Positions 1 through 64,000 of a DNA stretch of 64,000 nucleotides are shown piece after piece. Position numbers and translations under genes: made by a program. The notes below the pieces were generated by a model that had not been told where the DNA came from, searched no databases, and saw only the letters and a list, made by a program, of their open reading frames with translations. Position 1 is the stretch's first letter. Each line of letters starts with the position of its first letter. The stretch comes from Candidatus Limnocylindrales bacterium (GTDB lineage: Bacteria > Chloroflexota > Limnocylindria > Limnocylindrales > CSP1-4), in the NCBI GenBank assembly GCA_046707905.1, contig JBKKDM010000126.1, positions 2,405 to 66,404 of the forward strand, written 5' to 3'.

Positions 1-372
1 GTCCTGCCCCACCAGTGCGAGCGGATCGCGCGGCGCGCCCACCTCGGGCTGGCGCGCGCCGGTGGGATCGGCTCGCCAACCTCCGGCGACCTGTTCATCG
101 CCTTCGCGACGGGCAACCGCGGCATGCCGCCGACGGAGGCGGAGCCGACCGGCGACGGAACGGTCCCGGTCCGGACCTTCATGGACCGGGCGCTCGGCTA
201 CCTCTTCGAGGCCGCCGTGGAGGCAACCGAGGAGGCCATCGTCAACGCCCTCGTCGCGGCGGAGACGATGACCGGCCGCGACGGCAACACCGCGCATCGC
301 CTGCCCCACGATCGGCTGGTCGAGGTCATGCGGGGCCACGGGCGGCTGCGCGGGCTGCAACAGGGCCGATAG
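1..372 (+). CDS. P1/S58-family peptidase (DmpA-like aminopeptidase), C-terminal part; 5' end lies left of the window
   Basis: Frame 1 is open from nt 1 to TAG 370-372. The translation ...ARAGGIGSPTSGDLFIAFATGN...EEAIVNALVAAETMTGRDGNTAHRLPHDRLVEVM resembles the conserved C-terminal core of DmpA/S58 peptidases (recognised from memory). Confidence 0.7.
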   Translation, partial: VLPHQCERIARRAHLGLARAGGIGSPTSGDLFIAFATGNRGMPPTEAEPTGDGTVPVRTFMDRALGYLFEAAVEATEEAIVNALVAAETMTGRDGNTAHRLPHDRLVEVMRGHGRLRGLQQGR

Positions 373-427
373 CCGCGGCTTCCGGCGCGTAGTGCGGGCT
401 GGCGGGCCGATCGCGGACCGTCTGGGC

Positions 428-733
428 ATGGACAACCAGCGACGCGATCGGAACCGCTACGGCGGTGGCAACCGCTACGAAGACGACAACACTCCTCGCA
501 AGCCCGAGCCGCGGCGGGATCCGGGCGCCTACATCGGCCGGATGCCGGAGCGCGCGACCGAGACTATTCTGGGTGGCGTGGGTCGGAAGGACGTCCGCGT
601 CGCCGCGGTCGCCTCGCAGCCGGCGCCGGTCAGCGGCGACACGAACGCCGACGCCGGCACCCCGCCCGAGAGCCACCGCGAAGGCCCACCCGCCACGGAC
701 GACGCCGTCAAGGAAGCCGGCCAGAACCGCTAG
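428..733 (+). CDS. Hypothetical small hydrophilic protein (101 aa)
   Basis: ATG 428 to TAG 731-733. Third-position GC bias looks coding. Arg/Asp/Gly/Pro-rich with no recognisable domain. Lies just upstream of the kinase gene. Confidence 0.35.
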   Translation: MDNQRRDRNRYGGGNRYEDDNTPRKPEPRRDPGAYIGRMPERATETILGGVGRKDVRVAAVASQPAPVSGDTNADAGTPPESHREGPPATDDAVKEAGQNR

Positions 734-797
734 CCGCGCCAGCGGCCGATCGTTCGCCACGGCGGGCCGTCGGCCCCGGGAGGACTACGATCGGCGC

Positions 798-2399
798 GTG
801 AACAGCGCGTCGGGGTGGGGTGATCGGGCGCGGGCCCTCGCCGGGGGCGGCAGCTACCTGCGCCTCCTCGCGGTCGCCCTGCCCGCGCTCGCTGCGGCGA
901 CGGCGCTGGTCTGGTTGCTCGAGGAACGCCTCGGCGTCCTGAACGCCTCGCCGGTCTTCCTGCTCGCGGTGGTGGTGACCGCGCTGCTCGCCGGCACCGC
1001 CGGCGCGCTGGCCGCCGCCGTGGCCAGCATCCTCATCTACGACTTCCTGTTCGTCCACCCGATCCACACCCTCGCGATCAGCGACCCCGGCGAGTGGCTG
1101 AACCTCATGCTGCTCCTGTTCGTGGGCCTGGTCGTGGGCCAGTTGACCGCAATGGAGCGGTCTCGGACGCTGCAGGCCGAGGCTCGCGAGCGCGAGGCGC
1201 GTGAGCTCTTCCTCATCAGTCGCTCGCTCGCAACGCGCGCCTCAACGAACGTGGTGCTGCCCGAGGTCGCCGGCCAGCTTCGGCGCGCCGGCCAGCTGGC
1301 GTCGCTCTGGATCGCGCTCGGTCCGGATGACGCCGGCGAGCGGGTTGTCGCAATGTCGGGTGACGCGCCTCCCCCCGGCCGCCCGCTGCACTGGGTCCTC
1401 CGCCGGATGCCCGGCGACGAGCCCGCGCGCTGGATCAGGATCCACACCGGCGGACGGGGCGGCGGGCAGGAGCGCGAGCGACACGCTGCCTACCGGATCC
1501 GGATCGAGGCGGGGTCCCAAACCCTCGGTTCGATCTGGGCGACTCGGCAGTCCGGCTTGGGTCATCCCGGCCGGTCCGAGACGCGCCTCCTGTCTGCGGC
1601 GGCCGATCAGATCGGGCAGGCGCTTGCTCAGGACCGGCTCGCCGCGGCGGCAGGCGCGGCCGATGTCGCCCGCCAGAGCGATGCCCTCAAGTCCGCGCTG
1701 TTGCAGGCCGTCTCGCATGATCTCCGGACGCCGCTCGCGACCATCCGTACCGCGGCGGGGACGCTCAGGCCGGACAGCGGCCTCGACGATCCAGGGCGCG
1801 CCTTGAGCGCCGCGGCGATCGAGCGGGAGGTCGCGAGGCTCGATCGGATCGTCGCGAACCTGCTGGACCTGGGACGCATCGAGGCGGGCGCCCTCCGCGC
1901 CGAGACGGACGTGTTCGAGCTCGACGACCTCGTCGGTCGCACGATCGACCGGATGGCCGCCAACCTCGGCGGCAACGAGCTGCAGCTCGACCTCGAGGCG
2001 ACGCCGATCCTCGTCGATCCGGTCTTCCTCGACGAGGCGCTGACGAATCTCCTCGAGAATGCCGTGAAATTCGCCGGCCCGAGCGCACCGATCCGGGTTA
2101 CGTCGACCGCGGCGGCGGACCGGGTCCGGCTCGTGGTCGAGGACGGCGGACCGGGCGTGCCGGAGGACGCCTTTGAGCGTGTCTTCGAGGCGTTCTACCG
2201 CGCCGTGCCGCCGCAGATCGGCGAGCGTGCCGGCACGGGCATCGGGCTCGCGGTCGTACGGGGGCTCGTGGCCGCGATGGATGGCAGGACGCGGGCCTAC
2301 CGTTCCCAGCTCGGTGGGCTTGCGGTGGAGATGGATCTGCCCTTGGCGAGGCTCCCGGCCGACCTGGACCCTCAGCGACCCGTCGTGGTCCCGGCGTGA
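798..2399 (+). CDS. Sensor histidine kinase, KdpD C-terminal type (DUF4118 membrane module, GAF-like region, HisKA, HATPase_c) lacking the N-terminal KdpD/Usp sensor
   Basis: The ORF is open from 465, but residues before GTG 798 are Arg/Pro/Ser-rich junk. From 798 it has DUF4118-like TM helices (VFLLAVVVTALLAGTAGAL...LLLFVGLVVGQL), the H-box SHDLRTPLATI, N-box LLENAVKF and G-box GTGIGLAVV. The exact start is uncertain. Confidence 0.85.
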   Translation: MNSASGWGDRARALAGGGSYLRLLAVALPALAAATALVWLLEERLGVLNASPVFLLAVVVTALLAGTAGALAAAVASILIYDFLFVHPIHTLAISDPGEWLNLMLLLFVGLVVGQLTAMERSRTLQAEAREREARELFLISRSLATRASTNVVLPEVAGQLRRAGQLASLWIALGPDDAGERVVAMSGDAPPPGRPLHWVLRRMPGDEPARWIRIHTGGRGGGQERERHAAYRIRIEAGSQTLGSIWATRQSGLGHPGRSETRLLSAAADQIGQALAQDRLAAAAGAADVARQSDALKSALLQAVSHDLRTPLATIRTAAGTLRPDSGLDDPGRALSAAAIEREVARLDRIVANLLDLGRIEAGALRAETDVFELDDLVGRTIDRMAANLGGNELQLDLEATPILVDPVFLDEALTNLLENAVKFAGPSAPIRVTSTAAADRVRLVVEDGGPGVPEDAFERVFEAFYRAVPPQIGERAGTGIGLAVVRGLVAAMDGRTRAYRSQLGGLAVEMDLPLARLPADLDPQRPVVVPA

Positions 2400-3100
2400 C
2401 GACCGGCGCGATCGTCCTGGTGGTCGAGGACGACGCGGAGCAACGCGCGGTGCTCGTCCGGGAGCTGGGATCACGGGGCTACCGAATGCAGGAGGCCGCG
2501 GACGGGCGTGCGGCGCTGGAACGCTGGGAGTCAGCCAGGCCGGATGTGGTGCTCCTCGACCTCGGGCTGCCCGACATGGACGGGCTCGACGTGATCCGCC
2601 GGATTCGCCGTGACGCGATGACCCCGATCGTGATCCTGTCCGGGCGGTACGCGGAACGGGAGAAGGTCGAGGCATTGGACCGTGGCGCCGACGACTACGT
2701 CACGAAGCCGTTCGGAGTCGACGAGCTGCACGCCCGGTTGCGCGTGGCCCTGCGGCGGGCAGCGGGTCCTGCGGCGGACGCCGGCGGGCGGGTCGTGGTG
2801 GGACCGCTGATGTTCGACGCCGCCCGCCATCACGTCGCCGTCGGCGGGCGGCCAGTCGCGCTCACGCCGCGGGAGTTCGAGCTGCTTCGCGTGCTCCTCG
2901 GCGAGCAGGGTCGCGTCGTGACCAAGGGCAAGCTGCTCCGGGCGGTCTGGGGGCAGGCCTACCAGGGAGAGGACAGCTACGTGTACGTGCACGTCAGCCA
3001 ACTCCGCCACAAGCTCGCCGCAGCGGATCCGGCGGGTGAGCTGCGCGACCTGATCGTCACCGAGCCGGGCGTGGGCTACCGAGTCCGAGCGGCGACCTGA
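2396..3100 (+). CDS. OmpR/KdpE-family response regulator
   Basis: The GTG start overlaps the kinase stop (GTGA). It has a receiver domain (VLVVEDD...VVLLDLGLPDMDG...KPF) and a winged-helix output domain (LTPREFELLRVL...VYVHVSQLRHKL). Confidence 0.9.
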   Translation: MTTGAIVLVVEDDAEQRAVLVRELGSRGYRMQEAADGRAALERWESARPDVVLLDLGLPDMDGLDVIRRIRRDAMTPIVILSGRYAEREKVEALDRGADDYVTKPFGVDELHARLRVALRRAAGPAADAGGRVVVGPLMFDAARHHVAVGGRPVALTPREFELLRVLLGEQGRVVTKGKLLRAVWGQAYQGEDSYVYVHVSQLRHKLAAADPAGELRDLIVTEPGVGYRVRAAT

Positions 3101-3261
3101 GAAGAACTTAAGGCTCCCCCGGTCGTACGTCGCCGTTGCCTCTTGGGCACCGGGCGCACGCTCGAACGGTGAATCTCAAGCAGCGCCGCGCGCCCGCCCC
3201 TACCCCTGCCCCGGACCCGAGCTCGACGCAACGACCGCGGGCCGTCCAGCTGCCGGGTCGG

Positions 3262-5256
3262 ATGCTCGGCGACCGGCGTGTCCGAGTCGAGCGACCGTAC
3301 GCCCCCTACTTTCGGTACGCCGAGGAGGGCCAGCTCGTCGCGCGGGAGGCCGCTTCGGTGCCGCGAACTGCGGCCGGCCGCGCGCTGGCGAAGGTTCGCA
3401 GCGTGCTGTTCGGCCGGCCGCTGTCGATCTACGAGGAGATCGGGGAGCGCCTCTCGAAGGTCAAGGCCTTGGCGATCTTCAGCTCCGATGCGATCTCGTC
3501 CTCGGCCTACGCCACGGAGGAGATCCTCCGCGTCCTCGTGCTCGCCGGCGCCGCCGCGCTGTTCCTCTCGGTGGAGGTGTCGATCGCGATCGCACTGCTC
3601 CTGGCCATCGTCGCGCTCAGCTACCGCCAGCTGTGCAGGGCGTTCCCCAACGGTGGCGGCGCGTATGCCGTCGCTCGCGCCGAGCTCAGTCCCCTCCTCG
3701 GCCTGGTCGCCGCCGCAGCGCTGCTCATCGACTACGTGATGACGGTCGCGGTTTCCACGTCAGCCGCGCTGGACCAGCTCGCGTCGCTGGCCCCGGCCGC
3801 TGGCGACTACAAGGTGCTCATCGCGGCAGTTGTGATCAGCCTGATGACCGTCGCGAACCTTCGTGGGTTGCGCGAGTCCGGGAACATCTTCGCGATCCCG
3901 ACGTACGTCTTCGTCGCGATGGCGCTCGGGATCGTCGCCATCGGCGCCTTCAACATGCTCAGCGGCAACGTCCAGCCGTTGCCGCCCCAGCCCAACGCGG
4001 AGCACTTCGGTTTCGAGGCGGTCGGGCTGCTCCTGCTGCTGAAGGCGTTCGCCAGCGGCTCCGTCGCGCTCACGGGGGTCGAGGCGATCGCCAACGGCGT
4101 CCCGGCCTTCAAGAAGCCCGAACCCAGGAACGCTGCGACGACGATGACGGCCATGGCGATCCTGCTCGGGGTGATCTTCGTCGGCGTGTCGGTGGTCGGC
4201 CTCGCCTACGGCGTCGTTCCATCGAACGGCGGCTATCCGTCGGTGATCTCACTGGTCGCCGGCGCGGTCTACGGCGACGGCACGATCGTCCACGTGGTGT
4301 TCCTGCTGGCCACGATGTTGATCCTGTTCTTGGCGGCCAACACCTCCTACAACGCGTTTCCGCGACTGGCAGCGCTGCTCGCCGAGGACGGCTACATGCC
4401 CCGCCAGTTCGCCTTCCGTGGCGACAGGCTCGCCTACTCATGGGGGATCGTCCTGCTTTCCGCCGTCGCGGTCGGGCTCGTTGCCCTCTTTGGCGGAACG
4501 ACGACCCTCCTCATCCCGCTCTATGCGGTCGGCGTCTTCGTCTGCTTCTCACTGTCGCAGACGGGAATGGTTCGACACTGGCTTCGCAACCGGGGATCCG
4601 GGTGGGGTCGGCGCCTAGCGATCAACGGCCTCGGCGCCCTGGTGACGATCGTCGTCCTCGCCATCGTGGTGTACGAGAAGTTCTTCGCGGGTGCGTACCT
4701 CGTCGTCATCCTCATCCCACTGCTCGTTGGGATGATGCTGTTCATCAATCGCCAGTACCGGGCCTCGGCTGCCCACCTGGCGATCGACCCGAACGTCGTG
4801 ATCCCGCCGCCGCAGCGCGACGATCGCGTGGTCGTCCCGGTCACGGGGATCAACCGAGCCGTCGTTCAGGCAGTCAACATCGCCCTGTCGATCGGCCCGG
4901 ATGTCCGCGCGGTGCTGATCACGACGGATGAGGAGCACGCGGTGGATGTGCGCGCCGACTGGGAGCAGCGGATCGAGGACGTCCCCCTCGACATCGTCGA
5001 GACCGAAGCGCCGATCCTCATTCCGCCGATGCTCGAGTACCTCGACTACCTCGATGCGACGTGGCCTCCGGGCAAGGCGGCCCCGGTGACCTTCGTGATC
5101 GTCCCCGAGTTCGTGGCCCGCCACTGGTGGGAGCGCGGCCTGTTCAACCAGTCGGCGAAGCGGCTCCGGTCGGCGCTTCTGGGCCGCCCGCACACCGTGG
5201 TGGTCGACATGCCGTACCGGCGGTCTAACGCCCCCGTGCCCGGGCACGCGCGCTGA
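3262..5256 (+). CDS. kimA: KimA (YdaO)-type K+/H+ symporter of the APC superfamily, paralogue 1
   Basis: About 12 TM segments plus a C-terminal cytoplasmic domain. Blocks GRPLS..E...RLSKVKALAIFSSDAISSSAYATEEIL, LSYRQ...FPNGGGAYAV, LLLKAFASGSVALTGVEAIANGVPAFKKP and ANTSYNAFPRL match B. subtilis KimA as I remember it. The ORF is open from TTG 3136; ATG 3262 is chosen because conservation with paralogue 2 begins there (LGDRRVRVERP). Confidence 0.8.
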   Translation: MLGDRRVRVERPYAPYFRYAEEGQLVAREAASVPRTAAGRALAKVRSVLFGRPLSIYEEIGERLSKVKALAIFSSDAISSSAYATEEILRVLVLAGAAALFLSVEVSIAIALLLAIVALSYRQLCRAFPNGGGAYAVARAELSPLLGLVAAAALLIDYVMTVAVSTSAALDQLASLAPAAGDYKVLIAAVVISLMTVANLRGLRESGNIFAIPTYVFVAMALGIVAIGAFNMLSGNVQPLPPQPNAEHFGFEAVGLLLLLKAFASGSVALTGVEAIANGVPAFKKPEPRNAATTMTAMAILLGVIFVGVSVVGLAYGVVPSNGGYPSVISLVAGAVYGDGTIVHVVFLLATMLILFLAANTSYNAFPRLAALLAEDGYMPRQFAFRGDRLAYSWGIVLLSAVAVGLVALFGGTTTLLIPLYAVGVFVCFSLSQTGMVRHWLRNRGSGWGRRLAINGLGALVTIVVLAIVVYEKFFAGAYLVVILIPLLVGMMLFINRQYRASAAHLAIDPNVVIPPPQRDDRVVVPVTGINRAVVQAVNIALSIGPDVRAVLITTDEEHAVDVRADWEQRIEDVPLDIVETEAPILIPPMLEYLDYLDATWPPGKAAPVTFVIVPEFVARHWWERGLFNQSAKRLRSALLGRPHTVVVDMPYRRSNAPVPGHAR

Positions 5257-5293
5257 CGTACTGCCCGGCGCCCACGACGACGTCCACCCGCGC

Positions 5294-7420
5294 ATGCGAT
5301 CCTCTGCGGATGCACGACCGCCCGTTCCGCGCCAACTCGTGAACGAGGGCCCGAAGCAGCTCAAGGGTCGCAAGCTCGGCGACCGACGCGTCCGCATCGA
5401 GCGGCCCCATTCGGAGTACTTCCGATACACGGGCGAGGGCACCCTCGTCGCCAAGGAAGCCGCGTCGGCGCCGCGCACGTCGGCCGGCCGGCTGCTGGCC
5501 CGGATCCGGGGCGTCCTGATCGGGCGGCCGCTGTCGATCCACGAGGAGATGAGCCAGCGCCTCTCGAAGGTCAAGGCGCTCGCGATCTTCTCCTCCGACC
5601 CGATCTCATCGTCGGCCTATGCGACCGAGGAGGTCCTCCGCGCCCTGGTGCTCGCGGGAACCGGCGCGCTCTTCCTGAGCCTGCCGATCGCAGCGGCCGT
5701 CGCGATCCTGCTCGCCGTCGTCGCGATCAGCTACCGCCAGATCGTCCACGCGTATCCCTCGGGCGGAGGCGACTACGCGGTTGCCCGGAAGAATCTCCCG
5801 AGACTTGGCGCGCTCGTCGTTGCAGGCGCGCTCCTCGTCGACTACGTGATGACCGTCGCGGTCTCCACCGCCTCCGCCGCCGAGCAGGTGATCTCGGCCG
5901 TGCCCGAGGTCCATGACTGGAAGCTGGTGATCGGCGTCGTGGCGATCGCGCTGATCACGGTCGGGAACCTTCGCGGCCTGCGCGAGTCCGGGAACATCTT
6001 CGCGATCCCCACGTACCTGTTCGTCGTCTCCGCGATCGTGATGATCGGGATCGGGGTCTTCCGCGTCTTGGTCAACGGCGAAGGCGCACCCCACGTCATC
6101 GAGAATGGATCGACCGATGCGACGCAGGCCGTCGGGCTGCTGTTGATGATCAGGGCCTTTGCGTCGGGTTCCGTGGCCCTGACGGGAACCGAGGCGATCG
6201 CGAACGGCGTGCCCGCGTTCAAGCCGCCGGAGTCCAAGAACGCGGCCACGACGCTCGGCGCCGTCGCGATCCTGCTCGCGATCCTGTTCCTCGGGATCAC
6301 GTTCGTCGCCGACTCGTTCGGGGTCCTGCCGACGCCCGAGGGCGAGGCCCCGAAGACGGTGATCAGCCAGGTCGCCGCGGTGATCTACGGCGAGGGCACG
6401 ATCTTCTTCTACCTCTTCCAGACGTTCACGGCCCTGATCCTCTTCCTGGCCGCCAACACGTCCTACAACGCCTTCCCGCGCCTCGGGGCGATCCTCGCCC
6501 AGGACGGCTTCATGCCCCGGCAGTTCGCCTTCCGTGGCGACCGCCTGGCGTTCACCTCGGGCGTGCTGATCCTCAGCGTGGTCGCGGTGGCCCTGCTCCT
6601 CGGATTCGGGGGCGAGACGCATGCCCTCATCCCGCTCTACTCCGTCGGCGTGTTCATCGCCTTCACGGTCGGCCAGTCGGGGATGATCGTCCACTGGATC
6701 CGCGAGAAGCCGCCGGGCTGGCGATGGCGCCTCGCGATCAACACCTTCGGCTGCGCGCTGACCGGCCTCGTCGCGGTGGTCGTGATGATCGCCAAGGCCC
6801 CAACCTCGCTGCTGGTCGTCGTCGTCATCCCGATCCTCGTCGCGATGATGCTGTTCATCCATCGCCAGTACAGCGCGTCGTCGAAAGAGCTCGAGATCCC
6901 GCTCGACAAGACCATTCGCGGCCCCCATCGCGAGGAGCGGGTGCTCGTGCCGGTGCCCGGCATCAATCGAGCCGTGGTCCAGGCGATCAACGTCGGGCGT
7001 TCGATCGATTCCAACGTCCACGCCGTCCTCATCTCCGACGAGCCAGAGGAGGCGGCCCAGGTGAAGGCTCGCTGGGAGCGCCAGCTCCCCGACGTGCCCC
7101 TGGTGATCGTCGAGTCACCGTACCGCGCCCTGGTCGCGCCGCTCCTGTCCTACCTCGACGTCCTCGATCGGGCCTGGCCGGCCGAGAAGGAAGCGCCGAT
7201 CACGTTCGTCGTCATCCCCGAATACGTGGCCCGCAGCTGGTGGGAGCGAATCCTCTACAACCAATCGGCCAAGCGGCTCCGAACGGCATTGCTCGGGCGC
7301 TCGCATACGGTCGTCGTCAACGTTCCGTACCGGCGCGAGTCCGGCGACGGATCCGAGAAGCCGGAAAAGGCCGCGTCGCCGGATCGCGGCGACCACCCGG
7401 GGGCCGCGCCCCCGGCATGA
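5294..7420 (+). CDS. kimA: KimA (YdaO)-type K+/H+ symporter, paralogue 2
   Basis: Collinear with paralogue 1 along the whole length, with the same motifs (RLSKVKALAIFSSDPISSSAYATEEVL, ISYRQIVHAYPSGGGDYAV, AFASGSVALTGTEAIANGVPAFKPP). An alternative GTG start lies at 5339. Confidence 0.8.
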   Translation: MRSSADARPPVPRQLVNEGPKQLKGRKLGDRRVRIERPHSEYFRYTGEGTLVAKEAASAPRTSAGRLLARIRGVLIGRPLSIHEEMSQRLSKVKALAIFSSDPISSSAYATEEVLRALVLAGTGALFLSLPIAAAVAILLAVVAISYRQIVHAYPSGGGDYAVARKNLPRLGALVVAGALLVDYVMTVAVSTASAAEQVISAVPEVHDWKLVIGVVAIALITVGNLRGLRESGNIFAIPTYLFVVSAIVMIGIGVFRVLVNGEGAPHVIENGSTDATQAVGLLLMIRAFASGSVALTGTEAIANGVPAFKPPESKNAATTLGAVAILLAILFLGITFVADSFGVLPTPEGEAPKTVISQVAAVIYGEGTIFFYLFQTFTALILFLAANTSYNAFPRLGAILAQDGFMPRQFAFRGDRLAFTSGVLILSVVAVALLLGFGGETHALIPLYSVGVFIAFTVGQSGMIVHWIREKPPGWRWRLAINTFGCALTGLVAVVVMIAKAPTSLLVVVVIPILVAMMLFIHRQYSASSKELEIPLDKTIRGPHREERVLVPVPGINRAVVQAINVGRSIDSNVHAVLISDEPEEAAQVKARWERQLPDVPLVIVESPYRALVAPLLSYLDVLDRAWPAEKEAPITFVVIPEYVARSWWERILYNQSAKRLRTALLGRSHTVVVNVPYRRESGDGSEKPEKAASPDRGDHPGAAPPA

Positions 7421-7442
7421 CGCCGGCATGACGCCGGCATGA
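7412..7442. repeat. 11-bp tandem repeat CCGGCATGACG, about 2.8 copies, spanning a stop/start junction
   Basis: Read directly: ccggcatgacg ccggcatgacg ccggcatga. The first unit carries the kimA-2 stop (TGA 7418-7420) and the third carries the ATG (7439) of the next gene. Confidence 0.9.
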
Positions 7443-8680
7443 TCCGGACGCGCCCAGCGAGATCAGGACTCGGGGCGCGGGCAGCCGCCGTCGTCCCACG
7501 CGACCTGCTGCTCCTGCTGGTCGCGGCGGCCCTGGTTCGCCTGGCCGGCCTCATCGGACCGGGTCATGGCGGGGACCTCCAGGCGTTCCTCGACTGGGCG
7601 GAGGGGACCGCCGAGCACGGCCTGACCGGCTACTACGCGAGCGGCGGAACCTCCAACTACCCGCCGATGCTGTACCTGCTGTGGCCGCTTGGCGTGGCCC
7701 TCGACGGCGCCGAGCTTGTCTTCGCGATCCGGTCGCTCTCGATCCCGTTCGACCTCGGGCTCGGGGCCCTGCTCTTCCATGTCGCCCGGTCGATCGGCGG
7801 CGGGGGTCGCGACGGGCTGCTCGCGGCCGGGTTCTACCTCCTGAACCCCGCGGTCGTCCTCGTCGGCCCGATGTGGGGCCAGGTCGACGGCATGGGAGCG
7901 CTGCCGATGGTCGGCTCCATCGTCGCCCTGGCCCGCGGCCGCGTCGCCCTGGGGGGCGTGCTGGCGGGCCTGGCCCGGCTCGTGAAGCCCCAGTTCGGGA
8001 TCGCCGCGTTCGTGCTGCTGGCCGTCGGCCTGGCCTGGCTGCCGTCGCGGGACGGGATCCGCCGGGTGGCGATCCTGGGGCTGGCCTCAGCCGCGACCTT
8101 CCTGGCCGTCCTCCTCCCACTGAGCCTTACTCCGTCGGCGTACCTGGACCTGATGGGCGACACGTTCAGCCAGTACCCGTACATCTCGCAGTTCGGGTTC
8201 AACCCGTGGGGCATGCTCTTCGGGTTCACCGACGACGATGCGGCGTGGTTCCGGATCGGGACCGCGCTCGCCGTCGCGGGCATCGCCGGAAGCCTGTGGC
8301 TGCTGCGATACCGGCGGGACCTCCTCGGGCTGCTCGCGGTCAGCGCGCTGCTCGGCCTCGTCATTTACTACCTGCCAACACGTGTCCACGAGCGCTACCT
8401 CTACGGCGCGGTCGCGTTCCTCGCGCCGCTGGCGGCAGTCGACCGCCGGCTGCGCTGGCCCTTCTACCAGCTCAGCGCCGTGTTCTTCGTGACCCTCGCC
8501 TACGTGCTGGCGAACTCGCCGTACCGGATCCTGCCCGGCGACAGAATCGAAGCGTTCCCCGATTGGGCGATCAGCCTCCTCTCGCTCGCGATGACCCTCG
8601 CCGGGGCGTGGGTCGCCTGGCGCGTGATCGGGCTGTTCCGGGCGCCGCCGCTTGATCGCGCGCACCCACCCGCCACCTGA
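7439..8680 (+). CDS. Polytopic membrane protein, GT-C-fold glycosyl/mannosyltransferase-like (DUF2029/PMT-like)
   Basis: 413 aa with about 10 or more hydrophobic helices. The N-terminal loop motif GYYASGGTSNYPPMLYLLWPLG resembles GT-C/DUF2029 transferases. The function call is tentative. Confidence 0.55.
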   Translation: MIRTRPARSGLGARAAAVVPRDLLLLLVAAALVRLAGLIGPGHGGDLQAFLDWAEGTAEHGLTGYYASGGTSNYPPMLYLLWPLGVALDGAELVFAIRSLSIPFDLGLGALLFHVARSIGGGGRDGLLAAGFYLLNPAVVLVGPMWGQVDGMGALPMVGSIVALARGRVALGGVLAGLARLVKPQFGIAAFVLLAVGLAWLPSRDGIRRVAILGLASAATFLAVLLPLSLTPSAYLDLMGDTFSQYPYISQFGFNPWGMLFGFTDDDAAWFRIGTALAVAGIAGSLWLLRYRRDLLGLLAVSALLGLVIYYLPTRVHERYLYGAVAFLAPLAAVDRRLRWPFYQLSAVFFVTLAYVLANSPYRILPGDRIEAFPDWAISLLSLAMTLAGAWVAWRVIGLFRAPPLDRAHPPAT

Positions 8681-8746
8681 CGCTCGGCGCGGTAACCGCC
8701 GGATCGGGGTAGGGTTGACCCTCGACAACGACTGGAGGCTCTTCCT

Positions 8747-9256
8747 ATGACGACCGACGAGCGGACGGCTTCGGCCTACGACTCCATCCCCGGGTACAGC
8801 GATGCCATCGCCGAGGCCACCAAGGCCGGCGCCGCCGGTCCCATCGACGGCTTCGTCGAGCGGATGGCCGAGCGCGTCGGGGGCAAGGCCAGCGTCCGCT
8901 CGGTCTTCGGCGACCCGATCGAGCGGGACGGCTTCACGATCATCCCCGTCGCCAAGGTCCGCTGGGGCTTCGGCGGCGGCGCCGGCGGGCCGATCGCCGT
9001 GGGGCCCGGCCGTACCTCCGGCTCGCCCTTCTCGGATGCCACGACGGCCGACACGAGTGGCGGCGCGGAAGCCTCGGCCGGGAGCGGTGGCGGCGGCGGT
9101 GTGGCCGCGGATCCCGTCGGCTACCTGGAGATCGGGCCGGATGGTGCGACGTTCATCCCGATCGTCCCGCCGCGCCCGAGTGCCGGCTTCCTGCTCGCCG
9201 CCGGCGCGACCGCGGCGCTGGTCCTCCGCGCCCTCGCGAAGCTCATCCGGCGCTAG
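8747..9256 (+). CDS. GerW/YtfJ-family protein
   Basis: A GGAGG lies 9 nt upstream of the ATG. The core VFGDPIERDGFTIIPVAKVRWGFGGGAGG is followed by a Gly-rich stretch and a C-terminal hydrophobic helix, typical of the Spore_YtfJ/GerW family. Confidence 0.7.
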   Translation: MTTDERTASAYDSIPGYSDAIAEATKAGAAGPIDGFVERMAERVGGKASVRSVFGDPIERDGFTIIPVAKVRWGFGGGAGGPIAVGPGRTSGSPFSDATTADTSGGAEASAGSGGGGGVAADPVGYLEIGPDGATFIPIVPPRPSAGFLLAAGATAALVLRALAKLIRR

Positions 9257-9296
9257 GCCGAAAACTGGCGCGCAGCCAATCACCGCCCCCGCCCCC

Positions 9297-9809
9297 GTGC
9301 CCGGTAGCTCCCCGCCGCCCGCACGCGTCGAGCCGGGGCCCGGCCAGGAGTCCGTCTGGGACTACCCGCGACCGCCGCGGGTCGAGCCGGTCCCGGAGCG
9401 AATCAGGGTCGTGATCGATGGCGTCGAGCTGGCGTCGTCGACGCGGGCCGTGCGGGTCCTCGAGACGGCCGGCCCGCCGGTCTACTACGTGCCGCCGGAG
9501 GACGTCCGTGTTGACCTCCTCGTCCCCAGCAAGCACACGTCGTTCTGCGAGTGGAAGGGCACGGCGAGCTACCGGACCGTCGTGACGCCGGGTGGGCGCG
9601 TCGCCCCGAATGCCGCCTGGACGTACATGGAGCCGTCACCGGGCTTCGAGTCGATCGCCGGCTACGTGGCGTTCTATGCCTGGGCCGTGGACGAGGCCTG
9701 GGTCGGCGACGAGCGGGCCGCGCCCCAGCCCGGCCACTTCTACGGCGGCTGGATCACCTCGAAGGTCGTCGGGCCGTTCAAGGGCGAGCCGGGAACGCAG
9801 GGGTGGTAG
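9297..9809 (+). CDS. DUF427 domain protein
   Basis: The C-terminal 150 aa of ORF 8802-9809 (VWDYPRPPRVEP...VYYVPPEDV...FCEWKGTASYRTV...YVAFYAW) match DUF427. The upstream part of the ORF overlaps gerW in another frame and is Arg/Ser/Pro junk. GTG 9297 is the first in-frame start after gerW. Confidence 0.75.
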   Translation: MPGSSPPPARVEPGPGQESVWDYPRPPRVEPVPERIRVVIDGVELASSTRAVRVLETAGPPVYYVPPEDVRVDLLVPSKHTSFCEWKGTASYRTVVTPGGRVAPNAAWTYMEPSPGFESIAGYVAFYAWAVDEAWVGDERAAPQPGHFYGGWITSKVVGPFKGEPGTQGW

Positions 9810-9857
9810 GCCCACGCCAGGGCGGCGCCCTGCGCCCAGGCGCGACGCGCCGCCGCG

Positions 9858-10166
9858 TCAGGCGCCCGCTCGCGGCGCAACCACGAGGTGTGTCGCGCCA
9901 CTGAGGTCGATGCGCACCCCGGTCGGCGTCTCGACGATCCGTAGGACCACATCCGCGCACGCCGGGCATCGGACCACCACGCCCGGCCCGCGCATGTAGA
10001 CCCGGAGCGTCCCGATGACGCTGACCGTGCCGCAATGGACACAGCGCTCCTCGAGCATCGTCACGTCGCGCTCGAAGACGGTCATCAGCAGCCCGGCGAT
10101 CGCGTTGGCGTCGACGGTCAACTCGACGGCGGGGTCGTCGCGCATCAGGGCGATTCGCTCTTCCAT
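9858..10166 (-). CDS. DUF6510-family small protein (Cys4 zinc-ribbon-like)
   Basis: 102 aa with CVHCG...CPAC. It lies last in the operon with the Mo enzyme and ferredoxin reductase, which is the usual context for this family. Confidence 0.65.
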   Translation of the reverse strand: MEERIALMRDDPAVELTVDANAIAGLLMTVFERDVTMLEERCVHCGTVSVIGTLRVYMRGPGVVVRCPACADVVLRIVETPTGVRIDLSGATHLVVAPRAGA

Positions 10167-10198
10167 CGGTCGGTCCTCGCTTCCGTGCCGGCTCGCGC

Positions 10199-10957
10199 CT
10201 AGGTGCCCGTTGGGCCGAATCGCTCGGTTCGAATGCGATCTGACGGCAGCCCGAGCCTGACGAGGCCATTCGCGACCGTCTCGACCAGCGCCGTCGGGCC
10301 GCAGGCGTAGGCGCGAGGCATCGCGTTCAGCGGCTCGACCACCTCGGCCAGCATCGCCTCGTCGATCCGGCGCGCAAAGCCGTTCCAGCCTGGGGGCTGC
10401 TGCCGCGTCAGGGTATGGACGACCTCGAATCCATCGCCGGCCGCCGCCAGCCGGTCGAGCGCCTCGCGGTAGATGATCTCGTCCGGTCCGCGCGAGCTGA
10501 ACAGCAGCCGCGTCGGGACCGACATCCCGGCCCGCGAGCGGTGCCGCGCCATGGCCATCAACGGCACCACCCCGGAGCCGCCTGCGACGAGCATCAGCGG
10601 CCCACCGAGGGACGCCTCCCAGACGAAGTAGCCGCCGATCGGGCCGCGGACCTCGAGGCGGTCGCCCGCCACGACGGCCTCGTGCAGGAACGGGGAGACC
10701 TCGCCGCCCGGGATGCGCTCGACCGTGATATCCACCTCGCCGGTCCGTTCCGGCTCGGAGGCAATGGAGTACGACCGCTCGACGCTGTAGCCGTCCTCGG
10801 CGGTCAGTCGCAGGTCGACGTGCTGGCCGGCACGATGCCCCGCCCAGCCTGGCAACCCGAGCGTGAACGTCCGAACCGACGGCGTCTCATCGCGGACTGC
10901 CGCGACCATCGCCAGCTGCCAGCGGATCGACGGCGCCGCGGTGGCCTGCTCAGTCAC
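10199..10957 (-). CDS. Ferredoxin-NADP reductase-type FAD/NAD(P)-binding oxidoreductase
   Basis: It has the FAD-binding motif RSYSIAS and the NAD-binding motif LVAGGSGVVPLMAM. GTG 10957 overlaps the upstream stop by 8 nt (GTGACTGA). The ORF extension up to 11053 overlaps the upstream gene. Confidence 0.85.
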   Translation of the reverse strand: MTEQATAAPSIRWQLAMVAAVRDETPSVRTFTLGLPGWAGHRAGQHVDLRLTAEDGYSVERSYSIASEPERTGEVDITVERIPGGEVSPFLHEAVVAGDRLEVRGPIGGYFVWEASLGGPLMLVAGGSGVVPLMAMARHRSRAGMSVPTRLLFSSRGPDEIIYREALDRLAAAGDGFEVVHTLTRQQPPGWNGFARRIDEAMLAEVVEPLNAMPRAYACGPTALVETVANGLVRLGLPSDRIRTERFGPTGT

Positions 10958-11597
10958 CGCCGTACCGCTCCTCGAGCCATTGGTCGCCGCGGCTGTGATA
11001 GCCGAGCGACTCCCAGAAGCCCGGCTCGTCGCGATCCTGGACGCGCAGTCCACGGATCCATTTGGCGCTCTTCCAGAAGTAGCGCGTCGGCACGACCAGC
11101 CGCGCCGGGCCGCCGTGCTCCGGCGCGAGCGGCTTGCCGTCGTATTCGTAGGCCACGAAGGCCTGGTTGTTCAGCACGTCGCCGAGCGGCAGGTTCGTCG
11201 TGTAGCCGCCATCGCACGTCGCGATCACGAAGGCGGCCCGCTGGACCAGCTCCACGCCCTCCAGCAGCGTGTCGACGCTCACCCCCGTCCAGCGCATGTC
11301 GAGATGGGTCCACTTCGTCACGCAGCTGATGTCGACGACGTACTCACGGCTCGGGAGCGCGAGGAACTCCTCCCACGACCACTCCACGGGTCGATCGACC
11401 AGGCCCTCGAGGCGCAGCGACCAGCGATCGAGCGCCGTTCGCGGGGTCGGGCCGGCGGACAGGACCGGGAAGTCCGGCGTGAGGTACTGCCCGGGCGGCG
11501 TTCGGCGACGGCGCTCGTCCCCGGAGATGCCCGCCGTCTCCGGCGCGTCGTCGCGACGACCGACGAAGCCCCGAGTGATGAAGCGCTCCTCGCCCAT
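10950..11597 (-). CDS. Sulfite-oxidase-like molybdopterin oxidoreductase (YedY/MsrP-like catalytic domain)
   Basis: The translation FPVLSAGPTP...WSWEEFLALP...DISCVTKWTHLDMRWTGVS...FVAYEYDGKPLAPEHGGPARLVVPTRYFWKSAKWIRGL is characteristic of the Oxidored_molyb domain. ATG 11597 (MGEERF) is preferred over the ORF-track start 11675. Confidence 0.85.
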   Translation of the reverse strand: MGEERFITRGFVGRRDDAPETAGISGDERRRRTPPGQYLTPDFPVLSAGPTPRTALDRWSLRLEGLVDRPVEWSWEEFLALPSREYVVDISCVTKWTHLDMRWTGVSVDTLLEGVELVQRAAFVIATCDGGYTTNLPLGDVLNNQAFVAYEYDGKPLAPEHGGPARLVVPTRYFWKSAKWIRGLRVQDRDEPGFWESLGYHSRGDQWLEERYGGD

Positions 11598-11748
11598 CTC
11601 CACCTCCGAACCATGTGCCCGGCCGGATTGTGGCACCGCGCGAATGACCGAAATGTGACCGAAAGGGTCCCGCAACCCGAGGGGCCGTCCTGCAACCGCG
11701 AGGTCGCCGCCGCGCTGCGAGGCTGGACGCGAACCAGGAGGTCACCCC

Positions 11749-12006
11749 ATGACGACCATGACCGAGAAGGACCGCGACAAGCTCCGTTCGAACCAGTTCG
11801 CGTACGTCGACAAGGACGGCGGCGAGCATCTGCCGATCCACGACGAATCCCACATCCGGAACGCCATGGCGCGTTGGAACCAGACCGAGTTCCAGAGCGC
11901 GACGGCCAAGGAAGAGGCTCGACGGAAGATCGTCGGTGCCGCGAAACGCCACGGCATCGAGGTCGCCGACGACTCGAACGTGGCCAAGCCGTCCCGCAAG
12001 TCGTGA
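11749..12006 (+). CDS. DUF6582-like small protein
   Basis: 85 aa. The motif FAYVDKDGGEHLPIHDESHIRNAMARWNQTEF matches the DUF6582 family as remembered. Confidence 0.6.
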   Translation: MTTMTEKDRDKLRSNQFAYVDKDGGEHLPIHDESHIRNAMARWNQTEFQSATAKEEARRKIVGAAKRHGIEVADDSNVAKPSRKS

Positions 12007-12016
12007 CACGGCGCGC

Positions 12017-12499
12017 ATGCCGCTGATCCGCGACGCATTCCGCGGCGCCCTCGCGGGCGCCGCCGCTACCTGGGCGATGGACCAGGTCACGACCGTGATG
12101 CTGTCCCTCCAGGCGCCCGAAGTGACGGCGCAGGAGGAGGCCGCGCGGCTGAACGGCAAGAGCTCCGTGACGAACCTCGTCGACAAGGTCGAGGCCCAGA
12201 CGGGGCTGGTCGTTCCGCCGAAGCGGCGGCCCCTCGTCGAGCAGGTCGTGCACTACGCACTGGGCGCCGTGCCCGGCGCGATCTACGGCGTCGCCCGGCA
12301 CGTTCCGTTCGTGCGGGGCGGCAACGGCCTGCTCTTCGGCCTCGGCCTCTTCGCGGCCAATGACGAGTTCCTGAACACCAAGCTGGGGCTTGCGTCGCAT
12401 CCCCGGGCGTACCCGCCGGAGACCCACATCCGCGGGCTCGCCGGCCACGCCGTGCTGGGCGTCGCGACGGAGACCGGGATCCAGCTCCTCGGCGGCTAG
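12017..12499 (+). CDS. Hypothetical membrane protein (DUF1440-like)
   Basis: ATG 12017 is in frame with ORF 11936-12499. About 160 aa with several Gly/Ala-rich hydrophobic segments. The family call is weak. Confidence 0.5.
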   Translation: MPLIRDAFRGALAGAAATWAMDQVTTVMLSLQAPEVTAQEEAARLNGKSSVTNLVDKVEAQTGLVVPPKRRPLVEQVVHYALGAVPGAIYGVARHVPFVRGGNGLLFGLGLFAANDEFLNTKLGLASHPRAYPPETHIRGLAGHAVLGVATETGIQLLGG

Positions 12500-14748
12500 T
12501 CGAGCCCCACGGCGATTCGCGCGGCTCGCACGAGCCGCCCCGGCGCCCGCCGGAACACCGCCCGTTCGACCTGCTCGAGCCACGGGGTCGGCGTGCCCTT
12601 CGCGTTCGAGGGCGGCCCGGCCGGCGCGATCACCAGCGTCCCGTTCTTCCGAAGGACTTTGTGGCTCGCGCTCCCGTCCGCGTTCCGCGTGAAGCGCAGG
12701 TCGACGATCGCTCGCCCTACCCGAAGGTTGCGGAGCGTGACCTCGGGGATCCATCGCGGCAGCCGGGGCCGGATCACGGCCAGGGTGTGGAGCGACGCGA
12801 ACGGATACAGCCCGAGCAGGAGCTGGAGCGTCTGGACCACCGACGACGCGGACCAGGCCTGCGGCGAGCAGGCGTTCGGGTAGGGCGTGGGCCCGACCCC
12901 GGGCTCGCGCCGGTGGCCCGTGATCGCCTCCGGCAACCGCCCATCCGGCGATGCCGCTGCGGCTTCGAGCAGGCCGCTCGCGAGCCGCTCGAGATGATCG
13001 TCGAGCCCGTAGCGCTTCAACCCCAGCGCGAACGTGGCGCTCTCGACCGGCCAGACAGCGCCCAGGTGGTAGGCGAGCGGGTTGTACGACGGGTGGTCCT
13101 GCGAGAGCGTCCGCACGCCCCAGCCGCTGAATAGCTCCGACGAGAGGAGCCGGTCAGCCACCAGGCGCGCGTGCTCCTGCGGAACCAGGCCTGCCGCCAG
13201 CGCGTGGCCCGGGTTCGACGTGATCGACGCCACCTGCCGGCCATCGGCGTCGAGGGCCAGCGCGTAGTAGCCCTCGCGGGGAATCCAGAATGCCTCGTGC
13301 CAGCGGGTGCGGAGCGCCGCCGCACGATCGAGCAACGCGTCGGCCGCGCCGTCGTCGCCAAGCACGATCAGGATCTCGGCAAGCCGCTGGAGCGCGAGGT
13401 GGTGGAAGGCCTGTTCCTCGACAGTGGCCATCGGCGCACCGGCCAGACGGCCGTCCGCGTGGCGGATCGCCTCGTCGGAATCCTTCCAGCCCTGGTTCGC
13501 GAGCCCGCCAGGGGAGCGCTGGAGATAGGTGACGAAGCCGCGCTCGTCCATCGTGCTTTCCGCCCACTCGATCGCGCGGAGGGCGGCCTCGCGGAAACGC
13601 CGCAGCACGCGGTCGTCACCGGTCCAGTGCCACAGCTCGCTGAGCACGATGACGAACATCGCCGGTGTCGTCTGGCTGCCGTAGTACGCGTCGCGCGGGC
13701 TGATCCCGAGCATCGCAAGCGGGCCCCGGCGGAGCTCGTGGAGCATCTTGCCGGGCTCCGCGTCGCGCCACGGATCGTCCTGGGTCGCCTGGGTGGCCGC
13801 GGCGACCTCGAGGGCCCCGCGGAGCGCGGCCGGCCCGGCCATCGCCGCCTGCCAGCCCGCCGTGAGCGCGTCCCGCCCGAAGAAGCCGGTGAAGGTCGGG
13901 ACCCCGGCGTTGACGATCCAGCCCGGCCGTCGAGATCCGGATGGGCCCACGAGCAGGTCGGCCTCGAGGTCCTGGTTCCGCAGGGCGAACAGGTCGTCCA
14001 GCGAGCGCTCGATCGGCAGGCGGAGGCGCTCAGCGCCCTCAACGCGCAACCGCGAGATCCGCCAGGCCGCCCGCTGCCGGGCCCGCGTGCTCACGATCGC
14101 GTCGTCCTCGGGCAGGTCCGGCGAGCGCCAGCGGCCATCGACCCGGGAGCTGACCCGCACCCGAACCTGGAGCGAGCCCCGGGCCGCGAGCCGCGCGCGC
14201 ATGTCCATGCCCGCATCCGAGGCGTTGACGTCAAGCGAGTTGCCCTCGGCCGCGGCCCCCGTGCCCCGGCCCGGGAGGACCCGGACGCGAACGCCGCGCT
14301 GGAAGCGCTTGCCGTCCCGGCGCGCCTCGTAGCGCAGCTCCAGCGAGCGAGGTCCCTCGCGGGCCGTGATCTCGCCCTTCTGGCGGCGCTCGGAGCCGAC
14401 CTCCGCGATGTCGGCGAAGTCCGCATCGACCTCGAGGCGGAGCCGGCCGTGCCAAGGGACCGCGGAGCGGTTGTGGATGGTCCAGCGGTCGAGCAGCCCG
14501 CCACCGATCCGTCGCTCGAGCTCCAGGTCGAGGGCATCCTCGGGCAGCACCGGCCCGTCCGCGTGGCCGCCCTCGATGGGGACGCGGAATCGGGCGACGA
14601 GCGTGTCTGCCTCGGGCGTGGCAGCCGAGAGCAGCACGGGCGGTCGATCGTCGACGGTCAGCCGGAAGCGCGAGAGCACCCGCGTGTCGTAGTCGTACAG
14701 GCCGGCCGGGTCGGCCTCGATCGAACCGTCGGGGCCTGCGGACAGCAC
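12496..14748 (-). CDS. Glycogen-debranching-enzyme-like protein (GDE N-terminal domain plus amylo-alpha-1,6-glucosidase (alpha/alpha)6 domain)
   Basis: 750 aa. The N-terminus YDYDTRVLSRFRLTVDDRPP and the C-terminal barrel (FFGRDALT..., YYGSQTTPAMFV..., GWKDSDEAI..., GWGVRTLS...YNPLAYHLGAVWP) are typical of this family. Confidence 0.8.
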   Translation of the reverse strand: MLSAGPDGSIEADPAGLYDYDTRVLSRFRLTVDDRPPVLLSAATPEADTLVARFRVPIEGGHADGPVLPEDALDLELERRIGGGLLDRWTIHNRSAVPWHGRLRLEVDADFADIAEVGSERRQKGEITAREGPRSLELRYEARRDGKRFQRGVRVRVLPGRGTGAAAEGNSLDVNASDAGMDMRARLAARGSLQVRVRVSSRVDGRWRSPDLPEDDAIVSTRARQRAAWRISRLRVEGAERLRLPIERSLDDLFALRNQDLEADLLVGPSGSRRPGWIVNAGVPTFTGFFGRDALTAGWQAAMAGPAALRGALEVAAATQATQDDPWRDAEPGKMLHELRRGPLAMLGISPRDAYYGSQTTPAMFVIVLSELWHWTGDDRVLRRFREAALRAIEWAESTMDERGFVTYLQRSPGGLANQGWKDSDEAIRHADGRLAGAPMATVEEQAFHHLALQRLAEILIVLGDDGAADALLDRAAALRTRWHEAFWIPREGYYALALDADGRQVASITSNPGHALAAGLVPQEHARLVADRLLSSELFSGWGVRTLSQDHPSYNPLAYHLGAVWPVESATFALGLKRYGLDDHLERLASGLLEAAAASPDGRLPEAITGHRREPGVGPTPYPNACSPQAWSASSVVQTLQLLLGLYPFASLHTLAVIRPRLPRWIPEVTLRNLRVGRAIVDLRFTRNADGSASHKVLRKNGTLVIAPAGPPSNAKGTPTPWLEQVERAVFRRAPGRLVRAARIAVGLD

Positions 14749-15055
14749 GGTATAGCCGGCGTGCAGGACGAGCGCGGATGATGTCAGGACTTGCGGCGAT
14801 CCAATCCCACCGCCGGTCCCCTTCAGCCGGGCCAGGGGGCTACCAGGCTCCGAGGGGCTTGATCCGAGTGTTCATGCCGCGGCCTCCAAGTGCACGTCGG
14901 GACGTTCCAATCCTCGCAGAGACGCCCCACAGGCGCGCGAATGCCCTGCAGCGAAGCCGGATCCGCGGCGCAGGATTCCCCCTTGCCGTGGCGGCGCAAG
15001 GTCTCTTCGGCGCCCCGATCGTTGCAGGAGCGGGACCTGACCACCCAGCCTGCCG

Positions 15056-17155
15056 CTACGCAGCCCGGCGTCGCCGCTTCGAAAGCACGATCTGCGCGCG
15101 CTCCGCGCCATGTCGGGCGATAAGCCGCGCCGGCTGCCCGCGGACTGAGAGGCGCTCGACCTCGATGCTGCGCCATCCGGCCGGCAGGATCACCGGTCGG
15201 CTCGGCCATGTCTCGGGTTCCCCAGGCCCGATCGAAAGCGCCGGCAGGCCGGTCAGCAACCCCATCAGGTACCCGCTGAGGTTGGCGAAGAACGGACCTG
15301 CCTTGGGCTTGTCCGGCTCGTTCGCCGGGAGCTGCTCGAGGGTCTGCATGAACCGGCCGGTCACGAGGTCGGCGTAGCCCTGCTCGAACAGCCGAGCCGA
15401 TGCCCGGCGGTTCCCTGCCCACGCGGCCCAGACCCCGTACAAAGGCGAGAGCATCGGGCTGCCGATGTAGCCGGGCGCCAGCGCGAGGTAGTACTCGATT
15501 GTCGCCCGCTCCGTCTTCGGGTCCAGCTCGAACCCGAACGGAAACAGCCCGAACAGCGGGCCCGGCGTCGAGCCCTTCTCCTCGCGGGGGTTGAACCCGT
15601 CATGGCTCATCACCGCCCCGAAGTCGCGGCTCAACGGGAATTCCAGGCCGGAGAGGAGCCGGGGCCAGGCAGAGGGCACGTCGTGGCCGAGTCGCTCCGC
15701 GCAGGCGATGGCCTCGCCGAGCACCCGCTTCGCACCCATGATCGTGAACGCCTCGTTGTCCGAGGCCAGCTTGCGCTCGGCGATGCCCATCGTCTGGCGC
15801 CACGTGAAGCCGGTTCGCGTCGGTGTGACACGGCTGGCGATCCACTCGGCGACGTCGTACAGCACTGGGGCAACCTGTTCCACGAGGAACCGACGATCGC
15901 CTGTGGCGTGGGCGTACTGGGTGAAGGCCCAGGCGATGTCGAGCGTCACGTGGTCCTCGTGCCAGGAAGCCCGACCAGCGCCCGGCGCGACCTCCTCGCC
16001 ACGGAGCGGTCCGCTCTCCCATGGGAACTGGAGGCCCCGGCGCCCGTGGAGCTTGGCGTTGCCGCGAGCGGCCCGCAGCGTCTGGGTCCGGAACTCCAGG
16101 AGGGTGTACGCGGCATCTGGCTGGACCAGCGACAGCACCGGTACGGAGAAGGCCTCGATGTCCCACATGACGTGGCCGTAGTAGTAGTGGTAGTCGTGCC
16201 AGGTCGCCAGCCCGAAGATCGAGGTGCTCGACGGCGCAGAGGGATGGACGGAGCTGTTCAGGTAGAAGAACGCCGCATCGGCAAGCTGCTGCCATCGGTC
16301 GTCATCGGCATCGATCAAGATCCGCGACTCCCACAGGTCGTCCCAGGCGGCCTGGTTCTGCCGCCGGAGCTCGTCGAAGCCCTCACTTGCCGCGCGTCCG
16401 GCTAGCCGCGTCGCCTCCCGGTCGGGATCGTGATGCAGCACATCCGGGACGATGCTGGCGATCTGCCGCAGGCGATAGCTTCGGCCGGGACGCGCTCGAA
16501 TGGTGTAATCGGTGAGGAGCGGCTGGTCGACCCCCCAGTCCGGCGTGCTTCGCTCGGCAGCCTCGTCGCCGCGGAGCTCCGTGGCGTAGGCGATGCCACA
16601 GCGCCCCAGCGCTCCCAGGGACTCCCAGGCCAGCGAGCCATCGGTGTAGTCCTCCCCTGCTCGCCCGGGAATCGACCGATCGCGTCGCGCGATGCGACCC
16701 GCAACCCCGGCGAGGTCGATCATCGATCGAAGCGTCAGGTCGCAGGCGCCGCTGACCTCGACGGACACCTCCTGGGCCACGATCGTGGGCTGCTTCCGGC
16801 TGCAGAAGGTCAGCACCTCGACCTCCGCGGTTGCGCCCGCGGCGGTGAACGTGAAGCGGGTCGTCAGCTCGCCGTTCGAGAAGTCGTAGCGCTGGTCGAC
16901 GAACGACGCTTGATGGGGCGCGAGTCGCAGCCAAGATCCGTTCAACGCCAGGTCGCCGGCGACGGCGTATGGGGCCGCGGCAGCGGCCTCGACCTGGACG
17001 CTCGGGTCGAGGCCGGCGAAGCCATTGACGAGCATGATCCCGGGCAGCAGGGGCACATCCACGACCCGCAGGCCGATGATGCCGTTGGAGACATAGGCCG
17101 GGAGCTCATCCATGGCGCTGATCGTCACGGGATCAGGGCTGATCGGACGGGACAT
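15056..17155 (-). CDS. Glycoside hydrolase family 65 protein (disaccharide phosphorylase/hydrolase-like)
   Basis: The central block YYYGHVMWDIEAFSVPVL...LEFRTQTLRAARGNAKLHGRRGLQFPWESG resembles the GH65 catalytic domain. ATG 17155 (MSRPISPDP) is preferred over 17269. Confidence 0.75.
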   Translation of the reverse strand: MSRPISPDPVTISAMDELPAYVSNGIIGLRVVDVPLLPGIMLVNGFAGLDPSVQVEAAAAAPYAVAGDLALNGSWLRLAPHQASFVDQRYDFSNGELTTRFTFTAAGATAEVEVLTFCSRKQPTIVAQEVSVEVSGACDLTLRSMIDLAGVAGRIARRDRSIPGRAGEDYTDGSLAWESLGALGRCGIAYATELRGDEAAERSTPDWGVDQPLLTDYTIRARPGRSYRLRQIASIVPDVLHHDPDREATRLAGRAASEGFDELRRQNQAAWDDLWESRILIDADDDRWQQLADAAFFYLNSSVHPSAPSSTSIFGLATWHDYHYYYGHVMWDIEAFSVPVLSLVQPDAAYTLLEFRTQTLRAARGNAKLHGRRGLQFPWESGPLRGEEVAPGAGRASWHEDHVTLDIAWAFTQYAHATGDRRFLVEQVAPVLYDVAEWIASRVTPTRTGFTWRQTMGIAERKLASDNEAFTIMGAKRVLGEAIACAERLGHDVPSAWPRLLSGLEFPLSRDFGAVMSHDGFNPREEKGSTPGPLFGLFPFGFELDPKTERATIEYYLALAPGYIGSPMLSPLYGVWAAWAGNRRASARLFEQGYADLVTGRFMQTLEQLPANEPDKPKAGPFFANLSGYLMGLLTGLPALSIGPGEPETWPSRPVILPAGWRSIEVERLSVRGQPARLIARHGAERAQIVLSKRRRRAA

Positions 17156-17434
17156 GCCGTCAGCGTGATGGCCGGGAGGTACCAGCCGGATCGTGCCGAA
17201 TCGCGCGGGCGTTGAGCCGGCCTCACAAGGCGAGGCGGAGCCCCGCCGGCACGACGGCGGGGCTCCCATGGATTTCTACGCGCCGAAGACCCGGGCGGAT
17301 GTGCGCGTCCGAAATTTCCTGTGCCGACAGCCCTAACGCAGCCCCGTAGACTTCGCTATTCCCCTTGCAAGCCCCGAGGCTGCGATGTCGTTCCCCCGGC
17401 GACACTCGCTCCCCGGGGCTGCTCTTTGCCCCGG

Positions 17435-18673
17435 TCAGGCAGGGGCGGGGAGGACGCTCGCCGGCCTCGCCCGCCGCAGCGCCAGGATCACGATCCCCGC
17501 GGCAACGGCCATCCAGCCCGCAGTGACGTACGCGAGCGTGTACGTCCCGGAGCTGTCGCGGATGATCGCCGCGACCTGGGCCAGGATGGCCGCACCGAGC
17601 ATGTGCGCCGCGTAGACCCAGCCGTAGACGATCCCGACGTTGTTCCGGCCGAACACGTCGGCCACGAGGGCAACGGTAGGCGGCACGGTGGCGATGTAGT
17701 CGAGCCCGAAGAGCACGCTGAAGATCACCATGTCGGTCGAGCTGTGGAGCGCCGGCAGGAAGAGCAGGCTGATGCCGCGGAAGACGTAGTACGTCAGGAG
17801 CAGCTTCCGGGGATCGAAGCGATCGGTCAGGTAGCCCGACACGATCGTCCCGGTGAAGTTGAAGATGCCCATCAACGCGAGCGCGCCCGCCGCCGCGCCC
17901 TGGGTGAAGCCGTGGTCGACCGCGTGGGCGATGAAGTGCTGCCCGACCACGCCGTTCGATGTCGCGCCGCAGACGAAAAAGGTCCCGGCGAGGAGCCAGA
18001 ACTCCGGCCGGCGCACCGCCCGTCGGAGGATGCCGGGATCCGACCGCGGCGCGAGGCTCGGCGCGTCGGGCGCCTGTCCGAGCGCCCGCGCCCCGACGGA
18101 CTCCGGGCGCTCGCGGAGGAAGACGAGCGCCGGAATGATCGTCAGCGCGACGAGTCCGCCGAGCACGACCGCCGCGAGGCGCCAGCCCTGGCCCGTCCCG
18201 AGGCCCGACAGGAACGGGATGAACAGCAACTGGCCGGCGCTCGCCGCCGCACCGAACACGCCGATCACGAGCCCCCGGCGCCGCACGAACCACCGCGTCG
18301 CCACGATGGGCCCGAGGGAGCTCGAGACGAGGCCAGCGCCGAACCCGCTGACGACCCCGAACAGCAGCACGAGCTGCCAGACCTCGGTCGCCAGCCCTGA
18401 GGCGGCCATCCCGGCCGCTGTGAGCGCAAGGGCAGCGATCGTCGTTCGCCGTACGCCGAAGCGATCGATGAGCCAGCCCGAGACCGGCCCGCCCAGCCCG
18501 AGCAGCAGCAGCCCGGCAGCGCCCGCGAACGTGATCTGTCCCACGGTCCAGCCCGTGTCCGACTGGATGGGCAGGAGGAGCGCGCCGGGCGCTGCACGCG
18601 TCCCCGCGCCGATGAGGATGACCGCGAACGCGACGGCCACCATGACCCAGCCATAGAACAGCCGCCCGCGCAT
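17435..18673 (-). CDS. MFS transporter
   Basis: From ATG 18673 (MRGRLFYGWVMVAVAF...) there are about 12 TM segments and the loop motif GWLIDRFGVRR. The 220 codons upstream in the ORF track are Arg-rich junk. Confidence 0.85.
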   Translation of the reverse strand: MRGRLFYGWVMVAVAFAVILIGAGTRAAPGALLLPIQSDTGWTVGQITFAGAAGLLLLGLGGPVSGWLIDRFGVRRTTIAALALTAAGMAASGLATEVWQLVLLFGVVSGFGAGLVSSSLGPIVATRWFVRRRGLVIGVFGAAASAGQLLFIPFLSGLGTGQGWRLAAVVLGGLVALTIIPALVFLRERPESVGARALGQAPDAPSLAPRSDPGILRRAVRRPEFWLLAGTFFVCGATSNGVVGQHFIAHAVDHGFTQGAAAGALALMGIFNFTGTIVSGYLTDRFDPRKLLLTYYVFRGISLLFLPALHSSTDMVIFSVLFGLDYIATVPPTVALVADVFGRNNVGIVYGWVYAAHMLGAAILAQVAAIIRDSSGTYTLAYVTAGWMAVAAGIVILALRRARPASVLPAPA

Positions 18674-18708
18674 CGGCGCGAGTCTAGACGGGCTCGGCGT
18701 TCGCTCGA

Positions 18709-19782
18709 TCAGGCCTGGGCGTCGTCGCCGGGCCAGGTGTCGCTGAGCAGGTAGCCCTCGGGGAAGGGGTCCGTCGGGTCGAGGACGACCTGGGTGACGC
18801 CCGTGATCCAGGCGCTGCCGCGGATCGCGGGCACGATGGCGGGCCGTCCGCCGACCACGGTCTCGCGGACGATCCGGCCCTCGAACGTGGAGCCGATGAC
18901 GGAGGCGTGGGTCATGGCGTGCCCGACGTGCATCCGGCCGCGCGCGTGGAGCGCGGCGATCCGCGCGGAGAGGCCGGTACCGGTTGCGGAACGGTCGAGC
19001 CGCCCGGGCGCCACGACGACGGCGTTCTTCGAGACCCGACCGATACCCTGCCATGGCTCCGCGATCTGGACGATGCTCACCCCCGCGATGTCGGGGTTCT
19101 CCGGGTGGACGACCGGGAGCTGCTGCCGCGCCGCGACACGGATGCGCTCGCCCACCTTCGACAGGTCGCGCGCCTCCGATGGCACCAGCTCGAAGCCGAG
19201 CGCCCCGGCATCGGCGATCGCGTACCACATGCCTCCGTACGCGACGTCGACAGTGATGGTGCCGAGCCCCTCTACTTCGAGTGCGGCATCGAGGAATCCG
19301 CGAAAGCATGGAACGTTCTCGAGCTCGACCCACTGGACCTTCCCGGCGCGGCAGCCCGCCGTGATCTCGATCACGCCGCCGGGAGCCTCGAGCCGAAACG
19401 CTGTAACCGGCTCGCGCATCTCCACCATCCCGGTCTCCAGGAGGACGGTCGCGACGCAGATCGTGTTCGAGCCGGACATCGCCGGGTACTCGGTGGGCTC
19501 CATGATCACGTAGCCGAACGCGCAGTCCTCACGCAGCGAAGGCAGGACGATGTTGGAGTGGACGGCGACGCTCCCGCGAGGCTCGCGCAGGAGACGGCGC
19601 CGGAGCGAGTCGTCGGCTCGCAGGTGCGTCATCTGCTCGAAGACGGTTGCGCCGGGCGGCGCCACGACCCCGGCCACGACCACGTTCCCGACCTCGCCGC
19701 CGGCATGGCACCCGACGACGGTCAGCACGGGGCTCGCGGATCTCCAGGCCAGGGCGCGCATCGGGTCGAACGAAGGCTCCAT
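18709..19782 (-). CDS. Proline racemase / hydroxyproline epimerase superfamily protein with a Ser/Thr pair in place of the catalytic Cys pair
   Basis: The full-length fold is recognisable (HAGGEVGNVV..., MSGSNTICVATVLLE, LDRSATGTGLSARIAALHARG). The two catalytic positions read S (MSGSN) and T (DRSATGTG). Confidence 0.85.
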   Translation of the reverse strand: MEPSFDPMRALAWRSASPVLTVVGCHAGGEVGNVVVAGVVAPPGATVFEQMTHLRADDSLRRRLLREPRGSVAVHSNIVLPSLREDCAFGYVIMEPTEYPAMSGSNTICVATVLLETGMVEMREPVTAFRLEAPGGVIEITAGCRAGKVQWVELENVPCFRGFLDAALEVEGLGTITVDVAYGGMWYAIADAGALGFELVPSEARDLSKVGERIRVAARQQLPVVHPENPDIAGVSIVQIAEPWQGIGRVSKNAVVVAPGRLDRSATGTGLSARIAALHARGRMHVGHAMTHASVIGSTFEGRIVRETVVGGRPAIVPAIRGSAWITGVTQVVLDPTDPFPEGYLLSDTWPGDDAQA

Positions 19783-19840
19783 CGTCGGGGACGATAAGGG
19801 AGTCGACCTTCACGCGACGTCCGATTGCCGCGACTCGTCC

Positions 19841-19886
19841 TTGACAACGCCATGTTAGCGCTCTATACGTATACACCTACGTATAG
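19841..19886 (+). promoter_or_regulatory. Candidate sigma70-type promoter (TTGACA, 17 nt, TATACG) overlapped by a palindromic operator CTATACGTA-N6-TACGTATAG
   Basis: Read directly. TTGACA lies at 19841-19846 and TATACG at 19864-19869. A perfect 9-bp inverted repeat lies at 19863-19871 and 19878-19886. This AT-rich island stands out in GC-rich DNA, 27 nt upstream of the EXLDI gene start. Confidence 0.45.
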
Positions 19887-19912
19887 CTACGACGAGGCGA
19901 AGGGGCTACGAT

Positions 19913-20440
19913 GTGGACGTGCCGAACAAGACGATCTACGTCTCCGATGGAGATCTCAACATCTACCAGCGCGCACAGGAGGCCGCCGGGGGCAACCTCT
20001 CCTCTGCGATCGCCAGCGCCCTTCGCCGATATGTCGATATCGAAGAAGGACGCAAGGAAGGGTTCGACGAGATCACCGTACGGGTCGGGCCGAACCCGGG
20101 TCGCAAGGTCCGGTTCATCGGCGTCCTCCTTGGGGAGTGGATGGCCTCTGGTACGAGCCGGGTCGAGACCTTCCGCGTCTACCGCGGCCGGACCGGCAAG
20201 TTCGTCCTGCATGTCGAGCGCACGGCAGGATTCACCGTGGTCGATCGCGAGGGCAAGCCGGGAGGCTGGCTGGCCAACCTCGGCTTCGACTGGAACGCCA
20301 GCTACGGGATGGCTCCGGGCGGCGCGACGCTCGATATCTTCGCGTCACTCGAGGAGCTCCGCGACAAGATTCCGCCGCAGCTCTACGAGCTCGTCGCTGG
20401 ATCGGCGAGCGAACCGATCGTGGAGGACCTCGACATCTAG
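19913..20440 (+). CDS. EXLDI-family protein with a possible N-terminal ribbon-helix-helix
   Basis: 175 aa ending ...EPIVEDLDI, which fits the E-x-L-D-I C-terminal signature as remembered from TIGRFAMs. It lies immediately upstream of a DrrAB-type ABC pair, the usual context. The N-terminus KTIYVSDGDLNIYQRAQEAAGGNLSSAIASALRRYV has a beta-alpha-alpha pattern. Confidence 0.7.
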   Translation: MDVPNKTIYVSDGDLNIYQRAQEAAGGNLSSAIASALRRYVDIEEGRKEGFDEITVRVGPNPGRKVRFIGVLLGEWMASGTSRVETFRVYRGRTGKFVLHVERTAGFTVVDREGKPGGWLANLGFDWNASYGMAPGGATLDIFASLEELRDKIPPQLYELVAGSASEPIVEDLDI

Positions 20441-20494
20441 CGCCCGCGGCGTTGCTCCGCTCGGTGCGCACGCGCCCCGAAGGATCGATCGGCC

Positions 20495-21454
20495 ATGACT
20501 GCCCTCGCCACGAGGTCCGCAATCCGGGCCACCGGACTGCGCAAGTCGTTCGGCAAGCAGGTCGTTCTCGACGGCATCGACCTCGATGTCGCCGGAGGTT
20601 CGGTCTTCGCATTGCTCGGCCCGAACGGTGCCGGCAAGACGACGACCGTCCACATCCTCTCGACGCTGCTCGCACCGGATGCGGGAGAGGTCGAGATCGC
20701 CGGGCACGACCTGGCGCGTGACCCGGACGGCGTTCGATCCGCGATCGGCCTCACCGGACAGTTCTCTGCAGTCGATCGATTCCTCACCGGTGAGGAGAAC
20801 CTGCGCCTGATGGCGGACCTGCGCCACCTCGGGCCGGCCGAACGCGGCCGTCGCTCGAACGAGCTGCTCGAACGGTTCGAGCTTGTCGATGCCGCTCGCA
20901 AGCCGGTGCAGGCGTGGTCCGGCGGGATGCAGCGCAAGCTCGACCTCGCGATGACCCTGGTCGGTGATCCGCGGATCATCTTCCTGGACGAGCCGACCGC
21001 GGGCCTCGACCCGCGCAGCCGGCGGACGATGTGGCAGGTGATCCGGGACCTCGTCGGGGACGGGATCACGATCTTCCTCACGACCCAGTACCTGGAGGAG
21101 GCCGATCGCCTTGCCGACCAGATCGCGGTGCTCGATCACGGCGGGATCGTGGCGGCCGGGACGCCTGCCGAGCTGAAGCGGCTGGTCCCCGGCGGCGCGA
21201 TCAAGCTCGACTTCGCCGACGAGGGTGAGCTGGAGAAGGCCGCCCGCGCCTTTCCCACCGCGAGCCGTGACGAGGAGTCGCTCGCGCTGCTCGTCCCGAG
21301 TGACGGAGGCGTTGGCGCCCTTCGCAGCCTCCTCGACGAGCTCGCCACCGCCGCGATCGACGTCGATGGCCTCTCGATCCGGACGCCGGACCTCGACGAC
21401 GTCTTCCTGTCTCTCACGGGGCAGCCGCAATCCAAGAATGGAGCCCCTTCATGA
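20495..21454 (+). CDS. ABC transporter ATP-binding protein (DrrA/ABC-2 exporter type)
   Basis: Walker A GPNGAGKTT, signature WSGGMQRKLDLA and Walker B IIFLDEPTAGLD. Confidence 0.9.
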   Translation: MTALATRSAIRATGLRKSFGKQVVLDGIDLDVAGGSVFALLGPNGAGKTTTVHILSTLLAPDAGEVEIAGHDLARDPDGVRSAIGLTGQFSAVDRFLTGEENLRLMADLRHLGPAERGRRSNELLERFELVDAARKPVQAWSGGMQRKLDLAMTLVGDPRIIFLDEPTAGLDPRSRRTMWQVIRDLVGDGITIFLTTQYLEEADRLADQIAVLDHGGIVAAGTPAELKRLVPGGAIKLDFADEGELEKAARAFPTASRDEESLALLVPSDGGVGALRSLLDELATAAIDVDGLSIRTPDLDDVFLSLTGQPQSKNGAPS

Positions 21455-22242
21455 CCGCGTCCTACATGCTCAGCGACTCCCTGACGATGCTTCGCCGGAA
21501 CCTTGTCCACATGAAGCGCTATCCATCGCTGGCGCTGTTCATGGCCGGCATCCCGGTCCTGTTCTTGCTGCTGTTCGTCTACGTGTTCGGTGGGACGCTC
21601 GGCGATGGCATCGGTGGGCTGAACGGCGGCCGCGACGCCTACATCGCCTACGTCGTCCCCGGCATCCTCCTGATGGCGGTGGCCAGCGCCGGCACCAATA
21701 CCGCGATCCAGGTCGCCATGGACATGACCGAAGGAATCGTGGCCCGCTTCCGGACGATGTCGATCTCGCGAGCCTCGGTGCTGCTGGGGCATGTCATCGG
21801 CAGCATCATCCAGGTCGGCATCGCGCTTGCGATCGTCCTCGTCGTGGCGCTGGTGATCGGCTTTCGGCCGACGACGGGCCCAATCGAATGGCTCGCCGCG
21901 GCGGGCCTCCTGGCGCTCACCGCGCTGGCGATCACGTGGCTGTCGGTGGGCCTGGGGCTCTCGGCCGGGTCCGTCGAGACCGCCAGCAACTCGCCGATGT
22001 TCCTTACGATCCTGCCGTTTCTTGGCAGCGGCTTCGTGCCGACGGACACAATGCCCGACCTGCTTCGGATCTTTGCGGACAACCAGCCCTTCACGCCGAT
22101 CATCGAGACGCTGCGCGGCCTGCTGCTGGGAACGCCGATCGGCGACAGTGGCTGGATCGCCGTGGCGTGGTGCGTGGCGATCACGGTGGTCGGTTTCCTG
22201 TGGTCGCGCCGGCTGTACGAGCGTGGGCCTGCCCATCGGTAG
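21451..22242 (+). CDS. ABC-2 type transporter permease (DrrB-like)
   Basis: The start overlaps the ATPase stop (ATGA). 263 aa with 6 predicted TM helices. Confidence 0.85.
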   Translation: MTASYMLSDSLTMLRRNLVHMKRYPSLALFMAGIPVLFLLLFVYVFGGTLGDGIGGLNGGRDAYIAYVVPGILLMAVASAGTNTAIQVAMDMTEGIVARFRTMSISRASVLLGHVIGSIIQVGIALAIVLVVALVIGFRPTTGPIEWLAAAGLLALTALAITWLSVGLGLSAGSVETASNSPMFLTILPFLGSGFVPTDTMPDLLRIFADNQPFTPIIETLRGLLLGTPIGDSGWIAVAWCVAITVVGFLWSRRLYERGPAHR

Positions 22243-22366
22243 CGCTGCGGAGGCCTCGGAGCGAAGGGGATTGTTCCAGAGCCGTTACGTTCCCGATGCT
22301 GCTTCGCGGCGTTGCGGCTCCGACCATGGCGGCGCTCATCCAACCGGAATGACAGGAGCTGCCCGG

Positions 22367-23602
22367 ATGCCCACTGCCCGTTCCTCCCGCGCCGTCCGTA
22401 CGACGGTCGTCGCGACGTTCGCGCTGCTGCTCACGGCCCTCGTCGTGGCGCCACTCGCGAGCGCCGGCGGCCCAACCTGGAGCACGATCCGCAAGATCAC
22501 CGACGGCGGCCGTCCCGCCGCCGGGGCGTCGCTGTCGACGACCAAGTCATCGACCACCCGTTATCTCCACGCGGCGTGGCGCAAGGGCGCCGGCGAGGCC
22601 CGGTTCGCTCGAAGCTCCAACGGCGGGGCCACCTGGACCTCGGCGCTCAGCATCGCCAACCCGGAGTTCATGCTCGGCGAGCCGCGAATTGCTTCCGTCG
22701 GCAACGACGTCTGGGTCGCCTGGGTCCGTCGCTACGAGGATCCCGACACCGGCTCCTTCGGCTACGCCGTCCTGGTCCGCCACAACCGGAGCCACGGATC
22801 CGCATCGGCCTGGGACAAGGCCATCCGCCTGACCCCGACCGACGGCGACGTCCGCGGCGCCAACATCGCCGTCACCGACGGCGGCGAGTCGATCTACGTC
22901 ATCTACAGCGACCTTCGAACGGACACGACGCGGATCAAGTACAGCCAGAACGGCGGCGCGACGTGGAACACCGAGGTGCTCGGCGAGGGCTTCGACGAGG
23001 ACTTCGAGAACGTCCCGACGACCCTTCCTGTCGTCGGCGCCTCCGGCAACAACGTCGTCGCGGCGTGGGCCGCGCCCGGCAACATGACGACCGCCCGCGT
23101 CTCCACCGATGGCGGCGACCTGTGGTCTGACCAGGAGGTCATCGGCCAGGGACTCTCGACCGCGGCTGCGAACGGTGGCCGTCTGGCCGTCGGTGGGACG
23201 GGCGAGATCGGCCCGTGGGTCCGGGTCTGGTCGGGCGGCACGTGGGGCCTCGTCCGCGAGATCCCCGAGATCACCCTCGGCGGCAACAATGCCTCCGCAG
23301 TCGAGCTCGACATCCGGGTCAACACCCTCGGGCGGATCGGCGCGGTGTACTCCGCGCAGGTCGACGTCGATGAGGAGACCGCGGATACCTGGGAAGAGAT
23401 CAACTGGTTCAGCTCGGGGAACGACGGTGCGACCTGGAGCGGCCCGAGCCGCGTCTCCCGCGCCGGGAGCGAGACCCAGGCGTTCAACGCCGAGAAGCCG
23501 ACGGCGGTCTGGCTCGAGAACGGCCGGATCTGGATCTCCTGGATGCAGGAGAAGCCGACGGCACCGGGCACATACTTCTTCGCCATCCGAGAGCGCTCCT
23601 AG
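22367..23602 (+). CDS. Secreted BNR/Asp-box repeat protein (sialidase-like beta-propeller)
   Basis: AGGAG lies 8 nt upstream of ATG 22367. Signal peptide: RTTVVATFALLLTALVVAPLASAGG. Four Asp-boxes: SSNGGATW, SQNGGATW, STDGGDLW, SGNDGATW. Confidence 0.7.
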   Translation: MPTARSSRAVRTTVVATFALLLTALVVAPLASAGGPTWSTIRKITDGGRPAAGASLSTTKSSTTRYLHAAWRKGAGEARFARSSNGGATWTSALSIANPEFMLGEPRIASVGNDVWVAWVRRYEDPDTGSFGYAVLVRHNRSHGSASAWDKAIRLTPTDGDVRGANIAVTDGGESIYVIYSDLRTDTTRIKYSQNGGATWNTEVLGEGFDEDFENVPTTLPVVGASGNNVVAAWAAPGNMTTARVSTDGGDLWSDQEVIGQGLSTAAANGGRLAVGGTGEIGPWVRVWSGGTWGLVREIPEITLGGNNASAVELDIRVNTLGRIGAVYSAQVDVDEETADTWEEINWFSSGNDGATWSGPSRVSRAGSETQAFNAEKPTAVWLENGRIWISWMQEKPTAPGTYFFAIRERS

Positions 23603-23625
23603 CTCGACCTCCTCGGCGAGCACTC

Positions 23626-23653
23626 GAGGCGGCGGCCGCAAGGTCGCCGCCTC
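23626..23653. terminator. Hairpin between convergent genes (candidate bidirectional terminator)
   Basis: GAGGCGGCG (23626-23634) pairs with CGCCGCCTC (23645-23653) across a 10-nt loop. It lies between the stops at 23602 (+) and 23691 (-). There is no clear U-tract. Confidence 0.4.
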
Positions 23654-23690
23654 CTCGATTCCGGGGGAGGTCGGGGGGGACCTTCCCTGG

Positions 23691-25697
23691 CTACGACCGA
23701 CCCACGGTCGCGAGGTAGCGATCGCGCTGAAACGGGTTGGGGCGGGTGCGTCGACGATGGGGCGGGGGATCGGTCACGACCGGGTGGTACCCGGCGAAGC
23801 TCGTCTCGAACAGGCCCTCCCCGCCCGTGAGGCCCGGGATCCGGTTCTGGACCTCGTGGACGCGGCCGGCCTGGACCATCGCGACGATGGTGGTGCGCTC
23901 GCCGGCGCTGTGCTGGCCCAGGATTCTGCCGCCCGCGCCGAGCACGACGCCCGCGATTCCGCGGCCCGACTCGACGGGCGCCTCCATCCGAATCGTCGTC
24001 ATCGGCTCGCAGACGACGACGCCGGCGTCGCGGACGGCCGCGGCCACGATCAAGGGCGTCAGCTTCCGGTAGTCGGAGGTCGTGGAGCCTGTCCGACGGT
24101 AGCCGCAGTCGATCAGGGTCACCACGCAGTCAGTGAGGCGCCAGCCGTGGAAGCCTTCCTCCAGGGCATCGGCCACGAAGTGGGTCATCTGCGCCTCGAA
24201 CTGCGGGATCGTATGGAAGATGTAGAGCGGCAGGAGCTTGACGTCGACGTCGGTCCGGAAGGTGATGCCGGAGCCAGCCTTCGCCGGCTCGATCCGCAGC
24301 CCGAGCGTCGCCGCGTAGGGGTTCTCGCTCAGTGGTGAGCTCTTGCCACTGATGTTGGCGTGGCTCGGGGAGCTGATCACCTCGACCGCCTCGGCCGTGC
24401 CGATCGGGCGCTCGATGCAGATCGTCGTTGTCGCGGCAAAGCTGACATCGACTCCGTACTCCCGGGCCAGCGTCTCGCCGATGACCTCCTTCTGGACCTC
24501 GCCGTAGAGCGAGACGGAGATCTCGCCACGCTCGTCGTCCTGGCGGACGTTGATGAGCGGATCCTGCTCGGCCAGCTCGTTCAGCGCGGCGCGCAGCCGG
24601 CCTCCGTCACTGCCTTTCACCGGTCGAACGACGGATTCGAGGGCGGGTGGCGGGAACTGGCGTTCCTCGTCCGTCACGGTGGCGGCCCCGATCGGGTCGC
24701 CGACGCGGGCTCCGGTCAGGCCGCCGAGCCTGGCGATCTGCCCCGCTCCAACGGCCTGCGCCTGCGCGGCGCCACCGGGCATGGTCGTGGCGAGCGATGT
24801 GACGCGGCCCTCGGTGCCATCGCCGTAGGCGATCCGGTCGCGCGCGTGGATGGTGCCGTCGAACAGCCGGGCGACGGCGACCCGATCGCCGCCCGCCGAT
24901 CGCTCGATCTTGAACACTCGCCCGCGGAGCTCGGCATCGGGGTCGCCGCTCGCCGCCGGCAGCAGCTCGGAGATGGACGCGAGGAGGTCGGGCACGCCCT
25001 GGCCGCCGATCGCCGAGCCAAGGAAGACCGAGTGGATCATGCCCGCCCGCGACTGGTCGGCGATCGCGCGTCGCAAGCGCGGCCACGGGACCGAGCCGGT
25101 CTCGACGTAGGTGTTGAGCAGCGATTCGTCCTGCTCCGCAAGCCGCTCGACCACCATTCCGCGATACGCGTCGTCGGTCTCGTCGTGGAGGCCAATGGAC
25201 ACGTCGGCGGTGCCGGGGTCGGTCGCGCGACGAACGGGCACGACAGCGGGCGTCAGGCGCTTCGCGATCTGCTCCAGCGTTCGGTCGGGATCGGCACCTC
25301 GTCGATCGAGCTTGTTGAGGAACAGAATCGTCGGGACGTGGAGGCGCTCCAGGGCCCGATACAGCAGCGGCGTCTGCGGCTGGACGCCCTCGACCGCGGA
25401 GATGACGAGGATCGCGCCGTCGAGCACGCGCAGGACGCGTTCGACCTCGGCGATGAAGTCGGGATGCCCCGGTGTGTCGAGGATGTTGACCGTCAGGTCG
25501 TCGATCGCGAACGACGCGACCGCCGACTTGATCGTGATCCCGCGTTCGCGCTCGAGCTCCAGGGTGTCGGTCTGGGTCGTGCCCTTGTCGACGCTGCCGA
25601 TCTTCGTGATGGCGCCTGCGGTGTAGAGCAGGCGCTCGGTGAGGGTGGTCTTACCGGCGTCGACGTGGGCGAGGATTCCGAGGTTCAGGGTTCGCAT
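23691..25697 (-). CDS. Tet(M)/Tet(O)/OtrA-like ribosomal protection GTPase (EF-G paralogue)
   Basis: The N-terminus MRTLNLGILAHVDAGKTTLTERLLY...DTPGHPDFIAEVERVL...NKLDR closely parallels Tet(M). At 668 aa it has an EF-G-like five-domain length. Confidence 0.8.
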   Translation of the reverse strand: MRTLNLGILAHVDAGKTTLTERLLYTAGAITKIGSVDKGTTQTDTLELERERGITIKSAVASFAIDDLTVNILDTPGHPDFIAEVERVLRVLDGAILVISAVEGVQPQTPLLYRALERLHVPTILFLNKLDRRGADPDRTLEQIAKRLTPAVVPVRRATDPGTADVSIGLHDETDDAYRGMVVERLAEQDESLLNTYVETGSVPWPRLRRAIADQSRAGMIHSVFLGSAIGGQGVPDLLASISELLPAASGDPDAELRGRVFKIERSAGGDRVAVARLFDGTIHARDRIAYGDGTEGRVTSLATTMPGGAAQAQAVGAGQIARLGGLTGARVGDPIGAATVTDEERQFPPPALESVVRPVKGSDGGRLRAALNELAEQDPLINVRQDDERGEISVSLYGEVQKEVIGETLAREYGVDVSFAATTTICIERPIGTAEAVEVISSPSHANISGKSSPLSENPYAATLGLRIEPAKAGSGITFRTDVDVKLLPLYIFHTIPQFEAQMTHFVADALEEGFHGWRLTDCVVTLIDCGYRRTGSTTSDYRKLTPLIVAAAVRDAGVVVCEPMTTIRMEAPVESGRGIAGVVLGAGGRILGQHSAGERTTIVAMVQAGRVHEVQNRIPGLTGGEGLFETSFAGYHPVVTDPPPHRRRTRPNPFQRDRYLATVGRS

Positions 25698-25820
25698 CGC
25701 GAGTCATGCCTTCCGTGCAGGTCGTGAACACCTTGGTCGGAGACATGGCTGCTGCCACCCGGGACCTCCTTCTCGAATCTCGCTTCCGTGGCCGCGTCGA
25801 TTGACCGCGACCAGGCGATC

Positions 25821-26414
25821 CTAGCGCGGCGGCTCTCGCTCAACCAGCGCGCCCACGGGCAGGCCCTTGCGGTGCCGGAACCGGCCCACCTTCACTCGGT
25901 TGCCGCACACGGCCATCTCGCACCAGACCCGGCTGCGATTGCGCGATCGATCGACGAAAAGCCAGCCGCAGAGGGGGTTGCCGCATGATGCGAGGCGAGC
26001 CCCTTCGTCCGACAGGGTGAGCACTGTGACCAGCAGCTCGTCCGTGAGCCCGGTCCAACCCGGCGCCGTTGCCTTCAGCGCGCCATCGCGAGCGAAGCGG
26101 AACGCTGCGCCGGCGAGGAGGCCATGCAGGGATTTCGACCAGGCGGGGAGGTCCCCGGCCTCGAGGTCGACGAGCGACCTGGCGGCGTCTCGTGTCGCCC
26201 GGAGGCGAGCCAGCTGCCCCGCCGAGGGCGAGCCCGCTGGGAGTGGGACCCCGTGTGACCCGAGGAACTCGATTGCCCGATCCGGCGAGTCGAGGTGGTC
26301 GTGGGCACCGTCGCTGGCGGATGCTCGGACACGATAGTGCCCGCCCGGGCCGTGAATCGTGTTGGCGAGCGCAAGTCCCGCCTCGATCCCGAGGGGCCAA
26401 GTAACGTCCTTCAC
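25821..26414 (-). CDS. CGNR zinc-finger (ABATE domain) putative regulator
   Basis: C-terminal motif CGNPLCGWLFVDRSRNRSRVWCEMAVCGNRVKVGRFRHRK. Confidence 0.85.
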   Translation of the reverse strand: MKDVTWPLGIEAGLALANTIHGPGGHYRVRASASDGAHDHLDSPDRAIEFLGSHGVPLPAGSPSAGQLARLRATRDAARSLVDLEAGDLPAWSKSLHGLLAGAAFRFARDGALKATAPGWTGLTDELLVTVLTLSDEGARLASCGNPLCGWLFVDRSRNRSRVWCEMAVCGNRVKVGRFRHRKGLPVGALVEREPPR

Positions 26415-26442
26415 GGCGTTTTACAGGTTACTCTTCCCACCT

Positions 26443-29400
26443 GTGACCGGACCGATCGTCTCGCTCGTGCTGGCCCGCGTGCGTCGACGCGGGCTCACGA
26501 TGGTCATCTCGGTCGGGGCAGTGGCGGCGGTCGTGGCGCTGGTGGCGACCGTGTCCGGGATCGGCGCCATCGCGACCGACCGCACTCTGGCCCGCGTCCT
26601 CACGACAACGGAAGCCGACCGGCCAGTGGTGCGCGTCTCGCACTTCTCGAACTCGAGCCGAGACTGGACCGCGGTCGGCGAACGGGCCGACACCCTGCTG
26701 GCGTCGCTGGCCCCCCATGTCGGAGCGCCCGTCCGGGGCGTCCTCGTCCGCGAGCTGACCGACCTCGACCTCCCGCTCTTCGAGCTGATCGTCGCGATCG
26801 ACGATCCCGCGCCGTGGACCACGGTTCTCGACGGGCGTCTCCCGGCTCCTTGCACCCCGATCCGCTGTGAGGCACTCCTCGCGAGCGAGGTGCCGCCTCC
26901 CGACGGATTCAGTGTCGCCCGGCCGACCGAGGGCCTGGAGCTTCCGATCGTCGGGCGGGGCCTCCTCCACCCGGCGATCCCGTTCGAATCGCTCGACCAG
27001 GCGGGGCCGGCCGGCGAGCGCCCGGCAAACGACTCCCAGACCGAGCGCCGGGCTCCGGCGATTCTCGTGGTCAACGGGGTGGACGCCCTCGCTCGGATCG
27101 AGGCGCTGGATCGCGTCGGACGGACCTACGTCTGGACCGCGTCGCTCCAGGCCGACGCGATCCGGCCCTGGACCGTCGATGGCTTCTCGACGACGCTCGC
27201 TTCTGTGACCCGCCAGCTGACCGAGGACGATCGCGCCTTTACGGTCAGCAGTCCGATCGGGCGCCTCCAGGAAGCGCTCCAGCGCGCCGACGTGGCGCGC
27301 GGGCGGTTGCTGCTGATCGGCTCCCTCGCTGTCGCGATCCTCCTCGCCTTTGCTGTCTTCGCGTCGCTTGTCGGGCGGGCCGACAGCATCGCCGAGATCG
27401 CCCGCCTGGAGGCCGTTGGCGCTCGCGGCCGCGACGTCGCTGGCTTCGTCGTCCTCGAGGCCGCCCTGCCGGTTGTCCTGGGTGCCGCGCTGGGCGTTTT
27501 CGCCGGGGTGGTGATCGTGTCCGCACTGGCCGCCTGGCAAGCGGCACCGATCGGTTCTGTGCTCGGCGTAGCGCTCCTGGCTCCGGGCCCCGTCCTGGCG
27601 ACCTGCGCGGCCCTCGTCCTCGCTATGGCGTCCACGATCGCCGTGATGACGCCGTCCGGGCGTAGCCGCGGCGCCGTCAGGACCCTTGGTGCCGTCGGCG
27701 CGACCGCCGTGGCGCTGCTGGGCTGGCAGCTCGCAGCGTCCGGCTCGCTTGAACCGACAGCCCTCGCCCGCTTGCTTGGCAATCCGGCGATCGTCGTGGT
27801 GCCGCCGGCCATCGCGTTTCTGGTGGCCCTGGGATTCCTGACGATCCTCCCGCGGCTCCTTCGCGCGCTCGCTCGGCGTTCCGGACGAGCTCCGCTCGAG
27901 GTCCGCCTGTCGATTCTGTCGGTTTCGCGCGATCCGGATCGTCCGGCCGCGACGGTGACCCTGCTGGCCTTCAGCCTCGGCGCCATCGTCTTTGCGACCG
28001 GCTGGTCGGCGAGCCTGCGGCAGGGGATCGAGGATCAGGCTGCCTATCGGTCCGGCCTCGAGTTGCGGGTAACGGAGCTCGGTACGGCCCTCTCGATCAG
28101 CCAGTCGGTCGTGCCGGTGGAGCGGTACGCGAGCCTTGGCGGCGACGTGACTGCGGTGCCGGTGTTCCGGGGAACCGCAGAGATAGCTCCCGGTGGTCAG
28201 GCCACGGTTCTCGGGCTCGACCCATCCATCCTGGCCGCCCTGCCGGGTTGGCGCGCCGACTTCGCGGATCTCTCGATCGAGGACCTGGCGGCCCGTCTCG
28301 CGCTGCCATCACCGCCCGGCGGCTGGCACCAGGCGGGCCACCGGTTGCCGGCTGGTGAGTCGGAGATCCGCCTTGGCTTCCGGTATTCCGGCGAGCGGTT
28401 CAAGCTGGGCGCGGTGGTCGCGACCGACGGAGGCGACCACGCGGTGATCCCCCTCGGGACGATCAGCGATGGCATGACGGAGGTCCGGGCGACCCTGCCG
28501 GAGGCGGCGATCGGCGGAACGCTGATCGCCATCACCTTCGTTCACGAGCGGTTCATCTACGGCCCCCACCAGCACGAGCTGCGTCGAGGCACCGTCACCT
28601 TCGAGGGGCTCGACGGCCTGGTGGAGGCGCGCCCGATCGAGATCGAGGTCTTCACCGTATCGATCGTCACGGTCCGGGCACCGCAAGCGACGGATGGACT
28701 CGCCCTGCCGGCCGTGGTGAGCCCCGACCTCGCCGCCGCGGTCGATCCAGATGGACTGCTGCGGCTGGAAGTCGGCGGCGGCCGGACGATCAACCTCCGG
28801 GTCGTCGCGACGGCACGCCAGTTCCCGACCTTGGTGGATCCCGGCCAGCGGTTCATCGTCGTGCCCCTTGATCCGTACCTCGTGGCGCTCAATGCCGAGG
28901 CGCCCGGGGCCGGACAGCTCACTGAGATGTGGCTGGGTACACCGAGCGCTTCCCGAACGGCGGACGTTCGCACGGCCCTGGCGAGCGCGCCGTTCCGCTT
29001 TCCGGCGATCACCGACCGCGCCGCCCTGGTCGCGGAACGCGCCGCCGATCCGCTCAGCCAGTCGATCGTGTGGGCCCTCGTCGTCGCCGCGCTGGCAGGT
29101 CTCGTGCTTTCCGTGGGGGGCATCCTGCTCGGCGCGAACACGGACCTGCGCGACGAGCGCGGCGAGCTGGCCGACCTCGAGGCCCAGGGCGTTCCGCCCT
29201 CGACACTGCGCAAGCTTGCGCTGGCCCGGACCGCCTGGCTGGCCGGCGTGGGGACGGTGGCCGGTCTTGTGGTCGGCGTAGTCCTCACGTTCGGCGTGAC
29301 GGCCGCTCTCGCGGTGACGGCCGAGGGCACCTTGCCGGTCCCGACGCTCCGAACCGTCGTTCCGATCCTGCCAATCCTCGTGGTCATCGCTGCATTGCTC

Positions 29401-29466
29401 GCCCTGGTGGCCGGCGCGGTCGCGTGGCTCGCCCGGCGAACCTATGCGGGGCCCGGCGATGGCTGA
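26443..29466 (+). CDS. Very large ABC transporter permease with two FtsX (MacB-type) modules
   Basis: About 1007 aa. The N-terminal TM plus large loop plus FtsX helices span roughly residues 300-420, followed by extra TMs, a second large loop and a C-terminal FtsX module (SIVWALVVAALAGLVLSV...TAWLAGVGTVAGLVVGVVLTF...). GTG 26443 is chosen to avoid overlapping the divergent CGNR gene. Confidence 0.8.
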   Translation: MTGPIVSLVLARVRRRGLTMVISVGAVAAVVALVATVSGIGAIATDRTLARVLTTTEADRPVVRVSHFSNSSRDWTAVGERADTLLASLAPHVGAPVRGVLVRELTDLDLPLFELIVAIDDPAPWTTVLDGRLPAPCTPIRCEALLASEVPPPDGFSVARPTEGLELPIVGRGLLHPAIPFESLDQAGPAGERPANDSQTERRAPAILVVNGVDALARIEALDRVGRTYVWTASLQADAIRPWTVDGFSTTLASVTRQLTEDDRAFTVSSPIGRLQEALQRADVARGRLLLIGSLAVAILLAFAVFASLVGRADSIAEIARLEAVGARGRDVAGFVVLEAALPVVLGAALGVFAGVVIVSALAAWQAAPIGSVLGVALLAPGPVLATCAALVLAMASTIAVMTPSGRSRGAVRTLGAVGATAVALLGWQLAASGSLEPTALARLLGNPAIVVVPPAIAFLVALGFLTILPRLLRALARRSGRAPLEVRLSILSVSRDPDRPAATVTLLAFSLGAIVFATGWSASLRQGIEDQAAYRSGLELRVTELGTALSISQSVVPVERYASLGGDVTAVPVFRGTAEIAPGGQATVLGLDPSILAALPGWRADFADLSIEDLAARLALPSPPGGWHQAGHRLPAGESEIRLGFRYSGERFKLGAVVATDGGDHAVIPLGTISDGMTEVRATLPEAAIGGTLIAITFVHERFIYGPHQHELRRGTVTFEGLDGLVEARPIEIEVFTVSIVTVRAPQATDGLALPAVVSPDLAAAVDPDGLLRLEVGGGRTINLRVVATARQFPTLVDPGQRFIVVPLDPYLVALNAEAPGAGQLTEMWLGTPSASRTADVRTALASAPFRFPAITDRAALVAERAADPLSQSIVWALVVAALAGLVLSVGGILLGANTDLRDERGELADLEAQGVPPSTLRKLALARTAWLAGVGTVAGLVVGVVLTFGVTAALAVTAEGTLPVPTLRTVVPILPILVVIAALLALVAGAVAWLARRTYAGPGDG

Positions 29467-30955
29467 CGCCGTTCGGGCGGTCGGCCTGATCCGGATTCAC
29501 GCGTCGGAAGGGGGTCCGGTGGCCGCGCTGCGGGGGCTGGATCTCCGAGTCTCGACCGGCGAGATCGCGGCCGTTGTCGGACCCTCTGGATCGGGCAAGT
29601 CGACCTTGCTCCGGTTGCTTGCGGGGTTGGATCGGCCGTCAGCGGGTCGCTTGGCCGTCTTCGGCCAGGACCTTGCCACGGCCAGCAAGCGCGAGCTGTC
29701 TCGCCACCGCCGCGACCGGATCGGGCTCGTCGCGCAACACTACCGGCGAGCCCTGTCGCCGTACCTCCGCGCCGCGGACGCCATCGCCCTCCCGCTCGCC
29801 CTTCGGGGCCTGCGACCCCCCGATCGGAGCCGACGGGTCGAGGAGCTGCTCGAGCGCGTCGGGCTGGCCCACCGCGCGCGAGCCTTCCGCCACGAGCTCT
29901 CCGGTGGAGAGCAGCAGCGCATCGCGTTCGCCGTGGCCCTGGCGGCGCACCCATCCCTGCTCCTGGCGGACGAGCCCACCGGTGAGCTGGACGGGACCAC
30001 CGCGGAAAGCCTGCTCCACATGGCCCGTGAGCTCGTCCGGGTTGAGGGCGCCACCTGCATCATCGTCACGCACGATCGACTCGTGGAGCGATTCGCAGAC
30101 CGGGTGGTCCATTTGGCGGACGGGCGGGTCGTCGCCGAGGGCAGCGACGGGGTTGTGCCACAGCGGGCGGTCGACGCCCAGGGCTGGCTGGCGCCGCCCC
30201 CGCCTGATTCGGGTCCATCGCGCGTCGCACCAGGGCGGGTCACGAGCGATGATTCCGCCGCACGGCTCACCGCGGTCGCGCGCCGCTATGGCGAGGCCGG
30301 CGAAGGGGCCCTTGGCCTTCCACCGGTAACCGTCGCCTTCGCCAGGGGCGGGTTCCACGTCGTGACTGGACCGTCGGGAAGCGGCAAGACCACGCTCCTG
30401 CGCCTCGTGGCGGGCCTTGATCGCCCGACCGAGGGCACCGTGACGACGCTTGGCCAGGACCTGTCACAACTCGACCGCGAGGCGTTGGCGCGGTTCCGGG
30501 CGGACGGGATCGGCCTGGTCGATCAGGTCCGGGACCTCGTGCCGTTCCTGTCGGCCCTGGAGAACGTGGAGCTGGGACTGGCGATCCGCGGGCGGGGTGG
30601 ACCCGTCGCGCGTGCTCGCGCGCACGAGGCGCTCGACGCGTTCGGGATCGGCGACCATGCGGACCGGTTGCCGACGGGTCTATCGGCCGGCGAGCGGCTC
30701 CGGGTGGCCCTCGCCCGCGCGATGGCGACGGAACCAGAACTCCTCGTCCTGGACGAGCCGACGGCGGCTCTCGATCGGCATGCGGCCGCCGCCGTGGCCC
30801 GGAGGCTTGCGGAGCTGGACGGTCGGATCACGATCCTCGCAGCGACCCACGATGACGCGCTGATCGCCGCGGCTTCGCATCGCTTCGACCTGGGTGAGGC
30901 GGGGGTCGAACACCTAGCGCCGCCTGGCCCCTTCAGCAGTAGGCGCCGCACCTGA
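29444..30955 (+). CDS. ABC transporter ATP-binding protein with two fused MacB-type NBDs
   Basis: NBD1 has GPSGSGKSTLL, LSGGEQQRIAFAVAL and LLLADEPTGELD. NBD2 has GPSGSGKTTLL, LSAGERLRVALARAM and LLVLDEPTAALD. An alternative start at ATG 29459 overlaps the permease stop. Confidence 0.85.
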   Translation: MRGPAMADAVRAVGLIRIHASEGGPVAALRGLDLRVSTGEIAAVVGPSGSGKSTLLRLLAGLDRPSAGRLAVFGQDLATASKRELSRHRRDRIGLVAQHYRRALSPYLRAADAIALPLALRGLRPPDRSRRVEELLERVGLAHRARAFRHELSGGEQQRIAFAVALAAHPSLLLADEPTGELDGTTAESLLHMARELVRVEGATCIIVTHDRLVERFADRVVHLADGRVVAEGSDGVVPQRAVDAQGWLAPPPPDSGPSRVAPGRVTSDDSAARLTAVARRYGEAGEGALGLPPVTVAFARGGFHVVTGPSGSGKTTLLRLVAGLDRPTEGTVTTLGQDLSQLDREALARFRADGIGLVDQVRDLVPFLSALENVELGLAIRGRGGPVARARAHEALDAFGIGDHADRLPTGLSAGERLRVALARAMATEPELLVLDEPTAALDRHAAAAVARRLAELDGRITILAATHDDALIAAASHRFDLGEAGVEHLAPPGPFSSRRRT

Positions 30956-31255
30956 TGGCGCGCCGGCCGCGACGGCCGCCAGCTCGTCGATGCGCCGGGC
31001 GAGGTTGACATCCCGCTTCGTGACCCCGCCGGCATCGTGGCTGGTCAATCGGAAGGTCACGTTCCGGTAGCCGGTGATCGAGATGTCAGGGTGGTGGTCG
31101 CGGCGATCGGCCTCAACGGCGACGGCGTTCACCAACGCGATCGCATCGCGCCAATCACCGCGACGAAAGGTCCGCACCAGTGCGTCGCCGTCGCGCGCCC
31201 AGCCGGGCAGCTCCGCGAGCGCGGCGGCGAGGGCTCGGGCATCGAAGGTGGGCAT
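30914..31255 (-). CDS. 4a-hydroxytetrahydrobiopterin dehydratase (pterin-4-alpha-carbinolamine dehydratase)
   Basis: The motif DHHPDISITGYRNVTFRLTSHDAGGVTKRD is diagnostic of PCD. ATG 31255 (MPTFDARAL) is preferred. The 3' end overlaps the convergent ABC ATPase gene by 42 nt. Confidence 0.85.
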   Translation of the reverse strand: MPTFDARALAAALAELPGWARDGDALVRTFRRGDWRDAIALVNAVAVEADRRDHHPDISITGYRNVTFRLTSHDAGGVTKRDVNLARRIDELAAVAAGAPSGAAPTAEGARRR

Positions 31256-31303
31256 CCGGTCCAGCGTACGCCGGCCCGACGCAGGCAACGCGTACCCGCG
31301 GGG

Positions 31304-31648
31304 TCACGACGCCTCTTCGGTCTCCGCCAGGCGATGGCCGATGCTGGCGAGCGCCGCGGTGATCTCGTCGTACCGTTCACGGGGGATCGCCAGTACCTGG
31401 GGCTCCTGCCTCGGATCCACCGGCACGATCACGAGCGTCGCCGGGCGGTCGCGTTCGATGTCGAACTGAATCCGCCGCAGCCCGTCAAAGCCGACGTCGA
31501 GAGCGACACGCTCCCCGGCCCCTACCACCAGCCGTCGGTCTGTCAGCAACAGGTGGGTGCCCTCGGCCTCGGTGATGGCTTCGACCGTCTCGCCCGGTTC
31601 CACGACCCGCAGGACGGGTGGCGTTGTTGCGCCAAGCTCAGCATCCAT
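31304..31648 (-). CDS. Hypothetical protein, bacterial PH-domain-like
   Basis: 114 aa. The pattern LLLTDRRLVV...I.F is reminiscent of bPH domains. It lies directly downstream of the GTPase pair on the same strand. Confidence 0.45.
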   Translation of the reverse strand: MDAELGATTPPVLRVVEPGETVEAITEAEGTHLLLTDRRLVVGAGERVALDVGFDGLRRIQFDIERDRPATLVIVPVDPRQEPQVLAIPRERYDEITAALASIGHRLAETEEAS

Positions 31649-31756
31649 GGATCGAGTTTGTCGTTGCGACCGGTCAAATGCGCGCGGGAGAGCCTGCCCG
31701 ACGCGTCGCGCGAATTGCAGAACGATCGAAGCCCCGGTCGCGTTCGGTTCCTGTCG

Positions 31757-33358
31757 TCAGCGGCCTGCGCGCCGCCAGGCAGCTCCCAGCTGCGCCCGAG
31801 CGGTCTCGATTCGCGCCAGCGGCGCGAAGGCCTCGGACTCGATGACCGCCCCGACGGTCCGCCGCAGCTCGCCGGTGAGCCGCCGCGCCCAGCGGCGCCC
31901 AAGGAAGCCGGCGTGGAGCGAGAGGACCCGCGCCAGCAGGTAGCCCACCCCGAGCCCGAGCGCCAGGAGAACCATCGGTGCCGGTACGGGACCAAGGACC
32001 GGCAGGTCGTAGCTGGCCACCTCGGGGCGGGCAACGACCCATAACACGATCCATGCGACGGCGACCACGAGGAGCACGGTGTTGGCCGACTGCAGGAGCC
32101 CAACCAGCGGCCAGAAGCGGCTCGACGGCACCTCGACGTCCGAGTGGCGCGCGATCACCCGATCGAGGGCAGTGGCGATCCGGCCTTCCAGGTCAGCACC
32201 CTCGCCCGCCATGGCGTAGCGGCCACGAAGCGCGGGCGGGACGCCCGGCAGCGCCTCGGCGATCTCGCGGCGGATGGGCTCCGAAGCGCGCGAGAGGCCC
32301 CCCCGCCGCCGCCAGCCGCGGAGATACTCGGCCGGGTCTGCCGTCTGGCGCTGGCGTCCCGAGAATCGATAGATCGCCGACGTCAGGATGCCGATCGGCC
32401 CGGTTCCCCGGCGCCGGGCGCGCGCCCGCGTGGCGGCGACCGCCTGGCGCTCGGCGCCCGGCAAGTCCACCACGCGCAGCGCTTCCTCCGCGGCCGCCAG
32501 GATGGCCCGTCGCTGTCCGGCCACCGGAACCAACGGCGCGAGATCCTGCGGCTGGCCGCTGAGACCGGCAGCTCCGGCGAGCTCGATGAGGGCGGCCCCC
32601 GCCGAGGCCATCACGCGCGAGGCGACCACGGCCTTGGCCTCGACGCCCTCCGCCAGCCACGAGCGAAGGCCGGCCACCCCGGCCTCGCCCTGCGTCGCGC
32701 TGGTCACGATCACCTTGGTTTCGCGTGGTAGCACCCGCCGGAGGTCGCGTTCCACGTGCTTCCGAGCATCCGCATCGAGCCTGTCGGCCTTGTTGAGGAT
32801 CACGAGCTGGCGGTCGAGCCGCGGCATCCAGGTCCGCAGGAAGTCGTCATGCAGAGCCGCGTCCGCGTACTTCTCCGGGTCGACCACCCAGGCCACGACA
32901 TCGAGCTTCGGCAGCACCGCCTCGACGGCCGCGCGGTGCCCGGCCTCGAGCGAGTCGACGTCGGGCAGGTCCAGGATCACGATGCGCCCGAGGTCGGCCC
33001 GCGCGTGCGTGATCGGCTGATCGATGCCGAGACGGTCCAGCAGCGGCCGGACCTCGGCGACCGCCTCGGCGGCGACCCAGGCCACCGGCGATCCCGTCGT
33101 CGGTCGCCGCGCGCTCGCTGGGCTCACGACCGCCCCGCCAAGAGCGTTCAGGAGCGTCGACTTCCCGACGCCGGTCCCGCCGACCAGCGCGACGACGTAG
33201 CTGTCCGCCGCGAGCCCGAGTCGGTCGGTAGCTTCAGCGGCGACCGCCTCGGCGCGCGTGACGTCGAGCTCCAGGACGCGCGCCGCGGAGATTGCCTGCT
33301 GCAGGGCGTCAACGACCTCGAGCGCCGGGCGCTCCAGGCCGGCTCCGGCCGGGCTCAC
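31757..33358 (-). CDS. Membrane-anchored P-loop GTPase (dynamin/HSR1-like), second of a pair
   Basis: GTG 33358 overlaps the upstream stop (GTGA). G1 is GGTGVGKSTLLNALGG, G3 is ILDLPDVDS and G4 is ILNKADRL. Two C-terminal TM helices are present (FWPLVGLLQSANTVLLVVAVAWIVLWVV and VLGPVPAPMVLLALGLGVGYLLARVL). ORF-track residues upstream of 33358 are Arg/Gly/Pro junk overlapping the first GTPase. Confidence 0.75.
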   Translation of the reverse strand: MSPAGAGLERPALEVVDALQQAISAARVLELDVTRAEAVAAEATDRLGLAADSYVVALVGGTGVGKSTLLNALGGAVVSPASARRPTTGSPVAWVAAEAVAEVRPLLDRLGIDQPITHARADLGRIVILDLPDVDSLEAGHRAAVEAVLPKLDVVAWVVDPEKYADAALHDDFLRTWMPRLDRQLVILNKADRLDADARKHVERDLRRVLPRETKVIVTSATQGEAGVAGLRSWLAEGVEAKAVVASRVMASAGAALIELAGAAGLSGQPQDLAPLVPVAGQRRAILAAAEEALRVVDLPGAERQAVAATRARARRRGTGPIGILTSAIYRFSGRQRQTADPAEYLRGWRRRGGLSRASEPIRREIAEALPGVPPALRGRYAMAGEGADLEGRIATALDRVIARHSDVEVPSSRFWPLVGLLQSANTVLLVVAVAWIVLWVVARPEVASYDLPVLGPVPAPMVLLALGLGVGYLLARVLSLHAGFLGRRWARRLTGELRRTVGAVIESEAFAPLARIETARAQLGAAWRRAGR

Positions 33359-35040
33359 GTGAGGGCGCTCACCTCGCGCGCGGCCGTCCGCAGCCGTGCC
33401 GCCAGATCCCGGAGCTCGCCGCCGTCCGGCACGAGCCCTTGGTAGCGCGCCAGCTCTCGGGCAAATGCGTCCTCCAGGATCGTTGCGAGGCGCGCCCGCG
33501 CTCGACCGATCATCTCGACCATGGCGGCCTCGCCGAAGAGGGCCTCGAGCAGCTTCTGATTCAGGAAGGCGGTCCCGGCGGCGACACCGACCTCCGTGCC
33601 CGTGATCCCGCCCGTGGTCGCGAACGTCGCGAGCATCACCCCGATCCCCGCCGCGTTGACCCCCACCGACGCCCCCTTCGCCAGGAAGCGCTTCTGTCCG
33701 CCGGTCGCCTGAACGTCCTCGGCGATGCTCGTGATCCAGCCTTCGAGCTCGGCTCGGAGCTCGGCGTCGAAGCCCGGCGAGACCGTCCACAGGCCCGTCT
33801 CCTCTGCAACGAGGCGTGTCGTCGAGCGTTCGTCGCTCCACGCCGTCGCGGTGCGGCGCGCCGCTTCCGCGGCATGGGATCGCGCGAGGGCGGTCAGGTC
33901 CGCCAAGGCGTCCTCCCGAACCTCGGCCACGGGCGCGGGCGGAGTACCCCGGATGAGGGCGGACAGCGTGCCGCGGATCTTGCCGATCCCGCTGGAGAAG
34001 AACCGCGTGATCTCGTCCGCGCCGACGAACGCCTGCCACTGGCGCAGTGCCTCGGCGCGCAGGAACGTCCCACCCTTGAGGCGGTCCCGGAGCGCGGCGG
34101 CCTCGGTCGTGAAGGCGTGCGCAGCGACCCGGTGCAGGGCGTCGGCCTCGATCGCCTCGTGCTCCAGGTCGTCGGCCACGCGCTCCACGAGGGGCACGAG
34201 GCCGGTGAGGCTGCCCGCCAGCGCGCGGGCGGCGAGGGCCCGTCGGGCGTCGAGGTCCGCTCCGAGCGCGTCCATGCGAGCCCTGATCGGCGCGACCGCG
34301 GCGGCCGCCAGCCCATCGATCGCCGGGTCGAGGGCGCCTTCGGGGATGGCCACGATATCGTCCGCGGCGTCGTGCTCGAGGAGCACGCCGTTCTCCTCGA
34401 GCAGGCGATGGACGTCCGCGAGCACCGTATCGCGGTCCGCTTGATCGGTCGGCATCCGGTTCAGGACGACGACGAGCGGGAGGCCTCGATCCCGGGCCCT
34501 TGCGAGGACGTCCCACGGCACCCGGTCGGCATAGCGGGTCGCGGTGGTCACGAAGATGCCCAGGTCCGCCGCCTCGGCGAGGCGGTCCGTCAGCTCGCGA
34601 TTGGCGTGCTCGATCGAGTCGACGTCCGGCGAATCGAGGAGCGCGATTCCGTCCGGCATGCCCTCGAGCTCGACCAGCCGCAGCCGTCCAGCGGCGAGGG
34701 TGGACAGCGGGGCACCCTCGCCCAGCAGGGAGTCGCGATCGCCCGGGCGAGCCACGACGACAACGTCCCGCGTCGTCGGACGGATCACGCCGGACGGGCT
34801 TGCCGCGACACCCGCGAGCGCATTCAGCAGGCTCGACTTGCCGGCCCCGGTCGGCCCCAACAGCAGCACGAGCAGCGGCGCATCGAGGCTCCGAGCCCGG
34901 GGCAGCACATGGCCGGTCAAGTGGTCGATCAGCTGCCGGCTTCGGCGCTGCGCCTCCTCGCTCGCGTGCGGGCCGAGGCTCCCGGCCCGCTCTGCGACGA
35001 TGGCCGCCAGCTTCTCGGCGACTCCGGCGACGGCATCCAT
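33355..35040 (-). CDS. P-loop GTPase (dynamin/HSR1-like), first of a pair
   Basis: Starts at ATG 35040 (MDAVAGVAEKLAAIV). G1 is GPTGAGKSSLLNALAG, G3 is LLDSPDVDS and the G4-like motif is VLNRMPTD. A long helical C-terminal region carries a hydrophobic hairpin (GVNAAGIGVMLATFATTGGITGTEVGVAAG). Confidence 0.75.
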   Translation of the reverse strand: MDAVAGVAEKLAAIVAERAGSLGPHASEEAQRRSRQLIDHLTGHVLPRARSLDAPLLVLLLGPTGAGKSSLLNALAGVAASPSGVIRPTTRDVVVVARPGDRDSLLGEGAPLSTLAAGRLRLVELEGMPDGIALLDSPDVDSIEHANRELTDRLAEAADLGIFVTTATRYADRVPWDVLARARDRGLPLVVVLNRMPTDQADRDTVLADVHRLLEENGVLLEHDAADDIVAIPEGALDPAIDGLAAAAVAPIRARMDALGADLDARRALAARALAGSLTGLVPLVERVADDLEHEAIEADALHRVAAHAFTTEAAALRDRLKGGTFLRAEALRQWQAFVGADEITRFFSSGIGKIRGTLSALIRGTPPAPVAEVREDALADLTALARSHAAEAARRTATAWSDERSTTRLVAEETGLWTVSPGFDAELRAELEGWITSIAEDVQATGGQKRFLAKGASVGVNAAGIGVMLATFATTGGITGTEVGVAAGTAFLNQKLLEALFGEAAMVEMIGRARARLATILEDAFARELARYQGLVPDGGELRDLAARLRTAAREVSALT

Positions 35041-35136
35041 GTGCCCACGATGCTCGATTTCCGGAATCCCCGCGTAAACGCTTCGGAGCGCGCCGCTGCG
35101 GGCGCCAATCAGGTCGGTCCGCCATGCTGGGCGCTG

Positions 35137-36495
35137 ATGCGAACCTTCCATCTCCTCGTGGCCAACTCGTTGGTCGCCAACGTCACGACCAGCTTCCTGT
35201 GGTTTGCCCTGACGTTCTGGGTCTACCTCGAGACCCGGTCCGTCTTCGCGACGGCAATGATCGGCGGCGGCTACATGCTGTTCGCCACGATCTCGGGGAT
35301 GTTCTTCGGCACCTTCGTCGACCGGCACCTCCGCCGGACGTCGATGCTGCTGTCGAGCGGCATCACGGTGATCTCGTTCGCGCTCGCCGGCCTCGTGTAC
35401 TCGGTCGCGCCACCCGGCGGCCTGCGCGATTACGCCCACCCGGCCTTCTGGGCGTTCATCGTCCTGATCCTCCTGGGCGCGATCGCCGGCAACCTCCGGA
35501 TGGTTGCGCTGTCGACGACGGTGACGCTCCTGGTGCCCGAGGAAGGCCGGGACAAGGCCAACGGCCTGGTCGGCACGGCCAACGGGGTCGTCTTCGCGAT
35601 GACGTCCGTGCTGAGCGGCTTTGGAGTCGGCGTCCTCGGCATGAGCTGGAGCCTGGGGATCGCGATCGTCGCGGCCGTCCTGGTCGCACTGCACCTGCTG
35701 ACGATCCGGATTCCGGAGGAGGCCCCCGAGCCGCACGCAGACTCGCCGCGATTCATCGATTTCGGCGGGGCGATCCAGGCCGTCAAGATTGTCCCGGGGC
35801 TGCTCGCGCTCCTGCTGTTCTCGACCCTCAACAACTTCCTCGGCGGCGTCTTCATGGCGCTGCTGGACCCGTACGGGCTTTCCCTGATGTCGGTCGAGAC
35901 CTACGGGATCGTCCTGGCGATCACCAGCTCCGGGTTCATCGTCGGCGGGATCCTGATCGCCAAGCGGGGGCTCGGGCGGAACCCGGTCCGGACGCTCCTC
36001 CTGGCCAACGTCGTCATGTGGACCGTTACGATCATCTTCCCGCTGCGGTTCGAGGTCCTGCCGCTCGTCATCGGGTTCTTCATCTACCTCACGCTGGCAC
36101 CGATCGCCGAGGCGTCCGAGCAGACGATCATCCAGAAGGTCGTGCCGTTCGAGGAGCAGGGCCGCGTCTTCGGCTTCGCCCAGACCGTCGAGACGGCGGC
36201 CGCGCCGATCACCGCGTTCCTCATCGGGCCAATCGCGCAGTTCTGGATCCTGCCGTCGATGACGGACGGCGCACTCGCGGACCTGATCGGGCCGTGGTTC
36301 GGGACCGGTCCCGAGCGGGGGCTCGCGCTGATCTTCATCATCGCCGCGATCATCGGGCTGGCGGTGACGCTCATCGCGCTTCGATCGAGTCCGTACCACC
36401 GCCTGTCGGACCGGTACCTGGCAGCGGCGGACGAGCCCGACGTCGTGTCCGAGACACCGTCCACGGAGACCTCCCGCGCCCCGTCAGCCCCCTAG
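35137..36495 (+). CDS. MFS transporter (EntS/macrolide-efflux-like MFS_3 type)
   Basis: Starts at ATG 35137 (MRTFHLLVANSLVANVTTSFLWFALTFWVY...). About 12 TM segments. Divergent from the GTPase operon across about 96 nt. Confidence 0.85.
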   Translation: MRTFHLLVANSLVANVTTSFLWFALTFWVYLETRSVFATAMIGGGYMLFATISGMFFGTFVDRHLRRTSMLLSSGITVISFALAGLVYSVAPPGGLRDYAHPAFWAFIVLILLGAIAGNLRMVALSTTVTLLVPEEGRDKANGLVGTANGVVFAMTSVLSGFGVGVLGMSWSLGIAIVAAVLVALHLLTIRIPEEAPEPHADSPRFIDFGGAIQAVKIVPGLLALLLFSTLNNFLGGVFMALLDPYGLSLMSVETYGIVLAITSSGFIVGGILIAKRGLGRNPVRTLLLANVVMWTVTIIFPLRFEVLPLVIGFFIYLTLAPIAEASEQTIIQKVVPFEEQGRVFGFAQTVETAAAPITAFLIGPIAQFWILPSMTDGALADLIGPWFGTGPERGLALIFIIAAIIGLAVTLIALRSSPYHRLSDRYLAAADEPDVVSETPSTETSRAPSAP

Positions 36496-36525
36496 GGCTC
36501 GATCGCGGGCGTGGAGTCCAGCGGA

Positions 36526-36786
36526 TCACTTTGAGCTGACGTAGGGCGCTGCCCCTATCGAGGTGCGGTCGTCCAACTGCTGGACCATGAAGGCAGCAAG
36601 GTCTCCCTGGGCCACCTGCTGACCAGTGAGAACGCTGCCAGCCTGGATCCTGCCGGTGGCGCTGCCTTCGACGACTCGCGGGGGGCGAACCAAGGTCCAG
36701 TCCAATCCGGAGTCCCGAAACACCAGGTACTCGCGGCGCTTCGCCTCCACGACGTGCCGAACGACGAGACCCACGAACATTGACAT
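36526..36786 (-). pseudogene. C-terminal fragment of an NAD(P)H-binding (NmrA/BVR-B-like SDR) protein
   Basis: Only ...EYLVFRDSGLDWTLVRPPRVVEGSATGRIQAG...VAQGDLAAFMVQQLDD... is present, about 85 aa and equivalent to the last third of roughly 210-aa family members. There is no Rossmann N-terminus, and the LysR gene ends 120 nt upstream. Confidence 0.45.
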
Positions 36787-36905
36787 GAGCCGCCATCCTC
36801 CCAGCCAGGACGCTCGAACGCACGTCCGCTCTTGACCGCCCCCGTGCCGACCATCCCGTCTGCGCACGTCCACGGCGGCCCAGGCGCGGGCATCGTAGCG
36901 AGCGC

Positions 36906-37796
36906 TCAGACGAGGGGTTCTGCCGGAGCCTCGAGGGAGCTGAACGCGGCGAGCCGCGAAGCCCAGTCTCCGATCATCGGCGCGGCGAAGTGGCTCCCAC
37001 TCCAGGCGGCGACGAGCGGGATGTCCATCACGCCGTCGTCGACTTCGATCGGGATCTTCCGGAGCCCGTAGCGTTCGTCGTCCGTGACAACGGCCACCCC
37101 GTGTCCGCCTGCCGCCAATGCCTGGACCACCTCCGGAAGGGCCGCCTCAGCCACCGTGTGGTATTTGAGGCCGGCTGCAGCGACGGCTTGATCGAGGACT
37201 CGCCGGGTGCCGTACTCTGAGGTCAGGAGGGCTAGTGGCTCGGCCACGAGCTCCGCCAGCCCGATCGTTTCCAGATCGGCCCAGGGGTGTGCAGGCGGAA
37301 CCTGGGCCCAGATCGTGAAGCGCCCGATCGGATACGACTCGAGTTCCCCGGGCGGCGGTCCGGCCGAGACCCCAAGATCAGCCTCTCCCGATCGAATGAC
37401 TCGAAACACCGCCAGCGGGGACGACTCGCGGATCGTGACGCGCAGCGCTTCGGGCCCGAGCGTGGCCAGAAATGGCGCGATGACGTCGGCGATCGTGGTG
37501 TGCGGGGCGACAACCGTGAGATTGACGGCTCGTACCGATCCCGAATCCTGGACGTTCGTCGCCACGGCGTCGGCCCGCGCCACGAGATCGCGCGCGAGCG
37601 GAACGAGGCGACGCCCGGCGGAGGACAAACCGATCCGGCCCGCGCGGCGCTCAAAGAGGTCAACGCCGAGGAGCGCCTCGAGCTGGCGAAGCTGCCTCGA
37701 GAGCGACGGCTGTGCGATGCGGACCGAGGCGGCGGCACGCGTGATCGATCCCTGGTCCACGACCGCCAAGAAGTACCGCAGCACGCGGAGCTCCAT
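36906..37796 (-). CDS. LysR-family transcriptional regulator
   Basis: Starts at ATG 37796 (MELRVLRYFLAVVDQGSITRAAASVRIAQPSLSRQLRQLE), giving an HTH plus a substrate-binding domain. Divergent from the ABC importer operon. Confidence 0.9.
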   Translation of the reverse strand: MELRVLRYFLAVVDQGSITRAAASVRIAQPSLSRQLRQLEALLGVDLFERRAGRIGLSSAGRRLVPLARDLVARADAVATNVQDSGSVRAVNLTVVAPHTTIADVIAPFLATLGPEALRVTIRESSPLAVFRVIRSGEADLGVSAGPPPGELESYPIGRFTIWAQVPPAHPWADLETIGLAELVAEPLALLTSEYGTRRVLDQAVAAAGLKYHTVAEAALPEVVQALAAGGHGVAVVTDDERYGLRKIPIEVDDGVMDIPLVAAWSGSHFAAPMIGDWASRLAAFSSLEAPAEPLV

Positions 37797-37948
37797 CGGC
37801 CCCTCACAAAAGTGCCATGCCTCAGGGGCATGACCTGCCCACCCGCAAAGTATTGGACGGGCCGCAATCGATGGCAAACACTGGCCGCGGGAGGCGTCCG
37901 CATCGGTAGCCGGCGATTGTCGGCCCGCGGCCCTCGGAGGAGCTGCTC

Positions 37949-39616
37949 GTGATGCACCGAAATCGAGGAGCCCGCTACGTCGCGGCTCGCTGGCCGGCCA
38001 TCGTCGCCGCGACCACCCTTTTGCTTGCGGCCTGCTCAGCCGCACCGTCAGCCGCGCCCGCCTCGGGTGGCCCAGGCTCCACCGCTGGGAACACGGCCGC
38101 TGCCACGACGACGCCCACCCAATCAGGGCCTTCGGTCCTGAAGGTCGCGGCAACCGCGAGCGTCACCACCTGGGATCCGGTGAAGTCGTTCTCGACCGAG
38201 GCCCTGTACATGGCCAACATCTACGAGCCGCTCCTGTGGATCAACCGGCCCGGCTCCACCGAGGCCTATACCCCTGGGCTCGCGACCACGTGGGAGAGCT
38301 CCGCGGACGCGCTGACATGGACGTTCCACCTTCGCTCCGGCGCGACGTTCCACGATGGCACGCCGGTGGACGCTTCGGCGGTCGTGAAGTCGATCGACGC
38401 CGCGAAGGACCATGGTGGTGCGTCGTTCATCTGGGCGGCGCTGGACAAGGCCACTGCGACCGATGCGTCGACGGTGACGTTGACCCTCAAGTACGCGGCT
38501 CCGATGGACCTCGTGGCATCTTCGCTGTATGGCGCCTGGATCGTCAGCCCGAAGGCCCTCGATGCGGTTGCGGCCGACGAAACGTATTTCGAGAGCGGCG
38601 TGGACGGCGGCTCCGGCCCCTACACCATCGAGTCCTACACGGCCGACAAGGAAGTCCTCCTCACCCGCTACGACGGCTACTGGGGTGGCTGGGACGACAC
38701 CAACCACTACGACAAGGTGCTGATCTCGATCACGCCCGAAGCGGCGGTTCAGCAGCAGATGCTCGAAGGCGGCCAGGTGGACCTCGCGCTGTCACTGCCG
38801 CTGGAGAACATCGGGCAATACGCGACCAACCCGGATTACACGTACGTCGAGGAGCCGTCCTTCTTCAACTACCTGGGCTACTTCAACACCGCCAAGGCGC
38901 CGCTCGACGACGTCCTCGTCCGGCAGGCACTGTCATATGCGATCCCCTATGAGGACATCATCGCCGTTGGTGCCCAGGGCTTCGGGACACAGTCGTACGG
39001 CCCCGTACCGGCCGGTGTCTTTCCGTGGTCCGACCAGGTGCCCCAGTACAAGCAGAACATCGAGACCGCCAAGGACCTCCTCCGGCAGGCCGGCCACGAG
39101 GGTGGCGGCTTCTCGATCGAGCTCACGTACGCCTCGGAGAATCAGAACGAGGCGCGCTTCGTGCCGCTCATCAAGGAAGCCTTTGCCGAGGTTGGCGTCG
39201 ACGTGACGATCACCCCGATGCTCTTCAACCAGCAGTGGGAGCGGGCGAAGGGCGACGCGGCCGGCAGGCAGGACATGTTCATCGTCCTGTACTGGCCGAC
39301 GTACAGCGATGCCGGCTCCGACAACCTGTGGTCGCTCTTCCATAGCAGCGACGAACCGTTCTTCAACCTCAGCTATTGGAAGGACTCGCAATACGACACG
39401 CTCGTTGACGACGCCGGGGCCCTCACGGCGACCGATCGCGCCGCGGCTCAAGCGAAGTACGTGGACGCGATGAAGCGGCTGGTAGACCAGGCGCCTGGTG
39501 TGTTCCTCTATGACACCAAGTTCGTGACGGTCGTTCCGAAGCGTGTCGCGGGCTTCGCGTACAACCTCAACTACCCGTTCGCGCAGTTCTTCTACCCGAT
39601 GCATCCGGCGCAGTAG
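37949..39616 (+). CDS. ABC transporter substrate-binding lipoprotein, family 5 (peptide/nickel, DppA/OppA-like)
   Basis: Lipobox LLLAAC. 555 aa with typical SBP_bac_5 blocks (YEPLLW..., FHDGTP..., GPY...). Confidence 0.9.
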   Translation: MMHRNRGARYVAARWPAIVAATTLLLAACSAAPSAAPASGGPGSTAGNTAAATTTPTQSGPSVLKVAATASVTTWDPVKSFSTEALYMANIYEPLLWINRPGSTEAYTPGLATTWESSADALTWTFHLRSGATFHDGTPVDASAVVKSIDAAKDHGGASFIWAALDKATATDASTVTLTLKYAAPMDLVASSLYGAWIVSPKALDAVAADETYFESGVDGGSGPYTIESYTADKEVLLTRYDGYWGGWDDTNHYDKVLISITPEAAVQQQMLEGGQVDLALSLPLENIGQYATNPDYTYVEEPSFFNYLGYFNTAKAPLDDVLVRQALSYAIPYEDIIAVGAQGFGTQSYGPVPAGVFPWSDQVPQYKQNIETAKDLLRQAGHEGGGFSIELTYASENQNEARFVPLIKEAFAEVGVDVTITPMLFNQQWERAKGDAAGRQDMFIVLYWPTYSDAGSDNLWSLFHSSDEPFFNLSYWKDSQYDTLVDDAGALTATDRAAAQAKYVDAMKRLVDQAPGVFLYDTKFVTVVPKRVAGFAYNLNYPFAQFFYPMHPAQ

Positions 39617-39690
39617 CCGGTCCACACTGTCGCCGCCGGTGCCCGGCCCAACGGGCGTCGGCGGCGACATTCCTCCACGGGGCCAGCGAC

Positions 39691-40710
39691 GTGCCGAGGT
39701 TCCTGCTCCGCCGCCTCGCGGGTTCCGCGCTGGTCCTGCTCGGCGTTTCGGTGATCACCTTCGCTCTCGCGCGCGTGATCCCATCGAACGCCGCAGCGAT
39801 GTACATCGGGCCCAGGGCACGGCCCGAGGACATCGCCCGCGTCACGAGCCAGCTGGGGCTCGACCAGCCGCTCCCCGTGCAGTACCTGACCTACCTCCGG
39901 GACATGCTGACAGGCGACTGGGGGACATCGATCGGGACAAAGCGACCCGTCCTCCAGGAGATCGGCGATCGCCTGCCCGCGACGCTCGAGCTGATCGCGG
40001 CGGCGCTGCTGCTGGCGCTGGTCGCCGGGGTCCTGCTGGGCGTGCTCTCCGCGCGATGGCGCCGGGGCCTGCCAGAGGCGCTCGTCCGCGTCGGGTCGAT
40101 CGTCGGCGTCTCCATGCCGGCCTTCTGGCTCGGCCTGCTCCTCCAGATCGTGTTCTTCAGGACGCTCCACATCCTCCCGCTCGCCGGCCGGACAGACAGT
40201 GATCTGCGCTTCACGAATCCGATCGAGCCAGTCACGGGTTTCGCGCTCGTCGACGCGGCGTTGGGTGGGAACCTCGTCGGGCTGGGTGATGCGCTCGCAC
40301 ACCTCGTGCTTCCGGCCTTGACCCTCGCCGCCTATCCGCTGGGGCTCATCGCGCGCATGACGCGAGCGGCGATGCTCGAGGCGCTGCGGGAGGACTACGT
40401 CCGCACCGCGCGCGCCTACGGCCTGAGCGAGCGGCTCATCACGTACCGCCTCGCGCTCCGCAACGCGCTGCTGCCGGTGACCACGATCGCGGGGCTGTCG
40501 CTTGCATACGCCCTCACCGGGGCGTTCTTCGTCGAGCTCATCTTCAACTGGCCGGGGCTCGGAACCTTCGTGGTGCACGCGCTCCTGAACGTCGACTACC
40601 CGGCGATCATGGGGGTCACGCTGTTCGGTGCGATCGGCTATGTACTGATCAACCTGCTGGTGGATGCCGTGCAGGCCTGGCTCGACCCGCGGGTCAAGCT
40701 GGCCGGCTGA
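39691..40710 (+). CDS. ABC transporter permease (DppB/OppB-like)
   Basis: N-terminus MPRFLLRRL, BPD_transp_1 EAA-loop region (REDYVRTARAYGLSE), 6 TM segments. Confidence 0.9.
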   Translation: MPRFLLRRLAGSALVLLGVSVITFALARVIPSNAAAMYIGPRARPEDIARVTSQLGLDQPLPVQYLTYLRDMLTGDWGTSIGTKRPVLQEIGDRLPATLELIAAALLLALVAGVLLGVLSARWRRGLPEALVRVGSIVGVSMPAFWLGLLLQIVFFRTLHILPLAGRTDSDLRFTNPIEPVTGFALVDAALGGNLVGLGDALAHLVLPALTLAAYPLGLIARMTRAAMLEALREDYVRTARAYGLSERLITYRLALRNALLPVTTIAGLSLAYALTGAFFVELIFNWPGLGTFVVHALLNVDYPAIMGVTLFGAIGYVLINLLVDAVQAWLDPRVKLAG

Positions 40711-41603
40711 TGGTAAACGCGGTCGCCCCAGAGACGATGGTTCCTGCGATGCCGGTCGCGGCCGGCCCGACCCGATGGCGGTTGGCCCGGCGCGATCCGC
40801 TCGGCGCTGCCGGCCTCGCGATCATCGCACTGCTCGTCGTGCTGGCAGTCGCTGGTCCCTTCCTCGCGCCCTATCCCGAGCAGGGGGCGGGCGCCAGCGA
40901 TGTCGCCAACCGGATGCTGGGACCGAGCCTTGCGCACCCTTTCGGGACGGATGAGCTGGGGCGCGACCTCCTCAGCCGCGTGATCATGGGGACGCGAAGC
41001 GGGCTGCTCGTGGCCGTGCTCGTGGTCGGGCTCGCCATGCTCGTCGGCGTGCCTCTCGGCGCCCTTGCTGGCTACCGGCGGGGCCGCATTGACGCGCTGA
41101 TCATGCGCATCACCGACCTGTTCCTGGCGTTCCCGCCACTCCTCCTCGCGATGGCCATCGTGGCGGCGCTCGGGCCGGGCCTGGAGAACGCCGCACTCGC
41201 GTTGGCGATCTCGTGGTGGCCGTGGTACGCCAGGCTGCAACGGGCAACAACAACATCGCTTCGGGAGCGACCCTTCATCGAAGCGGCCCGCGCCGCGGGG
41301 ATGAGCGATACCAGGGTCATCGTCCGGCACATCCTTCCGAACTCGATGGGTCCCATCCTCGTGCAGGCGACGACCGACATCGGCACCGTGATCCTGGCCG
41401 CTGGCGGGCTCGCGTTTCTCGGGCTTGGAGCCACCCCGCCGGACCCGGATTGGGGGCTCATGGTCGCGCAGGGCCGCGCCTTCATCCTCGACCAGTGGTG
41501 GTTGTCGACATTTCCCGGCCTCGCGATCTTCGTCTCGGTCCTCGCGTTCAACCTGGTTGGCGATGCCCTCCTCGACCTTGTCTCCCCGAGGCGCTCGCCA
41601 TGA
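40710..41603 (+). CDS. ABC transporter permease (DppC/OppC-like)
   Basis: The start overlaps the upstream stop. The EAA-loop block is FIEAARAAGMSDTRVIVRHILPN. Confidence 0.9.
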   Translation: MVNAVAPETMVPAMPVAAGPTRWRLARRDPLGAAGLAIIALLVVLAVAGPFLAPYPEQGAGASDVANRMLGPSLAHPFGTDELGRDLLSRVIMGTRSGLLVAVLVVGLAMLVGVPLGALAGYRRGRIDALIMRITDLFLAFPPLLLAMAIVAALGPGLENAALALAISWWPWYARLQRATTTSLRERPFIEAARAAGMSDTRVIVRHILPNSMGPILVQATTDIGTVILAAGGLAFLGLGATPPDPDWGLMVAQGRAFILDQWWLSTFPGLAIFVSVLAFNLVGDALLDLVSPRRSP

Positions 41604-42664
41604 CGGGGGCAAGCCCTGCGCAGGGGGCCGTCACGCCGCTTGACGCGGCAGCCGTGCTCGACGCGGCGACCGTGCTCGACGTTCGCCGCCTTGGCGTGTC
41701 CTTCGCCACTCGGGATGGACCGCTCCAGGCAGTCGACGACGTGACGTTCCAGGTGCGCCCGGGAGAGATCGTCGGCCTCGTCGGCGAGACAGGCTGCGGC
41801 AAGACCGTCACCGGCCTTTCGATCCTGGGTCTGCTGCCGTCGAACGCGACGGCGTCCGGCTCGATCACGCTGCAGGGCCGCGAGCTCCTCGGATCCTCCG
41901 AGCGGGAGCTCCGTGCTATCCGGGGCGCCACGGTGAGCATGGTCTTTCAGAACCCGCGATCCGCGTTCAACCCGGTCTTCTCCCTCGGCTCGCAGATGCG
42001 GCACGTGCTTCGAGCACACCTTGGGCTCCGCGGCAGTGCGGCGAACGAGCGGATCGAGCAGACGCTTGCGGAAGTCGGGCTTCCGAACGCCGCGGGAATC
42101 GTTCGTTCCTATGCCCACCAGCTTTCGGGCGGGATGCTGCAGCGAGCCATGATCGCGATGGCCTTGCTATGCAAGCCGTCCCTGCTCATCGCCGACGAGC
42201 CTACTTCCGCGCTCGACGTTTCTATCGCGGCCCAGATTCTCGATCTCCTGCGATCACTGCGCGATCGGATGGGCTTGAGCGTGCTGCTGATCACCCACGA
42301 CCTCGGCGTCGTCAGGAGCTCCACGGATCGGGTGCTCGTGCTGTACGCGGGTAGGATCGCGGAGGATGGCGAGACGTCGACGGTTCTCGCCGCGCCGCGA
42401 CATCCGTATACGCGTGGCCTGCTCGCGGCAGTACCGCGGGCGACGGCGCGCCGGGGTGCGCTGAACGTCATTCCAGGGCTCGTTCCCGCGAACCCGGGGA
42501 CGATCGAAGGCTGCGCGTTCGTGGAGCGCTGCCCGCTGGCCATCGATCTATGCGTGCAGGTTCGCCCCGAGCTGCTGTCGGTGGCTCCGGGGCATGCGGC
42601 TGCGTGTCACCTCGCGCACTTGCCTGCAGGTCAGCCAACGACGGAATTGGGGCCAGTCCGATGA
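41600..42664 (+). CDS. Peptide ABC transporter ATP-binding protein (DppD/OppD-like)
   Basis: ATGA overlap with the permease stop. Walker A GETGCGKT, signature LSGGMLQRAMIA, Walker B LLIADEPTSALD, and the C-terminal oligo_HPY motif HPYTRGLL. Confidence 0.9.
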   Translation: MTGASPAQGAVTPLDAAAVLDAATVLDVRRLGVSFATRDGPLQAVDDVTFQVRPGEIVGLVGETGCGKTVTGLSILGLLPSNATASGSITLQGRELLGSSERELRAIRGATVSMVFQNPRSAFNPVFSLGSQMRHVLRAHLGLRGSAANERIEQTLAEVGLPNAAGIVRSYAHQLSGGMLQRAMIAMALLCKPSLLIADEPTSALDVSIAAQILDLLRSLRDRMGLSVLLITHDLGVVRSSTDRVLVLYAGRIAEDGETSTVLAAPRHPYTRGLLAAVPRATARRGALNVIPGLVPANPGTIEGCAFVERCPLAIDLCVQVRPELLSVAPGHAAACHLAHLPAGQPTTELGPVR

Positions 42665-44922
42665 CCGCTGTCACCGTTCCGGCGGCCGAGGCGAGCGCCC
42701 ATGGTGCCCTCCTCGAACCTGAGCCGCTGCTCCGCGTCCAGGGGCTCGTCAAGACCTTCCGGGACCCGAGCGGCCGGACCGTCCAGGCAGTCGCGGGCGT
42801 CAATCTCCAGGTCCAGGCCGGTGAGGTTCGGGCGATTGTCGGCGAGTCCGGATCGGGCAAGACGACGCTCGCTCGATGCGTTCTCCGCCTGATCGAGCCT
42901 GACGCCGGCTCGATCGAGATCGGTGGCGCCAACGTCCTCGGGATGGCTCGCGGTGCGCTGCGACGGCTTCGTCGAGATGTCCAGATCGTCTTCCAGGATC
43001 CCGCGGGATCGCTCGATCCGCGAATGCGCGTCAAGGACATCGTGCTCGAGCCGCTGCGGGTGCACGGGGACCCACTTGCCCGGGGCGCCTCCGACACGGC
43101 GCTCCAACTTCTCGACGAGGTCGGACTTTCGAGCCGGCACCTCGATCGTCGCCCGCACGAGCTCTCGGGTGGCCAGTGCCAGCGTGTGGCGATCGCGCGC
43201 GCGCTGTCGCTCAGACCGCGGTTGCTGGTGCTCGACGAGCCGACGTCGGCGCTCGACGTCTCGGTGCAGGCCCAGATCCTGAACCTGCTCGTCGAGCTGC
43301 GGGACCGTCATGGACTGACGTACGTCCTCATCTCGCACGACCTGCGCGTCGTTCGCCATCTCGCCGACTCCGTGTCGGTGATGTACCTCGGCCGGATCGT
43401 CGAGACACAGGACGCCGACACCCTGTTCGATCGGTCGGCGCACCCATATTCACGGGCGCTGCTCGCTGCGGCACCCGAGGTCGACATGACCGAGCCCCAG
43501 CCGATCCTTCTGCGCGGTGAGCCACAGAGCTCCGCCGCCGTGCCCTCGGGTTGTCGGTTCCATCCTCGCTGCTGGCTTCGCGACAAGCTCGGCGATCCCG
43601 AGATCTGCGCGCGCGTCGAGCCTCCCGCGGTCCAGCTGGGCGCGGGGTCTGCGTGCCACTTCGCCGGTGAGGTTGCGAGCCTTGCGTCGCCCGCTACAGC
43701 GCCGACATCGCCGGCCCCCGTCGAGGCGCCCGCGGTCACCCTCTCGACCTGGCAGGACCCGCCCCAGAACCGATGGTCGTACCTGCACATCGAGGAGATC
43801 TTGCCCACAGTGCCGATCTGGCGCGGTGGACTCGCCCCTTGGGGCTTCGGCGGTGCGGAGCAAGGGGATCCCACGCCGGCGACGCTGGAGACGTTGGAGT
43901 TCCAATCCCCGGAAGGCCGCGAGACGGTCCTCGAGATGCTCGACGCCACGTTCACGGACGGATTCGTCGTCGTTCACGAAGGCCGCCTCCTGCTCGAGCG
44001 GTACTCGGGCGAGATGAAGCCTGGAAGCCGGCACCTTCTGCAATCGGTTTCGAAGTCCGTCACCGCCGCGCTCGCGGGGGCGCTCGTCGGCGAGGGCCTG
44101 CTCGACCCATCCGATCTCGTCACAGACCACGTCCGTGAGCTTCGGGGATCAAGCTTTGACGGCTGCCGGGTGGAGGACCTCCTTGACATGCGCGCGGGGA
44201 CTCGCTTCTCCGAGGACTACGACGACCTCGATTCCGACATCCGGGTGTCGGAGCAGGTGTCGGGCTGGCGCCCGCGGTCGCGACGCGGGCTACCCGCCGG
44301 GCTGTATGCCTACTTCGGCACCTTGTCGAACGAGGGACCCCACGGCGGGCCGTTCGCGTACCGGTCCATCCTCACGAATGTCCTGGGATGGGTGCTCGAG
44401 CGGGCCGCCGGGCAGCCCTTCGCCGAAGCGCTCTCGACCCATGTGTGGGGTCGTCTCGGCGCCGAGTTCGACGCCTTCGTGACGGTCGACGAGCAGGGAG
44501 CCGCGGTCGAGGACGGTGGGATCGCTGTCGCCCTGCGCGATCTGGCTCGGTTCGGCCGGCTCTATCTCGATGACGGGGTCGCTGACGGCCGGCAGGTCCT
44601 GCCCGCAGACTGGGTTCGGCGACTACGCCAGCCCAATCCCGAGCTCGTGGCAGCCTTCCGTGGTCCGTTCGCGTACACGGGCATCGCGACTGCCGAGCTC
44701 CACTATCACGATCAGTGGTGGGTCCTGGATCCGCGGCGCGGAATCCACGCCGCCCTCGGGATCCACGGACAGATGGTCTACGTCCATGGTTCGAGCCGAA
44801 CCGTCGTCGTCAAGCTGTCGACGCATCCTCAGGCGCTCGATCGGCGCCTCGTGCAACGCCAACTCTCGGCGGCCCAGGCAATAGCCGGTTCGCTGGAGGG
44901 TTCGGGCGCTACGGCAGGGTAG
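42661..44922 (+). CDS. Fusion protein: peptide ABC transporter ATPase (DppF/OppF-like) joined to a beta-lactamase-fold serine hydrolase (NylB/D-aminopeptidase-like)
   Basis: A single uninterrupted 753-codon frame from ATG 42661 (ATGA overlap). The N-terminal half has GESGSGKTT, LSGGQCQRVAIA, LLVLDEPTSALD and HPYSRALL...CRFHPRC. A Pro/Ala linker (ASPATAPTSPAPVEAPA) follows, then a roughly 400-aa domain with the SxxK motif (QSVSKSV) and a GIHGQ motif. Confidence 0.85.
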   Translation: MTAVTVPAAEASAHGALLEPEPLLRVQGLVKTFRDPSGRTVQAVAGVNLQVQAGEVRAIVGESGSGKTTLARCVLRLIEPDAGSIEIGGANVLGMARGALRRLRRDVQIVFQDPAGSLDPRMRVKDIVLEPLRVHGDPLARGASDTALQLLDEVGLSSRHLDRRPHELSGGQCQRVAIARALSLRPRLLVLDEPTSALDVSVQAQILNLLVELRDRHGLTYVLISHDLRVVRHLADSVSVMYLGRIVETQDADTLFDRSAHPYSRALLAAAPEVDMTEPQPILLRGEPQSSAAVPSGCRFHPRCWLRDKLGDPEICARVEPPAVQLGAGSACHFAGEVASLASPATAPTSPAPVEAPAVTLSTWQDPPQNRWSYLHIEEILPTVPIWRGGLAPWGFGGAEQGDPTPATLETLEFQSPEGRETVLEMLDATFTDGFVVVHEGRLLLERYSGEMKPGSRHLLQSVSKSVTAALAGALVGEGLLDPSDLVTDHVRELRGSSFDGCRVEDLLDMRAGTRFSEDYDDLDSDIRVSEQVSGWRPRSRRGLPAGLYAYFGTLSNEGPHGGPFAYRSILTNVLGWVLERAAGQPFAEALSTHVWGRLGAEFDAFVTVDEQGAAVEDGGIAVALRDLARFGRLYLDDGVADGRQVLPADWVRRLRQPNPELVAAFRGPFAYTGIATAELHYHDQWWVLDPRRGIHAALGIHGQMVYVHGSSRTVVVKLSTHPQALDRRLVQRQLSAAQAIAGSLEGSGATAG

Positions 44923-44989
44923 CGGTCAAGTGACCAGGCGACCATCCATGCACGGTTCGCGGTGGACGGGTCGCTGCAGAACAACGCCA

Positions 44990-45045
44990 GGGGAGTTGGC
45001 TGGCGAGGAAGGATTCGAACCTTCAACCGCCTGATCCAGAGTCAG
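44990..45045 (-). repeat. tRNA-Gln(CUG) 3'-half fragment, copy A (att-like direct repeat)
   Basis: Minus strand reads CTGA-CTCTGGA-TCAGG CGGTT GAAGG-TTCGAAT-CCTTC CTCGCCA G CCA plus 7 nt. There is no D arm or 5' acceptor strand upstream. It is 54/56 identical to copy B. Confidence 0.7.
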
Positions 45046-45205
45046 ACGACGTGGATCGGGTTTTGCAAGCCGATCTTGAAGCTCAGCCCAGCGCCTCGCG
45101 CCGTCTGAATCCGGGAGTGCCAGGCGAACCCTCCCAGAGCGTCATGCGCACTACCGAATTCGTTGGTGAATCACGCGATTCACGGTGCGGCGCAAATGCC
45201 CCTGG

Positions 45206-45718
45206 TCACCGAGCCCGTGCCGTGACGGCGGGCGCCTCGAGCGTCGTCGCGATCTCCTTCGCCCAAGCTTCGATCTCGTCCCACGGGCGATAGTCACCTT
45301 CGGTAGCGCCGACCATCTGGACGAGCACCTTCTCTCCGAAGCCAAGCTGCTGCTTATCGAGGCGTCCACCGAAGATCCGATGCTCCCGGGCCCCGGACTG
45401 CTCCAACATCGGGGCGGCATCGACGGGCAATCCCTCCGGCTTCAGTGGAGCACCGATGGGACCCGTCGAGAACAGCCAAACCGGGAGTGCGCGCATCCGC
45501 GACGAGGTGCGCGCCACGAGATCTTTGGCGGGCTTCAGCCAATGACCGGCGTAGATCGCGGAGCCGAGGATGACGCCGTCGTAGCCGTCCAGGTGCCCGA
45601 CATCCTCAGGCCTCCGCTCATCGACCTCGATGTCGGCGCGCTTCAGCACTGTCGCGATCGCATGGGCGACCTCAGTCGTCGCGTCGTGGCGCGACGCCGC
45701 GCTTACCAAGATTCGCAT
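45206..45718 (-). CDS. Flavodoxin-domain protein (HemG-like/long-chain flavodoxin-like)
   Basis: MRILVSAASRHDATTEVAHAIATVL...YDGVILGSAIYAGHWL...LPVWLFSTGPIG. Confidence 0.75.
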   Translation of the reverse strand: MRILVSAASRHDATTEVAHAIATVLKRADIEVDERRPEDVGHLDGYDGVILGSAIYAGHWLKPAKDLVARTSSRMRALPVWLFSTGPIGAPLKPEGLPVDAAPMLEQSGAREHRIFGGRLDKQQLGFGEKVLVQMVGATEGDYRPWDEIEAWAKEIATTLEAPAVTARAR

Positions 45719-45781
45719 CGTTGAACCTCCTTCGGGTCCTCAGTGGCTACGCGCCCGGACCCGATTGCATCTCTCTCGCGT

Positions 45782-46468
45782 TCATGCCGGGCCTGCGGTT
45801 GGGTCGCCGTCGGCACGGCCGGACAGATAGCCGCCGAAGGCGATGACCCACAGGATCACCGGATAGACGATCCAGCGCTCGATCCCGCCGATGCCGAGGG
45901 CGGTCATGGGAGAGCCGTCGCCGAGGACCAAGGTCGAGGTCAAGGTGACGAGCGAGACGGCTCCCAGGAGGAGGGAGACGAAGCGGAAGGGCGCTGTGGT
46001 GACTCGAGCAGCGCTGATGGCGGCCACTCCGCCGGCCACGAAGGTGACCATCGCGAACATCTGATGCGGTGCGCCGGTGTTGCCGGGAAAGAGGCCAACG
46101 CCGAGAGCACCGATGCCGAGGATCGTCAGCGGGATGGTCACAGATCGTCGGCCGAAGGCCCGATGAACGAACCATGAGCCAGCCATGACCAGGATCCCGA
46201 TCGCCGCCATCGAAACGTCGAAGATCATGGCCGACGGCTGGAAGATGAGGCTGTTGGGTGGGCGTGTCCCGCCGAGATCGCTGATCTCGCTGCCGCCGGT
46301 CGTATACGCACTCGGGTAGAGCGCTTCGGCGGTGATGATGCCCATCAGGATGGTCACGCCGGCGATGATGAGCAGGGAGCCTCCGAGCCGGAGGTCGGTC
46401 GCCCACGTGCGACCGGCGGCGGTAACCCGCATCACGTTTGCCGCCAGGGTGCCGCTCGACGTGGTCAT
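45782..46468 (-). CDS. DUF998-family membrane protein
   Basis: 228 aa with about 6 TM segments. The pattern ISDLG...GLFPGN...H..FA is typical of DUF998. Confidence 0.65.
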   Translation of the reverse strand: MTTSSGTLAANVMRVTAAGRTWATDLRLGGSLLIIAGVTILMGIITAEALYPSAYTTGGSEISDLGGTRPPNSLIFQPSAMIFDVSMAAIGILVMAGSWFVHRAFGRRSVTIPLTILGIGALGVGLFPGNTGAPHQMFAMVTFVAGGVAAISAARVTTAPFRFVSLLLGAVSLVTLTSTLVLGDGSPMTALGIGGIERWIVYPVILWVIAFGGYLSGRADGDPTAGPA

Positions 46469-46872
46469 GCGGCGGCTCCCAGCGGGTTGGTCTGCCTTGC
46501 GGACTCGCGAGTGCCGTCTGGCCCGGCGACCAGGTACACGAGCATCGCGATGAACCCGAAGCTCAATAGGCCCAGCACCAGCAGGAGGATGAACCAGGTC
46601 TTGTCCTCAAGCCGGGAGGTGTTGAGCACGGCGCCGATCCAGGCCACGAACTGGGCGAGTGCCCCGCCGATGACGGCGAGGATGCCGACGATCGCGAGTC
46701 CGGCAATCGACCAGCTGAACGCCCACGGGTGGATCCCGACGACGTCGGGCCCACGCATGATGAAGGTGCCGTTGGCATAGGCGAGGACCAACCCTGCGCC
46801 GAGGAGCACGAGGCCGCCGACGATGGCGACGAGGCTTCCGATGAAGATCTTGGTGACGGTCGACTTGGTCAT
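46465..46872 (-). CDS. Hypothetical membrane protein (4 TM)
   Basis: Starts at ATG 46872 (MTKSTVTKIFIGSLVAIVGGLVLLG...). Its stop overlaps the start of the DUF998 gene. Confidence 0.5.
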   Translation of the reverse strand: MTKSTVTKIFIGSLVAIVGGLVLLGAGLVLAYANGTFIMRGPDVVGIHPWAFSWSIAGLAIVGILAVIGGALAQFVAWIGAVLNTSRLEDKTWFILLLVLGLLSFGFIAMLVYLVAGPDGTRESARQTNPLGAAA

Positions 46873-47059
46873 GGCGTGCCTTCCCGATGAGTGACAAGAC
46901 CCAACCCGGGTCGATGTCATCTGACACCCGCGAGATTGCGCGGCGATAGGGCCATCTGGCGGGTCATCCGAGGCGAAGTGGCCCTATGACCAGAGGGCGC
47001 GCCACTGGATGCTTCTCGTGGCGCATCAGGCGCCGCGACCGAAGCAACAAGGTGTCCTA

Positions 47060-47905
47060 ATGCGCACGATCCCGAACCGACTCGCCGCCATCGCCACAGT
47101 CCTCGCCGCCGCCGCCGCGTTGGCTGGCCTCGCCCTCACCGGGTTGTACGTCGATGCACCCAACTGGGCGCAGCAGGCGCGCGGCACAGATCTGGCGACG
47201 TTGTTCCTCGCAGTTCCTGTCCTTGGCGTCGGCCTATGGATGTCACTACGAGCCTCGTCGGCAGGCTCGTCGGCTGGACGCCTCGCGGTCGTCGCCGGGC
47301 TGCTGTACCTCGTCTACAACTACGCGATCTTTGCGTTCGCGGTGGCGATGAATCCGCTCACAGCCGTATACATCGCCATCTTCGGCCTTGCCCTGTGGAG
47401 CCTCGTGCTGACCGGGCGCGCGGCGGTCGAAGGCTCTTACGACGTTGCTGATGGTCTCAATCGGCGCGCGGCCGGGGGGCTCCTGATCGGCGTCGCCGCG
47501 ATGTTCGGGCTCTTGTGGCTCGGAGAGATCGCGGCCGCGAGCATCACGGGCGTTTTGCCGCCGGAGCTTGTCAAGGCGGGTATCTCCAGTAACCCTGTGT
47601 ACGCTCTCGATCTTGCGTTCTTCCTGCCGCTCTGCGCCATCGCCGGGATCGGCGTGCTGCGCCGGACCAGCGCCGCGGCCTTCGCCTTCCCGATGCTCAT
47701 CTGGGCCGCCCTCATGGGAGCTGGCGTAGTTGGCGGCTTCCTCCTGATGGCAGCAGCCGGCGACCAGATCGCGGCGCCAGTGGTGGTCGCCATCGGCGGT
47801 CTCAGTGTCGCGTCCTCGATCCTGGCTGCGGTCGCCGTCGTCCGACAAAGTTCAGCCACCGGGCTCGCCCGGACCTCCCCCAGTCCCGCATACCTCGAAG
47901 GATGA
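47060..47905 (+). CDS. Hypothetical polytopic membrane protein
   Basis: Starts at ATG 47060 (MRTIPNRLAAIATVLAAAAALAGL...). About 8 hydrophobic helices and no recognised family. Confidence 0.55.
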   Translation: MRTIPNRLAAIATVLAAAAALAGLALTGLYVDAPNWAQQARGTDLATLFLAVPVLGVGLWMSLRASSAGSSAGRLAVVAGLLYLVYNYAIFAFAVAMNPLTAVYIAIFGLALWSLVLTGRAAVEGSYDVADGLNRRAAGGLLIGVAAMFGLLWLGEIAAASITGVLPPELVKAGISSNPVYALDLAFFLPLCAIAGIGVLRRTSAAAFAFPMLIWAALMGAGVVGGFLLMAAAGDQIAAPVVVAIGGLSVASSILAAVAVVRQSSATGLARTSPSPAYLEG

Positions 47906-48480
47906 ACGCCATGGTTCTCGACGAACGCCTGATCGCGGACGCAACCGGGCCCTCGGGTGCGCCGCCACCCCGTCCGTTCAGCGACACTCCGCAGTTCAAG
48001 GTGATGCGCGTCGTTGTCGGCGTGTTCAACCCGCTCATTCGACGCCTGCTTGGAAGTCGATTCGCCGGGCCCATGGCCAACAACCTGATGTTGCTTCGCT
48101 TCCGCGGACGCACGAGCGGGAGCTGGCACACCACGCCGGTTGGCTACGCCCGCGAAGGAAACCAAGTCGTGGTTGTCACCTCGCCGACCTATCGGTGGTG
48201 GCGGAATGTCGTCGAGCCCGCTCCCGTACAGGTCCGTCTCGACGGCCGATGGTTCGACGCCATCGCGCGTGTGCTTCGACCGGATGACCCCGAAGACGAT
48301 CCGGCCTACAACGCCGCCGTCGCCATGCAGGTCCGCAAGCGCGGCCCACGCTTGCTTCGTGGATTCGGTATCCCGGTGACGGACGATGGTCAGGTTCCCA
48401 CCTTCGTCCGCGCCACGGCGGGAACGCGGGCCCACATCGTGCAAATGGAACTGAGCAGCGGGATCCCCAGCCCCGCGTGA
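47902..48480 (+). CDS. Deazaflavin (F420H2)-dependent nitroreductase/quinone reductase family protein (DUF385/Ddn-like)
   Basis: NPLIRRLLGSRFAGPMANNLMLLRFRGRTSGSWHTTPVGYAREGNQVVVVTSPTYRWWRNV matches the DUF385 core as remembered. Confidence 0.7.
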   Translation: MNAMVLDERLIADATGPSGAPPPRPFSDTPQFKVMRVVVGVFNPLIRRLLGSRFAGPMANNLMLLRFRGRTSGSWHTTPVGYAREGNQVVVVTSPTYRWWRNVVEPAPVQVRLDGRWFDAIARVLRPDDPEDDPAYNAAVAMQVRKRGPRLLRGFGIPVTDDGQVPTFVRATAGTRAHIVQMELSSGIPSPA

Positions 48481-49502
48481 CCGCCGAGCCCGGAGGAGAT
48501 CAAGCCATCCCAAGCGTGGAGCCAGCGTCACTCAAGGGAGGTCAGCCTCGAGGAGCCGCCGTGACCGAACCTGAAGTTCATGCTGTCGCCGGTCTCGGGC
48601 CGGTCGGACGAGCTGTGATCGACGAGCTCGTAGCCAGGGGGCTCCCGGTGCGGGCCATCGCTCGCGATTCGGTCGCGGGCCTGCCACGAGATGTCGACCT
48701 CGTTCAGGTAGACCTGACCGATGCCGCCGCCGTGGGCCGCGCCTTGGCCGGCGCGGCTGTCGTGTATCACACCGCCAGTGGCCCCTACGACCGCTGGCCA
48801 GAGCTCCTGCCGCCGCTGATGCGCAGCATTCTCGTTGCGGCGGCGGCCACGAACGCCCGCGTCGTCTACGCCGACAATCTCTACGCCTTCGGACCGGTCG
48901 ACGCATCGCTGACTGAAGACCTCGAGTCTCGCGCCGAGGGCCCGAATGGTCGCGTCCGGGCGACGCTGGCCGGTGAGCTCATGAGGGCTCACGCGGCAGG
49001 CAAGGTCCGGGCGACGATCGGGCGCGCATCCGACTATTACGGCCCTCGGGGTCGCCAATCGATGGCCGGCGAGCGACTTTTCGTGCCCGCCCTGGCCGGC
49101 AAGCCGACGCAGGTACTCGGGGATCCTGACCTACCCCATACCTTCACGTTTCTTGGTGACTACGCTCGTGGCCTGGTCACCCTCGGCACGCGCGACCAAG
49201 CTCTCGGAGAGGTGTGGCACCTGCCCAGCGCGGAAACCATAACGACGCGCGCGTTCATAAACCTGGTCTTCGAGGTAGCGGGGCAGCAGCCCAAGCTCCG
49301 TGTGCTGCCGGGATCCCTCCTGACGGTCCTCGCTCTGTTCAATCCGACGCTGCGCGCGGTCCGGGAGCAGCGTTACCAGCGCGAGGCGCCGTGGATCGTC
49401 GACCACACGAAGTTCGCCCGGGCCTTCGGAGCACAAACGACGCCCCACCGGGCGGCGATCGCGGCGACCCTCGACTGGTACGGCGGAGCGGACCGGTCAT
49501 GA
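48477..49502 (+). CDS. NAD-dependent epimerase/dehydratase-family (extended SDR) protein
   Basis: Rossmann motif VAGLGPVGRAVIDELVARG. About 310-340 aa. The start is uncertain; an in-frame GTG near 48561 is also possible. Confidence 0.75.
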   Translation: MTAEPGGDQAIPSVEPASLKGGQPRGAAVTEPEVHAVAGLGPVGRAVIDELVARGLPVRAIARDSVAGLPRDVDLVQVDLTDAAAVGRALAGAAVVYHTASGPYDRWPELLPPLMRSILVAAAATNARVVYADNLYAFGPVDASLTEDLESRAEGPNGRVRATLAGELMRAHAAGKVRATIGRASDYYGPRGRQSMAGERLFVPALAGKPTQVLGDPDLPHTFTFLGDYARGLVTLGTRDQALGEVWHLPSAETITTRAFINLVFEVAGQQPKLRVLPGSLLTVLALFNPTLRAVREQRYQREAPWIVDHTKFARAFGAQTTPHRAAIAATLDWYGGADRS

Positions 49503-49616
49503 TTTGGACGTTGATGGGCGGGGCCGACGGCGATCCGACCCTTGGCGATCGAAGCCCGGGCGGAGGAGCCTCGAGTGGTGCCTGACGTTCACCCTGGCCC
49601 ATACCCAACTGGGGCC

Positions 49617-50216
49617 ATGACGCGGGCTGGTTTCGCCCTCGCGGCGGGTGCACTGGCCGGCCCGGCGCTCGTCGGATTCATCCTCGCGGCCGCTGCCAGT
49701 ACTCCAGGCTACAGCCACCTCTCGGAGACCGTCAGTCAGCTCGGAGCGCTGGGCCGCCCGCACCCGGAGATCATGAGCGTCGGCTTTGGTGTCTTTGGGG
49801 CCCTCGTCTGCCTGTTCGCCGCAGGCGTCCGCGGCGCACTCCCGGAAGGTCGGGGTCGAACTTCGGCTTGGCTTGGGCTCCTGATCTTCGGAGCTGCGGT
49901 AGCGCTCACGGGGATCTTCCAGGATCACGACCTCCGTGATGGCGTCGCCCCCTCAACCGAAGGGGATCTGCACACCCTCTTCGCCACGGTTGCCGTGCTC
50001 GGCCTGTTGATCGCGCTGCTTGGGACGACACGAGCATCCAACCTACCGAAGCCCCTCGGGCGCGCTTCACTGGTCGCCTTCGTCGCCGTGCTCGGGCTGG
50101 GTGCGGCCTCCGTCGTGAGTCCCGGCGACATCGTGGGGCTCGTGCAGCGTGCGCTCTATGCCGTGACGGTGATCTGGATGGCCGCCGTATCGATCGGGTT
50201 GCTCCGCCGGAGCTAG
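49617..50216 (+). CDS. DUF998-family membrane protein (second copy in this block)
   Basis: Starts at ATG 49617 (MTRAGFALAAGALAGPALVGFILAAAAS..YSHLSETVSQLG...), about 6 TM segments. Confidence 0.6.
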   Translation: MTRAGFALAAGALAGPALVGFILAAAASTPGYSHLSETVSQLGALGRPHPEIMSVGFGVFGALVCLFAAGVRGALPEGRGRTSAWLGLLIFGAAVALTGIFQDHDLRDGVAPSTEGDLHTLFATVAVLGLLIALLGTTRASNLPKPLGRASLVAFVAVLGLGAASVVSPGDIVGLVQRALYAVTVIWMAAVSIGLLRRS

Positions 50217-50528
50217 GCGGCACTTACCCTCAATGAGGTCGGCGAGTGACGTCCCCCCATGGCGGTCCTTCGTCTCCCGGGGCATTCGTCGGCTTCTGGT
50301 TCGAAGCGTCCTCCAGCGACCTCCTGAACTTGGCGTACCGTCGAGGAACAGCACGGGACTGCGCCTTGCGGTCCGTCCACGTACATGTCAAGTGTTGGCC
50401 CATCCGGCGTGCCGGTTCGTGAACTGAAGATCCATTCGTCGGCCTCGCATAGTCGTCCTCGAGCCCGAGCCTGATCCGGACCGCTGCACTAATGTGGAAG
50501 CCAGAGCGACGAACCAGGAGATGCCGAG

Positions 50529-51071
50529 ATGGGATTCCTCGACCGCAATCGACGCGAACGGGCGCCCGCGAACGACGAACGGGCCATCGAGCGCTATCGC
50601 TACATGCTGTCCACCGCACCGCCCGAGGACATCGAGCGGGCGCACGAAGAAGCGTTCGCCCGCCTGAGCCCGGAGCAGCGACGTGCCGTGCTCGACCAGC
50701 TCGCAAAGCACGTCCCGCCCGGCGAGGCGCGTGGCGACGATCCGGCGTCGCTGGCCCGAACTGCGACCCGGGCGGAGGTGCGCCAGCCCGGCACGATCGA
50801 CCGGGCATTCGGTGGCGGGTTCGCCGCGCCGAGCCTCGGCTCGTACTTTCTCACAGTACTGGCCGCGAGCTTCATCGGCAGTGCCGTCGCGCAGTCGTTC
50901 TTCGCGAACGATGCAGGCGAGGGCGGCGACGCGGGAGCGGATGGCGACGGTGCCGCGGAATCAGTCGAAGGAGGGGACACCGCCGATGCAGATGCGGGGG
51001 CGAGCGGTGACTTTGGGGGTGACGGCGAATTCGGCGGCGATATGGGCGGCGGGGACTTCGGCGGCTTCTGA
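50529..51071 (+). CDS. Hypothetical protein with one TM helix and an acidic Gly/Asp-rich tail
   Basis: 180 aa: MGFLDRNRRERAPANDERAIERYRYML..., TM helix YFLTVLAASFIGSAVAQSFF, tail GGDAGADGDGAAES...GGDFGGF. Confidence 0.5.
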   Translation: MGFLDRNRRERAPANDERAIERYRYMLSTAPPEDIERAHEEAFARLSPEQRRAVLDQLAKHVPPGEARGDDPASLARTATRAEVRQPGTIDRAFGGGFAAPSLGSYFLTVLAASFIGSAVAQSFFANDAGEGGDAGADGDGAAESVEGGDTADADAGASGDFGGDGEFGGDMGGGDFGGF

Positions 51072-51176
51072 CCCGTCCGTGGTCGAGGCGAAGGCGGGTC
51101 GGCGAAGGGAAGTAGGGGGCGGTCGTTCAGCTCTGTCCGCAGCCGGTCGAGGGAAGTTCTCGCAGGCGGTCGAAGC

Positions 51177-52271
51177 TCAGGCGCGCCCAGCGATGATGAC
51201 TGGGATCGAGACGGCGGATCGGAGAGAACCAGGCGCCATCCCGCGGATCCGCTCGGCGAGGCTCGGCTGCGCGCCGTCTGGTGGGAGGACCACGATTGCC
51301 CCTCCGAAGCGGTGTGCGGCGTCGGCCAACCCGTCGGCTCCGGCCTTGGTGGGGTACCAGGCGCCCGCCTCGACGCTGGACGAGCGTGCCGCGTCGAGGA
51401 AGTCGGCGACGGAATTGTGGCCCTCGCGTCTGGCGGTGTCGGCATCGAATAGGCGCTCCGGTGATGGCCGGCCGGCGTCATCCCCGCGGAGGTCCGAATA
51501 CGGGCTGGTGAACCCCTCCGCGCTCCGATCGACGAAGACGACCCGCCGCCTCTCGCGCCGGGCCATGCCGAGGGCCGCGACGACCGCGTCGCGATCGGCA
51601 CCGCGTCCTACGGCCACGATGATCGCGCCATCGCCGGCATCCGCCGGCACCGAGGGTGCTTGTCCAGCGGCATTGACGCTTGCCGCGATCCGTTGGGCGA
51701 CCTCCGACAACGGTCGCGGCTTGCGAGGCGTGGGCGGAGCACTGAGCGGACGCAGCGTGGCGAGCAGCAGGGCGACGACATCGGGATCATCCGACACGAA
51801 TCCGACGAACCGCTTCCCCGGCGTGGCGGCGCCGCCGACGCCGAAGCGGGCTTTGTCGCCGAGCTCGAACGACACGAAGGCCAGTGGCTCCGGCCGATCG
51901 GAGACCAGGAACCACTGGGCGTCAAGCTGGCTGGTGTCGTTGCGGGCCTCGCGGTAGTCAAGCGCGGCCAGGCGGGGATCGGCGGGTCGCGGCCCGATCG
52001 CCCAAGCCGTGATCTCGGTGTTCGCCGCGAGAAGGTCGACGTAGCGGTCGACCTCCAGGAGGAGCTTGTCGGCCTTCTGGAACCCGACGAACAGACGTCC
52101 GCCGCGCGCGGCTCGCTCGATCTGCCGGGTCGTCCTCAGCATGGCCCGCGGCTCATAGGTGAACCTCGTCGCGTCGGGGGCGCGGCCGAGCGCCTCCGCG
52201 AGGCGCCGGCCGATCTCGAAGACTCCGGCGTCCCCGGAGCCCGCGGGGTAGGTCCAGTCCATGGCGGCCAT
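51177..52271 (-). CDS. Hypothetical two-domain protein (N-terminal DICT-like sensory domain, C-terminal USP/adenine-nucleotide-alpha-hydrolase-like domain)
   Basis: Starts at ATG 52271 (MAAMDWTYPAG...). The N-terminal half (RQIERAARGGRLFVGFQKADKLL...AQWFLVSD...FVSFEL) resembles DICT. The C-terminal half (AIIVAVGRGADRDAVV...GGAIVVLPP...IPVIIAG) resembles USP. Both calls are tentative. Confidence 0.45.
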   Translation of the reverse strand: MAAMDWTYPAGSGDAGVFEIGRRLAEALGRAPDATRFTYEPRAMLRTTRQIERAARGGRLFVGFQKADKLLLEVDRYVDLLAANTEITAWAIGPRPADPRLAALDYREARNDTSQLDAQWFLVSDRPEPLAFVSFELGDKARFGVGGAATPGKRFVGFVSDDPDVVALLLATLRPLSAPPTPRKPRPLSEVAQRIAASVNAAGQAPSVPADAGDGAIIVAVGRGADRDAVVAALGMARRERRRVVFVDRSAEGFTSPYSDLRGDDAGRPSPERLFDADTARREGHNSVADFLDAARSSSVEAGAWYPTKAGADGLADAAHRFGGAIVVLPPDGAQPSLAERIRGMAPGSLRSAVSIPVIIAGRA

Positions 52272-52388
52272 CCGTCTCCAACTTCCTTTGAGGCCAAGGA
52301 GCGCCGCGCACCGGCGGACACCCTTCGCCACGAGCTACATCAGGCGACCCGTGGCGGACGGGCCCGGCGACACCCGCAGCATGGCACA

Positions 52389-52468
52389 CTTGTATATAGT
52401 TTGTCTAATCTCAGGAAGGCTTGACCGCCTCGGTCCAATTCCCATAACCTGTACAAACAGTGAACAAG
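52389..52468. promoter_or_regulatory. AT-rich divergent promoter region with an imperfect inverted repeat
   Basis: CTTGTATATAGTTTGT (52389-52404) and ACAAACAGTGAACAAG (52453-52468) match 12/16 as an inverted repeat. They lie in a locally AT-rich gap between divergent genes. Confidence 0.3.
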
Positions 52469-52485
52469 CGGCGCCCACAACCTCG

Positions 52486-54786
52486 ATGGTCAGCGTGATG
52501 TCGATCTCCATGTCGACCGCTGTTCGCCCCCGGCTGGCTTCCATCGCACCGTCAATGTCCACCCTGGTGGGACTCCAGCGGATCGCCGATGCCCGCTCCA
52601 TCCTGGAGGCAATCCGGGCGACCCCACTGGCCGTGGCCGAGATGGAGGCCGCCGTCGACTTCGAGACCGCGGCACCCTCCATCATTCGAGAGCTGGTCAC
52701 CGCCGTCCGCGACGATGCCGATTCCGTGACTGGCATCGGTGCTGTTCATGTCCTGGCCGCCGTCCCTGGTGGCCGGGCTGATCGCGCGATCGCCGAACTG
52801 CTGCGACGGGGTCCCGGTCCGGTACCCGCGCATGCGGCATGGGCCAGCGCCGGCCGAGCGCCGGCGGCCGAGCTGCTCGAGCCCCTGGTCGACCTCCTGA
52901 TCACGGGTGGCCTGGCCGGCATGCACGCGCAGGCGGTGCTGGCTGAATGGGCCCGGCGGGCGCCAAGGATGGTCGCGGCCACCCTGCGAATGGGGCTTGC
53001 CAGAACGACCCGTGGGGACGGCCGCCGCGCCATCATCGAGACACTCGGACTCGTTCCCGATCTGGGGGTGCTTCCGGACCTCGCCGTCGTGGCCGCCGAT
53101 GGCAGGGAGGCGGACGTCGTCCGCGTCGCGGCGATCGCCGCACTCGGGGACGAACTTCGTGCCCCGATGCCGCGAGCGATCGCGGCCCTGGCCCGCGGTG
53201 ACAACCGGGTCGCAGACGCAGTGCGCCTCGCCGAATCCGATCGCGCCCTGCGACGTCTCGACTTCGTGGGTGGTCGGTCGTCACTCCGGAGACAGTCAGC
53301 GGCCGCGGCGGCACCCGGAGGCGTGCGCATGGCCCAGATTCATCTCGGCGCGGTGCTCGATCCCGACCTCCGCCAGTCCGGCGTCGGCGATACCGGTGGC
53401 ATAGCCACGCTGCTGGTACGACTCGGCGTTGCCCTCGCGCGCACGCCGGGAATCGCAGAAGTCATCACGATCGGCCGTGGCACCGTGCGCAACGCCCTTG
53501 ACGCTTCTCAGCAACCCGAAGGCGGCCCCCGATACGTGCCTGTGGCCCTCGAACCCGAAGCCGGTACGGGATTCAGCGACTCCTGGCCGGCCCGTATCTC
53601 GACGGAGCGCGAATTGCGGCGATTATTCCGTGCCCACGGCCGGCCGGACATCATCCACCTCCGGATGGCGGATGTCGGCACCCTGGCCGCAGCGAATGCC
53701 GCCACGACCCTCGGGATCCCCACCGTGTTCAGCCTCGCACCGGACCCACACGGGGTGATTGCCAGCCGCGAAGCGTCGGGCGATCTCGACCGAAGGAGCT
53801 TCGGCATCGAGGACTCCTCACTCAACTTGTGGTACCGCGTGCGGCTGGTGGAGCGCCTGGCACGGCAAGCCGCGCACGTGGCGCTTTTTCCGCGGGAGCG
53901 ACTGATCGAACAGCTGCGCGAGCTCGTCGGCATCGATGTCAATGCCTCGCCGGGTTCGTTCACGGTCGTACCGGAAGGAATCGACATTGCGCAGATCAGG
54001 CGCGCAGTCGCCGCTGGCGCGGGCTTGCCGGCCATACGACGACCCGGCCCCGCGAGTCCACGCGGCGCTGGTGCAGGCGGACCTGGTAGCGCGGCGGCGA
54101 CTGGCGCGCTGGCCGCCCTCCTCGATCGTGTCTCGGCGCTGCCGCCGACCCGCCACGGGCTGCCGATCGTGCTGTCCGTCGGACGGTTGAACGAGCTGAA
54201 AGGCATGGCGCGGTTGGCAGAGGCGTTCGCATCGGATGCAGCGTTGCGGGCCAGGGCGAACCTGGTCATCGTCGGTGGGGATCTTGTCGATCCATCCGCG
54301 GCTGAAGCGAGCGAGCTGGCCCGGATCAGGGCGGCAATGGCTGCGCAACCGGACGTGGCAACAGCGCTCATCCTGCTGGGACACCGGCCCAACGGCGAGG
54401 TTGCCCAGCTGCTCGCGGCGGTCCGGCATGGCGTGAGAACCCTGATCGGGGCGGGCGGAGCCTATGCCTGCGCGAGTCGCAAGGAGGAGTTCGGCCTTGC
54501 GATCGTGGAGGCCCTGGCCGCCGGATTGCCGGTCGTTGCTCCGCTGGCGGGCGGGCCGGCCACGTATGTCGAGGAGGGCCGTACTGGGATGCTCGTGAAC
54601 ACGGACGACACCAACGCCCTGGCCGGCGGCGTGGCGCGTGCCCTCGACCTCGCTGATCAGCCCGGTCGGGCCGAGTACGCCGCCGCATCGATGGCTTCGA
54701 GGTATGACATCTCCGGAATGGCGGAGGCCATGTCGTCGATCTATCGCCGTGTGGCGATCGGTTCGCGCGACTCGCTCGCTTCGTGA
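52486..54786 (+). CDS. HEAT-repeat domain fused to a sucrose-phosphate-synthase-like GT4 glycosyltransferase
   Basis: ATG 52486 is in frame with ORF 52261. The N-terminal roughly 300 aa is Ala/Leu-rich with HEAT-like repeats (RRAIIETLGLVPD, VVRVAAIAALGDEL). The GT-B domain follows (GDTGGIATLLVRLG..., HLRMADVGTLAA...PTVFSLAPDPH..., C-terminal EEFGLAIVEALAAGLPVVA). Confidence 0.7.
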   Translation: MVSVMSISMSTAVRPRLASIAPSMSTLVGLQRIADARSILEAIRATPLAVAEMEAAVDFETAAPSIIRELVTAVRDDADSVTGIGAVHVLAAVPGGRADRAIAELLRRGPGPVPAHAAWASAGRAPAAELLEPLVDLLITGGLAGMHAQAVLAEWARRAPRMVAATLRMGLARTTRGDGRRAIIETLGLVPDLGVLPDLAVVAADGREADVVRVAAIAALGDELRAPMPRAIAALARGDNRVADAVRLAESDRALRRLDFVGGRSSLRRQSAAAAAPGGVRMAQIHLGAVLDPDLRQSGVGDTGGIATLLVRLGVALARTPGIAEVITIGRGTVRNALDASQQPEGGPRYVPVALEPEAGTGFSDSWPARISTERELRRLFRAHGRPDIIHLRMADVGTLAAANAATTLGIPTVFSLAPDPHGVIASREASGDLDRRSFGIEDSSLNLWYRVRLVERLARQAAHVALFPRERLIEQLRELVGIDVNASPGSFTVVPEGIDIAQIRRAVAAGAGLPAIRRPGPASPRGAGAGGPGSAAATGALAALLDRVSALPPTRHGLPIVLSVGRLNELKGMARLAEAFASDAALRARANLVIVGGDLVDPSAAEASELARIRAAMAAQPDVATALILLGHRPNGEVAQLLAAVRHGVRTLIGAGGAYACASRKEEFGLAIVEALAAGLPVVAPLAGGPATYVEEGRTGMLVNTDDTNALAGGVARALDLADQPGRAEYAAASMASRYDISGMAEAMSSIYRRVAIGSRDSLAS

Positions 54787-56126
54787 CCCTCCTGGTCGTC
54801 AGCCCGGACTACGCGTCGCACGCGGTCCCGCTGATCACAATTGCCGAGGCCTGGCGAGATGCCGGTGAGCGGGTCGTCGTGGCCAGTGGACCTGCGGTTG
54901 CGCCGCTGGTGGCGCAGGCGGGCATGCAATCCGCCCGACTGGTGCTGGGCCGTGGCTCGAATGCCGGCGTCGCCCGTCCCGAGCAGCAGCCCGCTGGCGA
55001 GGACGACAACCTGCGAGCGTTCTTCGAGGCCACCCGGCGAGGGATGGTCCCAACGCTTCGCTACCAGGCGCAGGCGCGAGCCCACGACCTGCTCTGGGAA
55101 CCCGTCGAGACCGCACGTCAGACCATCGAGATCGTCGAACAGGTCCAACCGGACGCAATCCTAGTGGACCACCTCGCGTTCGGGGCCACCCTCGGTCTCC
55201 GAGCGATCGGAGCCCGATACGCTGACGTCGTCCTTGGCCATCCACGGCAGCTCCCCGTGGCCGGCGAGACCTACGGTGTCCCCGGCTCCTGGCCATCCAT
55301 CCTTGCGCCTCGCGCCGAGGAGCTGGAGGATCTTCGTTCGCTTGCACGGAGTGTCGCCGTCAGGTTCACCGACGCCTACAACGACGCGCTGCGAACGGTT
55401 GCGGCGGACTCGCCAGCAGTCGCGGACGCGTTCGCCGCTCACGGATCGCTGGTCCTGCTCAACTACCCGCAGCTGCTCCACGACCCTCGACGGACCGTGG
55501 ACCTCCCGCGCGCCCATGCCTTCCTGGGAGCGATGCCCCGCCGGGAACAGCCGTCGGCCGATGTCGATGCGTGGCTCGAACGCGATCCTGATCGACCGAT
55601 CGTGCTCGTCTCGCTCGGGACGTTCCTGTCGGCTCGCGCCGACGTGCTCGCCACCATCGCCCGTGGCCTGCGACAGCTCGACGTTCGCGTGGCGCTGGCC
55701 ACCGGGTCCACCGACCCGAGCCGGTTGGGCCCCCTCCCATCAGAGTGGCTCGTCAGCCCGTACGTGCCCCAGGTGAACATCCTCTCTCGAGCCAGCGTGC
55801 TGGTAACGCACGCCGGCAACAACAGCGTCACCGAGGCCCTCGCCCAAGGAGTCCCGATGTTCGCGCTTCCGTTCTCGACCGATCAGTTCGACGGTGCGGT
55901 GGCGCTCGAGTCCACCGGCCTCGGCCTGGCGGCGGATCCCAATCGAGTGACTCCGCTCGAGGTGGCGGAAACGGTTCGACGCTTGATCGAGACCAGCCAC
56001 CCAGCGTTGGACAGCCTGGCGTCAGAGCTTGCCGCGCAGCCCGGTTCGGCGATCGCAAGGGCAGCCATCGGCGAATGGCTGGTGCCGCAAGCGCTGCCCA
56101 GCAAGCGTGGCGCGGAGGCCGCGTAA
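54783..56126 (+). CDS. GT1-family (MGT/UDP-glycosyltransferase-like) glycosyltransferase
   Basis: The GTG start overlaps the upstream stop. The C-terminal nucleotide-sugar motif is VTHAGNNSVTEALAQGVPMFALPFSTDQF. Confidence 0.8.
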   Translation: MTLLVVSPDYASHAVPLITIAEAWRDAGERVVVASGPAVAPLVAQAGMQSARLVLGRGSNAGVARPEQQPAGEDDNLRAFFEATRRGMVPTLRYQAQARAHDLLWEPVETARQTIEIVEQVQPDAILVDHLAFGATLGLRAIGARYADVVLGHPRQLPVAGETYGVPGSWPSILAPRAEELEDLRSLARSVAVRFTDAYNDALRTVAADSPAVADAFAAHGSLVLLNYPQLLHDPRRTVDLPRAHAFLGAMPRREQPSADVDAWLERDPDRPIVLVSLGTFLSARADVLATIARGLRQLDVRVALATGSTDPSRLGPLPSEWLVSPYVPQVNILSRASVLVTHAGNNSVTEALAQGVPMFALPFSTDQFDGAVALESTGLGLAADPNRVTPLEVAETVRRLIETSHPALDSLASELAAQPGSAIARAAIGEWLVPQALPSKRGAEAA

Positions 56127-56231
56127 GTCACGCGAGCAGGCGATTCTGCGTGGCGTTGACGAACCGGACCGCCCCCGGAGCTCGACTGCCGACACGTGCC
56201 GACCGGCGCAGTGAGTAGACGGGACGGGGTC

Positions 56232-56287
56232 GGGGAGTTGGCTGGCGAGGAAGGATTCGAACCTTCAATCCCCTGATCCAGAGTCAG
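56232..56287 (-). repeat. tRNA-Gln(CUG) 3'-half fragment, copy B (att-like direct repeat)
   Basis: Same structure as copy A. The only differences are two variable-loop positions (GGATT versus CGGTT). No D arm or 5' acceptor strand follows. Confidence 0.7.
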
Positions 56288-56355
56288 CGTGGCACAAGCG
56301 CGGTGCTTCCGCGAGTAGGCTACCGAGCGAACGAGGCCAGTTAGGGGATGCACCG

Positions 56356-56586
56356 ATGACCCTGCAACCGAACTTCTGCGAAGCCGCGACCTGTCAAAGG
56401 AAGCTCGAGCCGGATGACGTCGTCGTGCGGATCGTCGAGAGCGTGATGGTCAAGGAACAAGCGGGCGATCTTCCGGTACAGGGGCCGGCGGCGATCTACC
56501 ACGAGGAACATGCGCCGGATCCCGGCGCCAACGGTTACGAGGAATTTCGGGGGCCTCTCCGTGACATCCGGCGCAACGCAACGTAG
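56356..56586 (+). CDS. Hypothetical small protein
   Basis: 76-aa ORF with no recognisable family and weak coding signal. Confidence 0.3.
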   Translation: MTLQPNFCEAATCQRKLEPDDVVVRIVESVMVKEQAGDLPVQGPAAIYHEEHAPDPGANGYEEFRGPLRDIRRNAT

Positions 56587-56606
56587 GTTCGGTTGCGGAG
56601 TGGGCG

Positions 56607-56825
56607 CTAGCCGCTCTGCGCCCTCGCAGCGAGGACGCCCTGACAGACTGGACACCGCTCGTTGGCGGGGACCAGCCGCACCTCGCGGTGCTCTAGGTCG
56701 GTGTCCCCGTTGAATGTCCGATTGCATGCGCAGAGCAGCAAGCCTTGGACTCCATCGCCAGCCGGCATGTGCCACTGACCGAGCAAGCCCTCCGCCTTTG
56801 CGCGAACCCAAGGTGCATCTTCCAT
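56607..56825 (-). CDS. Hypothetical small Cys-rich protein (possible zinc ribbon)
   Basis: From ATG 56825: MEDAPWVRAKAEG...LLCACNRTF...ERCPVCQGVL. The longer ORF-track extension is antisense to a more protein-like + strand ORF. Confidence 0.3.
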   Translation of the reverse strand: MEDAPWVRAKAEGLLGQWHMPAGDGVQGLLLCACNRTFNGDTDLEHREVRLVPANERCPVCQGVLAARAQSG

Positions 56826-56900
56826 GGTTCGCAGCGTACCTATATGCGCCGCCCGCAGATGGCCGTGATTCCGTAACCTCGTGGCCCGGAGCATCAGCGC

Positions 56901-57089
56901 TTGGCTGATGACATCGACGACGCCATCGAAACGGCCGCCCAACGCGCGCGGGAGGCCGCGGAGGAGGTGAGTGAGACGCCTGTTACCTCGCCAGAAATCG
57001 TTGCGGAGGCACGCATCGTCGAGCGTCGGGTCGAAGACCTCGACGTGCTGGCGAATCAGGCGGTGGAGGACGCCGAGCCCGAGGTATAG
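56901..57089 (+). CDS. Hypothetical small acidic protein
   Basis: 62 aa (MADDIDDAIETAAQRAREAAEEVSE...), predicted helical, followed by the palindrome CTCGCCTAGGCGAG at 57113-57126. Confidence 0.3.
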   Translation: MADDIDDAIETAAQRAREAAEEVSETPVTSPEIVAEARIVERRVEDLDVLANQAVEDAEPEV

Positions 57090-57709
57090 CGGTCCACGTC
57101 TCATCCGCAGGGCTCGCCTAGGCGAGTCGGACCCAGGGTGGACCACGCGCCTAGGCCGGAGCACTTGGATGGAGAGGACCCCAGCGCCTCCATCGCCGGG
57201 GGAACGACGAGCCCCCAGAGCCCCCTCCGATGCTCAGAACGATCGCAGGCCACCCCGGTTATGCCTGCCAGTTTCGAGGTGGTTCCGCAGCGCACCAGAA
57301 GGCGTGGCGCGGTGGCCGGAAGACTGCTTGCGGTGACGTCTCGCGGCCGGCAATGGGACGGGTCCGAGGGCGTGAATCGGTGCCGAGGGGCACATTCGGC
57401 GGATTCAGACATGCGGACGGCATGCAATCGCGATCCGGCGCGAGGGAAGGCGCCCCGCTCTTGTGTCCCTGTTGAGAACGACCAATGCAAGGACCGCCGG
57501 GTACGTTCGCGGGCAAGCTCCGCGCTCTTTCCATTGGACCGGGCCTGGCGCGGAGCTCCTTCCCCAACACAGTATGCAGACGTCGCCGCCGCTGGCGATG
57601 GAAGACCGCGAGGTTGCTCTTAGAACCGGTCTTGGAGAGCGGGACCAAGCGCACAATGTGGCCCGGCGCTCACCGTTGGGCGTTTGTCGGAAGGGGCCGG
57701 GAGGGCACC

Positions 57710-58183
57710 ATGGCCCGCAACGCCATCATCGCTTTGGTTGCTGTGCTGTCCGTTGGTATCGCAGCATGTAGTTCCCCCGCAGCACCGCTCGCGCCGGGCC
57801 CCGGAGCAACGCTGGCGCCGGTCCCCGCAGCCACGCTCCGGCCGGCCAATGCCCCCACCCCGCCGGTCGTCACGCCCAAGCCGGTCAAGCAGCTCACTCG
57901 CGCTCAGGAGAATGCCATCGAGGCGGCCGAAGACTATCTCGACTATTCGGCCTTCTCTCGCTCTGGGCTGATCGACCAGTTGGTATACGAGGACTACAGC
58001 AAGGCCGTTGCCACCTTTGCGGTCGACTCGCTGGACGTGAACTGGAAAGAACAAGCGTTCCTGTCAGCGCAGGCATATCTCGACTATTCCTCGTTCTCGC
58101 TCAAGGGTCTGATCGACCAGCTGAGGTACGAGGGCTTCACCAAGGCACAGGCCGAATACGGCGCTGAGAAGGCCTACAACTAG
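57710..58183 (+). CDS. Ltp-family lipoprotein (two Ltp repeats)
   Basis: Starts at ATG 57710 with lipobox LSVGIAAC. Two repeats are present: AIEAAEDYLDYSAFSRSGLIDQLVYEDYSKAVATFAV and AFLSAQAYLDYSSFSLKGLIDQLRYEGFTKAQAEYGA. Confidence 0.75.
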   Translation: MARNAIIALVAVLSVGIAACSSPAAPLAPGPGATLAPVPAATLRPANAPTPPVVTPKPVKQLTRAQENAIEAAEDYLDYSAFSRSGLIDQLVYEDYSKAVATFAVDSLDVNWKEQAFLSAQAYLDYSSFSLKGLIDQLRYEGFTKAQAEYGAEKAYN

Positions 58184-58564
58184 CGGGCCATGTACCGCCC
58201 AATGACCCGCTCGAGCTCGTCGCGATCGAGGGTCCGCCCCAGGTTCTCCACCCCCAAGACTCCGCCCTACGACGTAGGCCAAGCGGAGTCGCCGACGTAG
58301 TTGGTCCATCCGCCCACCGTCCGGTCGCGGGACGCCGCGTAGCCTGTCGTCGAGGTCGCGCAACGCAGCCGTCTCGTCTTCGCCGGTCCCCGTTGCGGTC
58401 TGTGGTGCCTTGCCACGTCCGGGGTGCGGACCGCGGGCGGTCACGGACCACGCTCCACGGTATCCGTCGGCGCGTAGGACTCCGGGGTCAACCGAGGGCT
58501 GCCCGACACATCAGCGGGCCGGGAGGGCCTCGTGGACGGCGGCCCACGCCTCCTCCCGCGTCAT
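58180..58564 (-). pseudogene. Hypothetical gene interrupted by an in-frame TGA (58511-58513) and a probable 1-nt frameshift near 58265-58267
   Basis: ATG 58564 overlaps the upstream stop (ATGA). The frame reads MTREEAWAAVHEALPAR, then TGA, then continues CVGQPSVDPGVL...ARGPHPGRGKAPQTATGTGEDETAALRDLDDRLRGVPRPDG...RRRLRLAYVV. A 1-nt shift in a G-run then gives GGVLGVENLGRTLDRDELERVIGRYMAR-stop at 58180. The unshifted frame runs as junk into the convergent Ltp gene. Confidence 0.5.
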
Positions 58565-59013
58565 CCCCCGTCGGGCCGCCGAGACCAGGTCAACTGGAGC
58601 GCGTCTCCGTTCCGCTCGGTGGAAAGCACAAGGCCGCGACGCTCGGCGATCGCCGAAAGGAGCACCTCGTTCGAGCGGTCGATATCTTCCACCGTCGTCC
58701 CCCATTGCTCGCACCACTCCGGGTCGGGGCCGGTAAGCGTCAGCACCGCCCTCGAATCGTCGCCGCTGACGTCAACGACGGTCATATCCGCCGTCGTCGC
58801 AAAGTTGCGACCCTCGAGGCGCGCGACGTCGAGAGCGGATCCATCGCCAATCTCGTCCCAGGTGGGCGCGAATGCTTGGCCGACGAATGAAGCCCAGCCA
58901 TCCAAACCGCCCGTCTGCTGCTTCGCCCAGAGCAGGGTCACGTGCCAGATCGCCGACTGGTTGCCCTTCGCCGCTTCCAGGAGTTCGTCCGACGAGTAGT
59001 TGAGGTGGGCCAT
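58561..59013 (-). CDS. Hypothetical protein (150 aa)
   Basis: Clean ORF (MAHLNYSSDELLEAAKGNQSAIWHVTLLWAKQ...) with protein-like composition and no recognised family. Confidence 0.5.
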   Translation of the reverse strand: MAHLNYSSDELLEAAKGNQSAIWHVTLLWAKQQTGGLDGWASFVGQAFAPTWDEIGDGSALDVARLEGRNFATTADMTVVDVSGDDSRAVLTLTGPDPEWCEQWGTTVEDIDRSNEVLLSAIAERRGLVLSTERNGDALQLTWSRRPDGG

Positions 59014-59038
59014 CGATGTCCCTTTCGAAACTTCCGGG

Positions 59039-59275
59039 TCAACGGCGGTCGAACCGCCAGGACTCCCGTTCGTACCAGCTCCGATCCTTGACCTTCGACC
59101 AACCGACGCGGGACCCGTCGCGGTAGCGCGACCCCCGATCTTTCAGAACGGGGCCTCGAGCCGTCCGGTCGATGATCGCCTCCGCGAGTGCCGGGTCGGG
59201 TGTCACAAGCAGTACGACCTCGTAAGAGCGGTTGGAGCTTCTAGCCGCGGCCTTCGAACCGCCCGCGGCGTGCAC
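59039..59275 (-). pseudogene. Remnant of an ATP-dependent DNA ligase (LigC/LigD-type motif IV-V region)
   Basis: ...GPVLKDRGSRYRDGSRVGWSKVKDRSWYE resembles the EG.v.K...S.Y.pG.R...W.K.K block of ATP-dependent ligases. The frame is open for at most about 100 codons (TAA upstream near 59330), whereas family members are over 300 aa. Confidence 0.3.
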
Positions 59276-59371
59276 AAGCCAGCCGATCTCGTCCCCCGCA
59301 AGTTGAGCGGTGAACGACCGGGGGCGATCCGTTACCCGCGGCGCAGCTTAGAGGCAGGCACCGTCCCACCG

Positions 59372-60097
59372 CTACTCCCAAGCGACGCTGTCGAGGACCG
59401 GCTGCGCCTTGGACAGGAACGCCTCGAAGACATCGTCGTCGATGGCTTCGGCGAGGATGATCGCCCAGCCTCCCGGTGTCTCGACGAACAAGACGCGGGA
59501 CTTGGTCCCCGGCCCGAAAACATATCTGTCCTCGGGGAGGATAAAGCCCGCTCCGGTGGATTTGAGAGCCGCGCGGAAGACGTCAACTTGAAGCGCGTCA
59601 ATTCCGCCGAGCTGTGCAGGAGTGATGTCGCCAACCGTGTAGCCCTTTTCCGACCTCAGCGCGTCGACGTAGGCGGTGACATCGCTCGGGTCCTTGATCT
59701 CGATGTTCTCCACCGCACCAACCCATCCATCGGCGGTCCCCGAAACCCAGTTGATCGCGCCGCCTTGCGCGGAAATACCCCCACCTTCCGGGAAGGCCCG
59801 GGTGTTGTTCCAAGCCGACTCGATCGTGAACACGAATGGCGGCGTGAACGGCGCGGTGCTGTATGTCCCGGCGGGGATGACGCACTCATCCGTACCTTTC
59901 GCGCACAGGGTTCGTACCGTCTCCACCGTCGGAGCAGCGGTGGGCGCTTCGGTCACGGCCGCGGTTGGCGAGGCCGTTGCGGGAACTGGCGTCGTCACCG
60001 GACTCGGCGTTGCCGTCGATCCACCGCAGCCGACTGCGGCTGCAGCGCATAGGGTGACGATCGCGAACACCCGCAGCGGAAGCCGACCCATCCACAT
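59372..60097 (-). CDS. Hypothetical secreted lipoprotein
   Basis: Signal peptide and lipobox MWMGRLPLRVFAIVTLCAAAAVGC, then a Pro/Thr-rich linker, then a globular domain of about 190 aa. Confidence 0.6.
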   Translation of the reverse strand: MWMGRLPLRVFAIVTLCAAAAVGCGGSTATPSPVTTPVPATASPTAAVTEAPTAAPTVETVRTLCAKGTDECVIPAGTYSTAPFTPPFVFTIESAWNNTRAFPEGGGISAQGGAINWVSGTADGWVGAVENIEIKDPSDVTAYVDALRSEKGYTVGDITPAQLGGIDALQVDVFRAALKSTGAGFILPEDRYVFGPGTKSRVLFVETPGGWAIILAEAIDDDVFEAFLSKAQPVLDSVAWE

Positions 60098-60457
60098 CCC
60101 AGCAACCCTCCAGTGCAGCGTGCCTCACACGAAGCCAGACCTCGGCTATCTATTTGGCCTTGAGGACGGGTGCGCGGGGCCCGGCGCGAACTATATGCCG
60201 GCGGAGTGACAGGACCTACGTCGAAACATTGGTCGACGCGGATCGGAGGGTCTTATCGCTGCCCCTCAACCGCCCCGGACAAGCCGGACCAAGATCTCGT
60301 CCAGAACGTCCGCCTCCACTGGAACTCGACCCGTAAATCCCGGTCCCGGGAGCTCTGATCGTGCGTGTCTTGACGCAGTTCAGATGACCAGTTTTACGAC
60401 TTGTCGAAGCTACTGCCGGAGCCTGCGCGACGGCCGCGGAGGCGCGAGACTTACAGC

Positions 60458-61834
60458 ATGGATTCGCCCGAGGTCCGCTACGTCAAGACAGCCGATGGGG
60501 CACACATCGCGTACCAGGTCTTCGGCGAAGGGGCCTTCGACCTCGTGTTCGTCCCGGGCTTCGCCTCGAACGTCGAGCAGATGTGGCGCGTCGAGCCGTT
60601 CGCCCGCGGCCTGCGGCGCCTCGGGTCGTTCGCCCGGGTCGTCGTCTTTGACCGGCGCGGTACGGGCCTATCCGATCGAATCAACGCCGCGGCGCCCGCG
60701 ACACTCGAGGCGCAGATCGATGACATTCGCGCCGTCATGTCCGCAGCCGGCGTCGAGCGCGCGGCTCTGTTCGGATTCGAGCTGGGGGCGAGTCTGTGCG
60801 TCGTATTCGCCGCGGCCGAGCCGTCCCGGGTCTTCGCCTGCGTGCTCCACCAGGCGGCCGCGCGCGGACTCCGCACGCCCGATTACCCATGGGCGTGGAC
60901 CTCTGAGCAGTGGGACGCCTACCTCGAGGCAGTCGACCGGCTATGGGGAACGCAGGAGATGGCGGACGACCTCGTCCGGGGCTGGTACTCCGCGCACGTC
61001 GGGGACGCCGGGTTTGGCAGCTCCTTCGCGTCGTTCCTCCGCGCCGCTGCCAGCCCCGGCGCCGCGCTCGTGTTCGAGGGAATGCAGCGGGACACGGACA
61101 TCCGCGACGTGCTGGCGACGATCCAGGTGCCCGTCCTCGTCACGCAGCGGCGTGGTGTCGAGATCGCACCATTCGAGGAAGGCCGCTACGTGGCCGCGAA
61201 CATCCCGGGCGCCCGGCTCCTCGAGCTGGATGGGACGGACTTCAACCCCTTTACGGGCGACCAGGAGCCGCTCATGGACGCGATCGAGCGATTCTGCGGT
61301 GCCGCGCAGGGGGCGGAGGTCGACTTCGATCGGGTTCTGGCGACCGTGCTGTTTACGGACATGGTCGGGTCCACCGAGACGGCGGTCCGGATGGCCGACA
61401 AGGCGTGGAAGGACCTGCTCGCGTCGCACCACCGGCGCGTCCGGTCGCTGCTCGCGCGACATCGCGGTCGCGAGGTGGACGTGGCCGGCGACGGGTTCCT
61501 CGCAGTGTTCGACGGGCCGGCGCGTGCCGTCCGCTGCGGCCTGGCCATCTGCGAGGACGCGCGAGCGATCGGCGTCGAGGTGCGGGTCGGCGTCCATACC
61601 GGCGAGATCGAGCTCGACGGGGCGGCCGTGAGCGGGATCGCCGTCCACATCGGCTCCCGCGTCATGGGCAAGGCCGGCGCCGGCGAGGTGCTTGTCTCGA
61701 GCACGGTCCGGGATCTCGTCGCGGGCTCGGGTCTCGCCTTCGAGACTCGCGGCGAGCACGAGCTCAAAGGAATCCCAGGCTCGTGGCACCTGTATGCGGG
61801 TTCATCGCCCGATCCGGGCGAAGAAGCTACGTAA
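60458..61834 (+). CDS. Alpha/beta-hydrolase domain fused to a class III adenylate/guanylate cyclase domain (Rv1900c-like architecture)
   Basis: Starts at ATG 60458 (MDSPEVRYVKTADGAHIAYQVFGEG..VFVPGF...FDRRGTGLSD). The cyclase domain reads ATVLFTDMVGST...DVAGDGFLAVFDGPARAV...RVGVHTGEIE...GIAVHIGSRV. Confidence 0.85.
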   Translation: MDSPEVRYVKTADGAHIAYQVFGEGAFDLVFVPGFASNVEQMWRVEPFARGLRRLGSFARVVVFDRRGTGLSDRINAAAPATLEAQIDDIRAVMSAAGVERAALFGFELGASLCVVFAAAEPSRVFACVLHQAAARGLRTPDYPWAWTSEQWDAYLEAVDRLWGTQEMADDLVRGWYSAHVGDAGFGSSFASFLRAAASPGAALVFEGMQRDTDIRDVLATIQVPVLVTQRRGVEIAPFEEGRYVAANIPGARLLELDGTDFNPFTGDQEPLMDAIERFCGAAQGAEVDFDRVLATVLFTDMVGSTETAVRMADKAWKDLLASHHRRVRSLLARHRGREVDVAGDGFLAVFDGPARAVRCGLAICEDARAIGVEVRVGVHTGEIELDGAAVSGIAVHIGSRVMGKAGAGEVLVSSTVRDLVAGSGLAFETRGEHELKGIPGSWHLYAGSSPDPGEEAT

Positions 61835-61998
61835 GCCACCCGGACGCGCTGTCCCAATCCCGGCCGGGCGGCTCACGCGACCTTGGAGATGCGCGCCCTG
61901 GCGAGCGCCAAGCACGTCACGCACGGTAATTTGCCCAGTTTCACCGGACGCGGATGTTAAAGAACGGCCCCGGTCGCAGTCGCTCCGCTGGCCGACCG

Positions 61999-62411
61999 TC
62001 AGGGACAGCTCGCCTCTTGGCAGACGATCCGCGGCTCGCCGTCGCCGCCCATCTCGAGGATGGTCGGTAGCGTCGAGACGCCGAAGTAGTCGACGCCGGT
62101 GGCCCGGATCGTGCCGTCGGCGAGCTCGATCACAACGACCTGGGGTGGGCCGCCGCTGTAGATCCGATCCCTGGCTGGCAGCCACTCGTAAAGCGTGGCC
62201 TTATTGATCGGGGCGTGTCCGGGATGGAAGCGGTCGAATGCGCGCACGGCGAAAGATACGAGGGCCTGGCAGCGCGTGGGCGGCTCATAGTCATCGCAGG
62301 AGACGGAAGGCCCGATCTCCCAGCCTTCGATGACCGACGAATCTCGCGGGGTCGCGCAGCCAAGGAGCAGCGCCCCACGACCAGGAGCCAAGCGAGGCGG
62401 CCGGGGTTCAT
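61999..62411 (-). CDS. Hypothetical lipoprotein; the signal peptide is out of frame with the body (1-nt break in a G-run at 62373-62376)
   Basis: ATG 62411 gives MNPGRLAWLLVVG, then junk. The -1 frame gives ALLLGCATPRDSSVIEGWEIGPS...CQEASCP to the stop at 61999. Joined, they form a canonical lipoprotein signal. Confidence 0.4.
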
Positions 62412-62428
62412 GGAGCGTGCGACGTCCG

Positions 62429-62711
62429 CTATTTCCTGCCGCTGTACGGCTCCGGCGCCGTCGGCACATCGCCCTCCAGGATCAAGCCCCGCACGGCCCA
62501 AGCGCATTCCAGTGGCCGGTGATTCGTCGACTCCCACACGGCCGTGAGGCCCTTGTAGGCACCCTCACCCACGAGCACTGTCGTTACGATCGAAGTGCTG
62601 CCCGGGTACTTGATGGTTGTGAATGAGCCCTCCCAGCCACCTTCCTCGTTCTCGATGCGCCATGTGCCCGTACCGACCGTGGTGACGGTTGCGCTCTCGT
62701 AAGCGATTCAT
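62429..62711 (-). CDS. Hypothetical small protein; the protein-like frame lacks a start unless 1 nt is removed just after ATG 62711
   Basis: The RBS GGGAGAAGAG and ATG 62711 are followed in frame by Arg-rich junk. The adjacent frame reads IAYESATVTTVGTGTWRIENEEGGWEGSFTTIKYPGSTSIVTTVLVGEGAYKGLTAVWEST... down to TAG 62429-62431. Confidence 0.4.
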
Positions 62712-62761
62712 GGCTCTTCTCCCTGAGAGTTTGCGGTCGAGTGGGTGCTGGTCTTGATGGG

Positions 62762-63877
62762 CTATGGCTGCCATGCCCCGCGCGTCGCCCCTTCGACCAG
62801 CAGCGCCGGCTCGCCACCGTCGATGCCGACCGTCCAGAGATCCCCGACCGCCGAACCGTCTTGCGTCGTGGGGCCCCTCTCCTTCGAGAACATGATCCTC
62901 TCGCCATCGGCTGACCAGCTGTGGGGCGGAAAGCCGGCGTACATCCAAGCGGTTGCCAGGGTCCGCGACATCCCGGTCCCGACGTTGACGACCTTCAGGT
63001 GGTCCCCCACGAGGTAGGCGAGATCCTGTCCACTCGGCGACCAAATGGGGAACAAGACACTGTCCCCGCCGGAGTCCTGACCGGGTCGGACGACCGCTCG
63101 TGCCTCCGTGCCGTCTGCGTTCGATACATAGACCTTGGAGAGATTCGAATCGCGACCCGCGAACGCCAGGCGAGACCCATCGGCAGCGACGCTGGGCATG
63201 AACGAGATGAGGAGGAGGTCCTCCGCGGCGACCTGCTGAGCGGGCGACCCGTCGATCGGCAGCTTCCAGACTTCCTGCAGGGGACACAGTGGAGGAACCG
63301 GATTCGACAAGGTGTCCCCGTTGCGCGAGGTGCAGGGTCCGCTTGTCTGGTCCCGGACGATCCATACCCAAATCGAGCGACCGTCGGGCGCCCAGAACCC
63401 TGGAATCTCTCGAGCCCTCGTATAGCGATCGGGCAATGGCAACTGTGTTTGCAGCGCGCCATCGATGCCGTAGATGTTGATTTGGAGTTGGGTCTGGGCC
63501 CACGCTTGGAGGCGGGTGGAATCCGGCGACCACCACGGCGCGAACGATCTGTTTGCGAGGGTCGCCACCTCGTCGCCGCCGGGCTCGCGGATTACGGCCG
63601 TGCTCCGAGCAGTATCGAAGGACAGGAAGTGGCGACCATTGGGAGCCCAGGGGGATCCGTCGAACAGGGTGGCACCTTCGGCGACTCTGGTTCGGTTGCT
63701 CCCGTCGGCGTCCGCCAGGAAGATGTCGCCGTCCAGCCCGTAGAGGAGCTTCTCCGGATCGGGCGGACGCTCCAGGAGGCGGCCGCCGACGAGGGCCGCA
63801 GTGCCGACCATGGCCAACATCAGCAGGAGCAGAAGCACGGCCACGGATGGACGGAGTGCGAGCACGCTTGCACGCAA
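62762..63877 (-). CDS. TolB-like PD40 beta-propeller protein with an N-terminal TM anchor
   Basis: PD40 repeats are present (WAPNGRH, WWSPDS, FWAPDGRS, IWSPSGQD, HSWSADGE), with the TM helix VAVLLLLLMLAMVGTAALV. The same frame stays open with no stop up to nt 64000, so the true start may be TTG 63877 or lie beyond the window. Confidence 0.65.
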   Translation of the reverse strand: MRASVLALRPSVAVLLLLLMLAMVGTAALVGGRLLERPPDPEKLLYGLDGDIFLADADGSNRTRVAEGATLFDGSPWAPNGRHFLSFDTARSTAVIREPGGDEVATLANRSFAPWWSPDSTRLQAWAQTQLQINIYGIDGALQTQLPLPDRYTRAREIPGFWAPDGRSIWVWIVRDQTSGPCTSRNGDTLSNPVPPLCPLQEVWKLPIDGSPAQQVAAEDLLLISFMPSVAADGSRLAFAGRDSNLSKVYVSNADGTEARAVVRPGQDSGGDSVLFPIWSPSGQDLAYLVGDHLKVVNVGTGMSRTLATAWMYAGFPPHSWSADGERIMFSKERGPTTQDGSAVGDLWTVGIDGGEPALLVEGATRGAWQP

Positions 63878-64000
63878 CGCGCCAAGCGGCCACCTCGACG
63901 CGATCCGGCCGGCCGGCCAGCGGCTGCCCAGGCCCGCCAGATGCGCCGGCCGCGGCTTGTGGTTGGCGATGGCCGCCTGCAGCCGCTCGAGCCCGCCGGC

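Follow-up and report, generated by a model that had tools for sequence, protein, structure and literature searches.

The window analyzed here, 64,000 nt of DNA attributed to a Candidatus Limnocylindrales bacterium, comes from a metagenome assembly, and its sequence is present in one public run only, a soil DNA metagenome. It contains a Dpp-type ABC importer operon with a divergently oriented gene for a LysR-type transcriptional regulator (296 amino acids [aa]; 36906-37796, minus strand; Pfam HTH_1, E 9e-20, and LysR_substrate, E 1e-21), which occupies the same position in related cassettes at 60 to 63% identity. A T-N11-A dyad, TGCCTCAGGGGCA (TGCC-N5-GGCA; 37818-37830), lies about 20 nt upstream of the lysR start as a candidate LysR box; 9 of 13 related cassettes have this dyad in the corresponding position, and it may be the binding site of the regulator. 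A consensus scan for sigma-70 promoters and terminators yielded nothing above shuffled sequences.

The importer genes, all on the plus strand, begin with a family-5 (DppA-like) substrate-binding lipoprotein (555 aa; 37949-39616; Pfam SBP_bac_5, E 3e-77), whose N terminus carries a lipobox-like signal (...LLLAAC) and whose closest solved structures are 5u4o and E. coli DppA, 1dpp (E 1e-38 to 1e-42). The ligand contacts of E. coli DppA, which we take to be Arg355 and Asp408, map unreliably at this divergence: Ala stands opposite Arg355, and the alignment around Asp408 is ambiguous by one residue. A DppB-type permease (339 aa; 39691-40710; Pfam BPD_transp_1_N and BPD_transp_1), a DppC-type permease (297 aa; 40710-41603; Pfam OppC_N and BPD_transp_1) and a DppD-type ATPase (354 aa; 41600-42664; Pfam ABC_tran and oligo_HPY) follow, the dppC stop overlapping the dppD start as ATGA (41600-41603). 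This DppD is an unfused partner nucleotide-binding domain (NBD) with its own oligo_HPY/four-Cys tail (C-x5-C-x6-C...C). The family-5 binding protein, two BPD_transp_1 permeases and second NBD are found in the same order in relatives.

The next gene, whose ATG overlaps the dppD stop as ATGA (42661-42664), is a genuine single fused gene, a 753-codon open reading frame (42661-44922, plus strand) that translates free of stops. A 10.5-kb contig generated by a different assembler from the same run spans 42600-45000 at ~15x depth and matches the window there with 0 differences and 0 gaps, although this second assembly, consisting of Logan contigs from the same soil sample, is not fully independent. 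The original prediction of one 753-codon frame closing a LysR-controlled family-5 importer operon therefore holds for the frame, the junction and the upstream genes, with control by LysR itself remaining putative, and the motifs quoted in it (HPYSRALL, CRFHPRC, SVSKS and GIHGQ) are all found in the 753-aa protein. Neither the window nor the second contig has a stop or frameshift in the linker (about 43640-43740), which had been named as the sign of two genes. The linker also lacks an in-frame ATG, GTG or TTG, so that the hydrolase cannot be started separately in this gene.

Residues 1-335 (42661-43665, plus strand) form a DppF/OppF-type NBD core with an oligo_HPY extension, as identified with Pfam, NCBIfam, PDB and Foldseek. 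ABC_tran spans residues 46-196 (E 7e-33) and oligo_HPY (PF08352) residues 247-307 (E 4e-14); matches include PRK11308 dipeptide ATP-binding proteins (NCBIfam, E 4e-92) and, in the PDB, M. tuberculosis OppD (8j5q), E. coli OppF (8z21_D) and E. coli DppF (8z1v_D), with a Foldseek match to 8z1x_D (E 2e-26). NCBIfam scores fall below the cut-offs (308.9 versus 408 for PRK11308, 276 versus 540 for OppF, and 256 versus 660 for DppF), and the NBD is thus a member of the family rather than an orthologue of E. coli DppF or OppF. It contains GESGSGKT (61-68), Q112, LSGGQ (168-172), LLVLDEPT (188-195) and H226, and the Walker A, Q-loop, LSGGQ, Walker B and H-loop motifs are invariant in 33 sequences, as are C298, C304, C316 and C332 of the oligo_HPY extension; the NBD is as complete, C-terminal extension included, as had been proposed. 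In E. coli DppF, four Cys in the region of the oligo_HPY tail bind a [4Fe-4S] cluster (PMC12136057). The four-Cys motif of the fusion (C-x5-C-x11-C-x15-C) resembles that site (Cys293/299/306/323; C-x5-C-x6-C-x16-C) despite the different spacing and, by analogy, probably holds a [4Fe-4S] cluster as well.

The two domains are joined by an Ala/Pro/Ser/Thr-rich linker (about residues 336-359; 43666-43737, plus strand), which varies freely among homologues in sequence and in length (about 10 to 60 aa) and has a pLDDT of <50; the Pro/Ala-rich linker originally described is therefore flexible and variable. AlphaFold2 models of single proteins gave well-folded domains for this class of fusion (class 1; pTM 0.57) and for a second class described below (class 2; pTM 0.59), with no defined NBD-hydrolase interface predicted for either, and direct channelling is consequently unsupported. 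The hydrolase is carried by just one of the two NBDs, the DppF half and not DppD. NylB, the closest characterized relative of the hydrolase, is reported to be a dimer; both points count against the tethered-amidase reading proposed below.

Residues from about 360 to 753 (43738-44922, plus strand, including the stop) form a NylB-family serine amidase/esterase domain according to phmmer, Foldseek and Pfam (Beta-lactamase, PF00144, residues 435-733, E 1e-32). In phmmer searches of the PDB, 6-aminohexanoate-dimer hydrolase 2zm0 matches over NylB residues 22-369 (E 1.7e-71), and every one of the 18 best matches carries the deposited name 6-aminohexanoate-dimer hydrolase; the top Foldseek match is 3vwp (E 2e-27, target-normalized TM-score 0.79, about 36% identity). 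The similarity to NylB is full length and includes the N-terminal WQ(D/E)PP segment, the Tyr170 loop and the GIHGQ third motif. Key residues are the nucleophile Ser462 (44044-44046), Lys465, Tyr520, Glu531, Arg537, Tyr567, Ser569, Asp618 and G700-I-H-G-Q704, with S462-V-S-K465 and Y567 aligning with S112, K115 and Y215 of NylB. The equivalents of NylB S112, K115, Y170 (Y520 here), R187, Y215 and S217 do not vary among 33 fused proteins, and neither does the GIHGQ oxyanion motif (G700-Q704). These alignments place the domain in the NylB branch of the beta-lactamase fold with an intact Ser/Lys/Tyr triad, which narrows the initial assignment of this ~400-aa domain to the 6-aminohexanoate-dimer hydrolase/D-aminopeptidase/esterase branch; absence of the triad had been named as evidence against that assignment. 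At NylB positions 181 and 266, all 33 fused proteins have Glu and Asp (here Glu531 and Asp618) instead of the nylon-adapted pair Asp181/Asn266 that confers high 6-aminohexanoate-dimer activity; both residues are acidic, which makes recognition of an amino group plausible.

Two other identities were considered and rejected. A class C (AmpC) beta-lactamase is contradicted by the second motif (Y-R-S, not YxN) and the third (H-G-Q, not KTG), by phmmer matches to AmpC enzymes in the PDB at E 1e-5 or weaker only, and by the location of the hydrolase on a cytoplasmic NBD without a signal peptide, versus periplasmic secretion. No D-aminopeptidase DAP or D-amino-acid amidase chain was present among 54 PDB matches at an E value of ≤0.01.

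The fusion is conserved but rare. It occurs in about 35 protein clusters from Chloroflexota metagenome-assembled genomes (MAGs), full-length homologues (n = 32; 55 to 66% identity) share the two-domain architecture, and the fused gene lies without exception in the six-gene LysR/SBP5/DppB/DppC/DppD/DppF::NylB cassette, which is found with differing flanks in at least 11 distinct Chloroflexota genome contigs. Relatives also encode the hydrolase as a separate downstream gene, a check that the original prediction had suggested: in four cassettes from several independent projects (L008, L017, L019 and L034) the NBD ends in a stop and the hydrolase starts at an overlapping ATGA, and in the sister Actinomycetota loci L013 and L026 a separate hydrolase gene directly follows dppF. 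This arrangement indicates a classic fusion of neighboring, translationally coupled genes. The split forms are nested inside the fused clade, which implies that covalent linkage is dispensable and that fusion could be nearly neutral. An Actinomycetota lineage with the same cassette order has a distinct ~641-aa protein (class 2) that lacks the Fe-S tail and has the hydrolase in its place, joined by hardly any linker. Many unfused lineages lie between its hydrolase clade and that of class 1, and class 2 is a second, independent fusion; repeated fusion argues that physical proximity is useful.

Active-site residues of the fused hydrolases are the same as in 62 unfused close relatives, only about a quarter of which have a Dpp-type ATPase match within 8 kb, which indicates that the enzyme is not specialized for tethering. 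An ABC domain was absent from the other long NylB-like representatives (P0201, P0218, P0229 and P0252); the extensions of the first three have no Pfam match, and P0252 has a META domain. Additional domains upstream of several "solo" NylB-like genes were rejected, as the long open frames there are GC-rich read-through. An unfused peptide-ABC operon of Rhizobium plasmid CP007070 includes a "6-aminohexanoate-dimer hydrolase," and pOAD2, the plasmid bearing nylB, also has oppA-F (PMC11644497).

The fused protein is probably an importer ATPase with a tethered amidase that hydrolyzes an imported amide or peptide. As a bifunctional subunit of a Dpp-type (family-5 binding protein-dependent) ABC importer, its N-terminal half would act as the DppF ATPase, pairing on the DppBC permease with DppD, which has a gene of its own, while a flexible tether of 10 to 60 residues would keep a cytoplasmic NylB-family serine amidase beside the motor at a 1:1 ratio. 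Ser462 is the predicted nucleophile, Lys465 and Tyr567 would serve as general base/acid, and the backbone of Ile701 would contribute the oxyanion hole. The amidase probably cuts the imported cargo. This cargo is likely to be a small amide or a peptide-like molecule whose amino terminus is free and positively charged: Glu531 and Asp618 occupy NylB positions 181 and 266, which contact the substrate amino group. Products may enter general metabolism, as no other conserved catabolic genes flank the cassette, and induction of the operon would fall to the divergent LysR regulator. An operon with the hydrolase gene immediately after dppF and overlapping it was presumably the ancestor of the fusion, which would ensure that each transporter has one hydrolase where the cargo enters. 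It is plausible that hydrolysis is sited at the exit of the translocation pathway; the substrate class, regulation by LysR and kinetic coupling of import to hydrolysis are features that we infer. A stronger form of this proposal, in which the NylB-like site captures substrate as it leaves DppBC or its occupancy feeds back on the DppD/DppF ATPase, is speculative and rather doubtful. It would best fit the class 2 proteins, in which the structurally essential Fe-S tail has given way to the hydrolase almost without a linker. If correct, import and hydrolysis would be one coupled step of a "cut-on-arrival" importer, resembling group translocation, and the cassette would show which class of natural substrate the NylB family had before nylon.

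Alternatively, the fusion may be neutral and of the Rosetta-stone kind, having arisen by stop loss in an ATGA-overlapped dppF-nylB pair, with tethering bringing no kinetic or regulatory benefit and a free cytoplasmic hydrolase working equally well. This explanation carries some weight but is unlikely. A one-base change at the junction interconverts the split and fused forms, and the nesting of the former within the fused clade, the unconstrained linker, the lack of an interface predicted by AlphaFold2 and an active site identical to that of unfused relatives are all consistent with it. Nevertheless, the fused state is kept across a clade with identity down to about 55%, and a second independent fusion with a different junction is found in another phylum. 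Even if neutral, the fusion would be a useful annotation correction.

A regulatory role, in which the hydrolase-fold domain mainly senses a ligand in the cytoplasm and gates the ATPase through trans-inhibition, in the manner of the C-terminal domains of MalK and MetN, with hydrolysis secondary or a reset step, appears very unlikely. The domain is placed exactly where importer NBDs bear regulatory domains, and class 2 has the hydrolase, almost linkerless, in place of a tail that in E. coli is needed for complex integrity (PMC12136057), but all catalytic residues are invariant, which is not expected of a pure binding module, the long disordered linker of class 1 argues against a rigid allosteric connection, and natural split forms exist. 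Still less probable is self-protection, whereby a toxic compound resembling a peptide or a beta-lactam comes in through the importer and is inactivated on entry by the tethered enzyme. The domain is related to the carbapenem-hydrolyzing PIB-1 of P. aeruginosa (8rlj, E 1.7e-33), and peptide ABC importers are known entry routes for natural antibiotics (PMC12136057). However, the domain has YRS and HGQ where class C enzymes have YxN and KTG, it resembles NylB much more closely (E 1e-71 versus 1e-33), beta-lactam targets lie outside the cytoplasm, where a cytoplasmic enzyme would not protect them, and losing the importer of a toxin would be simpler for the organism. Least credible of all is a sequencing or assembly frameshift in the MAG welding two genes together, for although closely related two-gene cassettes differ from the fused state by frame only and the window is a metagenome assembly at about 15x depth, another assembler yields the identical junction, the frame has no stop and the linker no start codon, and fusion with differing linkers is also seen in L004, the nearest relative, and in >30 further clusters contributed by several independent projects.

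No paper was found on this architecture, in agreement with the original remark that it was not recognized as one described for Dpp/Opp systems: literature searches found no described NBD-hydrolase or NylB-transporter fusion, nor any description of an importer ATPase bearing a catalytic enzyme for its cargo. Fused proteins are present in databases, the named ones simply as "ABC transporter ATP-binding protein." The fused, ATGA-split, adjacent-gene and stand-alone versions of the hydrolase, with the second fusion, constitute a ready-made natural comparison, so that any kinetic, regulatory or stoichiometric advantage of covalent proximity is directly testable. NylB is well known as a nylon-oligomer hydrolase of recent evolutionary origin; its natural substrates are not mentioned in the nylonase papers examined. 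Through the cassette, the NylB family is linked to a Dpp-type binding protein of its own and to a LysR regulator, both practical handles for finding the substrates of NylB relatives.

E. coli DppBCDF and OppBCDF and M. tuberculosis OppABCD and DppABCD (PDB 8z1v-8z21, 8j5q and 8wd9) follow the same operon logic, sharing the family-5 binding protein, two permeases, two NBDs and the oligo_HPY extension, but none of the solved Dpp/Opp transporters has an enzyme domain on an NBD. NylB (EII; 1wyb, 2zm0 and 2dcf) from plasmid pOAD2 of Arthrobacter (Flavobacterium) sp. KI72 is a full-length homologue of the hydrolase with the same fold, has Ser112/Lys115/Tyr215, Tyr170, Arg187, Ser217 and GIHGQ in common with it, and is likewise cytoplasmic without a signal peptide. 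It is, however, a free-standing 392-aa enzyme, whereas the domain here is covalently attached to an ABC ATPase, and it has Asp181/Asn266 where the fused proteins have Glu/Asp. Activity of the fused proteins on 6-aminohexanoate oligomers is putative. PIB-1 (PA5542) belongs to the same NylB-like subgroup of class C-related serine hydrolases (Foldseek target-normalized TM-score 0.84 to 0.88, at just about 26% identity) and is a stand-alone, reportedly metal-dependent carbapenemase (10.1101/2024.03.05.583521). The NylB-family hydrolase of Rhizobium CP007070 also belongs to a peptide-importer operon but, unlike the fusion, is a separate protein. In the dppA-E operon of B. subtilis, a peptide importer is co-transcribed with the D-aminopeptidase DppA, a cytoplasmic cargo hydrolase that is a separate protein of the unrelated M55 fold. 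Precedents for a covalent extra cytoplasmic domain that acts on or senses substrate are the peptidase-containing ABC transporters (PCATs), exporters in which a C39 peptidase is fused to a membrane half-transporter and acts before transport, and MalK and MetN, importer ATPases whose C-terminal regulatory domains are non-catalytic. Unlike in these, a catalytic hydrolase is here carried by an importer NBD and would act after transport.

The last gene of the importer operon (window 42661-44922, + strand) had been predicted to be a single 753-codon open reading frame, and its uninterrupted translation does give 753 residues. Pfam recognizes ABC_tran (residues 46-196; E = 7e-33), oligo_HPY (residues 247-307; E = 4e-14) and Beta-lactamase PF00144 (residues 435-733; E = 1e-32) domains. 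The upstream genes match the LysR-controlled family-5 importer operon described in the original prediction: a divergent LysR regulator (36906-37796, - strand) and, on the + strand, a family-5 binding lipoprotein (37949-39616), the permeases DppB (39691-40710) and DppC (40710-41603), and a DppD-type ATPase (41600-42664). The start of DppC abuts the DppB stop, and ATGA overlaps are present at both the DppC-DppD and DppD-fusion junctions, the ATG of the fusion gene overlapping the DppD stop at 42661-42664 (+).

The public source of the window sequence is one run only, from a soil metagenome. A 10.5-kb contig of that run from a different assembler reproduces 42600-45000 with 0 differences and 0 gaps at ~15x depth, a support that is only partly independent because the sample is the same. 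Better evidence for the frame comes from conservation: among 5.8 billion clustered proteins searched, ~35 clusters of 715-775 amino acids, derived from NCBI, ENA, JGI and Logan assemblies, have 55-66% identity and the same ABC_tran, oligo_HPY and PF00144 order. When 33 of these fused proteins are aligned, mean column identity is 65% and both halves are conserved; the linker between them is Ala/Pro/Gly-rich and varies freely from ~10 to 60 residues. The linker of the window protein contains no in-frame ATG, GTG or TTG. Within the Walker B/signature region (43167-43328), summed Logan contig depth reaches 38-70 from a level of ~15; this is not a copy-number signal, as short contigs from ABC genes of other organisms map there.

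The first ~335 residues are nearest to dipeptide/oligopeptide ATP-binding proteins (NCBIfam, PRK11308; E = 4e-92), with scores under the curated cutoffs for the PRK11308 subfamily and for the DppF and OppF equivalogs. The closest solved structures are Mycobacterium tuberculosis OppD and DppD and Escherichia coli OppF and DppF (Foldseek 8z1x_D; E = 2e-26). In Walker A, Q-loop, LSGGQ, Walker B and H-loop, and likewise at C298, C304, C316 and C332, the 33 fused proteins show no variation. The tail of E. coli DppF carries a [4Fe-4S] cluster ligated by Cys293/299/306/323, and Cys-to-Ser mutations there disassemble the complex (PMC12136057). By analogy, we infer that the four-Cys tail of the fusion protein also binds a [4Fe-4S] cluster. 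The DppD of the window has its own four-Cys tail.

The C-terminal half matches the 6-aminohexanoate-dimer hydrolase NylB (EII) across NylB residues 22-369 (E = 1.7e-71), and NylB structures are its top Foldseek matches (E = 2e-27). Remoter relatives include a Bacillus anthracis structural-genomics homologue (4gb7) and Pseudomonas aeruginosa PIB-1 (8rlj), whereas true class C beta-lactamases score no better than E = 1e-5. NylB S112, K115, Y170, R187, Y215 and S217 correspond to S462, K465, Y520, R537, Y567 and S569 of the fusion, and G344-I-H-G-Q348 corresponds to G700-Q704. At two further positions the residue differs, NylB D181 and N266 being E531 and D618. None of these mapped residues varies among the 33 fused proteins. 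According to structural work by Negoro and Ohki, NylB positions 181 and 266 reportedly surround the amino group of the substrate; acidic residues at both point to a substrate that carries a free ammonium group at one end. AlphaFold models the nucleotide-binding domain (NBD; 20-270) and the hydrolase (365-748, mostly above 90) confidently. The linker and Fe-S region are unstructured, which, with a pTM of 0.57, means that no fixed interdomain geometry is predicted.

The same six-gene cassette (divergent LysR, SBP5 binding protein of 555 amino acids, DppB, DppC, DppD and fusion) surrounds all three homologues that were looked up. Their flanking genes are unrelated, and the cassette may therefore be movable as a unit. 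The hydrolase-domain alignment was scanned against one genome per species (GTDB set), giving 254 relatives. Among the best 80 of these, cassette-bearing loci are without exception in Chloroflexota metagenome-assembled genomes (MAGs), and the fused form occurs on at least 11 distinct contigs. The nearest relative of the window in this set is a Chloroflexota MAG (L004), with 67-69% identity in the hydrolase domain, 86% in the binding protein and 81% in DppB. A frameshift interrupts the additional fused gene of a Chloroflexia MAG (L010) at ~7900-8200, towards the N-terminus of the hydrolase domain; the explanation is either a pseudogene or an indel introduced during sequencing or assembly. A TGCC-N5-GGCA (T-N11-A) dyad lies at window 37818-37830, ~20-30 nt upstream of lysR, and recurs in the intergenic regions of 9 of 13 related cassettes (L001, L006-L008, L012, L015, L017, L019 and L034); it is a plausible candidate LysR box.

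Four loci (L008, L017, L019 and L034) have the same cassette with the two halves as separate genes. The NBD ends in ...ALAE(E/D)(P)R(P) followed by a stop codon, and an overlapping ATGA opens the hydrolase (MSVDA...LVTL.NWQDPP) in a different frame, at ~7890-8010 of each locus. Because these MAGs stem from several independent projects, the split form is a real state. In addition, dppF of two Actinomycetota loci (L013 and L026) stops after ...ACLFT and is followed immediately by a separate NylB-like gene. In a maximum-likelihood tree of hydrolase domains, every fused and split cassette hydrolase falls in one Chloroflexota clade (SH-aLRT 99), with the split hydrolases nested among the fused ones. 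The Actinomycetota L013, L026 and L023 are among the nearest lineages outside this clade, in a branch order that the tree does not settle, and 58 stand-alone genes lie farther out. In the simplest history, a hydrolase gene beside dppF became fused to it at the root of this Chloroflexota clade and was split off again at least once.

A second class of fusion (P0093, P0098, P0119 and P0215; ~641-648 amino acids) combines ABC_tran and PF00144 and lacks oligo_HPY. The NBD of P0098 ends directly after HPFTKQLLHA and the NylB-like domain (...FDLGEWQDGP) starts ~10 residues later, so that the hydrolase replaces the Fe-S tail. The class 2 locus (L085, fusion gene at 10001-11929) has the same gene order, with LysR, binding protein, DppB, DppC and a DppD that retains its oligo_HPY tail. 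Its host is an Actinomycetota lineage of 52% GC; its GlyRS shares 80-90% identity with other GlyRS sequences, and the named matches are all actinomycete. The class 2 hydrolase domains group in a clade of their own (SH-aLRT 100), and many unfused lineages lie between it and class 1. This placement and the different junction indicate that the fusion arose independently. AlphaFold gives no confident interdomain geometry for the class 2 protein (pTM 0.59).

Such architectures are rare. An exhaustive HMMER search of the hydrolase domain against 1.84 billion representatives gave 715 clusters at E ≤ 1e-30, and only 2 of the best 150 contain an ABC domain, namely P0023 of class 1 and P0215 of class 2. 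All carriers found so far are uncultured, and source names, where given, are only "oligopeptide/dipeptide ABC transporter ATP-binding protein." A full-text literature search found no paper describing such an NBD-hydrolase fusion. Other proteins encountered were a NylB-like protein with a C-terminal META domain (P0252), NylB-like proteins with long N-terminal extensions without Pfam matches (P0229, P0201 and P0218; 740, 609 and 635 amino acids) and a permease-ATPase fusion of the same importer family (P0081; 1039 amino acids; OppC_N/BPD_transp_1, ABC_tran and oligo_HPY).

One polypeptide has both an intact ATPase and an intact serine-hydrolase active site, and its gene belongs to a conserved, self-contained importer cassette that includes a regulator of its own. 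The two halves occur in nature fused, split or as adjacent genes, and fusion took place twice independently. The original observation is confirmed, and its structural interpretation is supported; import-coupled processing is plausible. DppD and the fusion protein would form a heterodimeric motor on DppBC, to which the DppA-like lipoprotein would hand over a small molecule, an amide or a peptide-like compound. Cleavage by the tethered enzyme in the cytoplasm would follow, probably starting at the amino-terminal end as in NylB, and LysR would induce the operon. The products may be ordinary metabolites, as no other catabolic gene is conserved beside the cassette. The tether ensures one enzyme per transporter at the entry point. 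There is room for a nearly neutral fusion, in keeping with an unconstrained linker, the lack of a predicted interface between NBD and hydrolase, split forms nested in the fused clade and active-site residues identical in fused proteins and unfused relatives; the recurrence of fusion and, in class 2, the exchange of a structurally important tail for the hydrolase argue against it. An assembly artefact is effectively excluded by the identical second-assembler junction, the ~35 fused clusters and their variable linkers.

The fusion has unfused counterparts. Among the best 80 of 254 relatives, a Dpp-type ATPase match lies within 8 kb of ~14 of the 62 stand-alone loci, 5 of which also have permease or binding protein matches. 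Downstream of a peptide ABC operon (binding protein, two permeases and one double-NBD ATPase) on Rhizobium leguminosarum plasmid CP007070 (L084, 131292-138883) lie a hypothetical gene and a gene annotated as 6-aminohexanoate-dimer hydrolase, which offers a counterpart in a cultured bacterium and a possible experimental model. The oppA-F genes are likewise present on pOAD2, the plasmid of nylB (Kato et al. 1995, cited in PMC11644497). Pairing of NylB-type enzymes with peptide-type importers is thus general, and fusion is its extreme case. The fused and split set is a clean natural experiment for transport-metabolism coupling, and the cassette provides a handle on natural substrates of the NylB family. 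The fusion is an enzyme-bearing importer ATPase assembled from two well-known families, not a new kind of system.

Follow-up and report, generated by a model that had tools for sequence, protein, structure and literature searches.

What places two 3' halves of the same tRNA gene, in direct orientation, on either side of an 11.2-kb block, in a stretch of DNA that holds neither an integrase nor an intact tRNA? The stretch in question, hereafter the window, is a 64,000-nt segment of a Limnocylindria contig, numbered from its first letter. We contend that it very probably represents the distal two-thirds of a tandem island array, in which two genomic islands of ~11 kb have been inserted serially into a tRNA-Gln(CUG) gene on the minus strand, giving the layout chromosome (dpp operon), copy A, island 1, copy B, island 2 with its integrase, and copy C.

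The repeats that bound the block are as follows.

44990..45045, minus strand: copy A, tRNA-Gln(CUG) positions 27-75 plus 7 nt; read as the outermost att junction (attR type), joining island 1 distal arm, core and chromosome.
56232..56287, minus strand: copy B; read as a hybrid att junction, joining island 2 distal arm, core and island 1 proximal end.

The coordinates and the 54/56 identity given in the first-pass annotation, made from the letters of this DNA, are both reproduced here, as is the direct orientation of the copies, which lie 11,242 nt apart from start to start. Its division of the repeat into the parts of a tRNA-Gln is likewise correct when set against the intact tRNA-Gln(CUG) of relatives, which reads TGGCGAG..CCTGA/CTCTGGA/TCAGG/GGATT/GAAGG-TTCGAAT-CCTTC/CTCGCCA/G/CCA, then ACTCCCC. 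The repeat sequence is the 3' end of this intact gene in 10 related Limnocylindria genomes; copy B is exactly positions 27-75 of the consensus plus 7 nt, and copy A departs from it at just two positions of the variable loop, where CGGTT replaces GGATT, such that both copies correspond to the 3' part of a real tRNA gene. That neither is a functional gene, also claimed at first pass, is borne out by a start at tRNA position 27 in both, by the absence of any ARAGORN tRNA call in the window, and by a Rfam scan of 44000-64000 that returned no tRNA match at E<=1; a hidden complete tRNA at A or B is thereby ruled out. A dispersed repeat, which the same annotation had named as a case against its own reading, or a MITE is ruled out as well, as the 25-nt core of the repeat (<=3 mismatches) occurs at two places in the window, namely A and B, at none in 100 dinucleotide-preserving shuffles of the window, and only at tRNA-Gln loci in 11 GTDB genomes. 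Eight independent fragments all start within tRNA positions 26-33, on the 5' strand of the anticodon stem, and run through CCA.

The apparent lack of an integrase, and probably that of an intact tRNA, is an effect of the window's edge, and not a biological oddity. A Logan contig from the same organism (L001) is 100% identical to the window along 7,743 nt, beginning 30 nt before the right edge of copy B, and extends it to 67,429, where it ends inside a third copy of the repeat; its last 30 nt are the first 30 nt of the repeat, and so place the start of copy C at 67400. The following features span this edge or lie beyond it.

56288..67399 (56288..64000 inside the window), no strand assigned: island 2, 11.1 kb, from L001 gene calls, Pfam and PHROGs.
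66335-67258, outside the window, minus strand: full-length Xer-like tyrosine integrase of 308 aa, from an L001 gene call and PF00589.
56340..56350, plus strand: the 11-mer motif GTTAGGGGATG in the distal arm of island 2; its other two copies, at 67319 and 67372, lie in the gap that separates the integrase gene from copy C.

The integrase scores 83.3 bits against PF00589 (cut-off 27.1), retains every catalytic residue of the R-K-H-R-(H/W)-Y signature of tyrosine recombinases (R157, K184, H251, R254, W277 and Y286), and aligns with XerD, XerC-like and XerA structures. Its N-terminal part comprises a SAM-like core-binding domain from residue 17, with no recognisable arm-binding domain. The identical protein is also recorded on a contig of 72,268 nt, a length shared by the contig that encodes the window's own proteins. 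The gene starts 141 nt from copy C, so that island 2 possesses a tRNA-proximal tyrosine integrase, and island 1 does not. Copy C is read over its first 30 nt only, but its geometry matches that of the intact tRNAs at two related loci (L051 and L054), and it is probably a working tRNA-Gln. Of the two options put forward at first pass, a tandem array with its integrase to the right of the window is thus upheld as far as the data reach, and the integrase and third repeat copy just past the right edge make this an ordinary, well-known kind of structure.

Loci with related integrases point to the same target. In L051 (integrase 61% identical), the integrase gene begins 111 nt downstream of an intact tRNA-Gln(CUG), and tRNA positions 28-75 recur 7.2 kb away with the GTTAGGGGATG motif beside them; in L054 (60% identical), it begins 113 nt downstream of an intact tRNA-Gln(CUG), and the distal repeat is 4.9 kb away. 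Judged by these arrangements, the integrase family targets tRNA-Gln(CUG). The closest relative of the integrase is 93% identical. In L050, where the integrase is 87% identical and the related element carries an AAA_25/DnaB-like gene, homologues of both island 2 ends flank a single core without a tRNA 5' half, a junction that reads as the attP form. The same locus repeats the one-plus-two arrangement of the 11-mer around the core. Within 67.4 kb the motif occurs only three times, always beside island 2 att cores, and it is absent from 200 shuffles; it probably binds the integrase or an accessory protein.

The genes of island 2 inside the window encode an Ltp-type superinfection-exclusion lipoprotein, a hydrolase-cyclase fusion, a PD40 beta-propeller protein and an ECF sigma factor; those outside it encode small regulators (HTH/zinc-ribbon), among them a 132-aa zinc-ribbon/HTH protein next to the integrase, and the tyrosine integrase itself, after which copy C follows. 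A 1.55-kb segment of hydrolase-cyclase sequence is found at 96% identity in an unrelated context. Among the called genes of island 2, searched with Pfam and PHROGs (a 76-aa ORF with Pfam only), no relaxase, coupling protein, type IV secretion system, or phage structural or packaging gene is present, and the island classifies as neither an ICE, an IME nor a prophage. A prophage was further rejected on the grounds that neither the att core nor a relative of the integrase turns up on any IMG/VR contig, and that the phage-like PHROGs matches are morons and regulators only. A defence island was rejected too, as PADLOC gives just a weak PycC match to the cyclase domain.

The block between copies A and B differs from island 2 in lacking an integrase. 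Its parts are these.

45046..56231, no strand assigned: island 1, 11.2 kb, without integrase (Pfam, tblastn).
45046..45139, no strand assigned: conserved distal end of island 1 (94 nt), a candidate recombination arm, from identity with the L052 locus.
51166..56087, no strand assigned: cargo module of DICT-like, GT4 and UDPGT genes, common to other Limnocylindria genomes.

By Pfam, island 1 encodes a flavodoxin, two DUF998 proteins, an F420H2-quinone-reductase-like protein, an epimerase, a DICT-like protein, a GT4 glycosyltransferase and an MGT/UDPGT glycosyltransferase. The absence of a mobility gene from this block, observed at first pass, agrees with Pfam, which detects no integrase, relaxase or transfer gene, and with tblastn using the island 2 integrase, which detects no integrase; an integrase pseudogene was excluded in the same search, where the best match outside island 2 has E=1.8. 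A counterpart of island 1 exists at the L052 locus, where a truncated integrase and three fragments of the tRNA 3' half accompany an intact tRNA-Gln, and whose second block carries the same glycosyltransferase module as island 1, likewise without an integrase and bounded by tRNA-Gln fragments. Window positions 44990-45139 are 90% identical over 150 nt to L052 6156-6304, that is, to a tRNA-Gln fragment and the end of the homologous block, and the cargo module matches L052 6434-11306 at 80-85% nucleotide identity within the fragment-bounded block; against a further locus, L053, the module is 82% identical at the amino acid level. In L003, a tRNA and two fragments occur, and an integrase between them is absent. 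Being flanked by att repeats and free of integration and transfer genes, island 1 has the structure of a CIME, and may be regarded as a decayed, CIME-like block of glycosyltransferase and redox cargo and as the older element; the second option of the first-pass annotation, an old immobilised island, also fits the block itself. Its tRNA-proximal end holds neither an integrase remnant nor a motif of the island 2 type, so that its origin as an autonomous element is putative. A tblastx hint that this proximal end resembles the flanks downstream of the tRNA in relatives failed in nucleotide alignment.

To the left of copy A lies the chromosome, represented by one operon.

36924..44922, plus strand: chromosomal flank, a LysR regulator and a dpp-type oligopeptide ABC transporter operon (Pfam, tblastx).

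The last gene of the operon is a fusion of an ABC-ATPase and a beta-lactamase fold. Synteny by tblastx with two relatives, L048 and L049, extends from 36924 to 44913 and then stops at copy A; downstream of dpp, these relatives carry MarR and other genes, and no tRNA. The nearest dpp relatives are only 66-67% identical at the amino acid level, the nearest has its tRNA-Gln on another contig, and none was found close enough to show an empty attB beside the operon. In relatives, the tRNA-Gln occurs in two different conserved neighbourhoods, one of them of the mod-operon type. Composition also distinguishes the islands: our proxy for third-position GC falls from 0.856 in the core to 0.769 in island 1 and 0.755 in island 2 (Mann-Whitney p 2e-15 and 6e-13), a modest shift, with the dpp operon itself intermediate at 0.81.

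Tyrosine integrases that target tRNA genes bring in a new 3' part of the tRNA from attP with each integration, and push the previous one outward. Under this scheme, site-specific recombination would have acted on the segment from the anticodon stem to the 3' end of tRNA-Gln(CUG). Copy A would be the oldest displaced 3' half, bordering the chromosome at the dpp operon; copy B, the hybrid junction between the two islands; and copy C, the sequence that completes a working tRNA. Island 2 would be the younger element, and island 1 an older one whose own integrase was lost or was never present, and which could move, if at all, only by the integrase of its neighbour, for example by recombination between A and C that excised the composite. 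Against this scheme, copy A, in which the host's original 3' half is expected, is the sole copy that departs from the tRNA consensus of relatives. The repeats with their tRNA identity, the integrase, the beginning of copy C, the tRNA-Gln specificity of the integrase family and the homologue of island 1 in L052 are established by the data. That copy C is intact, that the crossover fell in the anticodon loop, the order of events and any present-day mobility are inferred.

Three other histories were weighed against serial insertion. Very improbably, the block between A and B is native chromosome, copy A being what remains of an unrelated old event or of a decayed tRNA paralogue, and island 2 the sole insertion. 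In keeping with this, L053 carries the glycosyltransferase module without flanking fragments, beside a different, intact tRNA-Gln and followed by a photolyase gene, Pfam finds no mobility gene in island 1, and its composition is near that of the adjacent dpp operon. The end of synteny with the nearest dpp relatives at A argues otherwise, and copy A is joined on its 5' side not to a tRNA 5' half but to the 94-nt segment kept at the end of the att-bounded L052 block, as expected of an element arm; from attL/attR geometry, moreover, simple integration at A could not leave a 3' half joined to the region upstream of the tRNA. Least credible of the three is an assembly chimera, in which the 56-nt repeat, being also the tRNA-Gln 3' half of co-occurring relatives, joined blocks from different strains or genomes, such that the array or its order is artificial. 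All Logan contigs of the sample (independent k=31 assembly, reads SRR31159422) end exactly 30 nt inside the repeat, as L047 does in copy A; the Logan assembly thus neither confirms nor contradicts the joins, and the order dpp-A-island 1-B-island 2-C is taken from the assembly of the window itself. The repeat is, however, shorter than the k-mers or reads normally used to assemble a contig of 72 kb, the junction of copy A with the end of island 1 is seen again, 90% identical, on a 2.36-Mb contig from another genome, the integrase sits beside a repeat copy as it does in L051 and L054, and arrays built in the same way are present on contigs of megabase size (L052).

A one-step composite is also improbable, if less so: islands 1 and 2 would have been joined in a previous host and integrated once as a 22.4-kb unit, leaving copy B as an internal relic. 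L052 too has an integrase-bearing island beside the tRNA and then a block with the glycosyltransferase module, and composite transfer of a CIME with an ICE is known in other bacteria (PMC5704250). The window and L052 nevertheless have unrelated integrase-bearing islands, with integrases 31% identical and different cargo, and neither the number of blocks nor their content is the same in the two arrays; these differences accord better with independent, serial insertions at a hot spot than with one shared composite.

With serial insertion as the preferred reading, at least 22 kb of the contig (45046-67399) is marked as horizontally acquired, which is chiefly of value for annotation. The array further defines a family of small Xer-like integrases specific for tRNA-Gln(CUG) in a class of uncultured soil and freshwater Chloroflexota, and presents tRNA-Gln(CUG) as a recurrent hot spot at which islands accumulate and then decay. 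It leaves current understanding of integrative elements unchallenged, and is a reminder that att sites without an integrase can reflect where a window ends. A more ambitious proposal, which we regard as rather unlikely, is that the tRNA-Gln(CUG) of Limnocylindria serves as a standing capture platform, where att-bounded, integrase-less cargo, such as the glycosyltransferase island with its 94-nt conserved end, could be mobilised by a resident Xer-like integrase island, cargo would be exchanged with chromosomes at the resolution of single genes, and the att sites would have an accessory-protein-dependent architecture not yet described. Integrase-less cargo blocks do take the second position in two genomes, the near-identity of the hydrolase-cyclase segment elsewhere hints at such exchange, and an integrase whose elements keep a conserved one-plus-two array of 11-mers around the core despite the lack of an arm-binding domain could point to such an architecture.

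The array resembles known arrays of an integrase island with CIME-type blocks, in that an integrase-bearing island lies by the target, an integrase-less block with att repeats at both ends follows, and three direct copies of the target's 3' end are present. It differs from them in the absence of conjugation and mobilisation genes from both islands and in its target, a tRNA-Gln in a Chloroflexota bacterium. Williams reportedly described in 2002 an anticodon-loop class of sites, in which the segment of att identity runs from the anticodon stem-loop to the tRNA 3' end. The pSAM2-type elements of actinomycetes, in tRNA-Pro, are an example of this class. As in them, the present repeat begins within the anticodon stem, on its 5' strand, and extends through CCA, with an integrase gene in the same orientation 111-141 nt downstream of the tRNA or of the repeat copy; unlike them, the integrase has no recognisable arm-binding domain, and island 2 yielded no replication or transfer genes. 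Within the same phylum, the nearest parallel is that of the Dehalococcoides ssrA islands, where multiple islands stand in tandem downstream of a small-RNA gene and a direct repeat of the gene's 3' end bounds each of them (McMurdie et al. 2011, PMC3146451), and 15 islands without an integration module have been discussed there as possible cis-mobilizable elements or fixed remnants (PMC3146451). Both systems are thus tandem islands at a small-RNA gene, but the Dehalococcoides islands use a tmRNA target, a 20-bp repeat, insertion in the T-loop and a large serine recombinase (PMC3146451), whereas the array described here uses tRNA-Gln(CUG), a repeat of 49 nt of tRNA plus 7 nt that begins in the anticodon stem, and a 308-aa Xer-like tyrosine recombinase.

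The tRNA-Gln 3'-half repeats, copies A and B, lie where the first-pass annotation placed them, in direct orientation and with 54 of 56 nt identical. With a third copy, C, they give the layout chromosome / A / island 1 / B / island 2 (integrase) / C, in which positions above 64,000 are window-equivalent coordinates on the rightward extension:

44990-45045: copy A
45046-56231: island 1, between copies A and B, encoding a flavodoxin, two DUF998 proteins, an F420H2-quinone-reductase-like protein, an epimerase, a DICT-like protein, a GT4 glycosyltransferase and an MGT/UDPGT glycosyltransferase
56232-56287: copy B
56288-67399: island 2, between copies B and C, encoding an Ltp-type superinfection-exclusion lipoprotein, an alpha/beta-hydrolase fused to a class III nucleotide cyclase, a PD40 beta-propeller protein, an ECF sigma factor, small HTH/zinc-ribbon proteins and a tyrosine integrase
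66335-67258, minus strand: the tyrosine recombinase gene (308 aa), 141 nt from copy C
67400 onwards: copy C

The possibility that the repeat is dispersed is not borne out, as its 25-nt core (up to 3 mismatches) occurs in the window at A and B only, with 0 matches in 100 dinucleotide-preserving shuffles. ARAGORN called 0 tRNAs in the whole window and an Rfam scan of 44000-64000 (E<=1) returned no tRNA match, in agreement with the earlier view that neither copy is functional. The opening 37 nt of the repeat, used as a query against GTDB species representatives, recovered 11 loci, all from Chloroflexota MAGs, mostly labelled Limnocylindria or Limnocylindrales; at 10 of these ARAGORN identified an intact 75-nt tRNA-Gln(CUG) with the query as its 3' end. 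The consensus of these relatives (TGGCGAG TG GCCA AACGGTA AGGC A CCTGA CTCTGGA TCAGG GGATT GAAGG TTCGAAT CCTTC CTCGCCA G CCA) agrees with the tRNA parts assigned in the first-pass annotation, namely anticodon CUG, T arm, U1-A72, discriminator G, CCA and 7 extra nt. Those 7 nt, ACTCCCC, directly follow the encoded CCA in all 10 relatives (L003-L012, different genomes) and in copies A, B and C, and are either part of the att identity segment or a conserved 3' trailer. Copy B matches the consensus exactly (tRNA positions 27-75 plus 7 nt). Copy A is expected to be the original 3' half of the host, a high-GC Chloroflexota bacterium, yet is the copy that departs from the family consensus; its two variable-loop mismatches (CGGTT) could reflect a host-specific loop, or decay after displacement. 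One relative, L004, carries two distinct tRNA-Gln(CUG) genes (1419-1493 and 3676-3750) on the same strand, 2.2 kb apart, with variable loops AGATC and GGATT.

The tandem-array reading put first in the first-pass annotation, with an integrase to the right of the window, is supported by the extension. An 11,172-nt Logan contig from sample SRR31159422 (L001), retrieved via the window's hydrolase-cyclase protein, is 100% identical over its first 7,743 nt to 56258-64000, and thus extends the sequence to 67,429. Its start falls within copy B, 30 nt short of that copy's right edge, and it ends in GGGGAGTTGGCTGGCGAGGAAGGATTCGAA, the first 30 nt of copy C; another Logan contig of that sample (L047) stops 30 nt inside copy A. 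Assembly at k=31 breaks k-1 = 30 nt into each repeat, so the Logan assembly speaks neither for nor against the block order, which is based on the window's own assembly. NCBI lists the exact integrase protein on a contig of 72,268 nt, as long as the one bearing the window's own proteins; the source contig therefore runs on rightward of the window, integrase included.

The integrase reaches 83 bits against PF00589, carries SAM-like domains at its N terminus, matches XerD, XerC-like and XerA structures, and retains R157, K184, H251, R254, W277 and Y286. Its family targets tRNA-Gln(CUG), and more distant relatives, at 40-49% identity, adjoin tRNA-Gly or tRNA-Pro genes. On a 1.35-Mb contig (L051; integrase 61% identical) the integrase gene follows 111 nt after the end of an intact tRNA-Gln(CUG), and tRNA positions 28-75 recur 7.2 kb downstream; a 3.1-Mb contig (L054; 60% identical) has the same layout around a 4.9-kb element, where ARAGORN's second tRNA call has a mismatched acceptor stem. 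Because this geometry is common to both, and because the cell needs the tRNA, we predict that the tRNA at copy C is very probably intact, 5' half included.

A closer relative, L050 (integrase 87% identical), has a single core (tRNA positions 28-80) with no tRNA 5' half, set between homologues of the distal and the integrase-proximal end of island 2. The junction is of attP form and comes from a circular form or, alternatively, a tandem copy. The uninterrupted passage of the k=31 contig across the 53-nt core suggests that the junction dominates in that sample, which might point to a free circular, possibly replicating, form. The contig (L050 1-6118, from another sample) also holds an AAA_25/DnaB-like gene; island 2 is without that gene. 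We detected no replication, transfer or phage structural genes in island 2, and IMG/VR yielded neither the att core nor an integrase relative.

The 67.4 kb contain three copies of the 11-mer GTTAGGGGATG (56340, 67319 and 67372; 0 occurrences in 200 shuffles), each within about 100 nt of the att cores of island 2. The one-plus-two arrangement around the core recurs in L050, and one copy adjoins the distal repeat in L051; these 11-mers may be where the integrase or an accessory protein binds. In 8 independent fragments the repeat starts in the 5' strand of the anticodon stem (tRNA positions 26-33), which, with general knowledge of tRNA-targeting integrases, suggests strand exchange at the anticodon loop and a role for the stem arms as core-type sites.

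Within island 2, the hydrolase-cyclase gene with about 85 nt each side (60374-61923) is 96% nt identical to a segment of a JGI contig (L055), set there among the core genes miaA, miaB, rny, recX and recA, with unrelated flanks and bracketed by the 10-mer CGCAGTTCAG; this looks like a recent single-gene exchange. The cyclase domain weakly matches PADLOC PycC. The Ltp-like lipoprotein gene contains a 71-nt direct repeat (57935-58005 / 58076-58146, 77% identical) corresponding to two Ltp domains.

Island 1, previously remarked to carry no mobility gene, contains neither an integrase nor a remnant of one. It has a counterpart in another Limnocylindria genome, on a 2.36-Mb contig (L052), where an intact tRNA-Gln(CUG) with an adjoining truncated integrase and three more 3'-half fragments span 395-20763. 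The DICT-like/GT4/UDPGT module recurs in the second block of that array (80-85% nt identity to 51166-56087), and over 150 nt the fragment together with its block end shows 90% identity to 44990-45139. Between this conserved end and the module the window is ~6 kb longer, and the photolyase remnant, MarR, MFS and F420H2-reductase genes between the L052 module and the next fragment are absent from the window. In L053 the module adjoins a different tRNA-Gln, with no fragments. L003 (3259-7876) shows two fragments behind its tRNA-Gln and no integrase separating them. In these two Limnocylindria genomes, L052 and L003, the arrays downstream of the intact gene comprise two or three fragments, and most intervening blocks lack an integrase. 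Thus, judging from the L052 and L003 arrays, att-bounded blocks without an integrase are a recurrent feature of this tRNA locus.

The first-pass annotation had proposed composition profiles and alignment to relatives as checks on foreign origin. A third-position GC proxy (for each 900-nt window, the GC of whichever of the three codon phases is highest) is lower in islands 1 and 2 (0.769 and 0.755; Mann-Whitney p = 2e-15 and 6e-13 versus chromosomal core) than in the core (0.856) or the flanking dpp operon (0.81), while tetranucleotide correlation to core is only slightly lower in the islands. The two closest dpp-operon relatives (66-67% aa identity) are syntenic with the window over 36924-44913 and no further than copy A, beyond which their downstream DNA has no match to the window or its extension. 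Composition and synteny break agree with acquisition, although by themselves they would not suffice to prove it. The last dpp-type gene (42661-44922) encodes a 753-aa DppF-like ABC ATPase with a C-terminal beta-lactamase-fold domain, an architecture found in >30 Limnocylindria/Chloroflexota proteins. Elsewhere in the window, neighbouring AA_permease_2 paralogues (3136-5256 and 5294-7420; 706 and 708 aa), 74-83% identical at nt level over several stretches, represent a tandem gene duplication.

Serial integration into the tRNA-proximal att site would produce the observed layout. The supposed oddities, a missing integrase and a missing intact tRNA, can probably be put down to where the window ends and to ordinary decay of the older island. 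The array fits a published three-step scheme in which an element integrates, decays to a cis-mobilizable element (CIME) and is joined by a second integration, called accretion (PMC5704250), and has a close parallel within the same phylum in the tandem ssrA islands of Dehalococcoides, 15 of which lack an integration module (PMC3146451). It is a further case of a known type of structure.
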